From positions 186,001-250,000 of the forward strand of contig NIVC01000713.1 in assembly GCA_002269645.1 (NCBI GenBank): a stretch of 64,000 nt of DNA. The letters run 5' to 3'. Within the stretch, counting starts at the first letter, position 1; each line of letters starts with the position of its first letter. The notes under the pieces are model-generated. The model was given only the letters and a program-made list of their open reading frames with translations. It did not search any database and was not told the DNA's origin. The position numbers and the translations under genes are program-made. This document shows, piece by piece, positions 1 through 64,000 of this stretch. The DNA comes from Macrostomum lignano (lineage: Eukaryota).

Positions 1-3000
1 GACCACAGCGCACGGACTTGTGCGCCTGACGCAGGGCTCGGGACTGCGCCGCCTTATCTGGGCTCTGGCCATCCTGGGAGCCTGCGTCGGGTTCTCCCTG
101 CATCTTGCAGAGCTCACCCAGCGTTACATCAGCTACCCAGTGAACACCGAGTTCTCCAACGAAGGAGCAGACTTCAAATTTCCTACTGTGACCATCTGCC
201 CGACCAATGAGTTTGCTATGCTTGCGTCAATTTAGAGAGCAACTACTCAATTCCAGGTATGACAGTTTACTATTGTTCTCAGTTTCTGGTCTTAATTTTA
301 CGTGCTTTATCATGCCTTTCAGGGTATAAAAATGTCTTTGGACGATGATGTTTGACGCCCCGTATATTTACTACGTGCTCAGCCAGAAAGATTGGAACAC
401 TTCAGTGTCTGAATATCCATACGAATTTTACCCGGACGGAAAGTTTGCACTTCGATTTTTGGCCTATCGCGGATTCAACTTTGCCCGGGCATACGAAGTC
501 GTGATTTATTGCCGCTACAAGGCTAAGGAATGCACCTACGACAACTTCACTGTGTACAAAGATGAAAAAAAGTGAGCGAAGATAACGTTAACACATGGTT
601 AGAGGTAGAGGTGCTTCAATCAGCGCATATTTACAGTTCAAGATTAGTGAAATAAGATTGAGATTTAAATTATTCAATTTTATGGCGCTCCAGACTGAAG
701 ATGTGACTGCAGTATTACTCGTAAATTGACAAACCAACAATTTTCATCTCGTTCAGCACCTCGGAATGGACATAAAATTTTTCAGTTTCTGGTGCTACTC
801 CTTCAGTCCGTCAAACCGAAGCATCATCAATGTGGGTGAGGGCAGTGGGCTGTACCTGCTGCTCCACCTAAGAGGCGACGCGTTTCTCACTGACGAAGAA
901 CAAATTGACTACGTGCCCGGCTTCCGGGTGGCTCTGCACGAGAACGGTGAGAGAGGCTCTCCTATTTAACCTGTATCTGGGCTCCAAAGTCTGCACAGGG
1001 CCGTGGTGCCGTGCAAAAATGCTATCGAAAATTCATACTTCCTAGTATCAGTTGGACTTTGACAGCAAAATTTTATGTCAGGGACTACTAAAACAGGTGC
1101 TTCATACCTTTGTTTCATGACAGTGTTTACTGCATGGGTATTACTCCAGTAGTCCTTTCGGTTTTTTCACGCCTAGATTTCTATTCACTGTTGCACGATC
1201 GGAGGTGTGCGAACCGTTTTAATTGCTGCTGTCATCGATTATTTGTCTCCCAACACGCAAAGCATCTGGTTTTCAATGGTCTCCATTCTGTTTTTCCATT
1301 TATTTGTATGTTGCTATTTAGGATCATTTTAAAATGGCATAGATATTTTGGAATTTTCCTATATACTAAAAATGAGTTGTCTGTGGGTATGCGATAGATT
1401 TCAGAAAAATGGCTCAACCGATTTTCTTCAAACTTGCACCATTTGATCAGAAATTTTCCTGGGACGGTACATGCATCTTGGCTAAGAAATTGCTCAATTT
1501 TAAAGGGATTAAATATTCGAAAAACATGCTTTTTTGCAAAGTTCAAGCAGCTCTTTCGACCTGAAATGCATTGTAAGAATGCTAGAGAAAAAACTGACTG
1601 GCTGAAGTCCGATTGTGATAAAGATTGCATCACAACAAGTTGAAAACAGAGCCAAAGAAATGCACACACGACTTGATTAAAATTGCGTAACCATATTGCT
1701 AACTTAAATTGAGACTGATACTGGCTTACTGAGAAATTGATAATGTCATAAATTTTTACTCCAATTGACTTGCTGTAAGAATTGAATTATAAGGGCCACA
1801 ATTCATGTTCTCCAATTGAAAAGAGATAGCCAGATGCGAACAGACTGGACCGCTAATGTAGCGACCTGGGTTCGGATCTTAGTAGTGCAAAAAGATTTTT
1901 TATTAAAACACCTTAAAAACACGAAACTGCTAAACATAAAAGAAGCGCAATGTCAAACATATAAGTGGCACCACGTCGAACATTAAAAAGCCACCATGTC
2001 AAACATGAAAAGAGCTACCATGTCAAAAATATACGTGACTACATGTCAAACATATACGCGACTCCATGTCGAACATTAAAGAGCCACAATGCCAAACATA
2101 TACGTGACTGCATGTCTAACATTAAAGAGCCAGCATGTGTAACATAAAAGAGTTACCATGTGAAACATAAAAAAGACATCATGTCAAACATAAAAGAGCC
2201 ACAATCTTAAACATATACGTGACTCCATGTCAAACATTAAACACATAAAAGAGATACCATGCCACACAAAAGGGAGCCACCATGTCAAACATGAAAAAGT
2301 CACCATGTCGAACATTAAACAGCCACCATATCAAACATAAAAGAGCCACCATGTTAAACATATACGTAACTCCATGTCAAACTTTAAAGAGCCACCATGT
2401 CAAACATTGAAAAAGTCACCATGTCGAATCTTAAAGAGCCACCATGTCAAGCATAAAAGAGCCAACATGTCAAACGAGCCACCATGTCAAACATTAAACA
2501 TTAAACAGAAAAGAGGCACCATGTCAAACATAAAAGAGCCACCATTTCAAACATAAAAATGCTACCAAGTAAGACATAAAAGAGCCACCATGTCAAACAT
2601 AAAAGAGACACCATGTCAAACATAGAAGAGCCACCGTGTCAACATAGAAGAGACACCATGTAAAAAATAGAAGAGCCACCATGTCAAACATTAAAGAGCC
2701 ACCATTTCAAACATAAAAGAGCCACCGTTTCAAACATAAAAAGAAGTGTCATGCCAAACAAAATGGAGCCACTATAATGCTATGGAAATTTTTGCACTAG
2801 CTACTTGTTCTCTGGTGGATGCTTGCTATTTAAGGATAGATACTTGCTATCAGGTGGATGCTTGCTTTCTGAGGGATGCTTGCTATCCGAGGGATGCTTG
2901 CTACTGGGGTTACCTGCTATTGGGAGATGCTTGCTCTTGGGGGATGGAGGGTACTTGCTATCTGAGAGCGGGTTGCTAGATATCTATATGGTCTCTTTTT

Positions 3001-6000
3001 ATCCAGGTTATGCTTGCTATCTGGGGTTGCTTGCGGTCTAGAGGATGCTTGCTATCTGGGGGATGCTTGCTATCTGGGGGATGCTTGCTATCTGGGGGAT
3101 GCTTGCTATCTGGGGGATGCTTGCCATCTGGGGGATGCTTGATATCTGGGGTCTGGGGGATGTCTGCTATCTGGGGTCTGGGGATGCTTGCTATCTGAGG
3201 GATGCTTGCTATCTGGGGTTACTTGCTATCTGGGGGATGCTTGCAGTCTGGGGGATGCTTGCTATTTGGGGATCAATGCTTGAATGCTCTCTGGGGATGC
3301 TTGCTGTCTTGGGATGTTTTGTTTTTAGAGGGAATGTCTGTTGTTTTTCGAACATAAAAGAGCCACCATGTAGAATATTAAAGAGCAACCATGTCAAACA
3401 TTTAAGAGCCACCATATCAAACATTTAAGAGCCACCATGTCAAACATATAAGTGACTTTATGTCAAACATAGAAGTGACTTATGTCAAACATTGAAGAGC
3501 CGCCATGTCAAACAATAAAGAGCCACCATGTCAAACAATAAAGAGCCACCATTTCGAACATAAAAGATGCACAATTTCAAACGTAAAAGTAAGCGAATTT
3601 TAAAGGAGCCACTATAATGCTAAGGAAATTGTCGCACTAGCTACATATTGTCTGGGGGATGCTTGCTATTTGGGGATCAATGCTTGAATGCTCTCTGGGG
3701 ATGCTTGCTGTCTTGGGATGTTTTGTTTTTAGAGGGAATGTCTGTTGTTTTTCGAACATAAAAGAGCCACCATGTAGAATATTAAAGAGCAACCATGTCA
3801 AACATTTAAGAGCCACCAAATCAAACATTTAAGAGCCACCATGTCAAACATATAAGTGACTTTATGTCAAACATAGAAGTGACTTTATGTCAAACATTGA
3901 AGAGCCGCCATGTCAAACAATAAAGAGCCACCATGTCAAACAATAAAGAGCCACCATTTAGAACATAAAAGATGCACAATTTCAAACGTAAAAGTAAGCG
4001 AATTTTAAAGGAGCCACTATAATGCTAAGGAAATTGTCGCACTAGCTACATATTGTCTGGTGGATGCTTGCTATTTGGGGATGCTATCTATCTGGGGGAT
4101 GCTTACTATTTGGGGGATGCTTGGTATCTGGGGGATGCTTGCTATCTGGGGGATGCTTGCTGTCTTGGGATGATTTCTTTTTGCATTGCACTTCATTTGA
4201 GTATTTTGTCTGTTTTCGTTGTGAAGGCTTTATTTGGCTATCTTTTTGTTACTTGTAGAGAACAGAGATTCTATACAGATGTCCCCCAACGGGGGGCGAA
4301 GATTGCTAGTATAAAAATCTAAAAAACACAGCCCTTTTATACACTAATCGCAGGCTTCAAGCCCAATATGAAGCTGGGATTCAACGCACCCTACGGCTAC
4401 AAAACTTCTGCCCAGGTAACAGCCGAGACCGTCACCAAAGTCAACCGCAAAGGCACACCGTGCAGCAGTGAACTGCCGAATGTCACCTACACGATGAACT
4501 ACTCATGGCCTGGAAACCTTGAGAATCAGAGCTTCTTGAGCAGCACAGAAGACTGTGTGACGCGGCTCAAGCAGGAGGAGTTCAAGGAGACGTGTGGCTG
4601 CCTCAGCGCGAAGCTGGCTCTGCCCAGCGATCTCATGGATGGCACGAAAATTTGTCATAGCCTGCCGGAAGAAGCAAGTCCTAGTAGCTCGTACCATTTT
4701 TCTGCATGAGAAGGCTTCTATTGCTTTTGATAAATACATCTGAAATACGATAATGCTTTGAGTCTGTCTCAGTGGCGTCCTGTTTAAAGTAGTCCTCTGA
4801 ATCAGACGTGCCAACTCACTTCCGGTGCCAACCTAAACTTGATTTTTCAGTATTTAATGAAGAGCCGCCGCTACCAACGCAACAAGTTCGGTCTGATTGA
4901 GTACGTCATAGCACAAAATGAGTCATTAATATACGAGTCACTCACCGAATACGTCCTTAAGCACTGGCGCTTATTCAACAACACCAAAAATCTCGTTGAC
5001 TGCTATCACCGCGTCGATGACCGCCAGAATGCCGATGGAGTTCGAGCTAACCAGTGCCCAGTTCGCTGCAGCAACACCCGCTACAAGGTAGTCACTACCC
5101 TGACCAACTGGCCAAAGAACGTGACATTAGCAAGGGACATTCTTAGACGCAGCGCGAGCGCCATCCTTGCACGAATTAACGGCACAGGCCTGTCGGGACG
5201 TCGACTGGAAGTGTTGCGGGACTCTGCACACGCATCCATGAACCAGATGGTCAACCTGTCTGCTAATGATCTTCAATCGTCCAGGGACTTTATCAGCGTG
5301 CTGGACGTGTACCCAGCGTCCACCAAGACCAGCGTCTTCACTGAGTCGTTTGCCTACCAGCTACGGAGCCTGTTCTCCGACCTGGGCGGCATTCTGGGTG
5401 AGTCCCGGTATCTTATTATCTTATGGAGTTGCCAAAAAGATGTCGCATTCACTAGCTTTACAGTAGCTTTACAGAAAGGAGGTATTTATTTTTCAACACA
5501 AAATTGTTATCTCTTTTGATAGGAGGCAACTTTTGACATGTTTCGCCTTTCTTAGTGGTCTATTGCTATTCATAGAGCTTTTCGTTTAGAAAATATCCTA
5601 CGTATGCATCCAGTGCCTCAAATAATAAAAATGGCCACAGCTGGACTCAGTGGTTTTTAAGTCTATGCGAATTATTCAACTATACCCAAATACCACTGTA
5701 GTATAACAGGACGTAAAACTCAAAGAAGCAATTTTATTGCATGAAAAATCAAATTCCTTTTTCTTGATTCATGAAGGAAACAGCATACAAAGGAAAACTT
5801 CACTGCACAACTATATAAAATACGAGTGATAAAGAGTAACATGCCGTGCATTCTAAATTAAGGGAATGGTAATCTTGATTGCCCCAGATCAAATGCAACT
5901 ATTGATTTTGTGAGGAAACAATGAAAATTTTCTATATCCACAGTGCATTTTTTTCGGGAAATCGGCCTCCTAAAAATTGCACGATCTTTGAGTTTTACGT

Positions 6001-6257
6001 CCTACTATACGTACTACAGTGGTGCTTGTCTCCAGATGGCTTGTGCTGAAAAGTTCCGACCACAACCAAATGCAGGCCTGTGGGTCGGAGTGTCAATCAT
6101 CACCCTGCTAGAGGTGCTGGAGCTCGTCATTCATCTGGTCCAACTGGCAGCGCTGAAACTGACGGGAACGGCGAAAAAATCACCCCGGAGCACCGAAATC
6201 CAACTGCAAGCGGACAACGGTGCAGTCAGCAAGTCCGAAGTGTCGATATCCTTTTAA
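1..6257 (+). CDS. DEG/ENaC/ASIC-family sodium channel, 5'-partial. Exons approx. <1-~210, ~323-571, 786-946, 4354-4673, 4851-5397, 6076-6257
   Basis: Motifs seen: N-terminal HG (TTAHGL), TM1 (LIWALAILGACVGFSLHL), FPTVTIC, NFWCYSF, GFRVALHE, a Cys-rich thumb (CVTRLKQEEFKETCGC; CPVRC) and TM2 LFSDLGGILGLWVGVSIITLLE with the GxS filter. Junction phases match at 571/786, 946/4354, 4673/4851 and 5397/6076. The exon 1/2 junction (210-345) cannot be put in frame without an indel. Confidence 0.93.
1930..2765. repeat. A-rich ~21-22 bp minisatellite (AAAGAGCCACCATGTCAAACAT) in ENaC intron 3
   Basis: Degenerate tandem copies are visible; the motif recurs at 3350-3600 and 3755-4000. Confidence 0.9.
2805..3310. 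repeat. 18-bp minisatellite (CTGGGGGATGCTTGCTAT)
   Basis: Tandem copies generate the MLAIWG/GGCLLS repeat ORFs; the motif recurs at 3650-3720 and 4055-4170. Confidence 0.92.
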
Positions 6258-7649
6258 CAGAGTCGAAAATGCTTCGCAGCTGCACAGAGCACCAACTGAG
6301 TTCGATAAATTCTGGTAGCCCCCTTGTGTAAAATTAAAAAAGCAGCAAAAATACTCAGAGATTTATATAATGTTGTTGTAAGCAGTCTTTTACAGTCTGT
6401 CAAAAGAGCCCCTGAGATACCGCGATCACAATGAGTAAGTGGCAAAATATGAGCGTACTTGTACAGTTTTTCTAGTCTTAAGAACAAATTGTTTCAATTT
6501 TCCTACCGTTATGCCTAGCTACTGATTTTTTAGACTTTATTTCTATTTTTATTACAATTTCTATATTCATAGAATTGCATATTTCGAGCGATACACATGT
6601 ATGAGCATATCCTCTACAAATCTTATTTTATACAGTACACCGATGCTAAACTCAATGCTACACATTGAGCTACACTCGATGTTACATTCTGTGCTACACT
6701 CAACGTTTTACTCTCTGCTAAATGCTACAATTTAGTTTACATTCTACGCTACACTCTGTCGCAGTCCATGCTACACAAACTACACTGCATTCTGTTGTTA
6801 CACTCTGCCCATATCTATCCGCTTGCATATGAAGCTACTCTGCACTACTTTTTATGCACTAATTGGAATTGCCTGTGGCAGTTATTCATACCCTAACTAA
6901 TCAGTTAGCATGATGACTGGCTAAATCCTATGAAGCTACAAAGCAAATGCTTATTACTAAACGACAGAGGTTAATACCGCTTGAGCAGCCAACCATCTGA
7001 GGTGCCTACTGCCGGGCTGATGCATCTCTCTCTCGATGTCGGAAGGCTAATTTACTCTGGTCCAAAACCATAAATTTTATTCCGTTTAGCCTGAGCCCAC
7101 AAAGGAGTGACTCCAGCCCGCCTCTACGCGCTAAAACTATAAAAGCTTTGGTCAGGAGTTGCTTCTCCCAGCTTCTGGTGTAAGTTCTCCTTGGGCTGGT
7201 CCACTAATAAATGCCGACAAAATCCCGGATATTTGGCCAGTCTGCTTCTATCCCTGACTTTGCCTCTCCCCTCCCTCCGGTTGCTCCGCTCATTAAACGT
7301 GTCAAAGGGCTCCTAGTTTTGTCCTCTAAAATTCCACTAATGCCACCAAGTTGTTACGGGGGTTTTATTTTAGAGCATAGATCTTAGAATAAGGACTGCG
7401 TGTTGTTCTTAGTAGATATCTGATTAATTTACTGAGTATATGCCTGAGTAGTATCTGTCTGAGTATATATCTGCGATTTTTCGTTCTTTATTGGTAGCGT
7501 TCCTATTATGCACTGGTAGCGTTCCATGTAAATCTAAGGGATACAAGTTATAAGAGATATAAAAGCACTCTTGTATTGCAAAAATAGTGGAGAAATCCCT
7601 AACTTTTTTATCGTTAGGCATGTACACTTCCTGTGCCTTGTGAGTTAGT

Positions 7650-7788
7650 CCTCAAGGGCGTTAATTTCTCGAGCAGAGCGAAGCCGAGATTCCAATTTAG
7701 CCCCAAATTAATGCGACTGCACTGGGAATCGAGCCTGGGTCGCAGGCACATCAGAGCGCCGCGCTGGACCACTGGGCTACGGCTCCCT
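7650..7788 (-). mobile_element. tRNA-derived SINE, family 1, copy A (3'-truncated)
   Basis: The reverse complement has A-box TAGCCCAGTGG and B-box-like GGCTCGATTCCC, then AGTGCAGTCGCATTAATTTGGGGCTAAATTGGAATCTCGGCTT, which is shared with 37253-37567. Confidence 0.8.
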
Positions 7789-9393
7789 CAAGCCCTAAAG
7801 AACGTGCATAGACGCTCGTGAAATTTCGAGCTTGTGGATTTTTAAGCTTGAGAATGCAACCTCATGAGCTACTGACTCATCGGGTTAAGGTTAGCGATTG
7901 TTGTGGACCTTGATCAATTCTTGCACAACTGGGGGATCGTTCCGTACCAGTCTGTAAATTTTAAAGAAACTGACACTGCTGATGCCATCAACATCGGATT
8001 GCGAAGCCAGTGCTATAATATTAACTTGTTCCAGAATATATTTTAACTCGTGAAATCTTATATGCTCCAGACAATGAACTACAGGAGTCCATGTCTATGC
8101 TCATGGTTTCAAATAAAAAATTACAACAAAAACAAGAATACAGTAAATCAGTTTTCTGAGTTTTGCTCCTACTATAGCTGTTAAAATTGTGCCGATCGCG
8201 CTTCAAACACTGCAGCTCCGACTGCGACTTGCAGCTACTTGCACCGATTTTGCGGTCAGATGCGAAGCCTCGAGGACGAGAACACAAATCGACGCTTCAT
8301 AGCCAGCATAAAAACGTTTCTCAGAATCTCCTTTTGCACAAACTGGTCAGGATAACCTGGAGCAGCTTCAACAGGTAAGAAGTTGCGCTCCTCGACTGCA
8401 TCTGGCTGGGCCGTCTTGTCTTCCATCTGCTCCGGATAGGCTTGAACAGAATGACTCTCTGAAATGTTTTTTCGAATATAAGATTGCATGTAAATTCATG
8501 TTGACCATTTTACACCTGATGCTCATACATGTAGATAGTACATGTATATCTGATATAGTCGTAAAGACTGCTTCTCTATACAACGCCGATCGATCGCTGG
8601 CTGAGGCCCTCAATTCTGTAATGTACTGTACAAGCGAGCGCAACTGAGACTATATTGTCATAAAACCATGCGGGATGGCTGCGGAACTGAATATCCTGCT
8701 GCTGAAGTTGCATGGGCGTGACGGACGCAAAAGGTCCTGCGCCGATCGGCCCTTTAAAAGTGCGATGCGATAACCCGTTAGTTGTAGTTAATATCTGTTA
8801 ATATACTCACGGTGTACCGGAGCAAGCAGAAGGAGGCCGACCAGAGTCCACCAAATCCAACGGTGACTGTCCGTTTGGTGGGGGTGCATAATGTCGATTC
8901 AATGGAGAACTATTGATATTTTCTGAACTGTTGAACTTGATTTCAGAACGAGATAGAAATTTCCACCCTTAGCTCGATGCCTTTGTCTTATATAGAGTAC
9001 CGCGGTTGAAAATTGGCCTGTGAGCCAGTTCGACGCACAAAAGGAGCCGATGTTTGCACCTGGCATCCAAGCACAAGGCAACTTCTTTGACTTTGATGCC
9101 CTCTCGCTGTTTGATGGCTCAGGTGATCGAGAGGCTGAAATCATTTTAGCAAGGGACCATTTCAACGGGTAGCATAATTGCAAATACATATGCAATTGGT
9201 GCAGCTGGCTCTCCCTTCGCAATTGGGATCGTCTGTGCAAGAGCAGAAAATTGGCTACCTAACAACCGGCAAATCCTGCCGGTGTAACAGCCTTTGCGTC
9301 ATCAGTATGACTCAGAAATGCTAGGTGAAAATTTTCAGAAGCCAGGATAGAAGCCGCTTCTAGAGTCCTGAAACGCATCGCGGCCATGCGTCA

Positions 9394-9655
9394 GGGTCCG
9401 TAGCCTAGTGGTCAAGCGCAGCGCTCCTATACTAATGGCCTATATGCTCAATTCCAAGTGCAATCACATTTATTTGGAGCTAGGATTTGAATCGCGGCTT
9501 GTTGGATCTGTTCGTGAAACTAACGCCCTTGATGGCCAACCCCCAAAGGCTGTACACTCCTGTGTGTGTGCCTACATGTACGTGTACGTATCCGCGCGTT
9601 TGTGTGCCTGATCAGGGGAGTCGGCGGAATGGACAGTAATGCCTGTCGCCGCGTT
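9394..9655 (+). mobile_element. tRNA-derived SINE, family 1, copy B (diverged)
   Basis: A-box TAGCCTAGTGG. The body GCTGTACACTCCTGTGTG...CGTACGTATCCGCGCGTTTG...GTCGGCGGAA is shared with copy C. Confidence 0.75.
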
Positions 9656-10080
9656 TGTGTGACAATATGCAGGATTGACATTCAGTTTTGAGTGCGTAAA
9701 TGTCTTGGCCACGAGTGCGCGAAGCGCACGAGTGCCATAGACATTGACATATGGCCAAGCATTCTTAAATTGCTGACACTATTCATTGTCTATGGCCAAA
9801 AAGCAATCCTTCACCCATAACGCGACTGTGCAGTAAATCCCAAGCCGTGCTGTAAATTCCCGCACGTATTCAACTTATTAAATTTATTTAAGTCTACCTG
9901 AGCTACTGGTCTAATTCTACCTGAGCTAATGAGCTAATCCTGCCTAAGCTACTATCTCAGTACCTGAGCTACTGACCCAATTCTACCTGAGCTACTGGTC
10001 TAATTCTACCTGAGCTACTGAGAAAATTCTAAGAACTCAAGAATTCAAGAATGTCAAGTCAAGAGTCCTGAAGTATGTAA

Positions 10081-10232
10081 GTCAAGAATATTGGCAACGC
10101 ACTCGGTCGGGACGCCTGTGATGATGTGAAGGAGGCGCTGATGATCGAGACTGCTAAAAACTGCCCCGTAGTGGCGCTCCGAATGTATCTAGGTAAACGG
10201 CGCGAGTCTTTGCCTGGAAGTTCGGCTTCAAC
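10081..10232 (+). repeat. 152-bp inverted duplicate of recombinase coding sequence (reverse complement of 10873-11024)
   Basis: Direct comparison gives 151/152 identical positions. Confidence 0.95.
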
Positions 10233-10382
10233 TATGGCTATGGCAAAACTTTAACATGGTTTGTCAGTGTGTATTTTTCAGTAACAATTTAACGAAACAA
10301 CAGTACTGCAAAAAACTGTATGACAGGCCTGCGTCACTTTCGCCGTATTGTCCATATTAAAGTAGATGTAAAAAAGGTACCG

Positions 10383-11775
10383 TCATTTTGGCAAATTAAA
10401 GGTGCACCCACTCACGTTCCCATGAAAGTTGAGTGTCAAGGTGACCTGTCGTAGCTCGGCATGGTTGTCGCTGTTAGCCACAGCGCGCTCTGCTGGCATA
10501 GACGTCTCCATTCGATTTGTGCCGTCCATGAATGAGTTCGCTCCATACAGCGATGAATGCAGTGTGCTGCATATGGACCGCATCTCGGATGTGCGTCGAC
10601 TTCCTAATTGCAGATACCGTTCGACTGTTTTCACCTGCTTGTGACCAGTCACTTTACAGATATCGGCATTCGAGTAACCAGCATCAGACAACTCCTTGAT
10701 GACAGTCGGACGGACACAATGGGCCGTGTAGCGCTTGCTTAAACTGGCAGCCTCCGATATATTGGTCATCATGGTTGCTAGGGTGTTCACACCAAGCGCT
10801 TGCGAAGCGCAATACCAGTTCGAGTTCTTCCACCTGATCGTTTTTGGTTTCAAGAAAAACGGTGCAGTGCACGTTGAAGCCGAACTTCCAGGCAAAGACT
10901 CGCGCCGTTTACCTAGATACATTCGGAGCGCCACTACGGGGCAGTTTTTAGCAGTCTCGATCATCAGCGCCTCCTTCACATCATCACAGGCGTCCCGACC
11001 GAGTGCGTTGCCAACATTCTTGACTTTTCCAGCCAGCAGGCGCACTGCTTGCTTACCATCTGACCTCGTCTCAAACACGAAGCTGTCTTCCTTCAGGTTC
11101 CTCAGCCATTCGCGACCACGATTACCGAAATAGTAAATCATGTTGTAATATACCTCTTGCAGCAGAGTCGTTGGAGACTGCCTGTCAAAGTAGCGCGATA
11201 ACTTTTGCATGTCTTCCAGTTCAATAGCTTGAATATGCTTCGCGCGGCCGCCCTAGAAAATAAACTTCCGAGCCATAGCCTTCAGAGTCGCGTTCGCAGT
11301 ATAGAAGGCATCGCCCTCAATGATGTTCAGTTGCCTGACACGCATCAAGTAGCGGTAGATGGCCGCACGAATGCAGATTAGCGTCGCGGGTGAATAAAAT
11401 CCGCCGTCAGGCTTACGAGCCGTGCCGTAGAACACTCGCAGCACACGGTTGACATCCTCCGGCTCAGCCGTCAGCAGGTCAATTTTTAATGACGGATTTG
11501 AATCCATGAAGGCCAACAGCCTTTTGACGTACTGATCAGTCTGTCGTCTGGTATTGTTACTCGCTACACTGTCTTCTAGGTCGTTGATAGCTTTTTCGAG
11601 GTCTTCAACGTTGGGCACGCAGTCGAACATGCCATCCAGGTCAATATCCTCGGGCAGCACAAACTCTCCATCTCCATTTGACGGTTGCTCGACCGGACGC
11701 TCGTCTATTTGCTTTTCCATAAACCGCTCCTCGGTTTGCTGTTGAAGGAGAATGTCAATCTGTGATGATGACAAC
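10383..11775 (-). pseudogene. Crypton (CryptonA/DUF3504-like) tyrosine recombinase, main body. It has one in-frame TAG at 11253-11255 and is separated from its N-terminus by the P element
   Basis: Catalytic motifs: GNRGRE (R), YTAHCVR (HxxR), TGHK (H), VERY (Y). Also seen are KPDGGFYSPATLICIRAAIYRYL and a C-terminal FHGNVSGCTFN. ORFs 11253..11819 and 10383..11210 are in the same frame, with 14 open codons between them. Confidence 0.88.
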
Positions 11776-14362
11776 CAGGGACAACTAAAACCCTCAGGAC
11801 GCGAAACGAGCCAATTCATGGCAAAAAATCTGAGGGGCTCGCTTAAATGTATTGTTCTATGGCTTTTTCAAGTCTTCTCTGCTATCAAGCAAATTAAAAT
11901 TGCTTTAGCTGCGGCCAGCAGTGAAGCTAAGCTGAACTATATCAAGAGAAGCATTTTTTATTTACTTGATGAAATGCCAAGAAAGTGCAGCGTATTTCCG
12001 TGCTCGTCAAATTACAACTCTGAAGCCGTTCGAACACGGACATTTGCGTTTCCCAGAGATCCACAGGAGCGAGAGCGATGGAGAAAGGCGCTGCCAAATA
12101 TTCTCCAGGTAAGAAACCAGATCATTTGCTGTCATTACTGCTGCATAATTCCGCTTCAATTCTGCATGCCAGTCTCGTCCAAACAACTGAAACCCAAAAT
12201 TTATTATTTTAGAGAGTGACTGACAATATGGGCGTGTGCGTAAAGCATTGGCCAAGCGATGCTCCAATGGTCAAGAAAAACTCTACCGAAAGGCTAATTA
12301 ATCCTCCTTCTGTTTTTAACGGAGTTCCTAGCTCGTGTTTTGTTCAGAACCAAGGTACGTAACTTAAAGATTGCTCAACACTTAGCGTCTATATCGATTT
12401 TGCCGCTCACAATTATCTTACTTTTATTTTTACTCTTATTTTAGACCAGGACCGACAGGCGAACAGAACGAAGACGTTTACTTGTATACGTTAGATAAAG
12501 ATGGAGACCTGTCTGTTCGAATTTTGCTTTGCTTTGTTCGAAGTGTTTTGCTTTATTTAGCGATGGAAGAGAGAAGCCATGGATTGGAACGGATGCTGCA
12601 CAGGAGTCGGAAGTCTTCATGCTGTTCGATTTCGTTCACATTATCAAATGCATTCGCAACAATTGGCAAATTGAAGCGAATGGAATTCTAAGCATTCAAC
12701 CTCCTGGCGCTGACAGACAAATATCCGCTAAATGGTCAGACGTGGTACGCCTGTACCAAATGGAGAAAGACCACGTAGTCAAGCGCACATGTCTAACTCA
12801 TGAGGCCTGTTATCCCACAAGCATTCAGAAAACTAAAGTCAGTCTCGCTCTCCAAGTTCTCGATGAAAGGGTTGCCGCTGCATTGAAGTGTGATGGATAC
12901 TCAGACACTGCGGAATTTATCAAAACCATAGTGAGATTCTGGAAAATTGTCAAGTGTAAAAATCCTGGTCTACACGCACGACTACGGGATCCGGACAGGC
13001 GACCAGTCTATTCCGTTCAAGATGAAAGCATACAATTTCTTAGCGCGCTCGCGGATTCGTTTGATTCGACACATTGTGGAAAAGGCCGAGCTCGCCATCA
13101 TTCATTGACGCCCGAGACCAAGTCAGCGCTAGTAAACTCACTGCGCGGAGCCTGTGAGATGCGTGAGGTTCTTTTTTCCGACCCACGAATCAGCTACGTT
13201 CTGCTGGCTGACTTTCACAGTGATCCACTTGAGGCTGAGTTTGGCGTGTATCGCCAAATGAGCGGCGGCAACTACTATGTATCTGTGGAGCAAGTGCTGC
13301 TCAGTGCTCGACTCCGACAAATGAAATTATTCGCATCCCTTGAATTAGCAGACTACAAGCACGATCGGAGCAAATGTTGCAATGAACAGCTGAATGAAAT
13401 TGAACTGGCGACCATTGATAATTGTGCTGCTAAATCAGAGGAGCTTTCCATTTCGGAGATGGCTTCGCTCTACTATATCGCAGGTAAGCTGGATATTAAT
13501 TAAAATTTAATTCACAACGAGGTTTTACACAATCTCATAAAAACAATTCAAACCGTGCTTTATTGGAAATTGACAGGTTATACAGCGACTAAAGAATGCA
13601 TCAAAGGAACAGATTTGATATCAGAGACGAGCATTCCAGCCAGCGAATTCACTGAAGAGTTATCTCGCGGAAAGCTTTGTCATCCTCCACAATGGCTGTT
13701 AGACTTATCCTGTCTCTGCTACAGCAGTTTTATTCTGCACTCTCCTACGTGCGCAACTCGCGTGCAGAAGCTGTTTTATGTTATTAAGGACTTTTACTTT
13801 CCAACTAAGACACAGTTCAGCATGGACAGTGTGTCCCGTCGGCTAGCCAACGTTTTTTTTCAAAGGACTAGTAAGACGCTCGTCAAAACTCCCACCAATA
13901 CCGACGACATCCCATGATAGAAAGCTTCGGAAGTTAGATGCTCAGTAGGTGAAGTTCCAGCGTTTCCTTTATGTACGAGCTACTGACTGTTTGTGTCGTC
14001 TTGTCCTTGGAGTTCCGTATTTGCTTCTATCTTCTTGCCATTGGAGTTTCATCTTCGCTTTCATCCTTTATCTTCTTGCCGTTGGAGTTTCATCTTCGCT
14101 TTCATCTTTTATCTTCTTGCCGTTGGAGTTTTTTGTTGATATGGCGGTTACTTTATTGTAAATACATTGTAATTATATCACTGGTTCCTATTCTTTAAAT
14201 TAAATACTCGACATTGCCTCGCTTTACTATTTAATCTAACCGTTAATGCCTGATAGCAGAGAAGACTTGAAAAAGCCATAGAACAATACTTTTAAGCGAG
14301 CCCCTCAGATTTTTTGCCATGAATTGGCTCGTTTCGCGTCCCGAGGGTTTTAGTTGTCCCTG
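11776..14362 (+). mobile_element. P-superfamily (THAP) DNA transposon, 2587 bp, apparently internally deleted
   Basis: 112-bp TIRs at 11776-11887 and 14251-14362 (2 mismatches) begin CAGGGACAAC. An exact 8-bp TSD, ATGACAAC, lies at 11768-11775 and 14363-14370. The element contains THAP and P-transposase coding sequence. Confidence 0.95.
11974..13948 (+). pseudogene. THAP-domain P-element transposase. Exons 11974-12108, 12213-12354, 12445-13483 (disrupted near 12445-12530), 13577-~13948
   Basis: THAP C2CH (MPRKCSVFPC...FAFP...W...VCVKHW...PSVF) spans a phase-matched GT-AG intron. Core motifs present are FDFVHIIKCIRNNW, SDPLEAEFGVYRQMSGGNYY and the spliced YYIAG|YTA. The region expected to hold the first two catalytic Asp residues is not visible. 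A probable extra T in the run at ~13853-13860 shifts the C-terminal frame. Confidence 0.85.
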
Positions 14363-14438
14363 ATGACAACCCAGAAATGGCTTCTCCTGGCAGTTTCTTG
14401 TAGTCTACATAGTAGAAACGCTTAGCCGGTGGCTCCAT
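14363..14438 (-). pseudogene. Displaced N-terminus of the Crypton-like recombinase (MEPPAKRFYYVDYKKLPGEAISGLS)
   Basis: The ATG is at 14438. After removing the P element and one TSD copy, these 76 nt join 11767 in frame (…GLS-SSQIDILL…). Confidence 0.85.
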
Positions 14439-14763
14439 GGTCAAATTGTAGGTCGATGGTCAAGTTGTAGGTCGCGTGATTTATAGACACTTCTTAAACT
14501 TCAAACGCTTTTAAAGTTATATGTCAATGTGGCCTCAAGTGCGCCAGGGTGCACATAGCCCCTGACTCTATTCGAAGAAGTGGATTCGGAAGCATGTTTG
14601 AATGACTTGTTTAGCAAAATGAGTAACTTACATTTGCACCCAGATCGAAATGAATTCATAGAATTATTAGATCGACATTGAGGTCAGCATCGTCGTTAAA
14701 GTAAAGGCTGCCTTTTGTTGTGTTAAATCAGTCCTGCTGCAATTCGAAACCCTACTGTTTCTG

Positions 14764-15565
14764 TTGCGCCGATGCGTGGGTCGACGTCAACCAAAGAGGC
14801 GGCTCAGTGTGCTTGGCTACGCCAACAATCTCGCCCTTCTGTCTTCAACTGTCGAGGGCGCCCAACGACAACTGGACAAGCTAGTTGCTGTTTCGGCGAG
14901 TGTTGGCCTGGTGGTCAACACGCAGAAAACCGTCGTGCTCTGCGTGCCGGACGACACCGAGGCTTCAAATTTGTGCCGAGGCGCTGATGGACAGGTGACA
15001 GAGCTTCCGCGTTGTCAGCAGTTCATCTACCTCGGCGGTCTGGTTCCCGGCATCGCCGTGGGCTTGCTTTTGCCTGCTTTTCGTTCTGTGAGGGCAAGTC
15101 CTGCAGTCCGAGGCCTTATACCCGACCGCCAGAGGGCGGCGTTGTTCCAGGCGATCGAGACCTTACTGTTGTACAACGCCGATCGAGACCTGGACGATGA
15201 CGGACTTGCTCGAGCAACAGGTTGACGCAGCTCACACTGGCCTGCAGCTGCGCGCCACCTTCAAGATCGCGGCTACGAGCGAGTAGCCAACGCGGCTTTG
15301 CATTACTGCGCCGGCCTGGTCTGTCCAAGTGCCCTAGCTGTTGCGCCGTCGGCGGACTCCAGCTAGCAGGCTACATCATCCGCGGTGAGTCGTACTACCC
15401 AGAGCCGGTGCAGGAGGTACTTCTGCTGACGCTGCAGACACCCTATCGGCATGGGGGAGGCCCGAACTCGGCGCTTCGTCGACTGCCTGCTGGCTTACGC
15501 TGGCGCCCCGGATTCGGTCGGTGGCGTGGCGTTCGTTCGCGACCTGGCCCTGAGGCGTGACCTGT
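14764..15565 (+). mobile_element. 5'-truncated, degenerate non-LTR (LINE) reverse transcriptase fragment
   Basis: LSVLGYANNLALL resembles a mutated YADD motif. It is followed by GLVVNTQKTVVL and FIYLGG (RT domains 5-7). The downstream part is frameshifted. Confidence 0.78.
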
Positions 15566-16822
15566 GACGCTGACCGCGTATTTTTGTGTTTTTGAGGCAC
15601 AACATAACCGCCAGTGCGACAGTCGAAGAGACCGATCTGTTGTTGTTTGGTGTTGCTGTAAAAAGAGTTGGCGTTGCTGTAGGGATAAAACAATTAAGGT
15701 GAACTAAAGACTAACATAAGACCTTTGAGTTGATTAAATTCCTACCATATTGCAGCCGACAGACAATCCTTGCCTGTGGTGCATTTAAATTCTAAAAAAG
15801 TCTATGTTATCTATATACATACATAACGTAACATGTTATAGTGGAGGAGTGTGAGTTGCTACACGTAGGAAAGGATGGAGGCGGAACTGAAGAAGGTTAA
15901 GACTGGAAGAAACCCAGCGACGACGGAGAGAAAGGTATAAGAATACCAGATTGAGCTTATACACGTGCAGAGAGAGAAAACTAGCTGTAAACAAGAACGA
16001 GCTGGACATACAATGTATCTAAAAGAGAGATACAAATTATTCATCTTTTCTTTATCGCAGTTGCTATGTACATGTACATGCGCATGTATATGTACGGTGT
16101 TACTGTTACATTGTATACTTAATAAACTTGTACTTTATATGCATTATCCAAGGACGATAGCTGAAGTTACTGCTGTCTCAGGACGTACATGTACGCAACA
16201 CTATACTCGTATAAATATTTCATTTTTTAAGACTCATTTGGTTTATTTTTACGTGTATTTTGCAATGTATAAAGCGATTTTAGTGACATTCTAATTATTT
16301 ATTACTTTTTGCTTCCTTGCAACTCTTTTGAAAATTTTTTAGCAATATATACATGCACATACCTGTCCGTACATTTACATGTACGGGTACATGTAGCTTT
16401 TTCACATATTGCTGGGATGTTTCAGAAAGGACTGAGGGCTTTAAATGACTTTTTCCTTAAAGAATATCAATTCAAAGAAAACTGAGTCGAATTCCACTAT
16501 TCAGATTAGAAATTGCCGCTCTAGTAGCAGATACAGTTCTTCTTTCTAAATCTATCGGTGTGCCCATGCGCCGATAGGTGTTCATTAAAACAAAAATAAA
16601 TAGCTTTTATCACATTCACTGTGAGTTAATTATTTAAATGACAATTATTGTAACTAAACTAACACTTTTATCTAACCTACAAAAAAGTTTTACCAATAAA
16701 TATAACAGTTACTTTACATAAAACTGATATTTTCTAAGAAATATTCATGCGCTATTTTCGAACGATTATTAGTAGTGCGAATATTAATATTTAGTTAGTC
16801 AGATCTCCTTAACATATATGCA

Positions 16823-19800
16823 ATGGAAGATCTAAGATCAAATATCCTAGCGTATATTCACAAGCATGAAACTTGTTCGTCCACAGAATTATGTAAGGAA
16901 ATGAATGTTGAGCACCAAAAGATAGTAGGAGCCTTGAACAGCATTCTTGCCTTTGGAGAGGTAATTTTCTGGTGCTTACCAAGTTCTTTTATAAATTTTT
17001 CCCAACCTGTATTTGTTTCTATCTATTGTTTGAGTTGGCATAATCTTGTCTATACAATAAAAGACTGTTTAACAAGTTATTTACTATGATGGTTACTGGT
17101 CAGCTTGGTGACAAGAAATTTTGTCATTCTCCTCGAATTGTTTGTTAAACTATTTTTTCAATGTTTTTCGCATTTTCTCTGATGATTTTAGCTGATTTTA
17201 GCATGTTTGGACATTCCTCAAGCTAAAACAGTTAAAGTAACAACTTTGTTTTATTCAAGCACTTTTTTCCATCGTTATTCCTAACAATTCCTAACAATTT
17301 GAGGATGGCCTCTTGGCATGGTGTTGATAGACTAAATGGTTAGTTAATGGTCTTAGCGAGAACTAATTAGCCAAAAGAACATAAGTCTTAGTGTTCAGAC
17401 TTCCCATCCCTCTAACCAACTCATCCCTTTGGGCCATAGACACTTCCAACAAGTATCAATGCCACGTCAGACAATTGTAGTCATTTCATCTGCTGCCTTT
17501 TTGTCTGCTGGCAGATGAAACAACTTTTTGAGAATAAAAATTTAAGATATAGCTATATAGCTAGCAAAGCTAATTTTTCCTAATTATATATTGCAAGGCG
17601 TGCAAAAAGGATATTAGTTTTTCTAAGTATAATTTTGTTTATTGCAATATTTCAAAGAAATATAGTATTAATTTTCAACATTCATTGAAAAAAGAACTTG
17701 TGGATGGGAAGCTGCTGCAGTTACAAATATTGAAGGCAGATACAAAGTTCACTGTTGAATATGATTGGCTGGCTATTATGAGCATTGTTATTATAATCTC
17801 ATCCAATGATAATAATGCATTTTCATTATGAACAATTATTCAGCTTACGAATTCCATATACAAGAAGTTAGTATATGTGTACATTACTATTCCCTTAGGA
17901 AAACCTTTTTTTAGATTCTATGCTTGTGCTTCTAACCAAATGAGTTCTTTATATTCACTATAGGCCTAAGTACTTCTTAAGATATATAGATATTTTTTCA
18001 TTATTTATTTATGGTGTCATACTTAGTCTTAATATTTGTGGCATTATAATGCAAAGAAAATGACTGCATTATATTTTTGCAGACAAGAATGGCAGAAACT
18101 GGTAGCAAACAAAATGACCATCAACCCAGACAACATGTGTTGGGTTTTTATCAGTGCTGGGCGTTAACTAGTTAATTGTTTAACTAGTTAATTAACTAGT
18201 TAAATTTTTTTAAAAATCGTTAAATTTTCGTTAAATTTTTTATGTATTAACTAGTTAACAAAAATCGTTAATTTTTTTCTGTAAGTTAAAGTTAAATGAC
18301 AAAAGTTAATAATTCCGGGAAATAGAGTTCCCCGGGTTCAAAATCCGCGGGTTTCAACAGCTTGTATGCCATTAAAAAGTAAAATTAATACATACATAAA
18401 ATAACTTCGCCTTTCTAAGCATTATTTAACGCGTCACAAACTATTACATGTATATAATTTCAGTTACAAGTTATAATGTATAGAATATTCCGGAAGATTC
18501 TGGAATCTTCAACTATTATCTATTGATATTCTACCCCAGGACTACTAGAAGTTATCGTTGTACATAGGGATGTCGATTCCCCGGGGAATTTTCTTATCGG
18601 GGACCCGGGTAATTTACTGTCATTCCCCGGGGACCCCGGGGACTCCGGGGAAAAAATAAGTAAAAAACGGCGGATAACTTAGATCTTAAGTCACTAAGTG
18701 GCATTTCTTAAACTTTGATTAAAGCTTTGGATGGACTACATGTTCAAGGCGCAAGGGTAAAAACTTAAGGCAATGTTTGTTTAAAACTGTATTTGACAAC
18801 GTGGCATCACCAAATCGTGCGCGCACCTTTATCAGAAAGGGTCCAGACTCCGGAGGCGGAAAATGCATACTCAGCAGCTGCAGTCGAGGGAGGATAATTA
18901 ATGAATGAGACTGTTTTTATAATCGGAATTTTAATTTCTTGCAGATACATGTAAATCACCATTTTGTCCTGTCTAATAGGGAGTATTTTGTTATTGTATG
19001 ACACCCCCCTATGCGTCAGTGACTGACGCAGGATATAGCGCTATGCCTGCGTCAAATGCGTCAAGCCATCAACGCAGACCAACACAATAGTCAGTAAGGC
19101 TTCTTTTTCCTGACGGGTTTCTACGCTCGTACGTTCAATTTGCTTGATTGAAAGACTCATAGTGAAAAAAACATTCAAACGGGTCGCTTTCATAAGACCG
19201 AAATTTCGCAGCGCCGAAAAGCACTACCCTTCACAAGACCGAAACTTCAAAAGACCAAAATTTCACAACGCCGAAAATTCTGCATGCAATACAATCCTTA
19301 TTGTAAGGTTTTCTACGATGTGAAATTTCGATCTTATGAAGTTTCGGTCTTGTGAAGTATGGTGTTTCGGCGTTGTGAAATTTCGGTCTTATGAACCCCC
19401 CCCCATTCAAACGTGTGTTGTGTTTGAAATAATACATTGAAATAAGCAGTTTTGCGGTAAAAAAGCATAGACAGAGTTTCAATCAGCTTTCTGTGAATGA
19501 TTTTCTTATTTAAATGGCAAAAATTTAGTTAAAAATGCTTTTTTTCTCCCCGGGGTCCCCGGTCTAATTCCCCGGGGAGTATTCCCCGACAAGCTCCCCG
19601 AACCCCGGGGAGCCCTCCCCGGGGTCGACATCCCTAGTTGTATACATGTAGTTGTAATTCTGCCTTCCCTGCTGCGCTGCTCCGCGTCGCGCTGCATAGA
19701 TATTTCCTTGTCGCGTTGCACCATACTGCACCATGTCGCGCCGCCGCGCGACTTCCCGCGCCGCCGCACGACCTTCTGCGCTGCGTCGCGCCACCGCGCG

Positions 19801-22800
19801 CCACGCCGCACCGCGACCTGGCCACAGCCGCGCCGCGCCGACCTGAAATTTAAAAAACGCGCCGGACGCATGTCCGGGAAAATGTCACTTTTTCCGTTAG
19901 AGAATTATTAACTTTAACTTTTAACTTTTCAGAAGTTAAATTTTGGGCAAAAGTTAAATAATTAACTAGTTACAGTTAATTATTTTGGAGCAATTAAATT
20001 AACTTTTTAACTTTTAACGAGTTAAAAAAATTGATTAACTTGCCCAGCACTGGTTTTTATCCTTCAAAAATTTTACTTTCTTTTTTGTAACTCAGCTGAG
20101 TCATACTTTTCAGTTAGCCAACTCCCTTTGTCTACCATGCTCTTTCCCATAGAAAATCCTAGCTGTTAATTTACCATAGATATTTCAGCTAACCTGTTTG
20201 TTATGTTAGTAAATACAAGTTTAACTTGTAGCCTAGGCTCTTCACTTCTTTTTTGCCCTACTATAGAGATGTAAAAAGTGCTTAAAAACAAAGCTGGTAA
20301 TTTTATTGTTTTAATAGCTTCAGGGATGTCCAAACATGCTAAAATACGCTTCTAAAATTGAGAAAATGCAAAAAACATTGAAAAAATAGTTTAATTAATG
20401 ATTCGAGAAGAATGCCAAAATTTTGGTTACAATACAACCACTGGGGACAATTACAGATACTTTAGTGACAAATTCAGATGCTTTGGTGTCAAATTTTGTC
20501 TAGTTGGTGATATCCTTAATGCAGTCAGCTTGGCGATATCCCCATTTTTATATATAACTATATACTATCCATAGTCTAGAAGGTGGCCTTTATTCCAGAA
20601 AATTCCAGCATATTTTGCCCCTCAGTGACCCTATTGGAATAAGTTTTCAGACACTGTGGACAGTGCATCTAGTGCGCCATGGCAATCATAAAGTGGCCTG
20701 GACGGTGCGTCATGACAATCTTCAAATCCTAAGGTGGTATGGACGGACGATGTGTCATTCAAATCTTCAAATCCTAGGGTGCCATAGCACTCTAGGTTTA
20801 GGTGATATTGTGCATGACTCCAGTCTCTATCATGTTCATTCTGATGATGCATCACTCGTTTTTGAGAGATTTAAAGAGATTGAGAGAAAGTTGTGTGTTT
20901 TACCGCACTTGTGTTTTACTGCACTCTGTTCTGTACTGTACTTCTGCCCCCTTCTGTTGTAGTTGTATCTATTTCTTAATTCTTAGTCTACTCGTCTTTT
21001 GACTTACAAAGTTACATTGTTGGTCTATTCAAAGAAAAATAAATAATGTAAATAGTGTGGCAATTGCATCAGTGAGTACTTAAAATAATTACGAACACTG
21101 AAACCCTTTACTTCAATTTGGCTAATCGGTTAATACAAAATGAAGAAACTCCGTGATGAACAACACAGAGTTCACGAACAAACAAAATTGTCTTTGCCTT
21201 ATCCACACACTTTTTCAGTAGTAGTTGTAGCACTTTGGCTCGGGTCGGGTTATCAAATCTGATAACTATTTAGCATGGTGTTTCGAAGAATATTTTCACA
21301 TTTAAATGTCAGCATAAATAAATGTACGCGCAACCAATCAAAAAGATAATTAAACAAAGCAGAAAATTTGTTGAGACTTTTAATAGAATTTAGTTTACTT
21401 TTTTATTTCTTGCAACTGCGTTATAAGAGAACATTAAGAGCAATTAGCATTTGGCACTATGTTATAATGTTTATGAGGCAATAAAAAACATTTCTGCTGC
21501 GATCTTTCAACTACAATTTCCAATTTTACGATTAACTTGCATGCATATTCTAGATGACACAGCAATCAATACATATGATAGGAGATATGCTATACTATAG
21601 CCCATAGCAATATTATCAAAGTTATAGAAATTAGAAAAACAAGTTTTACTTACAGTTTGCTGAATTTCCACCGTGCTGCTGACTTTCTCCTGTGCATGCT
21701 TCTCATCCTTGTTCAGCAGCGCTGTATGTAGCGCGTGATGTCCTCCTTGCATCTTACCTGTGAGCTGCTGTGCGTCATGGCGCATGGCGCGCGTAGCGCG
21801 CCATGCGCCATGACTATGAGGAAAAAGAAAAAGTGCGCCGGACGCCGTCCACGAAAATACCACTTATTCCAATAGGGCTCAGTGACAATCTTGGTATATA
21901 CTGGGTATAAATAATTTTAGGTCCAACATTCATTAGTGTACACAGTTAATGTACAAAATAGCTGATTTCAGGTTATAGTGTATATACTATATAGTATAGC
22001 TAGATAGGCAAGCTTAACAAAGTTAAGGCCCTAGATCCATAATCAATAAGATGGCCTAATTAAAATATATTAACATTATATTTTGTATAAAAAAGATTCA
22101 AATATAAGTTTCACCAGTATTTTTCAAGTGGAAAATATTGATTTATGTTTTTGTTTCATTTTAAAAAAAGATCTGGCATACAGTGCAGGCAAACTTATTA
22201 GAATAAGAATAGTTCCGGCATTGTATAGCGTAACAAAACTTTTTGATAGGATTTGTTCTAGTACATGGGTGCTATAATCCTGACTATAGCCCTATTTTAT
22301 TGGATTAAATTATTATTTAGTTTTTTTTCAAACTTTTTAGCAAATTTGCCAACTCTGCAATGATTGGAAAACATTGTAAAACATTGTCCCTGAAAACAAC
22401 TGCTAAGTTTATTAATATCAGCATCAACCTGACAATTTTCTAGGCCTTCCAACAATTTGTAGAGGTTTCAGTTTCTATTTCCATGTCCAGTTTCCAAAGA
22501 AGTGTCTGGGAAAGGTCTTCAATTCTTCAGAACTTCCTATACTGGGTGGCTCAATAGTACTAATATTATTAACTCATCTAACACTTACCTGACACTTATA
22601 ATATGCTTGCTACTCATATTACACCTGTTCTGAGGATCTCTGTGTGAAAAAAATTCATGTAGCACACTAAAAGATTGCCACTAGAGTCTAGATGTGTATA
22701 AAAAAGCTTTTATAAAAATATATGGAAACAAAACAGAAAATAATAACTTAATAATACAATTTGCAAAGAAAATAAAAGTTAAACAAAAAATTGAAAATAA

Positions 22801-25800
22801 GTTATAAGTTATGTTTACAGTCTTTATACTTATCTGCAATAACAACAAATTTTTAGACTTAGAATTATTCCTAGTGATTTTGTTTTTACCCAAGCCTTAG
22901 TGGTTTGTTGCTACCAAGATTAAGGAACCAGGACAGAAGTACAAGGGATTCTTCATTCAAAAGATATAAATCAATAGAAAAAATGCAATATATACAATCG
23001 GTTTATAAGTATTCGTCTCTTAGATACAAAAGTATACTAGGACTAAGTATACTAGTAGGATAAAAGCATATCTGTTTTATTGCGTATGTTGCCAAATATT
23101 GCCAAATCTTGTCCTGTTTCTGGTTTACAATGAAAATTTGCCACACCCCCCTCTAACGCAGATCATCTCTGCTCAGCCAGAGGTGACAAGCCGTCTCGAG
23201 CTGACTGATGAGGGTCGCCAAGTTGCCGACCATGGCAGCCACGAGGCTGTGCTGTTTGCCAGCGTGCCAGCTGGCGATGGCGCACCGCAGAGCGAGCTGA
23301 TGAAGTCTGTGCCCAATGCGAAAATCGGGTTTAGCAAGGTTTGTTTAACCCAAGTTGAACTTGGCTTTTTTAACTACAGGATCAGATATAGAAATCTAGC
23401 GCATGGCTGCGGTCAAGAGAGAAGAGAGGGGAGAGGAGGCGAAAGGGGAGAGGGGGTGACAGGGGGGAGAAGGAGAGGAGGGGAGCAAGGAAAGAGGAGA
23501 GGAGAAAGGAGAGAGGAGAGGAGAGGAGAAAGGTAAGGAGAGAGGAGAGGAGAAAGGTAAGGAGAGAGGAGAGGAGAAAGGTAAGGAGAGAGAAGAAAGG
23601 TAAGGAGAGAGGAGAGGAGAAAGGTAAGGAGAGAGGAGAGGAGAAAGGTAAGGAGATAGGAGGGGAGAAAGGTGAGGAGAGAGGAGAGGAGAAAGGTAAG
23701 GAGAGAGAAGAAAGGTAAGGAGAGAGGAGAAAGGTAAGGAGAGAGGAGAGGAGAAAGGTAAGGAGAGAGAAGAAAGGTAAGGAGAGAGGAGAAAGGTAAG
23801 GAGATAGGAGGGGAGAAAGGTAAGGAGAGAGGAGAGGAGAAAGGTAAGGAGAGAGGAGAGGAGAAAGGTAAGGAGAGAGGAGAGGAGAAAGGTAAGGAGA
23901 GAGGAGAAAGGTAAGGAGAGAGGAGAAAGGTAAGGAGAGAGGAGGGGAGAAAGGTAAGGAGAGAGAAGAAAGGTAAGGAGAGAGGAGAAAGGTAAGGAGA
24001 GAGGAGGGGAGAAAGGTAAGGAGAGAGGAGTAAGGTAAGGAGAGAGGAGGGGAGAAAGGTAAGGAGAGAGAAGAAAGGTAAGGAGAGAGGAGAAAGGTAA
24101 GGAGAGAGGAGGGGAGAAAGGTAAGGAGAGAGGAGAAAGGTAAGGAGAGAGGAGAGGAGAAAGGTAAGGAGAGAGGAGAAAGGTAAGGAGAGAGGAGGGG
24201 AGAAAGGTAAGGAGAGAGGAGAGGAGAAAGGTAAGGAGAGAGGAGAGGAGAAAGCTGAGAAGAGACAAACCTTTTGGCCCTCAAGCCGGATTTTGCCGAG
24301 CCCTGACTTGAATATATCTACATCATTTATACTCGTACAGACTACTTATAAATAGAACTTAGTACTATTTTGGGTTTTAAATAGCTCTCTTTTAGACAGA
24401 GGATGCTGGCCATGACTTTGTATCCGAGGTGTAGTTCTCTATATAATAATTTTAAGTATTATTCTGAACCCTACAAGTTTGAAACATTCTCCCCTGGGCT
24501 TTGCCAGGCCCTGGCTAACAGATGGATCCGCCTAGACAAATCTGCTCCGGGTGGACCGCGAGTTTATCGCCAAGTTGAGTCCGTGTCCGACCGAATCCGT
24601 CACTGCCTACAGATGGTTGCCGCTCTTAGCCTTGACAGCTTGACAGCCGAGGAGCGAGCCGAGCTCAAGAAGCGCAAACTGGTGCAGGAGGGCCGGGTTA
24701 CAGTCTATAGGGTTGCTAAGTGAGCTGAGTACTGTTGCTGTTCGGGTTGCTATGGAACTGTTTGGTTTAGTTAGCCTGTAGACTGTAGTCTAGTCTGTAT
24801 TGTGCTGTAGCCTAGTCTGTAGTTTGCTGTAGTCTAGGCTGTATTTTGCTTTAGTCTAGGCTGTAGTTTGCTGTAGTTTAGGCTGTATTTTTCTTTAGTC
24901 TAGGCTGTAGTTTGCTGTAGTCAGGGCTGTATTTTGCTGTAGTCTAGCCTGTAGCCTGCTGTAGTCCAGCCTGTAGTCTAGCCTGTAGCCTGCTGTAGTC
25001 TAGCCTGTAGTGTGATGTAGTCTAGCCTGTAGTGTGATGTAGTCTAGCCTGTAGCCTGCTTTAGTCTAGCCTGTAGCCTGCTGTAGTCTAGCCTGTAGTG
25101 TGATGTAGTCTAGCCTGTAGCCTGCTGTAGTCTAGCCTGTAGTGCGATGTAGTCTAGCCTGTAGTGTGATGTAGTCTAGCCTGTAGTGTGATGTAGTCTA
25201 GCCTGTAGTGTGATGTAGTCTAGCCTGTAGCCTGCTGTAGTCTAGCCTGTAGTGTGATGTAGTCTAGCCTGTACTGTAGACTTTTGGACTCCTTTACGGT
25301 CTGAAAGTTAAGGCTAACTGAAAAGGAATTGAAGATCGAAAATTATAAGCCGACCAACTCTGAGCAACTCTACCGCCTCACCAAATCCGCCACACAGAGG
25401 CCCAGCCTTCACCCTAACCCTGGCCAAGGAGGAAACCGAACTCACCGCCGAGATGCTGGCCACCGGCGTCTGGCAAACGCTGACATTCAAAGCGTACAAT
25501 TTCAAAGCTCTGGGACAGCAACCCGACTGCGGTCATCTGCATCCTCTGCTGAAGGTTCGCGCCGAATTCCGACAGATCTTCTTGGAGATGGGCTTCCAGG
25601 AGATGCCCACCAATCGGTACGTTGAGAGTAGCTTCTGGAATTTCGACGCGTTGTTCCAGCCACAGCAGCATCCGGCTAGGGACGCTCACGACACCTTCTT
25701 CCTAACTGAGCCGGCCGCCTGTCGGCTGGATGCTGAGCAGGCCGACGGCTACCTGGCCAGGGTCAAGGCTGTGCATAGCAACGGCGGCTACGGCTCGATT

Positions 25801-26914
25801 GGCTACAACTACGATTGGAAAGAGTCGGTGAGTGAGGGGGTGTTAGGAGGCTCGCAATTCCCTGATTTTCAACCTGGGATCCCCAATTTACCAATTTATG
25901 ATCCTCAACCTGTGATCCCCAATTTTTGATCCTCAACCTGTGATCCCCGATTTATGATCCTCAACCTGTGATCCCCGATTTATGATCCTCAACCTGTGAT
26001 CCCCGATTTATGATCCTCAACCTGTGATCCCAAATTTATGATCCTCAACCTGTGATCCCCAATTTATGATTCCTCAACCTATGATCACCAATTTATGATC
26101 CTCAGTTATGACCCCAATTTACGAGCTATTGTCCCCTATCTATGATTCCCTTATTTATAATCCCCTATCTGTGATCTCCAGTATCTTATTAATTTGTAAT
26201 CCACGATCCCACTAGTTGGTCTCCAAAACTCCTTTCCCCGACTCTCTGATTCCACAAGTCACTTTAACTTGAATACTCATGAGTACTCCTAAGGTGTAAA
26301 ATATGTTGTAAGTGGCATGTTATAAGTTCAACTTTCTTCATCTTATATAATTTTCTATTTTCCAACTCCAGGAGGCCCAGAAGAACATACTCCGCACGCA
26401 CACCACCGCAGTGAGCGCCCGGATGCTGTACCAGCTGGCCCAGCAGCCCCAGTTCCAGCCGACCAAGTACTTCAGCATCGATCGGGTGTTCCGCAACGAG
26501 TCACTGGACGCTACGCACCTGGCCGAGTTCCATCAAATTGAGGGCCTAGTAGCGGATTACAATTTGAATCTGTGCCATCTCATGGGCATTATTCGTGAAT
26601 TCTTTCACAAGCTGGGGATTCGGCGCCTGCGATTCAAGCCGGCTTATAATCCCTACACTGAGCCTAGCATGGAGATTTTCTCTTATCACGAGGGTCTGGG
26701 CAAGTGGGTTGAAATTGGCAATTCCGGCGTGTTCAGGCCCGAGATGCTATTGCCCATGGGCCTGCCGGAGTCTGTGTCCGTCATCGCCTGGGGCCTGTCG
26801 TTGGAGCGGCCAACTATGATCAAGTACGGTATTAATAACATCAGAGATCTGATCGGGCCGAAGGTCGATTTGAAGATGGTCAGTGTGGGACCGATCTGTC
26901 GGCTGGATAAATAA
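16823..26914 (+). CDS. FARSA: Phenylalanine-tRNA ligase alpha subunit, cytoplasmic. Exons 16823-16960, 23162-23338, 24508-24719, 25398-25827, 26372-26914 (1500 nt, 499 aa)
   Basis: Motifs [75 protein letters not shown] and [10 protein letters not shown]. All four GT-AG junctions are phase-consistent. Confidence 0.97.
18565..19636. mobile_element. Non-autonomous hAT-like element (middle), 1072 bp
   Basis: Termini TAGGGATGTCGA...TCGACATCCCTA with CCCCGGGG subterminal repeats. TSD GTTGTACA/GTTGTATA (7/8 match). Confidence 0.87.
19181..19404. mobile_element. Near-palindromic MITE (inner), 224 bp
   Basis: Imperfect TIRs of ~95 bp (TTCATAAGACCGAAATTTC...) with G-rich ends. Flanked by the direct repeat ATTCAAAC(G) at 19173-19180 and 19405-19412. 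Confidence 0.82.
23490..24255. repeat. Near-polypurine 19/24-bp minisatellite (GAGAAAGGTAAGGAGAGAGGA) in FARSA intron 2
   Basis: About 30 tandem units are visible; they give spurious Leu/Ser/Pro ORFs on the minus strand. Confidence 0.95.
24780..25280. repeat. GTAGTCTAGCCT-based minisatellite in FARSA intron 3
   Basis: Tandem CTGTAG/GTAGTCTAGCCT units. Confidence 0.9.
25860..26110. repeat. 28-bp minisatellite (ATGATCCTCAACCTGTGATCCCCGATTT) in FARSA intron 4
   Basis: The period of 28 was measured between 25954 and 25982. Confidence 0.88.
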
Positions 26915-26990
26915 CTGATTTGTTGTTGATTCGTTTAAACCATCTAGTTTGCGCCGTCTTGACTCTGCAATCTTGAGGAATGGCCGTGGT

Positions 26991-27320
26991 ATAGTGGCGT
27001 AGGAAATTTGGGGTGGTGGCGTTTGAGAGGCCGGTCATAAAATCTGCAGGGCGAGCGGTCAAGTGGGGTAGGAAATTTGGGGTGGTGGCTTTGAGAGGCC
27101 GGTCATAAAATCTGCAGGGTGAGCGGTAAAGTAGGGTAGGAAAATTAGGATGGTGGTTTTGTGAGGCCGGTCATAAAATCTGCAGGGCGAGCGGTCAAGT
27201 GGGGTAGGAAATTTTGGGTGGTGGCTTTGAGAGGCCGGTCAAAAAATCTGCAGGGCGAGCGGTCAAGTGGGTTAGGAAATTTTGGGTGGTGGCTTTGAGA
27301 GGCCGGTCAAAAAATCCGCA
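26991..27320. repeat. ~68-bp tandem repeat, about 5 copies, just 3' of the FARSA stop
   Basis: AGGAAA anchors at 27001, 27070, 27138, 27206 and 27274. Confidence 0.9.
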
Positions 27321-28240
27321 TTAGCAGTACGTCGTATTATTAATAAAAAGAAGCTAGCATTAATCAGTGAAGTTTTTCAGATCTGTGACTCGTGACAACG
27401 GGCACTTGAAGTAACTGATAACAGCTTATTCAAATATTAGCTTGTTTTCTTATTAGGAAAAATGCTTTTACTGCCGCTTATAAGTAGTATAATAAGCCAC
27501 GTTTGTTCTCTGTTGTTTAAAACATTAAATTAGAAATCTATTGAACTGTGGCCTCTGATGTTCTATCTAAAACTGGCAAACGGTACGTCTGACAAGTTTT
27601 GATGCACTTGTTTTCTGAGAAATAAATTGTTGTTGACTTGTAAACAAGTTTATTGACGCGAACGGATGGCGGCTGGGGTGGAACTTTGTCTTGGTCTAAG
27701 CTGTCATTTCATTCTACTTTACCTTTAGTTCTTATATCCTAATTAGCACAGCATGTTGTCTTCCTCTGCTTTGATCGCCTACCTAAGAATGAAAACTTAA
27801 ATCCCTATTCTTAATTAGGGAGCTACAGATGAAGCGGAGGCTGACTTCAATTCTGTGGTTAGATGTTTGAGTTCTTTTTAATTCCCGGCGAGCCCATAGC
27901 AACGCCAGCGCAGCTATCCCGCCGCAGATGAGCTAGATAGATGGGCTGTTGCCTCTTTCTCTGCTTCCTGATTTGCATTTTTGCTGCTCAAAAATACCCT
28001 GAATCTCCCTGAACTGAAATTCTGCAACGGTAGACGGGAAAGCGGATTGTAGAGATGTCTGTCCTGCTCTGTAAATTATTTTTCTGACATTATTTATTAC
28101 AGGAGATACTCAGTGCAATATAGCTTTGCTGCTGTCTAGTAGCTCTGGGGCTAATATTATGATAACAACTGCTATCTCAGTCTAACACGCGTTCCTAAGA
28201 CTGAAATTGAAGGCATCTTGTGCTCTTGTACTTTGGATCG

Positions 28241-28500
28241 TTTGCGATCCTGAGTCGAGTCATTTGTGATCCTGAGTCGTGTCATTTGTGATCCTGAGTC
28301 GTGTCATTTGTGATCCTGAGTCGAGTCATTTGTGATCCTGAGTCGTTTCATTCGTGATCTTGAGTCCAGTCATTTGTGATCCTGAGTCGTTTCATTCGTG
28401 ATCTTGAGTCCAGTCATTTGTGATCCTGAGTCGAGTCATTCGTGATCTTGAGTCCAGTCATTTGTGATCCTGAGTCCAGTCATTTGTGATCCTGAGTCGA
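28241..28500. repeat. 22-bp minisatellite (TTTGTGATCCTGAGTCGAGTCA)
   Basis: About 12 tandem copies are visible. Confidence 0.9.
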
Positions 28501-28879
28501 CTGATTTTGCATGCCAACGGATTAGTGTAATTAGCAATTTCTCTGAAACCCCGTTTCCATCAAAGGTGGATTCATTTTTTGCTTTAGATTTGCTGTTTCC
28601 CACTGTCAATGGGCTGCTGTGTGATGCGTTTTTTTAAATTGCAGTTCGGGACTTGGCCGCAAAAAATCTACCGACTATCAATTAAAGTTGAGTTCTCTCT
28701 ATTGAATTCCTGTTCCATACTGATTGCCAATAGGATGTACTTTAACCTTAGTTGACTTGTTTACTACATATCCAGGCGGTTTCAATTCAAGATTTACTGT
28801 CTCAATTTCGTATTCGCTAATGCCTCTATATTTTACACTTAGGATATATGACTATGTACTTTGTACTATATGTACTATG

Positions 28880-30123
28880 TACTATGAACAGCTACATAAT
28901 CTAGGCTGTGAACAGTTGCATAATCTAGGCTATGAACAGCTACATAATCTAGGCTATGAACAGCTACATAATCTAGGCTATGAACAGCTACATAATCTAG
29001 GCTATAAACAGTTGCATAATCTAGGCTATGAACAGTTGCATAATCTAGGCTATGAACAGCTACATAATCTAGGCTATGAACAGTTGCATAATCTAGGCTA
29101 TGAACAGTTGCATAATCTAGGCTATGAACAGCTACATAATCTAGGCTATGAACAGCTACATAATCTAGGCTATGAACAGCTACATAATCTAGGCTATGAA
29201 CAGCTACATAATCTAGGCTATGAACAGTTGCATAATCTAGGCTGTGAACAGTTGCATAATCTAGGCTATGATCAGTTGCATAATCTAGGCTGTGAATAGT
29301 TGCATAATCTAGGCTGTGAATAGTTGCATAATCTAGGCTGTGAATAGTTGCATAATCTAGGCTATGAACAGCTACATAATCTAGGCTATGAACAGCTACA
29401 TAGTCTAGGCTATGAACAGCTACATAATCTAGGCTATGAACAGCTACATAATCTAGGCTATGAACAGCTACATAATCTAGGCTGTGAACAGTTGTATAAT
29501 CTAGGCTATGAACAGCTACATAATCTAGGCTATGAACAGCTACATAATCTAGGCTATGAACAGTTGCATAATCTAGGCTATGAACAGTTGCATAATCTAG
29601 GCTATGAACAGCTACATAATCTAGGCTATGAACAGTTGCATAATCTAGGCTGTGAACAGTTGCATAATCTAGGCTGTGAATAGTTGCATAATCTAGGCTA
29701 TAAACAGTTACATAATCTAGGCTGTGAATAGTTTCATAATCTAGGCTATGAACAGTTGCATAATCTAGGCTATGAACAGTTGCATAATCTAGGCTATGAA
29801 CAGTTGCATAATCTAGGCTATGAACAGTTGCATAATCTAGGCTATGAACAGTTGCATAATCTAGGCTATGAGCAGTTACATAATCTAGGCTATGAACAGT
29901 TGCATAATCTAGGCTATGAACAGTTGCATAATCTAGGCTATGAACAGTTGCATAATCTAGGCTATGAACAGTTGCATAATCTAGGCTATGAACAGTTGCA
30001 TAATCTAGGCTATGAACAGTTGCATAATCTAGGCTATGAACAGTTACATAATCTAGGCTGTGAACAGTTGCATAATCTAGGCTATGAGCAGTTACATAAT
30101 CTAGGCTGTGAACAGTTGCACAT
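28880..30123. repeat. 24-bp minisatellite (TATGAACAGYTRCATAATCTAGGC)
   Basis: About 50 near-identical copies; the source of the (YEQLHNLG)n ORFs. Confidence 0.96.
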
Positions 30124-30744
30124 TTAGGGGATTAGTTGAACCCTGAACTAAAATGGGATTTACTTTAGATTTTGTGTCAGTTTGTACGAGTTTTCGGTAT
30201 GTGGAGAGGCTTGGGCTTAGGAAGCGAAATCTATTAACAATAAAGCATATATTGTATAAGTTTGCTGCCAAGATTATCACTATAATTACTTTCACTATCT
30301 TGCGCCACTCGGGCAGTCCGCAGTCTTCATCTTATAAGGCCTTTGGTTTTGTAATTAACTGTGCAAATTTCGCTAGCAGAGCCCGCTGCAGCCCAGTTGC
30401 TTCGCTGCGCCCAAATTGACTTTTTAACGGAGCGTGCGCTGGGTTCGATATTTCGGATTGCTGCTTTCTTAGCTGGGATTGCCTCAGTTTGTGTCTTGGG
30501 CTGCTTCGATTGTACTTTTATGTCGGTCAAATTCTTTTGTAGAAATTAATGAGCGCGAGAGCCGTTCCTTTTTGACTGAGCAAAAACTCGTAAAACTTTC
30601 AGGCCCGTGTGGAGAATCTTAACGCAATAGTTGCGTAAATTGCTTGGCTTCTTTTTATCAAAATTTCAGTTTTTTCCTTTTTCTGAGCTACTTTCATCTT
30701 CTCTGTCCTGCACTTTTTCTGCTCCCTTCCTCTCACAGCTTCTC

Positions 30745-31430
30745 CACTCTAACCTCATCTCACCCTCCTACCCACTTCACCCTCATCTCAGCCTCCCCAC
30801 TCCACCCTCATCTCACCCTCCTACCCACTCCACCCTCATCTCACCCTCCTACCCACTCCATCCACCCTCATATCACCCTCCTACCCACTCCACCCTCCTC
30901 ATCCTCCCCACTCCACCCTCATCTCAGCCTCCCCACTCCACCCTCATCTCACCCTCCTACCCACTCCACCCTCATCTCACCCTCCTACCCACTCCACCCT
31001 CATCTCACCCTCCTACCCACTCCACCCTCATCTCACCCTCCTACCCACTCCATCCACCCTCATATCACCCTCCTACCCACTCCACCCTCCTCATCCTCCC
31101 CACTCCACCCTCATCTCACCCTCCTACCCACTCCACCCTCATCTCACCCTCCTACCCACTCCACCCTCATCTCACCCTCCTACCCACTCCATCCACCCTC
31201 ATATCACCCTCCTACCCACTCCACCCTCCTCATCCTCCCCACTCCACCCTCATCTCAGCCTCCCCACTCCACCCTCATCTCATCCTCTTCTCCACTCCAC
31301 CCTCATCTCACCCTCCCCACTCGACCCTCATCTCACCCTACTCCCCCCTCTACCCTCATCTCATCCTCTTCTCCACTCCACCCTCATCTCACCCGCCTCC
31401 CCTCTACCTTCATCTCCTCTCCCCATTCCT
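30745..31430. repeat. C-rich ~28-bp minisatellite (CCACTCCACCCTCATCTCACCCTCCTAC)
   Basis: The array has almost no G on the + strand and lies upstream of the CISD3-like ORF. Confidence 0.93.
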
Positions 31431-31709
31431 CCTTTTTTCCTTAATCTTAACCTCTACCGCTTATCCCCAACCCTCTCCTAGTTATCCTCTGTTCCCTTTT
31501 CTTGTTTTTTCTCTCTTTCCATTACAGCCCTACTCTCAGCTTTCTTTGTTCCACGGCACCTTCTGTCTGCTTCTCACTTTTTATCCCCTTGTATTTTCAG
31601 ACGCATTATGAGTTACAATCGCAATCTTGTTGACAAATAGCGACTAATCTTGAATTGATATTTTTAGGATTTTAGGAGTTTCGGAGTCCCTATCTTGAGT
31701 TAATTAAAA

Positions 31710-32228
31710 ATGCTCAAACCGATGCATGCCGAGATGCAGAAAGCATTTACAATCTGCTGCGGCAGAACTGGCCACAGCCTGTTCAGCCAGCCTGTCCGTC
31801 ACGGCCGCTACCTCATGCCCGGCTCGCTGCACCTGCCATTTCACCAGCGATTCGACGTCAACACCGGAGACCGATTGCCAAACCCGCACCCGGAGACTCC
31901 CCGCTACAAATCCCTGTCTCCCAGCAGGCCGCCGGCCATCCAGAAGACCAAGCCGTTCCGGTTCGAAGCCAAGGCTGGCAAAACCTACTGGTGGTGCAGC
32001 TGCGGTCTGTCTCACACGCAGCCGCTCTGCGACGGGCATCACAAGCGGATTAATAAGCTGATTGACGCCGGTCACTACACTGTCAACTATCCGAATTACC
32101 GACCAGTTAAACTCTGCTTAGATGAGGACAAGGCCGTGTGGCTGTGCCAGTGCAAGCGGACTAAATCGCCACCTTATTGCGATGGCAGTCACAGAAATCC
32201 TGAGGTGCAACAGGTTAAAGAGGTCTGA
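31710..32228 (+). CDS. CISD3: CDGSH iron-sulfur domain protein, two-domain CISD3/MiNT type, intronless, 172 aa
   Basis: Two CDGSH-type motifs: WWCSCGLSHTQPLCDGHH and WLCQCKRTKSPPYCDGSH. The N-terminus is basic, consistent with a mitochondrial presequence (inference). Confidence 0.92.
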   Translation: MLKPMHAEMQKAFTICCGRTGHSLFSQPVRHGRYLMPGSLHLPFHQRFDVNTGDRLPNPHPETPRYKSLSPSRPPAIQKTKPFRFEAKAGKTYWWCSCGLSHTQPLCDGHHKRINKLIDAGHYTVNYPNYRPVKLCLDEDKAVWLCQCKRTKSPPYCDGSHRNPEVQQVKEV

Positions 32229-32389
32229 TAAAGTAGATTTGGATGCTGGCTGACTGTGTGTGACTTCTTATTTTGTCATCTTGAATCACTTTTAATGTCT
32301 GGTGCTTGTTTCGCGTTGGCAACGGGTTCTTTAGATCCAATTGTTAGTATATTAGATTTAATTAGCTGCCTTTTAACACTCCTTGAGGC

Positions 32390-33480
32390 CACCCCCTCCC
32401 TGAGAATCGGCCACCACCCCTCTGAGAATCGCCCATCACACACCTCCCTGAGAATCGCCCATCACACCCCTCCCTGAGAATCGCCCATCACACCCCTCCC
32501 TGAGAATCGCCCATCACACCCCTCCCTGAGAATCGCCCATCACACCCCTCTCTGAGAATCGCCCATCACACCCCTTCCCTGAGAATCGCCCATCACACTC
32601 CTCTCTGAGAATCGCCCATCACACCCCTCCCTGAGAATCGCCCATCACACCCCTCCCTGAGAATCGCCCATCACACCCTCTCTGAGAATCGCCCATCACA
32701 CCCCTCCCTGAGAATCGCCCATCACACCCTCTGAGAATCGCCCATCACACCCCTCCCTGAAAATCGCCCATCACACCCCTCCCTGAGAATCGCCCATCAC
32801 ACCCCTCCCTGAGAATCGCCCATCACACCCTTGAGAATCGCCCATCACACCCCTCCCTGAGAATCGCCCATCACACCCCTCCCTGAGAATCGCCCATCAC
32901 ACCCCTCCCTGAGAATCGCCCATCACACCCCTCCCTGAGAATCGCCCATCACACCCCTCTCTGAGAATCGCCCATCACACCCCTTCCCTGAGAATCGCCC
33001 ATCACACTCCTCTCTGAGAATCGCCCATCACACCCCTCCCTGAGAATCGCCCATCACACCCCTCCCTGAGAATCGCCCATCACACCCTCTCTGAGAATCG
33101 CCCATCACACCCCTCCCTGAGAATCGCCCATCACACCCTCTGAGAATCGCCCATCACACCCCTCCCTGAAAATCGCCCATCACACCCCTCCCTGAGAATC
33201 GCCCATCACACCCCTCCCTGAGAATCGCCCATCACACCCTTGAGAATCGCCCATCACACCCCTCCCTGAGAATCGCCCATCACACCCTCTGAGAATCGCC
33301 CATCACACCCCTCCCTGAGAATCGCCCATCACACCCTTGAGAATCGCCCTTCACACCCTTGAGAATCGCCCTTCACACCCTTCGGTATCGCCCTTCACAC
33401 CCTTCAGTATCGCCCTTCACACCCTTGAGAATCGCCCTTCACACCCTTGAGAATCGCCCTTCACACTCCTGAGAATCGCC
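32390..33480. repeat. ~26-bp minisatellite (CCCTGAGAATCGCCCATCACACCCCT) with a 409-bp higher-order duplication
   Basis: Tandem copies; the variant CTGAAAATCG recurs at 32757 and 33166. Confidence 0.95.
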
Positions 33481-33934
33481 CATCCTGCTGCCGGGAATTT
33501 GTATTATAAAAATTTGCTTCAAAAAACTTGCAATTCAACTTGTTAAAATTGTCACCACTTCCTGCATTGTTTCAGTTTTTGCTTATGTGGAGTTTTTTTG
33601 GCTATGGCTGATTTTATTCAAGCCATCCTGAACCAGCATTCAGTGCTTTAATCCATCCGGAATTCAATGTCTGAATTGCATTCATGATTTGAAAAGATTT
33701 GAACGGAAGGCTAAAGAAAGATATTCGCTTTTCCATGTTGCATTAGGAATACGCATTGGCCATTGTCATCAGCTTCAAATTAATACAACAGACAAGTCGC
33801 TTAAGAAATTAGTTTTGTCAATTATAATTAATCTTATACGGCAGCTTTCTGTTGAATTAAAATTATTTTAGTCTCCGAAGGCATTTTTTATATGACGTCT
33901 TCTATATGCTTTACCTTCTACTATTTATATCTTA

Positions 33935-34915
33935 GCTCAGCCAGTCTACCGCCTGTCTGGCATCCCACTCAGCCAGTCTACCCGCTGTCTGGCATCTCAC
34001 TCAGACAGTCTAACCACTGTCTGGCATCTCACTCAGCCAGTCTACCCGCTGTCTGGCATCTCACTCAGACAGTCTAACCACTGTCTGGCATCTCACTCAG
34101 CCAGTCTACCCGCGGTCTGGCATCTCACTCAGCCAGTCTACCCGCTGTCTGGCATCTCACTCAGCCAGTCTACCCACTGTCTGGCATCTCACTCAGCCAG
34201 TCTACCCGCGGTCTGGCATCTCACTCAGCCAGTCTACCCGCTGTCTAGCATCTCACTCAGCCAGTCTACCGGCTGTCTGGCATCTCACTCAGCCAGTCTA
34301 CCGGTTGTCTGGCATGTCACTCAGCCAGTCTACCCGCTGTCTGGCATCTTACTCAGCCAGTCTACCGGCTGTCTGGCATCTCACTCAGCCAGTCTACCCG
34401 CGGTCTGGCATCTCACTCAGCCAGTCTACCCGCTGTCTGGCATCTCACTCAGACAGTCTAACCACTGTCTGGCATCTCACTCAGCCAGTCTACCCGCTGT
34501 CTGGCATCTCACTCAGACAGTCTAACCACTGTCTGGCATCTCACTCAGCCAGTCTACCCGCGGTCTGGCATCTCACTCAGCCAGTCTACCCGCTGTCTGG
34601 CATCTCACTCAGCCAGTCTACCCACTGTCTGGCATCTCACTCAGCCAGTCTACCCGCGGTCTGGCATCTCACTCAGCCAGTCTACCCGCTGTCTAGCATC
34701 TCACTCAGCCAGTCTACCGGCTGTCTGGCATCTCACTCAGCCAGTCTACCGGTTGTCTGGCATGTCACTCAGCCAGTCTACCCGCTGTCTGGCATCTTAC
34801 TCAGCCAGTCTACCGGCTGTCTGGCATCTCACTCAGCCAGTCTACCCGCGGTCTGGCATCTCACTCAGCCAGTCTACCCGCTGTCTGGCATCTCACTCAG
34901 CCAGTCTACCCGTTG
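33935..34915. repeat. 32-bp minisatellite (CTGGCATCTCACTCAGCCAGTCTACCCGCTGT) with a 448-bp (14-unit) higher-order duplication
   Basis: The same order of variants occurs at 34240-34355 and 34688-34803. Confidence 0.95.
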
Positions 34916-35509
34916 ACTACCCTTTCAATGTGCATTTCAAGCATGTCCTGCTACCTTATAGAACCCTCTGTACAATCCAAAAACAGACAGACAGACAAAA
35001 GTCTCATAGTTGTGCCCTCAGCTGCACATTATGCAGTCCTATTCTTTTCTCGCGTGTAAGCAAATTGCTTGTGAATAAAAGCAAGCTTTGTAAGAGGTGT
35101 TGTAGGTGGTGATTAGCCGAGCCAAACTAATCACCACCCTGTCTGTGTCCAAATTGCACACCTCTTGATGGCCAGGCCATAGGTAATGCTTTTTCTACGA
35201 ATTCACTTGCCTATCTTCACCTACATCTGCCGAAATTATTGTTTTTGTTTAAAGAGGGAATTCCAAGCCATTAGGGAGAAGGCGAGATGGAAGCCATGCA
35301 TATATCTGACGCCCATAAGTCTGGACTAAGATTTGTTTTACTTTTGGACAGGTTGACCTCGCCAAATTGCACTTTTAATTGCATAATAAAAGGTTTTTAG
35401 AACCCGAAAATTTGAAGTATGACAAGCGATCTACGCCCCTCGTTGGGGAGCAAAGAAAGAATGTAATAATTTAAAAAAAATAAACTACACATAGGTTCTG
35501 ACCTTAGAC

Positions 35510-36380
35510 TTTGTAAGCCTTGCCATCTCAGCAATTTTCCCTAAGCCTTGACATCTCAGCGATTCCCCCAAGCCTTGACATCTCAGCAATTCCCCCCCCA
35601 AGCCTTGACATCTCAGCAATTCCCCCCAAGCCTTGACATCTCAGCAATTCCCCCCCAAGCCTTGACATCTCAGCAATTCCCCCCCAAGCCTTGACATCTC
35701 AGCAATTCCCTCCCCAAGCCTTGACATCTCAGCAATTCCCCCCCAAGCCTTGACATCTCAGCAATTCCCCCCCCCAAGACTTAACATCTCAGCAATCCCC
35801 CCAAGACTTAACATCCCAGCAATTCCCCCAAGACTTAACATCTCAGCAATTCCCCCTTAAGACTTGACATCTCAGCAATTCCCCCTTAAGACTTGACATC
35901 TCAGCAATTCCCCCTCAAGACTTGACATCTCAGCAATTCCCCCTCAAGACTTGACATCTCAGCAATTCCCCCCCAAGACTTAACATCTCAGCAATTACCC
36001 CTCAAGACTTGACATCTCAGCAATTCCCCCCCCCAAGCCTTGACATCTCAGCAATTGCCCCCCAAGACTTAACATCTCAGCAATTCCCCCTCAAGACTTG
36101 ACATCTCAGCAATTCCCCCTCAAGACTTGACATCTCAGCAATTCCCCCCAAGACTTGACATCTCAGCAATTCCCCCTCAAGACTTGACATCTCAGCAATT
36201 ACCCCCAAGACTTAACATCTCAGCAATTCCCCCCAAGACTTAACATCTCAGCAATTCCCCCCCAAGACTTAACATCTCAGCAATTCCCCCCAAGACTTAA
36301 CATCTCAGCAATTCCCCCCAAGACTTAACATCTCAGCAATTCCCCCCCCCAAGACTTAACATCTCAGCAATTACCCCAGT
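35510..36380. repeat. ~26-29-bp minisatellite (CCAAGMCTTRACATCTCAGCAATTCn) with a variable C-tract
   Basis: Tandem copies are visible. Confidence 0.94.
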
Positions 36381-37252
36381 AAGCCTGGCGACTTTATTCC
36401 TGTTTGAGAGGATGCGCAACAAAAAGTTAGGCTGTGTTCTTGACATCTGCTTGCGTTGCTCCGTTCCGGCGCAACAAAAATTGCCAGGGAAAATCAATCA
36501 CCATGGTAGTTCAACATGGCATACTTAAGTTATCCTTACTTTATTAAGAATACTCGCAGTAAATTGATCCTAAATGCATTATTAGCGTCATACTTGCAAA
36601 CTGACAATGACTCATCATTTTGCATCTCATTAACCTGCACGCAAATGTGTGTTAACGCTCGTACTGCGTGTTGCGGTCCTTCCTACATATAAAAATTTAT
36701 ATACATGTACTAAATATTTAGATAGAGTATACCTCTCATAGTAGCTATGCTAAATACTGAGAAAGAAAACATCTGTCGACGATAGTATTTGGTTTGAGCA
36801 CTGGGTGCAGAAGCTAAGAGTATTTTTGAAAATAGGCAGAAATAAGCTTTGCACACAGAACTGATGAAGAACATCTTACAGATCGTATTGCCCCACGGAC
36901 ATCTGCTGTCTCTTTTTTAAAGACTGATCATGCGTCGACAGATTCCTATGGGGAGAATGTAGCAAACTTTAAGGGCATATCTTGACCGCAGGCGCTTCAG
37001 ATGGGTGATAATTAGTATAGTCTCGCTTCATCATCGTCTATTACGCAATTACGCGAGTTCTGATCGCGTCATCAAGCTAGAACTAGCTTACTGTGCACAT
37101 GGAGCGTCATTACACCTGTTCGTACCTTTTGATAACACTTGGGTTCAGCACCCGAACGGACCCCAGGTTCTGTAGTTTTAAAATTCTGAAATTCGGTTGC
37201 TAATTAATAAATTGTCGATTTAATGGTAATAGTTTGTATCGAAAACCTGGGA

Positions 37253-37567
37253 GGGGGCCGCAGCGCAGTGGTCCAGCGCGGCGCTCTGATGTGCCAGCAG
37301 CCCAGGTTCGATTCCAAGTGCAGTCGCATTAATTTGGGGCTAAATTGGAATCTCGGCTTTGGCTCTGCTCCTGCAATTAATGCCTTTGAAGGCCTCCCCC
37401 CAAAACACAGTGAAGTGTTCATGCCTATAACGATAAATAAAGTTAGGGCCGCTGTACACTCCTGTGTGAGTGTGTTCCCGGGCGTATGACTGCGTACGTA
37501 TCCGCGCGTTTGAATTGTGTGTCTGCTCAGGGGGGTCGGCGGAACGGGCAGCAATGCCTCTCGCTGG
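37253..37567 (+). mobile_element. tRNA-derived SINE, family 1, copy C (longest)
   Basis: A-box-like CAGCGCAGTGG and B-box GGTTCGATTCC; body shared with copies A and B. Confidence 0.82.
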
Positions 37568-37972
37568 TTCTGCCATGCCTCGAATTGCATCGAAAACAGT
37601 ATTTTGCGAGTGTCATCTATAAGCCAAACTGCAAAGGTAGTTTCTGCGTTTATTCACGTCTAAGTGTCTCCTACATGGAAACTATACAGTGCTCATACGC
37701 TCGTAAAGACAGTCTCCAGGCTGCCAGTTACTTTCGCAATCGGGAATTCTCCCGAGCAGCCATGCCACTGCATCGTGATTGGCTGCCTCTATGCAGCTTC
37801 TCGAACTCCTCATCCGCTTTTGAGAAACCTTGTTATTAACAAGACTTTAAGACAGAGCAAATCAGCAGGTCTCGCTCGAATTCAACTGGAATCAACTTCA
37901 TCTAAGCTTGGTTGACTAAAGCAGAAATTTTCCCTGAAAACAGCTATCGTGTTGTTCGATTCGAAAATAGAA

Positions 37973-40155
37973 ATGGAGCAGCAAATCTCGGACAGCTCAC
38001 GATCTGCTTGGCTGAGTGTCCAGCTAGTTGTTAACGTGGTGTCCACCTGCGCCAACCTATGTGCCGTGCACCTGTTCCGTCGGCTGTTCTCGGCGTCCAG
38101 AGCTCCATCTCTGCTGGGCCTGCTGCTGTTGTCCGCTAGCGAGTTTTTGTTCGATTTGAGTCACCTGGCCTTCACCGTGAGCAACCTGGTGAGTCGCGTG
38201 TGCGAGGGCTCCGTCGTCGGGACGACCGTCGGAGACGCAAACGTAACGGCAGCCGATTTAAGCAACGACAGTTGGCTGGAAAATGTCAACAACGAATCTG
38301 CACCGGCTCTCCTGTGGCTCTGCGTGGCCACCTTCGCGCCATCGAATGCCGGTCTGTTTCTCAGAAACTGGTGGATCGCTGCCTTCACCCTGGCCCGCTG
38401 CGTAGTGATCCTGTGGCCGTTCACTGCCAGGACTATGTTTACTAAGAAGCTCTACATGAGGTGGGTGAACACTTTTGATAGGAGTTGAGAATCCTAAAAG
38501 TACATCCTGAATATCTTGAATAATCATCCTGAATATCTCTCACAACTCAACCGGATAACCTGCGACACCGTCAGATGCTTCTGCGCCTGCGCCGCTCTGA
38601 GCATCTGCTTCACCGCACTTCGAGTTTTCGCTGCATTCGCTCCCAGCCGCCTGCTAACCAGACTCGTCATCATAGTCCAGGCTCCCGTGCCCAGCCTCCT
38701 GGTCTTCGCCGCGTCGCTCGTGATGTCGGCTGATCTCGCTCGAAACCGCTGGTTCAACTCGAGAAGGAGGGCTCCTTCGGCTGGCGCGGCTACGACCTCG
38801 GCTGGGGCTGCCCTGACGGCCCAGCTGCCCGTCAGACGGCGCCAGGCGCCGCTGATGCCAGCTCGTCAATCGTCCTCGGTGGTCTGGGAGCTGCAGCAGC
38901 GGCAGGTGCGGGAGCCGGAAACGCGGGAGCCCATCAGGCAGACGGAATTTCGATGCTCCTCTTTGACCAGGTGAAGTTTCAAGTCGTGCAATGTTGATAA
39001 ATGAAATCAGCCTCTGCTTTTCAGGTCACGCACTGCCGTAATTACGGGTATCTGCAACCTGATTAGGGCAGAGCCTGCCCTCCGAACCGGCAACCAATTC
39101 TTTGATGTGACCATTAATACAGGATGTTAACGACATCTATCCACTCTCTATCCTCTCTCTATCCACTCTCTATCCTCTCTCTATCCACTCTCTATCCTCT
39201 CTCTATCCACTCTCTATCCTCTCTCTATCCACTCTCTATCCACTCTCTATCCACTCTCTATCCACTCTCTATCCACTCTCTATCCACTCTCTATCCAATC
39301 TCTATCCACTCTCTATCCTCTCTCTATCCACTCTCTATCCACTCTCTATCCTCTCTCTATCCACTCTCTATCCACTCTCTATCCACTCTCTATCCAATCT
39401 CTATCCAATCTCTATCCACTCTCTATCCTCTCTCTATCCTCTCTCTATCCACTTTCTATCCTCTCTCTATCCTCTCTCTATCCACTCTCTATCCACTCTC
39501 TATCCACTCTCTATCCACTCTCTATCCAATCTCTATCCTCTCTCTATCTAATCTATATCCATTCTCTATCCACTCTCTATCTAATCCATATCCACTCTCT
39601 ATCCACTCTCTATCCAATCTCTATCCACTCTTTATCCACCTGACCCCCGGGCTCAATTCATTCATCTGTCAATGCTTTAACCTTTAACCTATTATTTTAT
39701 TAGGACTGTCAATTCTAACTTGATTGATCTACTGATATGACTACCAAAACTTCAAAATCTGCTCTGACTCATACTCGCATCAATACAGGAACGAGCAAAG
39801 GCAGCACCAACAGCAGCAGCAGCAGAGCTTCGGCTCTCTCAAGTCGCAGTCGACCCGGAGCTACCAGCGGCACCAGCACAGGCCCCCGCTGAACTCTAGC
39901 AGCAGCAACAGCAACAGCAGCAACGCTGTACTCAGAGCTACAATCACCATCGCGTCAGTTGCCGCCCTGTTTGTACTTTTAGAGACGCCCTGCAGCATTT
40001 TTGTCCTGCTCGGCCTTGAAAGCTCGCTGTCAGAGCACATCAGCAACACTCTCATTGGCGTGGACTCAATGCTCAACTTTGTCATCTTTTTAATCACTAG
40101 CGGCACCTTTCGGCGAGAGTTTCTCGCCCTGAGCGGCTGCTGTCGCAGCTGTTAA
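37973..40155 (+). CDS. Divergent class A (rhodopsin-like) GPCR, peptide-receptor-like. Exons 37973-38460, 38575-38970, 39789-40155
   Basis: Seven hydrophobic segments. TM3 ends WWIAAFTLARCVVILWP (DRY position = ARC), TM6 is ALFVLLETP, and TM7/helix 8 is DSMLNFVIFLITSGTFRREF. Both introns are GT-AG phase 2, and exon 3 reads open to the TAA at 40153-40155. Confidence 0.82.
39135..39640. repeat. ~12-bp TCTATCCACTCT minisatellite in GPCR intron 2; the same motif recurs at 40345-40467
   Basis: Tandem copies on both sides of the last GPCR exon. Confidence 0.93.
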
Positions 40156-41386
40156 AAAGTACATGAAGAACTTTACGTGTAACTAAAGTACAGCTGACGT
40201 ACTTCTTACAACGCAAAATCGAAAAATATACACTTTTGCAACAGCAATTGACGCTTCAGAAGCTGGCGCCCATCGCACTGGCGCCAAATTAAATTATATG
40301 ACGCCCCTCAGATGCAAAAAGCGCCATGAAATAAAATGAAGACCTGTATCCACTGTATCCACTCTCTATCCACTCTCTATCCACTCTCTATCCACTCTCT
40401 ATCCACTCTCTATTCACTCTCTATTCACTCTCTATTCACTCTCTATTCACTCTCTATCCACTCTCTATGCACCTTCATTTCCAGAGTGAGATTTTAGTTT
40501 CTGACCATACCGGTAGACTTTAGCCGGAAACCAAGGAAAACAGCTGTTTATGACTGATAACACACTCAAAAGTGCAATTTGCAAGTCATAACTAAGAAAG
40601 TGGCGCTGCATGGGCCTCTGGTGTTTGTGACTATTGAGCAAACAAAACTGTTTTGAGTCAATCAAACGAGCGACTTCATTACTGAACGTGCGAAAATGAT
40701 GGGAAAAGTGCGCTTGTACTCAAGTTATTATTTGTTAAACAAATAATGCAACAACTATCTACTGCAAGTAGCGCTGCAAGTTTTTTTATGAATAGTTGCA
40801 AATAATACCACAAATTTAGTTTAGCCCTGCTCCAAAGAAAGCAACTCTGGTTCCTGCTAAGCTCTCTCCTGGCTAAGCCGGAAGTCATGTCTTCACGACA
40901 CGATCGCAGCAGAGTATCACTATTCAGCTCTTAAAAGATGTTAAGCAGTCACCATAGCAGGGTCTATCGCTGCAACTTTTCCTTCATAGCGTCTCCTGTA
41001 CTCAGCTGCGTGCTCACAGTTCTGTTGACCCAGAGCCACGGATTTCTCTGTAACTTCCTGGTTACCGGCTGAGTGTATTGTGCAACCCATCCCGTGTGCG
41101 CATTGTGGCGGCTGGGCTCTGCAATCCCTATGGGAATGCTTTATGCGGTTAGCCTTATGACTGTGAACTCATTGACGCTCAATTCTCGTGCAGCTTTGGA
41201 GCTTTTGTGCACACGAGGCCTTCACAGCCTCTCTTTTGTGAGAGAGGAAAACCGGCTCCGAGAGCCGTGCGGGAAGAGAATCAGGCTCTGGCGATCAAAA
41301 TTTGACTCAGCCAGCTATATATGCAGCTTGCAGTTGTTGGCTGCCAGCAGAGCTGATTTTCAGCAGCGAGCGCGTCTCTCTAGGTC

Positions 41387-44779
<3,393 letters not shown>

Positions 44780-46119
44780 ACAGCACCAATCGATAAAGCA
44801 ACTGAATTGCGTTGCCATTGGTTACGAACTCATGCTCGCAACCACTCAGCAAAGATATTTTAGACACTGTATTATGCCGGAATACATGACAGTTTTTTTA
44901 TATTAATAGACGACTTACATTGTAGACGTTCATACGTTTAGTTTTAGCAGTGCAGTAAAGCTGCCCGAAGTGGTTTCACTTCCCAATTTTTCTGGATGGG
45001 TTCAAGGCCACAAAACGGCGTCGGCGTCGGTATGGCGTTTTGTGGCCACTAGCTGACTTTGCGTTCCACATTTTTGCATGTTTTGGCTTTGGTGAAGGTC
45101 CAAAAAGTTTTAATTCACTTGACAAGTTACAACGACCCTGACTTTCTCGTGTGCCCACTCTGTGCCTTCACATGTGTGGCCGCACTTGTAAATGAAACCC
45201 AGCATATGGACTCTCCTCGAGAGTCTGCATGACGTCAGACGTGTCGCCGCTGAGCTGCTCTAGTTTGAATTGCATTATGAAAATTAAAAAAGCTAGTATT
45301 TTGAGAAAACTCGACCTCATGACGGTCAAAAATGAACGAACTAAAACTGGTCTAGGGTTATTATTGCTATATTTTTTGGAAAGACTTGTAATTGTGCTCC
45401 TGCATTGCTCCATTCGGACAAAAATGTTAAATGGACCGGGAGTTTCTTGAGTCCTGTGGAGTCTCTTACATGTATGGTACATTTGGTGGGAATTTTTTTT
45501 CATTTTTAATATTCAATTTCCTGATCACTGACAAATAATTAATATTATAAGGATGTTACATTTATATAGCTATCGTCTCTTAAATCGTGTCTATAAAACA
45601 TTATGTTAATATCTTTATATTTCATATACATAAACAGTTAAGCTCGCTTTGCAATTGTGTGCAATAGTTAGTCCATGTGGTGTAAAATGCTGTGTCTCCT
45701 TTCAAATGGAAAACGGACAGCCGCAGCACCCACCCCCCAGTAACGATCGATAATTAGGGTAAAGTTTCCCTACTTATTCCCATTCGAACCACCAGAATGG
45801 CGGCAAAGTGTCGGTGGAGCTTTTCAGCGTACTGCAAAGTTCACTGCGTTTTCACTGATAATAAAAACTGCAAGCAATGTACGCAATTTTTCGTAATTAT
45901 GTATATCTGCTTAGCACACTTAATAAGCAAATTGTCTGTTACACAGCATTTTGGGGGAAGTCGGAATGTTGCACGCTGGTTTCTGTGTGAAGGGCGGAGG
46001 AACCACTTTTCCACTGTCATTTTGTATCAAGCAATCAGACAAACAAATGTGTAATGCGCGGTTGATAAGCAGTTATACTTGTTAGTCTGCGACGTACATT
46101 GTGCATGTATATGTCGCGT

Positions 46120-46898
46120 CGGGGGCGTCGCCATAGATTTTATGGTGGGGGGGACAAAGCCAACAATTATACATGTACATGTACATGACTAAATTCCTAC
46201 ATGTACATTATTTTCAGAATCGGTGTTGTCAGCACTCATTTTTGCGCCGCGACTACTCATTCTAGCGCCGCAGGCACTCATTTTGGCGCTGCAGGCACTC
46301 ATTTTGGCGCTGCAGGCACTCATTTTGGCGCCGCAGGCACTCATTTTGGCGCTGCAGGCACTCATTTTGGCGCTGCAGGCACTCATTTCAGCGCCGCAGG
46401 CACTCATTTTAGCGCTACAGGCACACATTTTAGCGCTACAGGCACACATTTTGGCGCTGCAGGCACTCATTTTGGCGCCGCAGGCACACATTTTGGCGCT
46501 GCAGGCACTCATTCTAGTGCTGCAGGCACTCATTTTGGCGCTGCAGGCACTCATTCTTGCGCCGCAGGCACACATTTTGGCGCTGCAGGCACTCATTTTG
46601 GCGCTGCAGGCACACATTTTGGCGCTGCAGGCACACATTTTTGCGCCGCAGGCACTCATTTTGGCGCTGCAGGCACTCATTTTGGCGCCGCAGGCACTCA
46701 TTTTGGCGCCGCAGGCACTCTTGCGCCGCAGGCACTCATTTTGGCGCCGCAGGCACTCATTTTAGCGCTACAGGCACACATTTTGGCGCCGCAGGCACTC
46801 ATTTTAGCGCTGCAGGCACACATTTTAGCGCCGCATAAAAGATATTTTACTGGGGGGGGGGACATGTCCCCCCTGTCCCCCCGTTAATGACGCCCCTG
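46120..46898. mobile_element. hAT-like MITE carrying an internal 21-bp minisatellite (46240-46835)
   Basis: Termini CGGGGGCGTC...GACGCCCCTG (1 mismatch) with GGGGGGGAC/GTCCCCCC subterminal motifs. Flanks TGTCGCGT/TGTCATGT (6/8 match). The internal unit is GCAGGCACTCATTTTGGCGCY. Confidence 0.7.
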
Positions 46899-47029
46899 TG
46901 TCATGTTTATGAAGTCTACAAAATTTTGTATGCGAGCTATTAAATATCAGTAGTTTCACGATATTTATTGATAATAATTTCATTCTTAGAAAATTTGAAA
47001 TAGCTTTTTAGCTACAATTTATTTAATCA

Positions 47030-50000
47030 AACTGCATGGACTCGTCGCTCCGCCACGTACATCATTGCAGCTGGAATCACCGACAAGATTCGAGGGCAGC
47101 AGCTGCTGCTGTACGCCGCAGGAGAGGAGCTGCAGGCTGTTGTCGAAGAGAACGAGATTGTCTCTGGAGAGAACCACAACAGCCTCGCGAAAAACATCCA
47201 GACGTACTGGGATGGAAAGAATAACATTGTGTTCCTGCGTTTCAAGTTTGAGACCTGCAGACAGCAGCCTGGCGAGCCGATCGACCAGTGGTATCAGCGT
47301 CTGCGCAAGGCGGCGGAGCCGTGTGAGTTTGGGACCCTCAGAGACTCTCTGATCCGAGACAAAATAGTCGCCTACTGCGAGTCCGAGAGACTTAGGAGAG
47401 ACTTCTTGTAGACCAACAACATCTCCCTGGCGGATGTGCTCAAAAAGGCGAGGGCGAAAGAAATCGCGGAGCAGCAGGCCACCGCGATGGAGAGCGACAG
47501 ACCAGGAGAACCGCAGCAGACTGCAGCAGTCAGAAAAGACTGGCAGCCGCCAAGACCGCAGGCACCGACGCAGCGCGTATCCTGCGATCGCTGCAGCAGA
47601 TCGGGGCACCCCATGTGCACCGCAGCGCAGGGCAAGAGCTGCAGAAAGTGCGGGAAGCTGGGCCACTTCGCACAACCCTGCAGGTCCAGGCAGCACGCCC
47701 CGCAGAGCGGCGCCAACGCCGTCGCAACGCTGCAAGGCGAGACCAGCTACCAGAAGGTGGACGACCCGGACTCCGGCGTGTTCGAGGTCGACCAGGGAGA
47801 GCAGTCGGCCCACACAGTAGCCGAGATCAACGGTTCCAGACTCTCTGTGTTGATTGACAGCGGCGCGGCTCGAAATGTGATCAACCGGGCCACGTTCGAG
47901 AGTCAGAGACAGCGGCCGCACCTGCAGACCACCTCGGACAGGCTGTTCGCGTACGGGTCAGACCGGCCGATGCATCTGCTGGGCAAGGCGGCGATGGCCG
48001 CTCGCATTTTCGGCCGGCAGGCAGTCGCCACGTTCCACGTTGTAGAACATCACCCTCATCGGCAGGCAGACAGCCACCCAGATGGACATCCTGCGTGTCG
48101 GACACCTCCGACTGCCGGCCAGCAGGTGCTGCAGGTCGCTGAAGCGGAGGCGGCGGTCGACACCCTCCTCAGCGGCACGAGATCCAGGGGAGTACCTCAA
48201 GAACACGTAGAGGACATCGGCGGGGTGCTGCGCAAGTATGCCACTCAGCGGCGTCGGCTGCTTCACCGGGCCGCCTGTCGACATCCACCTCACCGACAGC
48301 GCCCGCCCGGTCTGCCACGCACCTTCGAAGGTGCCGATCCACCTGGCAGGCGCGGTGGACAAGGAACTGCAGCTTCTAGAGCAGCTCGGGATCATTGAGC
48401 CCGTCGACGGTCCAGCGCCGTGAGTTGCTCGGATGGTCGTCGTGCCCAAGAAAGAGCTTGGCGAGGTGCGCATCACACAGGACCTCCGCGATGTAAACCG
48501 CTACGTCATCCGCGAGCGGCACCAGATTCCGACTTTCGAGGAGGTGACCGGGGACATGGCCGGCAGCACCGTGTTCTCGGAGCTGGACATCGCGAAGGCG
48601 TTCTACCAGGTGCCTGTGGCCGAGAAATGCCGCAAGCTGCTAACATTCTCGACGCCTCGCGGACTTCGCCGTCTCACCCGGCTGTGCATGGGCCTGTCCA
48701 CCTCCCAGGAGATCCTGCAGAATGTGATGAGTCGAGTGCTGGCAGGCATGCCCAACGTCAAATGGATCCACGACGACGTGGTCGTGTTCGACTGCACGAT
48801 GGCGGAGCACAACAGCAGCCTCAAGGCATGTCTGGCCCGCCTGGCGCAGCACGGCATCACGCTGAACGCTCGGAAATGCCGACTGGCGCGCAGCAGCATC
48901 GAGTTCATGGGAATGCGGCTCACGGAGGGAGTCCAGGCCACCGAAAGCAAGGTCGCCGCCGTTCAAGACTTCAAGGAGCCCGAGACGATTGGACAGCTTC
49001 GCTCATTCCTAGGCCTCGTAAACTACCTCGCCGTGTTCACGCCACAGCTAGCCAAGGTGGTGGAACCGCTGCGGCGTCTGACCAGGATAGGCGTCGACTG
49101 GCAGTAGGGCGCCGACCAAGCCAGCACCTTTGAGCAGCTGAAGCGCAGCATCGCGGAGCCGACAACGCTGGCTTTCTACGACAAGCGGCTGTGCACGCAG
49201 CTGATCGTGGACGCGGGGCCGACCAGACTGGGCGCCATCCTGGCGCAGGTACAGCGCGACGGCAGCTCGAGGCCGGTCGTATACGCCAGCCGAGTTCTAT
49301 CCGACGTCGTGCGGCGATACTGGCACTGGCCGTGAAGTTCGGCTGCCTGAAGTTCGAGTACTACCTGCATGAATCGCCCAAGTTACGTTCGCTCCACGCG
49401 CTGCGAGAGGAGCTGTCTGCGGTGACGGGGTCCTCCTTCGACACCAGCGAATCGTCGTGCCAGCTGATCTGCGGCAGCAGATGCTCGAACTGGCGCACCA
49501 AGGGCACCAGTGCTCGCAGACGACGATCGCGAGGCTCGCCACCAAGGTCTGGTGGCCGAGGATGGCAACTCAAGCGGAGGAGTTCGTCAGTCGATGCCGC
49601 AGCTGCGCCGTCACGTCACACACACCAGCCGTCAGGGCCACGCCTTAGCAGCCGACGCCGATCCCCGCGGGCGCCTGGCTGTCGATCGGCGCCGACTTCG
49701 TGGGACCCATCAACAACAACATGCTGCTGGTGTGCGTGGACCGCTACTCGAGGTTCCCGGAGGTGCAGCTCATGCAGACGACGACGACTGAGGCACTGAT
49801 TCCCCGCCTACGAGAGATGTTCGCTCGCTTCGGGATCCCGCAGGAGCTCGTGACAGACAATGGACCGCCCTTCTCGTCCAAGGAGCTCGGCCGGTTCTTG
49901 GCGAGCTACGGGATCAAGCACCGCCTCATCACGCCCTACTACCCAGCGGCCAACGGCATGACGGAGCGGCTGAACCGCTCCATCAACAAATTCGTACTCG

Positions 50001-50934
50001 CAGCCAACGAGGAGCGGCGGGACTGGAGAGCTGCTCTGGATGAGTGGCTGCTGGCCTACAGGAACACGCCGCACATGGCTACCGGGCGCGCACTAGCCGA
50101 GCTGCTGATGGGCCGGCGGCCAAACGACGTCATTCCCACCGCCCGGCCGTCCCAGTGGGTCCGCATCAATGAGCAGCGGCTGAGAGACGCGGACGCCGGC
50201 GCTAAAGAGGCCATGAAGCAGCACGCGGACGTAAAAAGGCGACCACGGCGGCACGGCGTCCAGGTCGACGACACGGTGCTACGACGGCGGGTCGGTGCCA
50301 GCAAGACGCAGACGCCGTTCGAAAGCGGTGCCTGGACGGTCCAGCGGCATCTCGCTGCTGCTACGCCGCGATGGCTCAACCTGCTGGCGGCACTGAACGG
50401 CGGTCAAGGTCGTCAGCCCCGACTTGGCCGACGCCGTCGCCCAGCCGCAAACCGCTGCACCGAGAGCTCCAGGCGAGGCCAACCGAGACCCACCCGCCTC
50501 CCCGGTGGCACTGCGCCCGCACCCCCGCGATGCTCGGGGCGGCGTGATAAATCTACAAGGACTGAATTTTGAATCCAGTGACTGACATAAACTGACTCTT
50601 TCCTGAAATATGCGGACTAAAGTTTTTTTAAGCATTGTCGCTGCTGAGATCGATTCAAGTATTTTATTTCCTCAATATTTTAAAATCCGTTTTCAATGCG
50701 CATGATCGGAGTTTCGAGTTTTGTATTTTCGAGTTACGTTTAAATCGAGTTTTTTTTCTCGCAGTCTCTATTCGAAGGGGGAGAGATGTAGTGTGCGTAC
50801 GCACGGTATGCTAGCCCATGCAACGTGTACGCCCGGCCGGTCTGATTGGCTGCAGATTCTAGTCAAGCTCTGCGCTCATAAATATATAGATGTGGGCCCA
50901 GCGCGTCGAGAGTCTAAGAGTTTCGGCTACACAG
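47030..50934 (+). mobile_element. Ty3/Gypsy LTR retrotransposon A, 5'-truncated and degenerate gag-pol. Its 3' LTR (50787-50934 + 55529-55557) is interrupted by element B
   Basis: Gag (QQPGEPIDQW...LIRDKIV), zinc knuckle CRKCGKLGHFAQPC, protease VLIDSGA, RT (WIHDDVV), RNase H (VDAGP) and integrase (DFVGP...TDNGPPF...NGMTERLN), with many stops and frameshifts. PPT AAGGGGGAGAGA at 50775-50786. LTR ends are TGTAGT...ACTACA. No 5' LTR was found. Confidence 0.9.
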
Positions 50935-53900
50935 TGTTGTGAATGTGCATGCTCAATGCTATTATGTAACGTACGCGCATCGATGTACATCTAGCTCGTA
51001 TCAGTCAGATAATATATATTGGCTAGCTCACTATAGCTGAGAGCCACCTCTCCTCTCCTTCGCCTTAAGTGAAATTGATTTCATTCATTTGGCCAGCGGT
51101 CACAACACTGGCATCGCAAGCAGGGACTTAGCGAAAAACCACCCCGCGCAAAACTCAACTCACGGCAGCCAAGGCCCACAAGTCAAACTCTCGCTATCGC
51201 CTTGCAATTCTGCAAACTCAACTCAGTAAATTTAGAAATGAGCAGCTCTGACAACGCCACAGCGCCAGCGCTACGACTAAACCTCAGAGAACCGCCTCCA
51301 TTTCTCGACAACCCAGGAACACCTGTGGTTTCATGGGAAACTTGGGCCGCTGAGTTCGACAACTACCTGCTAGCGTCAGGAGTCGACGGCTTGCAAGAAG
51401 CCAGGAAGATAGCACTGCTCGTGCACTGCCTCGGGCGGGAAGGAGTGCGAGTCTACCGGACTCTCATCAATTCTCCAGATGAAGCTCCAGCGACACTCGA
51501 AGCTGCATGCAAACTGCTCAAGGAGCACTTTCAACCCACCGTCAGCGTGTATGCCAAGCGCCATTACTTCCGGAAGTGCGTCCAGCGGGGCGGCGAAGGC
51601 GTGCACGCATTCGTGGCAAACTTGCGTCATGCCGCCAGAGACTGCGAGTTCCAGAGCCTTCACGACGACCTCATCCTGGACCAGCTGATCTTCGGCACTT
51701 CATCAGCGAAGGTGCTCGAACGCCTCCTGCTAGAGCAAGAGCTCACCCTGGACGGAGCAATCCAGATTGCCGCCCAGGTGGAAAAAGCTGTCCAGAGCGA
51801 GAAATCCTTGACCGGCAAGAATGCAGCTGACGACGGCATCAGGAAGATCAACGCCAAGAGAGCTCCGATCGGCACCAGAGGCCAGGCAGCGCGACCAACG
51901 CAGGAGCCCTGCTGCTCGCACTGCGGTAAGCCGGGCCACCGCACAGGCAGCGACCCGCGCTGCGCTGCCCGTGGCAAAGCGTGTAAGAAGTGCGGAAAGC
52001 TCAACCATTTCGCCAGCGTGTGCAAGAGCAGCACCACGGCACCGCACTCGGCTCAGAATAATGTTCAAGGCGTCGACTTCGACAGCTCCGCTCAGCAAAG
52101 CATCATCGCCGTCAGCGCGGACAAGAAGGGCGAGTACAAGAGAGCCAGCGTCAGGATCAACGGGTTCAGCACTCCGCTGTTGGTGGACACAGCTGCCAAG
52201 GTCTCCATCATCAACATGCAGACCTGCCGGAAGATTTTCGGCCCCAAGGTCCCCCTGCGACCGTCTGGGAGACAGCTCGTGTCGTACAACGGCTCCAGCA
52301 TCAGCGTCGCCGGCGAGGTCGACGCCACGGTCGAGTTCGACTGCTGCGTCCAGCTCCCATCGTTCACCTTCACCGTCGTCATGGACGGCGATGACCTGAT
52401 GGGAATCGACCTGATGGACAAGCTGAACTGCAGAGTTCTCGGGCCTTCCGGACATCAGATTGCTGCGGTCGAGTCCGAGGAGCCTTTGACCACGTCGCTG
52501 CCCGAATGGATTCCAGCTAAGTACCACGCCTTGGGCACCGGACTCGGTGAGATCAAAGGGTTCTGCCACCGTCCCAGAGTTGACCCAACTGTGCCTCCCG
52601 TAGCTCAGCGTCTGCGCCGACTGCCTCTAGCGCTGCGCCAGGAGTGCGACAGCGAGATTCAACGCTGGGAGGAAGAAGGCATCATCGAGCGAGTCGACGG
52701 CGACATCCCTGACTGGCAGTCCAACGTCACCTGTGCCCGCAAGGCCGATGGGAAGCTGCGCCTCTGCGTTGATCTGCGAAGCGCCTACCTTTGCCGACCT
52801 GGTGACCGAATTCGAATTCGAAGTTTTTCTCAAGAATCGACCTCAACCAGTCGTATCTACAGCTGCCTCTGCATGATGACGCCAAGAATCTGACCTGCTT
52901 CCACACCGAATCCGGCCTCTACCGATTCAGACGGATGCCGTTCGGCATCAGCTCGGCTCCGGCGGCCTTCCAGAAGGTCGTCGGCAAGATCCTCCAAGGC
53001 ATCAGAGGCGTCGTTCACTATCAAGACGACATCGCCGTTCACGCCGCTACGGAAGCCGAGCACGAAATTCGCGTACTTCAGGTACTGGACAAGCTGCTGC
53101 AGCATCGAGTAACCGTCAACCTCAAGAAGTGCACCTTCAAGGCGCCGGAGATCGAATTCGTCGGACACCGCGTCAGCGCAGCGGGAATTCAACCTCTCCA
53201 GTCGCACACCGTGTCCGTATCGGAACTCAAGGCACCCACAAATACGGCAGAGTTGGCTTCATTCCTCGGCTTTGCAAAGTTCTTCCAGTTCTACATCAAG
53301 AACCTGTCTCACGTCGCCGAGCCGCTGACAGCGCTCCTGCGCAAGGACGCGCCATGGAACTGGGACGCGAAATGCGAGGCGGCCTTCAGCGAAGTGAAGC
53401 GGCTCATCTCATCAGCACCGTGCCTGAAGTTCTTCGACCAAGATCACGAAACCGTCGTCTCCTGCGACAGCAGCGACGTCGCCCTGGGCGCGACCCTGAG
53501 CCAAGTCGACAAGCACGGACAGCTGTGGCCAGTCGCCTTCGCCTCGCGAGCCCTATCCGACACCGAGCGCCGCTACTCTGCGTCAGAGAAAGAGGCCTTG
53601 GCCTGCGTCTGGAGCTGCGAGCATTGGCACCTGCTGCTGTACGGTCGCAAGTTCAAGCTTCTCACCGACCATCGAGCGCTGACGACCCTGCTGTCACCTC
53701 GAGGAGTCGGCCAACGACCTCTTCGACTTCAGCGCTGGTGCGAGCGACTCTTCGTCTACGACTTCGACATCGAGTACGTCCCCGGCAAGCTCAACGTCCA
53801 GCCCGACTTTCTGTCTCGCTACGGCTACGACGGCAAGAGCGCAGCCAACGAGTCCAATGAGCAGCACCAGAGCGAGTCCGACATCAACCTGGTGCTGGCC

Positions 53901-55523
53901 AGAAGTGCCGAGCCGATCTCAGTCACTCAACTGGCCGACGCAACCAAGAGCGACAACCAACTGCAGCGAGTCATCGGGTTCCTCATCAACGGATGGCCAG
54001 CCGAGGTTCCAGCCGACCTGAAGGGCTTCCACCAGGTGCAACACGAGCTCTACCTGTGGAACGATGGTTGCTGCCTGGCGAGAGGCAGCCGAGATCCCGA
54101 CTGACCTCCGCGACCTTGTGCTGGCAGAGGCGCATCAAGGACATCTCGGCGTCGCCAAGGTCAAGGCGCGGTGCCGCGATACGGTCTGGTGGCCGCGCAT
54201 CGACAGCGACGTGGAGGCCTTCGTGCAGAACTGCAGTGCCTGCGTCCTGTCCGAGAAAGCGTTCAAGCCGATCAAGGTCCCATGGTCAACGACGGAGCTA
54301 CCAGCGGGTCCATGGCGACAGCTGCAAGTCGATATAGTTGGAGAGCTGCCGGAAGCCAATGTGCCTCAGTCCCATCGATTTATCATTGTCGTCCACGATC
54401 TCTACTCCAAGTGGCCTGAGATCATCGCATCTTCATCCGTGACTTCCGCTCCCTGTATCGAAGCCCTTCGCAGCCTGTTCGTCCGCTGGGGGCTTCCAGA
54501 CGAAATTACCACGGACAACGGACCTCAGTTTGTGTCAACTGAGTTCACGGACTTCCTCAGCTCGCTCGGCATCAAGCACCGACGCACTCCGTTCTACTGT
54601 CCACAGCAGAATGGCGGAGTCGAGAGATTCAACGGCTTCATCAAGACGTCACTGCGCGGACTACTCGCCGACGGTGTGCCAGTAAAGCAGGCGGTTCAGG
54701 AGCTGCTGCTCGCGTATCGATCATCTGAGCACGCGCTGACGAAGAAGTCGCCGGCCGAACTGATGCTGGGACGGAAGCTCCGCCTGCCTCTCGATCGTCT
54801 TCAACCAGCAAGCACCGAGTCCACGACGGACCAGGAGCTGCGGCGCAGCGTCACGGAGCGACAGCAGCGGGCCAAGAGCCGCCGCCGGATGCGCAAGCGG
54901 AACCAACCGCTGAAGGACGCAGCGCTGAGTGTCGGGAGCCGCATCCGCGTCCGCCGGCCGAGGCGCGGAAAGCTCAGCAGCGGCGTCTCCGAGCCACAGA
55001 CAGTCGTCAGTCGCGAGGGCAACAACATCACTCTGACCGATGGCAGCCGCTGGCACATCAGCCGCTGCATCCTTGATGACTACCACGGCTGGGGTGACGG
55101 GGCCGATGACACAGAGGCTCTGCAACAGCCGGACGGCGGGCAACCAGAGGCGCCACCGCCAACGCCACCGCTGCGCCGCTCTGAGAGACTTCGTGCACCG
55201 CCTCAATGGTTCGGCAACGTTGTGACTCACGATTGACTGACTTGACTAACTGACTGCTCATGCACCGAAAACTGTTCCATTGACATTGCTTGATTTAATG
55301 CGTCTGCTTATCCCACTCGTAATCTGTCACCTCTTTGCACGGGGGGATGATGTTGTGAATGTGCATGCTCAATGCTATTATGTAACGTACGCGCATCGAT
55401 GTACATCTAGCTCGTATCAGTCAGATAATATATATTGGCTAGCTCACTATAGCTGAGAGCCACCTCTCCTCTCCTTCGCCTTAAGTGAAATTGATTTCAT
55501 TCATTTGGCCAGCGGCCACAACA
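50935..55523 (+). mobile_element. Full-length Ty3/Gypsy LTR retrotransposon B, 4589 bp, very young
   Basis: 173-bp LTRs at 50935-51107 and 55351-55523 (172/173 identical, TGTTGT...ACAACA). 5-bp TSD CACAG on both sides. PBS-like TGGCATCGCAAG follows the 5' LTR, and the PPT GGGGGGATGA is at 55341-55350. Confidence 0.97.
51238..55236 (+). pseudogene. gag-pol of element B, frameshifted near 52780-52825 and ~54095
   Basis: Two CCHC knuckles (CSHCGKPGH, CKKCGKLNHFASVC), protease LLVDTAA, RT YQDD, RNase H (SCDSS...TDH), integrase zinc finger (HQGHLG...C..C) and D,D35E (VDIVG, TDNGPQF, NGGVERFN). Confidence 0.92.
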
Positions 55524-58500
55524 CACAGCAAACACGGCCTCCGTCTCAGTTACTACAGATGGTTCGGCTATAATTACTCGTACATGTAGATATCAATTCA
55601 TAAGCGAGTACATACCTGTACATACCTGTACAGATGGTTCGGCTATAATTACATGTAGCTATCAATTTATAAGCGAGTACATACCTGTACGTATTAATTT
55701 TCGAGCTTTCGATGTGTACAAAAAATACAAATACGCAATTGTGGGGTATAACGGTCTCGTCGCCGAATTAGCGGCAAAATGCTTCACCGCCGAGAATAAA
55801 TCAGCAGAGAAAATTTTTGGCGAAACTTGACTAGATGGAGTTACAGCCGTACATTTGCGTGTTACGTTCAGGAATTTGAACACGTAGTATACACTTTTCA
55901 TCTTATTTAAGTAAGATTCAGAGCCTTAGAATGAGTTTTTTCAAGCATTGACTGTGAAAATTACAACTGTGAATCTGTTTGCAAAGATCTTATAGACACT
56001 TCTTTTTTGCGTCACGGAACGAATGTGTAATTTATTTACATTTTCGAGAGAAATATAAGAAATTAATATGTATGACTAAAAGTTTGTACTGTCGTTTAAT
56101 TTGTTTATAAAAGACAGAAAAGTTAACTTCACTTTAATCTTAATACCAGTAATTTTTGTCACTTGTTATAACTGGTTAACACGAAACCGTAGGTTTTTTA
56201 ATTCGCTGAAGTTTTTTCCGTTTCTATAGTATCAGTATGCTAAGCGCGGATTCAAATAAAATTACATCAAGGAAGGATCTGGGTCGTTCTCAAAGTTTAG
56301 TCGTAAGCAGTGAAACAAATATTTTTAAAATTCAGCCTGAAATATTGAGTCATTTCTCTTTTTAGCTGTAAAAAGAGTTTAAAAATAAACGCCTTTTATG
56401 GGTCTTAATCTTTTTTCACATTGAACTTTTGATGTCAATCTTAACAGAGTGCACTATTTCATTTTTCGATATAATTTTTATTATCGCACGAGCTATAATA
56501 CCCACTTTAGAGAAGCTGCATTCTGTTCACGTGGTCTTATTAAAGAAGAAAACTAATAAATGTTATTTATATCTTTGGTTAGTACAACCTAAAACCCATT
56601 TAACTCTTTTGATTGCAAAGCAGATGTTGCTATTTCGATTTTTGCTAGAAACGTAACATTATGAATGATAAAAAATCCACTTTTAATTTTATTTGTTCTG
56701 TTGATAGAATCGGCTACTAGCTGCGTGTTAATCTGTTTTTTAAGAAAGATAGTCATATCTAACACTAAAGTGTCAGTTAAGGCAGTTTCATTCTATAATA
56801 AAACAGAAAAGTTAATTTAATTCAATTTTAAGTTTTTTTCAATAGCACAAAATTAACCTAACAAAGAGCGATTTAGCTGACTACAACAAAGCAAGTAGCA
56901 CCAAAATTATTTTAATTCAAAGCCTTCATCTGTGGGATGAGAAAAAGTACCTCTTTTTTGTCTCTAGTTAAGAAAAAAAATTTCTCAGCACATTGTTAGG
57001 TTTTTTGGATGTTTTTTCATGTATTTAGATGAATTTTTGCAATTGATCACCCACTATGTTAGTCAGAACAAACAGAATTTGATTTATTTAGCTAAAATCG
57101 ACTATTTTTCTCTTGGAAACAGTCGTTAATTTTTGTTGTTTTCACTCAGAAAAGACATTTTAACTGATTTAAAATTTGTAGTGTAAGTTACAAGTAAACA
57201 TAATTAGTCAAAACAAGAGGTACATAGTAGAAACTGAAAATAAAGTAAGATTTACGAATAATAAAAACAATTGCATGATTTGATTAGTCAAAAAATAGTA
57301 TTAAAACAATTTTGTATCTGATTTATTATCAATGAAATTAGCTGTCTGAAGCACAAGAAATTAATTTCTTTTAAACATTAAATTTATTCTCATATGTGCT
57401 GCACTTCATTAAAGATAGACATGTAGCAACTTAAACATTCAGTTGATACTTTCCACCTTTTGATGCATAGTTACTAACAAGAAAAAAATAAAATAAAAAA
57501 CTTGCCATTGTGCTGGCAATGTAATATTAAATATGGTACAGAAAGATGGAATCTATACAGAGTGCTACGACACGAATTTTTGAAGTATTTAACAGATAAG
57601 TCATGGCAGCACCATAATAACAGACATAATATATTTATATTCTTCTTCGATTGACTTACGCTTTAGATATGTTTTAGATGATGATTTTCCATTGGGACTG
57701 ACTCTATATTTACCGAGGCCGGACACAGTTAAGTGCGGCTGACAGCACTGGAGCGGCGATTAACAGGGAATGTGATGAGCTGTGGCCTGTGGAGGCAGCC
57801 AGCTGATGCGAGCATCAGTAGAAGGGAAAGACATCTAATAATGTCTTGCTATTGGTTTGTTACATATGACGTCTACTTTTTACAGCAAACGACATCTACT
57901 TTTATTCTAATGTGATCGATTAATTAATTCTACTGACCCAATTGGCTAAAGCACTGCAAACCGCACACCTCTCGCATCATTGTACAGTGGTACTTTGGAT
58001 GTGGTCAGTTCTGCAGGCATCGGTGGTTATCAAATGAGACGAATTGCACCGAGCATGACAGTGCAGGACCAGAATCGATTAAGGAGGTTCACAGTGATCC
58101 ATGCGGCTGCCGAGTCAGACGTCTGTAATAGGCCAATTAACTTACCAAGCCCAAACTACTTAATTTAAATTAATAAAGCTGTTCTATTATGTGCAGCCTA
58201 GCTAATTGCATAAGAAAATTGTAAAATAGTAAAATAGCATTAAAAGCTATGTTGCAGAATATAAATGCTTGCTGAATTCTTTTTTCAAAAGAAAACGCAA
58301 GTCTGTTCGAAAAAAGATACATGTATTTCAGGTTTTAAAAGAAATGGCGTCCTAGCTCATTTACTATATATATTATAATTCAAAATACTTTTAATGCATT
58401 AAAAGACATATTTTGTAAACCTAATTTCTAGCGAAACAATCTTTGTAGATTTTGAGCTTCATATTTAGGTGCTAAGTACAATAATTCAAGTCTTTGAGTT

Positions 58501-59922
58501 GTACAATAACAATTATTTCGGGTGTTTCTTGTTACGCGATAATTTTAAATACAAGCAATTTAGACGAAAAAAACAAAATATTGATTTAAAAATAACATTT
58601 TCTTTTGAAATAATCCTTATTAAATAGTAAAAATAGAATAAAAGATGCATCTTAACCATAAAAATTAAAGAAAACTTGCACTATTTCACGATTTTTGGTC
58701 GTTTTATTCTCCGTTGCGAAAAATAACAAATTGCTAGATTTCGTCTGAAATGTTTAGTTTCTTGTGGTTTTAATGGCAGTTTTTTAATTAAATTGACGAA
58801 ATAATCGTTTTTCACAAAACAATTACTTTATTCGAAAACTTTTTTTTCTGTACCAAAACATCATGACCTTAATTTGAGAACTACCCATCTGCCAGTCAAA
58901 TCCTCAGTTCCAAAGATCTGTCGGACATCACGAATAATTAGGATTATAAAATTTATATGCTATAAAAAGCTATAAGTGCAGTCTGTATTAGATTTATATT
59001 TGTGCTAGTGTAATGGTAGGTTACAGTACGATGTTTGTGAAATATCATTACGAACAAATATTCTAGCTTTACGCATCTGATTTTATGGACAGTATCCACA
59101 GTTGTAATATGCATGTAGGATGGTGATTTAGCATATAGCAGCACTAAAAACTTGTATTTATATGTATTTCCGCAATAAAAACTGTTACTAATAAATGTGA
59201 TCATTATTTCACTAGTGGTATAAGCCTTTAAAAATATAAAGATATTCTGCTTTGTCTGCCTTTTAAGCTATTTATTCAAAGTGAACATGTTAGCTAAATA
59301 AACTTATGTATATTTTTACAAATATTTTAGTTCCAAAGTCAACGCTTAATATTTTCAGTTCATTTTTCATTTTTCTAATTATCATTTATATCATATAATA
59401 AAAGTACTTTGGCAGTTGTATGCAACTTAAGCAATATAAATGCTTCTACATGGTCTGATTTATTAATGATATTATAATATATTTAGTTATTTAGTGTCTT
59501 GCATAACTATTCACTTTTTGTTAATTAATTCCCTTTAATTTAGTTTCAATGCTACTGCTCCAATTCAAGCATTTAGACATTTAAAAACTCATAATAGGAT
59601 TTCTGATTAGAATTCTATCAACTCTCTTATCAAACATCTACGTGCGATCGTGACGTTGTGAGCAGATCACTTTGCATCTATCAACCTTTGCCATGCTTAT
59701 CCAATGGCTCTTCACTGCCCTTCGTCTCGACAATTGTAGTAATTTTCCAAATTTTTCTTGGGGTTATTTTTTGACTTTCCACCTTTTTTACCTGTTAGCC
59801 ATTGTGTTAGGGAATTAGTTTTGCGCGCCACAATCTTGTGGGTGCCGTCTTTTCCGAATCTAGATTTGATAATGCGCTTTGCTAAAAAAAGGACTTTAAC
59901 CACTATTTTTAATTTTTTTAGC

Positions 59923-60465
59923 ATGAGTAACACTAAGTGCTACACTTACGTAGCAAAGCGCAGCCATCCAGCTTCTGAAGATGGCGAAGTCCGAAGTTTG
60001 CGTCCAGGAGACCTTGTTGTATCCACAGAGTTGCCTAAGTTTGACACAGAATACATCAAAGGTCGCAATGAGTCGACGCTTGATGCGGGCTTGTTCTCGA
60101 GCAACTGTCTCGAGCGATGCATCCGAGCTCGCTTGCTCCGTAACTTCAAACAGTTGAGAGCTGGCGCTGAAGCGCTCATTACTGATCTGAGCTTGCAACA
60201 TCCGGGTTGCTCGTTCTACTGCGATGGAAATAGACACACACAACCAATTGAAATGTTTTACTTTGAGCGCGATGATGATTTGGCCGTTGTGATTGGCTCA
60301 TACTCTCCCACAAATGAAGACGAGCTTACCCTTACTGTGGGACAGATTGTATGGATACTTTACAGGCATACCGACAATGCAGATTCTTGTCACTGGTGGA
60401 TTGGCGAGGTCGATGGTCAACGGGCAAGTTACTTTTGTAGCGACTACGTTTGGCCATTAAAAAAG
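59923..60465 (+). CDS. Exon encoding two SH3-like domains (part of ORF 59758..60501)
   Basis: The C-terminal SH3 reads YSPTNEDELTLTVGQIV...WWIGEVDGQR..YFCSDYV. A degenerate N-terminal SH3 reads YVAKRSH...LRPGDLV...YIKGRNESTLDAGLFSSNCLE. An acceptor TTTTTTTAG lies just before the ATG, and a donor AG|GTAAAT is at 60466. Confidence 0.7.
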
Positions 60466-60927
60466 GTAAATCATACTCATTTTGGCAACTGTTACTTATA
60501 GCATCAACAGTAGCATTGTATTACAGGGTCTTGGAGGACAACCCTGATACAAAGCCTTCGTTGGCATATCGTCACACTGCAGCTGGTGAGGCAATGGTCT
60601 CATTGTGGCAACTGCCCGCCTAATTGTTGCAGTCCCTTAGAGCTTTCAAATGCCAATAAATTAAACTTGACTGCCTTAGAATTTGAACAATCTATCCCGA
60701 TATTTTGAGATATAGTATCCTACTACTAAATTCAATGCATGGTTGAAGATTACAGCTATTTAGCTGGGGCGCCCAGACGAGCAGCTCAAATAATTGAAGT
60801 TGTGATTGCACCCAAAGTCTAGTTTTGTTTCATGGCAAAAAGTTTTTAGCAATAATAAGCATGCATTGTAAAAACTCATAAAATCAAGAAATGCTTTTAG
60901 AATACTCGAAACAACTTTCAATTGCAG

Positions 60928-61439
60928 GTCATGACTGTATTGTCTGAACACGTAATCCAAGGCGATTTCGAAAGAGTTCGCCAACTAGCTAGCAGGGAGC
61001 TGATGATGATGCATGGTGATCAAGGCCGCAACGTATTGATGCTAGCAGCCGAATCAAAAAACAGCAGCCCAGGGACCGCTAAGTGTATACATTATCTAGT
61101 ACACCTAGGATGCTGCCCGTATTCCATAGATGCAAAGGGGAACACAGCAGCACATCTGGCAACCCAAAGTGACAACCTTCGATTTCTCACCGCGCTGACT
61201 CACGTAACCGCTGTGCCATTTGACTGGAAGTGGCAGCAAAATGACCAGGGACGCACGCCTCTAATGGAAGCCGCAAGGCTGGGCAACTGGAAGTGCGCGA
61301 AGCATCTGCTGCACCTGTTTCGGCAGCAAAGGTACTATAAAATGAAAGGTTTTGTTGCAAATAATGATCGAAACGGTTTAACTGCGTTCGATATTGCAAA
61401 GGAAAACGGGAATGAGGAAATTGGAAATCTAATAGAAAT
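60928..61439 (+). CDS. Ankyrin-repeat exon (about 4-5 repeats)
   Basis: GRNVLMLAA, GNTAAHLA, GRTPLMEAARLGN and GLTAFDIAKENGN. Acceptor at 60927 and consensus donor GTAAGT at 61440. Confidence 0.85.
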
Positions 61440-61944
61440 GTAAGTTACGAGTAATTATTTTTCAATAGTCTAGCAAATATTAAAGCGATTTAGCGAGTCT
61501 TAGAACTGCTTCATACGATTTCGTTCCAGTGAATGGCAAGCAACTGTGTCTTGGGCGAGGAACTGCCCGCTTACTAAAACCGTTTGCATAAGCAATGAAT
61601 TGGTGAATCTCTTAACTTCTGCTCTAACTATATAGGATTTTTTCATTGTGCAATGGTTGGTGCATTTGGCCTGAAACAGACAAAAATTACGTAAATAAAT
61701 AGATAACATCGATAAAAAGAATAAATTAAAATTCAAGTTTGAGTCTTCAAACTCTACGCAATGGCGTACGCAGAGCGAAGTCCATGGTGGGGAGGCCCCT
61801 CCCCCAAGTGGCTCCTCAAATCACTCTACAAAAAGTTATACTTCTCCAAAAACTAATTTAAAAAGTAACCGACCTCGACCAATGACAGGAGCTTAACTTT
61901 TGCCATCTTTTGAGCATTGCAGCAACCGGCCTAAGAGACAGGAA

Positions 61945-62295
61945 TAGTGGGCGCCCACCAAAAGAGAGAAGGGTACCCACCAAGAGACAGTCGCACCCAC
62001 CAAGAGACAGTGGTACCCACCAAGAGACAGTGGCACCCACCAAAAGAGAGAGGGCGCCCACAAGAGACAGTAACACCCACCAAAATAGAGAGGGGCGCCC
62101 ACCAAGAGACAGTCGCACCCACCAAGAGACAGTGGTACCCATCAAGAGACAGTGGCACCCACCAAAAGAGAGAGGGGCGCCCACCAAGAGACAGTAACAC
62201 CCACCAAAATAGAGAGGGGTGCCCACCAAGAGACAGTGGCACCCACCAAAAGAGAGAGGGGTGCCCACCAAGAGACATTGGCACCCACCAAAAGT
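61945..62295. repeat. Mixed 18/22-bp minisatellite (CCCACCAAGAGACAGTGG / CCCACCAAAAGAGAGAGGGG) in an ankyrin-gene intron
   Basis: Tandem copies are visible. Confidence 0.9.
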
Positions 62296-62417
62296 TTCTA
62301 CGCCACTTTCCAAAAGCATTCATTGCCCAGTTTTTTTCATAGTTTAGCTAAAAAGACTCTATTTTGGACCATTTATTAATGCTATGTTTGCAATACATAA
62401 CTCATATGAAACCATAG

Positions 62418-64000
62418 GGAGAAGTTCGAAACCAGCTTATGCGGTTTTTCCAATCCAACAACGTATCGGCACTGCAACAAAAATTGACGATTGGCAACTG
62501 CGACTTACCAGATATACACGGGAGGACGATTCTGTGGCAGTGCGTCCAGGACAACCAGAGCAATGAATCCCTACTGCGCCTTCTGATGAGCAAAGCTGAC
62601 CCAACTTGTGCCGACGTAGCTGGCAGCAGCTGCTTGCATGCGGCGGTGCGTACAACGAAGAAGTCATAAAAGCGCTCATTGACGCAGGAGTAAACGTGAA
62701 CGAGCGAACTGAAGACGGCGTTACCGCTTTAATGCGCGTGGCAACCAGCTCAGAACTCTCGGACAGCGAGTCAGTAACAATTGCTGATCTGCTTCTGGAT
62801 GCAGGTGCGGACTGGACGATTGAGAGCAATAGCAGCTCTACGGCCCTGAAATTCGCTGTTGAGCACGGAAAGAACAGTCTTGTCAAGCTTCTTTCGCAGT
62901 GAGAATTATTTTTGCGAATCAAAAATTATTCATTAAAGCTTCGTTGCTTGATTACAGCAAGTTTTAAAGTACTAAAGTAAAACTAGATCATTTGAAGTCG
63001 GCCAACATCTAAACATACGTTTTGGAGGGTACCATTAGCAAAATTTTTAATAGGTTAACTTAGGACTAGGCTGTACAATTTATGACTTTAAAGCACTTTA
63101 AATGATCTGAATTGTTAATTAAAATCTTAGGACTTTTTGAAGATATTAAGTATTATTTTTGTTTTCGATAATCGATGCACTTTATTCTTACTCTTAACTT
63201 TGTGCATTATTTTCCTCCATTTTAGATATGAAGGGAGATCGTATTTCGAAGTGGCTGGGTAAGGCTCGAAACTAGCTAGCTACTGTAGTTGCTTACTTTT
63301 TCTATAGCTACTTTATTGTTTTCTTGAATCGTACGAGCGTACGGCACGGAAAACCCATGAAGGTCATTTACCGATTTAAAACTTATTAGGCTGAGAAATA
63401 CTGTGACTGTACCGGCAACCAAACGTTGTCACAGACAGTCCCATAGACCATCCTTGCCACAGACATTCCCGTAGACCATCCGTTCACAGACAGTCCATAG
63501 ACATTCCGTGACCATCACAGACATTCCCGTAGACCATCCGTTCCCGTAGACCATCACAGACATTCCCGTAGACCATCCGTGTCACAGACATTCCCATAAA
63601 AAATCCTGGCCACAGGCAGTCACCTGCATAAAAACAAATATCAAACAGTACTATAGACTATAATTGCTACAGAGAACTAGTGCAGAAACCACTTTTTAAC
63701 AAAGTCTGAATAATTCACACTCTGAATGTTGCTTTTGAATTACAACATTCGAGAAAGAAACCCAACTGGAAGAACCAATGATTCACGATCAGCGCAAACG
63801 TTGTTATTCATATAGTCAAACCGTTACTAAAGTAAAATTTCCGGCATTTATTATATTAAACAAACATGCTTCTACAACACAATATTTTAGAGCAAGTCAA
63901 GCAAGACACTCTTTAACAAGCATCGTTACTGCCTCAGCTCCAGCCAAAGCCCTTGAGTACTCAATGGTGCAACTCCAGAAGACGCAGCCTCCTAAAAGAC
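62418..64000 (+). CDS. Further ankyrin-repeat exon (62418-62898, one frameshift at ~62645) plus exons 63226-63258 and 63891->64000; 3'-partial
   Basis: GRTILWQCV, GSSCLHAAV, VIKALIDAGVNVNERTEDGVTALMRVA and LLLDAGAD...TALKFAVEHGKNSLVKLLS. Donors at 62899 and 63259 and acceptors at 63225 and 63890 give an open phase-2 chain (SQ|YEGRSYFEVAG|ASQARH...). Confidence 0.72.
63425..63600. repeat. Degenerate ~20-27 bp repeat (CAGACATTCCCGTAGACCATCC)
   Basis: Several tandem copies are visible. Confidence 0.8.

What the first reader, a model, noticed from the sequence alone, without database searches (positions are those of the whole stretch)
10383..14438. P element inserted into a Crypton tyrosine recombinase gene, with its TIR supplying a replacement in-frame start codon
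Seen: the THAP/P element (11776-14362) has an exact 8-bp TSD. Removing it joins ATG 14438 in frame to the recombinase body, giving a 486-codon frame (MEPPAKRFYY...GLSSSQIDIL...). In the present allele an ATG inside the left TIR (11819, minus strand) is also in frame, so about 15 TIR-encoded residues (MNWLVSRPEGFSCPW) replace the native ~23. The two enzymes' genes are now head-to-head, about 150 bp apart. Established: Crypton recombinases and THAP transposases have both been domesticated repeatedly in animals. Inference: a bidirectional P promoter could drive both genes, making a chimeric two-enzyme unit. It could equally be a chance insertion, since the in-frame match has a 1-in-3 prior.
Basis: partly seen in the sequence, partly recalled or inferred. 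Interest (0 to 1): 0.82.

Follow-up and report, generated by a model that had tools for sequence, protein, structure and literature searches.

The report
Broken P transposon inside a dead Crypton
A deletion-crippled P-type transposon has landed inside the coding sequence of a Crypton-type recombinase gene that also carries a premature stop codon, so this is an ordinary transposon nested in a transposon in a repeat-rich flatworm genome, not a new two-enzyme unit.

Summary
A 2587-bp P-like element (11776-14362) has 116-nt TIRs and an exact 8-bp TSD (ATGACAAC). It splits a minus-strand Crypton-like tyrosine recombinase gene between codons 23 and 24, inside an N-terminal motif (P.G.ISGLS) conserved in homologues. 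An ATG in the left TIR (11819) is in frame with the downstream recombinase frame and lies 154 bp from the THAP ATG.

The functional reading fails because both genes are dead.
- **Recombinase:** an in-frame TAG sits at codon 197 of 486 (11253-11255), in a gap-free, conserved alignment block. The TIR-initiated ORF is only 188 aa and lacks the whole catalytic domain.
- **P copy:** compared with five 96-99% identical sibling copies in Macrostomum lignano GCA_002269645.1, it has two internal deletions. These remove the HTH and RNase H N-terminal domains and both catalytic Asp motifs, and the frame stops after 108 aa.

None of the five siblings sits in a Crypton. One (L004) sits in a retrotransposon integrase gene with the same TIR ATG in frame (388-aa ORF), so the in-frame start looks like a by-product of an open outward TIR frame.

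Verdict: ordinary nested TE insertion, low interest.

The parts
11776..14362 (+). Non-autonomous (internally deleted) P-superfamily DNA transposon, 2587 bp
   Evidence: TIRs and TSD. THAP and TNP-like GBD Pfam hits. 96-99% DNA identity to five 3.4-3.6 kb copies in M. lignano GCA_002269645.1.
11776..11891 (.). Left (5') terminal inverted repeat, 116 nt
   Evidence: 97% complementary to 14247-14362. The same TIR is present at both ends of L001-L005.
14247..14362 (.). Right (3') terminal inverted repeat, 116 nt
11768..11775 (.). Target-site duplication, left copy ATGACAAC
   Evidence: Sibling copies have their own 8-9 bp TSDs.
14363..14370 (.). Target-site duplication, right copy ATGACAAC
14371..14438 (-). 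Native start and first 23 codons of the Crypton-like recombinase (MEPPAKRFYYVDYKKLPGEAISG), now cut off from the body. In the present allele this start reads into the right TIR and stops after 48 codons.
   Evidence: The N-terminal motif is conserved in P0001, P0003 and P0005-P0008.
10383..11775 (-). Body of the Crypton-like tyrosine recombinase pseudogene (codons 24-486 plus stop). It holds DUF3504/Phage_integrase homology and intact R-K-HxxR-H-Y motifs.
   Evidence: Pfam DUF3504 1.4e-10, QRICH1, Phage_integrase. 51-55% identity to P0001 in a single colinear match. PDB profile hits to QRICH1 and, weakly, to integrases, XerA and Cre.
11253..11255 (-). Premature in-frame stop codon TAG (codon 197 of 486)
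   Evidence: It aligns without a gap to a variable residue before a conserved GG in eight homologues, so it is a nonsense codon and not an intron.
11253..11819 (-). Chimeric ORF of 188 aa. It starts at the ATG in the left TIR (15 TIR-encoded residues) and continues into the recombinase N-terminal region only.
   Evidence: No gene with this product is on record.
11974..12108 (+). P element exon 1 (THAP domain, first part), followed by a GT donor
   Evidence: 91-98% identical to P0016 (M. lignano BOX15_Mlig002392g1).
12213..12354 (+). P element exon 2 (THAP domain, second part)
12445..12494 (+). Start of exon 3. It runs into the first deletion junction and a TAG at 12492-12494, so the longest product from the THAP ATG is about 108 aa.
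   Evidence: frame worked out from the sequence
12463..12541 (+). Two internal deletion junctions with short filler DNA. About 150 bp and about 750 bp are missing compared with the sibling copies.
   Evidence: The missing part encodes the HTH (PF12017) and RNase H N-terminal (PF21787) domains and the FDEMYI and SDNHPTN motifs.
12541..13483 (+). Remaining transposase coding sequence (GTP-binding insertion domain and RNase H C-terminal part), open but detached from the THAP exons
   Evidence: Pfam TNP-like_GBD 2.7e-8. 58% identity to P0009 residues 314-632.
13577..13917 (+). Last transposase exon (C-terminal region), after a 93-nt intron at 13484-13576
   Evidence: P0056 and P0013 support the splice donor after 'YYIA'.
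13994..14150 (.). 41-bp subterminal tandem repeats of the P 3' end
   Evidence: Copy number varies among siblings.
10079..10232 (.). Inverted 154-bp duplicate of recombinase CDS 10873-11026 (1 mismatch), lying 150 bp beyond the recombinase stop codon

Best explanation
This is a nested insertion of one dead mobile element in another, in the genome of Macrostomum lignano or a very close relative.

1. A Crypton-type element, encoding a stand-alone, intronless tyrosine recombinase of 486 codons, was hit by a P-superfamily cut-and-paste transposon 69 bp into its ORF.
2. The insertion made the usual 8-bp target-site duplication.
3. The P copy is a non-autonomous deletion derivative. It keeps both 116-nt TIRs and the THAP exons, but has lost the HTH domain and the RNase H N-terminal half with the first two catalytic aspartates. 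It could only have been mobilised in trans (inferred).
4. The recombinase gene also carries a nonsense mutation at codon 197.
5. The TIR has an outward-facing ATG followed by 14 open codons. Any insertion into an ORF in the right phase (1 in 3) therefore makes an ATG-headed fusion ORF. Here that ORF is a 188-aa catalytically empty fragment.

No function is implied.

Shown: anatomy, TSD, conserved split motif, stop codon, deletions, sibling copies. Inferred: trans-mobilisation, order of events, absence of function.
For: - TIRs and TSD.
- The reconstituted N-terminus matches a motif conserved in homologues.
- TAG at codon 197 lies in a gap-free conserved block.
- The recombinase is colinear with P0001 over 377 residues with no frameshift.
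- Catalytic motifs are present only downstream of the stop.
- The P copy lacks residues 105-447 of full-length P0010 and 1-313 of P0009.
- Those residues hold PF12017 and PF21787.
- Both deletion junctions carry filler DNA when aligned to sibling L004.
- The catalytic triad of P transposases (DmTNP D230, D303, E531) lies in the RNase H fold split by the insertion domain: PMC8230255.
- Five sibling copies, 96-99% identical, have their own flanks and TSDs, and none is in a Crypton.
- L004 shows the same TIR-ATG fusion to a retrotransposon integrase.
- Internally deleted non-autonomous P copies are the norm in this superfamily: PMC7776569.
Against: - No expression data could be consulted, so transcription of the chimeric ORF or of the THAP exons is not excluded.
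- The stop codon rests on one assembled sequence. A base error or an allele without it cannot be excluded.
- Both P copies found inside coding sequence (the window and L004) have the TIR ATG in frame. That is 2 of 2, with a chance of about 1/9, which is too few to interpret.
- Whether the recombinase gene belongs to a multi-copy, mobile Crypton could not be tested, because no eukaryotic genome search was available.
Confidence: 0.9

Rival explanations
1. First reader's proposal. The P 5' end acts as a bidirectional promoter, and the TIR ATG re-heads the recombinase. The locus is then a functional chimeric unit expressing a THAP transposase and a tyrosine recombinase divergently.
For: - The geometry is as described: head-to-head ATGs 154 bp apart, with the TIR ATG in frame.
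- The ATG is the first one on a minus-strand transcript starting within about 100 nt upstream, read from the sequence.
- The recombinase catalytic motifs are still intact downstream.
Against: - TAG at codon 197 ends the TIR-started ORF at 188 aa, before every catalytic residue.
- The transposase frame stops after 108 aa and lacks the HTH and RNase H N-terminal domains.
- None of the five sibling P loci has a Crypton next to it.
- None of the five has an annotated minus-strand gene starting at the left TIR.
- The chimeric protein is not on record in a 15-billion-protein collection.
Confidence: 0.02
2. The truncated products are functional regulators. The 108-aa THAP-only peptide would act as a KP-like repressor of the P family. 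The 188-aa TIR-headed N-terminal recombinase fragment, which covers the QRICH1-like N-terminal domain, might act as a DNA-binding or dominant-negative factor for Cryptons.
For: - In Drosophila, small internally deleted P elements often encode THAP-containing repressors such as the 207-aa KP protein (PMC7776569).
- The THAP exons and their splice sites are intact here.
- The 188-aa ORF covers the region matching Pfam QRICH1 domain residues 102-193.
Against: - The 108-aa product lacks the dimerisation region that lies downstream of THAP in full-length relatives.
- No expression evidence is available.
- No conservation of this particular truncated form was found.
- The QRICH1-domain hit is below the Pfam cut-off (28.7 against 30.8 bits).
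Confidence: 0.06
3. The internal TAG is a sequencing or assembly error, or is specific to this haplotype. A full-length recombinase with a swapped N-terminus could then be made from the TIR ATG.
For: - It is a single-base defect. One substitution gives GAG (Glu) or TCG (Ser), the residues seen at this column in homologues.
- The rest of the frame is clean over 486 codons.
Against: - Substitution errors are uncommon in polished assemblies.
- Without the stop, the product would still lose the conserved N-terminal P.G.ISG motif.
- The partner P copy would still be enzymatically dead, so there would be no two-enzyme unit.
Confidence: 0.04

Closest known systems
P-superfamily DNA transposons (Drosophila P element; zebrafish Pdre; THAP9 relatives), especially their internally deleted non-autonomous copies such as KP
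   Same: - N-terminal THAP domain, GTP-binding insertion domain, terminal inverted repeats and an 8-bp TSD.
- A family of near-identical copies that includes internal-deletion derivatives with filler DNA at the junctions.
- A short THAP-only reading frame remains.
   Different: - TIRs are 116 nt, against 31 nt in Drosophila and 13 nt in zebrafish.
- Sibling copies show 8- or 9-bp TSDs.
- Protein identity to characterised P and THAP9 proteins is too low for a single-sequence PDB hit.
- The host is a flatworm.
Crypton DNA transposons (animal CryptonA-like, DUF3504-related tyrosine recombinases; Kojima & Jurka 2011, PMC3212892)
   Same: - A stand-alone, intronless ORF of about 450-500 aa.
- Its only recognisable domain is a tyrosine recombinase matching DUF3504 and Phage_integrase, with the catalytic R-H-R-Y residues retained.
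- A very large family: 1143 representatives at E<=1e-30.
   Different: - This copy is a pseudogene, with a nonsense codon and a transposon insertion.
- Element termini, copy number and mobility were not established here.
- Assignment to a Crypton subgroup was not tested, because no Repbase references were available.
Domesticated Crypton-derived DUF3504 genes (QRICH1, ZMYM2-4, KCTD1, KIAA1958, WOC)
   Same: Sequence homology. The best Pfam hit is DUF3504 and the best PDB hit is QRICH1 (9hjt, 6.8e-5).
   Different: - Those genes have lost the catalytic tetrad and are fused to other domains.
- This gene and its homologues keep R, K, HxxR, H and Y and have no extra domain.
- This copy is decaying, not conserved.
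Nested TE insertions in repeat-rich genomes
   Same: One TE is interrupted by another, with a clean TSD. The sibling P copy in L004 is likewise nested in an LTR-retrotransposon pol gene.
   Different: Nothing substantive.

Membership tests
P superfamily transposon | N-terminal THAP zinc-finger DNA-binding domain | tested here: met
   Pfam THAP, E=1e-7, 33.1 bits against a cut-off of 23.9, on the spliced exons 11974-12108 and 12213-12354.
P superfamily transposon | RNase H-like DDE catalytic domain interrupted by a GTP-binding insertion domain | tested here: not met
   - The GBD is present (PF21788, 2.7e-8).
- The RNase H N-terminal domain (PF21787) and the FDEMYI and SDNHPTN motifs are deleted from this copy.
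- Those features are present in the sibling copies, so the family qualifies and this copy is a deletion derivative.
P superfamily transposon | Terminal inverted repeats | tested here: met
   116 nt, 97% complementary. The same TIRs are at both ends of five other copies.
P superfamily transposon | 8-bp target-site duplication | tested here: met
   ATGACAAC on both sides. Siblings: two with 8 bp, two with 9 bp, one with none.
P superfamily transposon | Multiple copies at different sites, including internally deleted ones | tested here: met
   Five copies of 3415-3648 bp, 96-99% identical, on five contigs of GCA_002269645.1 with different flanks. The window copy is 2587 bp.
Crypton (tyrosine-recombinase DNA transposon) | Tyrosine recombinase domain with the catalytic tetrad R-H-R-Y | tested here: met
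   - R242 (RGRE), K275, H375-x-x-R378, H401 and Y410 are present and conserved across homologues.
- DUF3504 scores 41.9 bits against a cut-off of 29.7.
- Phage_integrase scores 25.0 bits, just under its cut-off of 27.1.
- Weak profile hits to XerA, Int and Cre fall over the same C-terminal region.
Crypton (tyrosine-recombinase DNA transposon) | Recombinase is stand-alone: not part of a DIRS/Ngaro-type gag-RT-YR unit, and no long terminal repeats | tested here: inconclusive
   - The ORF has its own conserved start.
- The homologue P0001 sits alone on a 1713-bp transcript-like contig.
- Most relatives are 400-480 aa and match over their full length.
- No RT Pfam hit was found in the adjoining ORF 14764-15225.
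- Element borders were not defined.
Crypton (tyrosine-recombinase DNA transposon) | Repeated, mobile element with definable termini | not testable with these tools
   - No eukaryotic genome collection could be searched.
- No second copy was found in the 64-kb window or in 107 kb of sibling loci.
- No protein more than 51% identical is in the database.
Crypton (tyrosine-recombinase DNA transposon) | Intact recombinase ORF (for an active copy) | tested here: not met
   TAG at codon 197, and a P insertion between codons 23 and 24.
Domesticated DUF3504 gene (QRICH1/ZMYM/KCTD1 type) | Loss of catalytic residues, fusion to other domains, conserved intact ORF | tested here: not met
   Catalytic residues are retained. 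There is no other domain. The ORF is broken. Definition taken from PMC3212892.
   Both ORFs are broken. Zero of five sibling P loci have a Crypton.

The most novel reading that the evidence does not exclude
The outward-facing ATG plus 14 open codons at the ends of this flatworm P family's 116-nt TIR may be an evolved 'portable start codon'. It would let the interrupted host or TE ORF be re-expressed from the insertion. Both P copies found inside coding sequence have it in frame: the window (Crypton) and L004 (retrotransposon integrase, 388-aa ORF). In the window it would yield only an N-terminal recombinase fragment.
Probability: 0.03. Interest if true: 0.45.

Novelty: new member of a known kind. 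Interest (0 to 1): 0.1.

Why it matters
It matters little. The locus documents a P-superfamily family with unusually long (116-nt) TIRs in Macrostomum lignano. The sibling copies differ by only a few per cent and sit at different sites, each with its own TSD, which suggests fairly recent mobility. It also documents a Crypton-type recombinase pseudogene, and it shows that P copies in this genome nest inside other TEs. It gives no evidence for a new chimeric enzyme system. The one practical point is for annotation. The TIR of this family carries an outward ATG that creates spurious ATG-headed fusion ORFs, so gene finders may call them as genes.

Tried and rejected
- Exact-sequence look-ups of the window's chimeric 188-aa ORF, the 275-aa recombinase C-terminal ORF and the 324-aa P ORF found nothing on record. 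The collection gave no allelic or paralogous contigs for the window locus itself. The absence of closer Crypton proteins (best 51%) therefore says little about genomic copy number.
- A single-sequence PDB search with the P conceptual protein found nothing.
- I considered an intron as the explanation for the internal TAG. I rejected it because the homologue alignment is gap-free across it.
- The similarity between the flank of the L001 P copy and the window's right flank was inspected and is only a few scattered matches.
- I considered splicing the P element out of the recombinase mRNA through cryptic sites in the TIRs. I did not pursue it, because the codon-197 stop would remain.
- The bacterial promoter scanner was not used, because it does not apply to a metazoan.
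- Bacterial, viral and metagenome collections were not scanned, because they cannot hold the relevant flatworm loci.
Full report
**Observation.** The region was read directly and its repeats were computed. Arms 11776-11891 and 14247-14362 form a 116-nt inverted repeat, 97% complementary. They are flanked immediately by the direct repeat ATGACAAC at 11768-11775 and 14363-14370. Removing the element and one repeat copy joins the ATG at 14438 (minus strand) in frame to the long minus-strand frame that ends at 10383. The junction reads MEPPAKRFYYVDYKKLPGEAISG|LSSSQIDILL. The ATG at 11819 inside the left TIR opens a frame, MNWLVSRPEGFSCPW, that runs out of the element in phase with LSSSQ.... The THAP ATG is at 11974, so the two ATGs are divergent with 154 bp between them. 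These parts of the finding are confirmed.

**The insertion is real and lies in coding sequence.** A protein search with the reconstituted frame found eight relatives at 31-51% identity. One is a Macrostomum lignano 'DUF3504 domain-containing protein'. In the alignment, most homologues begin with a segment of the type 'LI(D/N)F..(F/I)P.G.ISGLS...I'. The window's rebuilt N-terminus (YVDYKKLPGEAISGLSSSQI) matches it, with the P element sitting between ISG and LSS. A chance juxtaposition would not restore a conserved motif.

**What the interrupted gene is.**
- Pfam gives DUF3504 (1.4e-10, above cut-off). It also gives QRICH1 domain and Phage_integrase, both just under their cut-offs.
- A profile of the nine sequences hits QRICH1 in the PDB (6.8e-5). 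It also hits integrases, XerA and Cre weakly over the C-terminal catalytic region.
- The residues expected of an active tyrosine recombinase are present and conserved: R242 in RGRE, K275, H375-x-x-R378, H401 and Y410.
- By the criteria of Kojima and Jurka (PMC3212892), DUF3504 is the Crypton recombinase domain. Domesticated DUF3504 genes have lost the tetrad, whereas this gene has not.
- The gene has no other domain and is intronless. Homologues are stand-alone proteins of 400-500 aa, for example P0001 alone on a 1713-bp contig.
- A full scan of 1.84 billion representatives found 1143 relatives at E<=1e-30, mostly matching over their full length.

'Crypton-type recombinase gene' is therefore a fair name. 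I could not establish the element's ends, its copy number or its mobility.

**The recombinase frame is not open.** Codon 197 of the 486 is TAG (11255-11253, minus strand). It lies in the block ...LKAMARKFIF*GGRAKH..., which aligns without gaps to ...LKAMARTFIAAGGRPGH... and its relatives. It is therefore a nonsense codon and not an intron. All catalytic residues lie downstream of it. The native start now reads 48 codons and stops inside the right TIR. The TIR start gives a 188-aa ORF (11253-11819) that holds only the N-terminal region. Apart from this stop and the insertion the frame is clean: a single colinear 377-residue match to P0001. That suggests a young pseudogene.

**The P element is a deletion derivative.**
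- A search with the conceptual transposase found full-length relatives of 800-940 aa.
- It also found P0016, M. lignano BOX15_Mlig002392g1, which is 91% identical over the aligned N-terminal fifth of the query and 98% over the second THAP exon.
- Its contig and those of four cluster members gave five sibling copies, L001-L005. They are 3415-3648 bp long, carry the same 116-nt TIRs and are 96-99% identical to the window copy.
- Compared with all five, the window copy lacks about 150 bp and about 750 bp. Short filler sequences sit at both junctions.
- At protein level, residues 105-447 of P0010 and 1-313 of P0009 have no counterpart. Those residues hold the HTH domain PF12017 and the RNase H N-terminal domain PF21787.
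- The sibling sequence that is missing encodes FDEMYI and LVSDNHPTN. I take these to carry the first two catalytic aspartates, by homology with the D-D-E triad of DmTNP and THAP9 (PMC8230255). This last step is inference.
- From the THAP ATG the spliced frame reaches TAG at 12492-12494 after 108 codons.

This copy cannot encode a transposase. Internally deleted non-autonomous copies are typical of P families (PMC7776569).

**Is the composite a unit?** None of the five sibling P copies has Crypton sequence within 10 kb on either side, by BLASTN or TBLASTN. Four of the five have their own 8-9 bp TSDs, all different, so they are independent insertions. The annotation of those contigs shows no minus-strand gene starting at the left TIR.

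One sibling is an instructive control. In L004 the P copy sits inside a retrotransposon integrase gene. The same TIR ATG is in frame there and heads a 388-aa ORF. After removing the element, the integrase frame continues upstream across the junction. The 'replacement start codon' is therefore a property of the TIR, which has an outward ATG followed by 14 open codons. It will appear whenever the element lands in an ORF in the right phase. Two in-frame cases out of two coding insertions has a chance of about 1/9, which is too few to read anything into.

**Source organism.** The 96-99% DNA identity of the P copy to five loci of GCA_002269645.1 indicates M. lignano or a very close relative. So do the M. 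lignano protein hits. The window is otherwise full of minisatellite arrays and TE fragments, consistent with that repeat-rich, redundant, allotetraploid genome (PMC12801592).

**Conclusion.** Those two defects remove the basis for a chimeric two-enzyme unit. The best explanation is an ordinary nested insertion of a non-autonomous P element into a decaying Crypton copy.

**What remains untested.** Transcription was not tested. The TAG was not verified in reads. The genome-wide copy number of this Crypton and of the composite is unknown.

Noticed in passing
window 10079-10232 and 10873-11026: A 154-bp piece of the recombinase coding sequence is duplicated in inverted orientation, with 1 mismatch, 150 bp beyond the gene's stop codon. 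The catalytic C-terminal third of the gene plus its 3' flank (640 bp) is therefore bracketed by near-perfect inverted repeats. The cause is unknown: a fold-back or template-switch rearrangement, or an assembly artefact.
   Followed up: partly
L004 8869-10035 (minus strand), M. lignano NIVC01001410.1: A sibling P copy is nested in an LTR-retrotransposon integrase gene. The same TIR ATG (MNWLVSRPEGFSCPW) is in frame and gives a 388-aa ORF with a complete H2C2 plus integrase core.
   Followed up: yes
L001-L005, about position 11380 of each locus: All five longer sibling P copies share a reading-frame change just upstream of the FDEMYI motif. The annotated proteins read '...NCVICLTKCTYN...' and stop soon after. 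They also look non-autonomous, although they sit at different sites with their own TSDs. No intact autonomous copy was seen.
   Followed up: partly
window 13362-13488 (P exon) and protein P0056 (MetaClust UPI0007A19620): An 811-aa database protein begins with 43 residues identical to this P exon, up to its splice donor. It then continues into Dpy-30-like and tubulin domains. This is a chimeric transcript or gene model, which suggests that P-element exons are spliced onto host genes in this species.
   Followed up: no
window 11767-11775 / 14362-14370, and L002-L005 element ends: Target-site duplications of this P family are 8 bp in three copies and 9 bp in two. If the terminal G of the TIR is counted, all can be read as 9-bp repeats that start with G and mostly end with C. 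This hints at a target preference.
   Followed up: partly
window 13994-14150: There are 41-bp tandem repeats in the 3' subterminal region of the P element. Their copy number differs among sibling copies. They may be transposase-binding repeats.
   Followed up: no
window 1932-3994, 23466-25277, 28241-36377, 39136-40472, 46232-46835, 61950-62294: There are many minisatellite arrays (periods 11-69 bp, up to 1.2 kb long). Some have strong strand compositional skew, with GC skew from +0.37 to -0.47.
   Followed up: no
window 4839-5519 (+), 52935-55236 (+), 59758-60501 (+): Other coding remnants are present: an amiloride-sensitive sodium channel (ASC) fragment, a Ty3/gypsy-type pol (RT, RNase H, integrase), and an SH3-domain ORF.
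   Followed up: partly
window 14429-14466: A 19-bp tandem duplication (GTGGCTCCATGGTCAAATT / GTAGGTCGATGGTCAAGTT) overlaps the native recombinase start codon and its 5' flank. Its significance is unknown.
   Followed up: no
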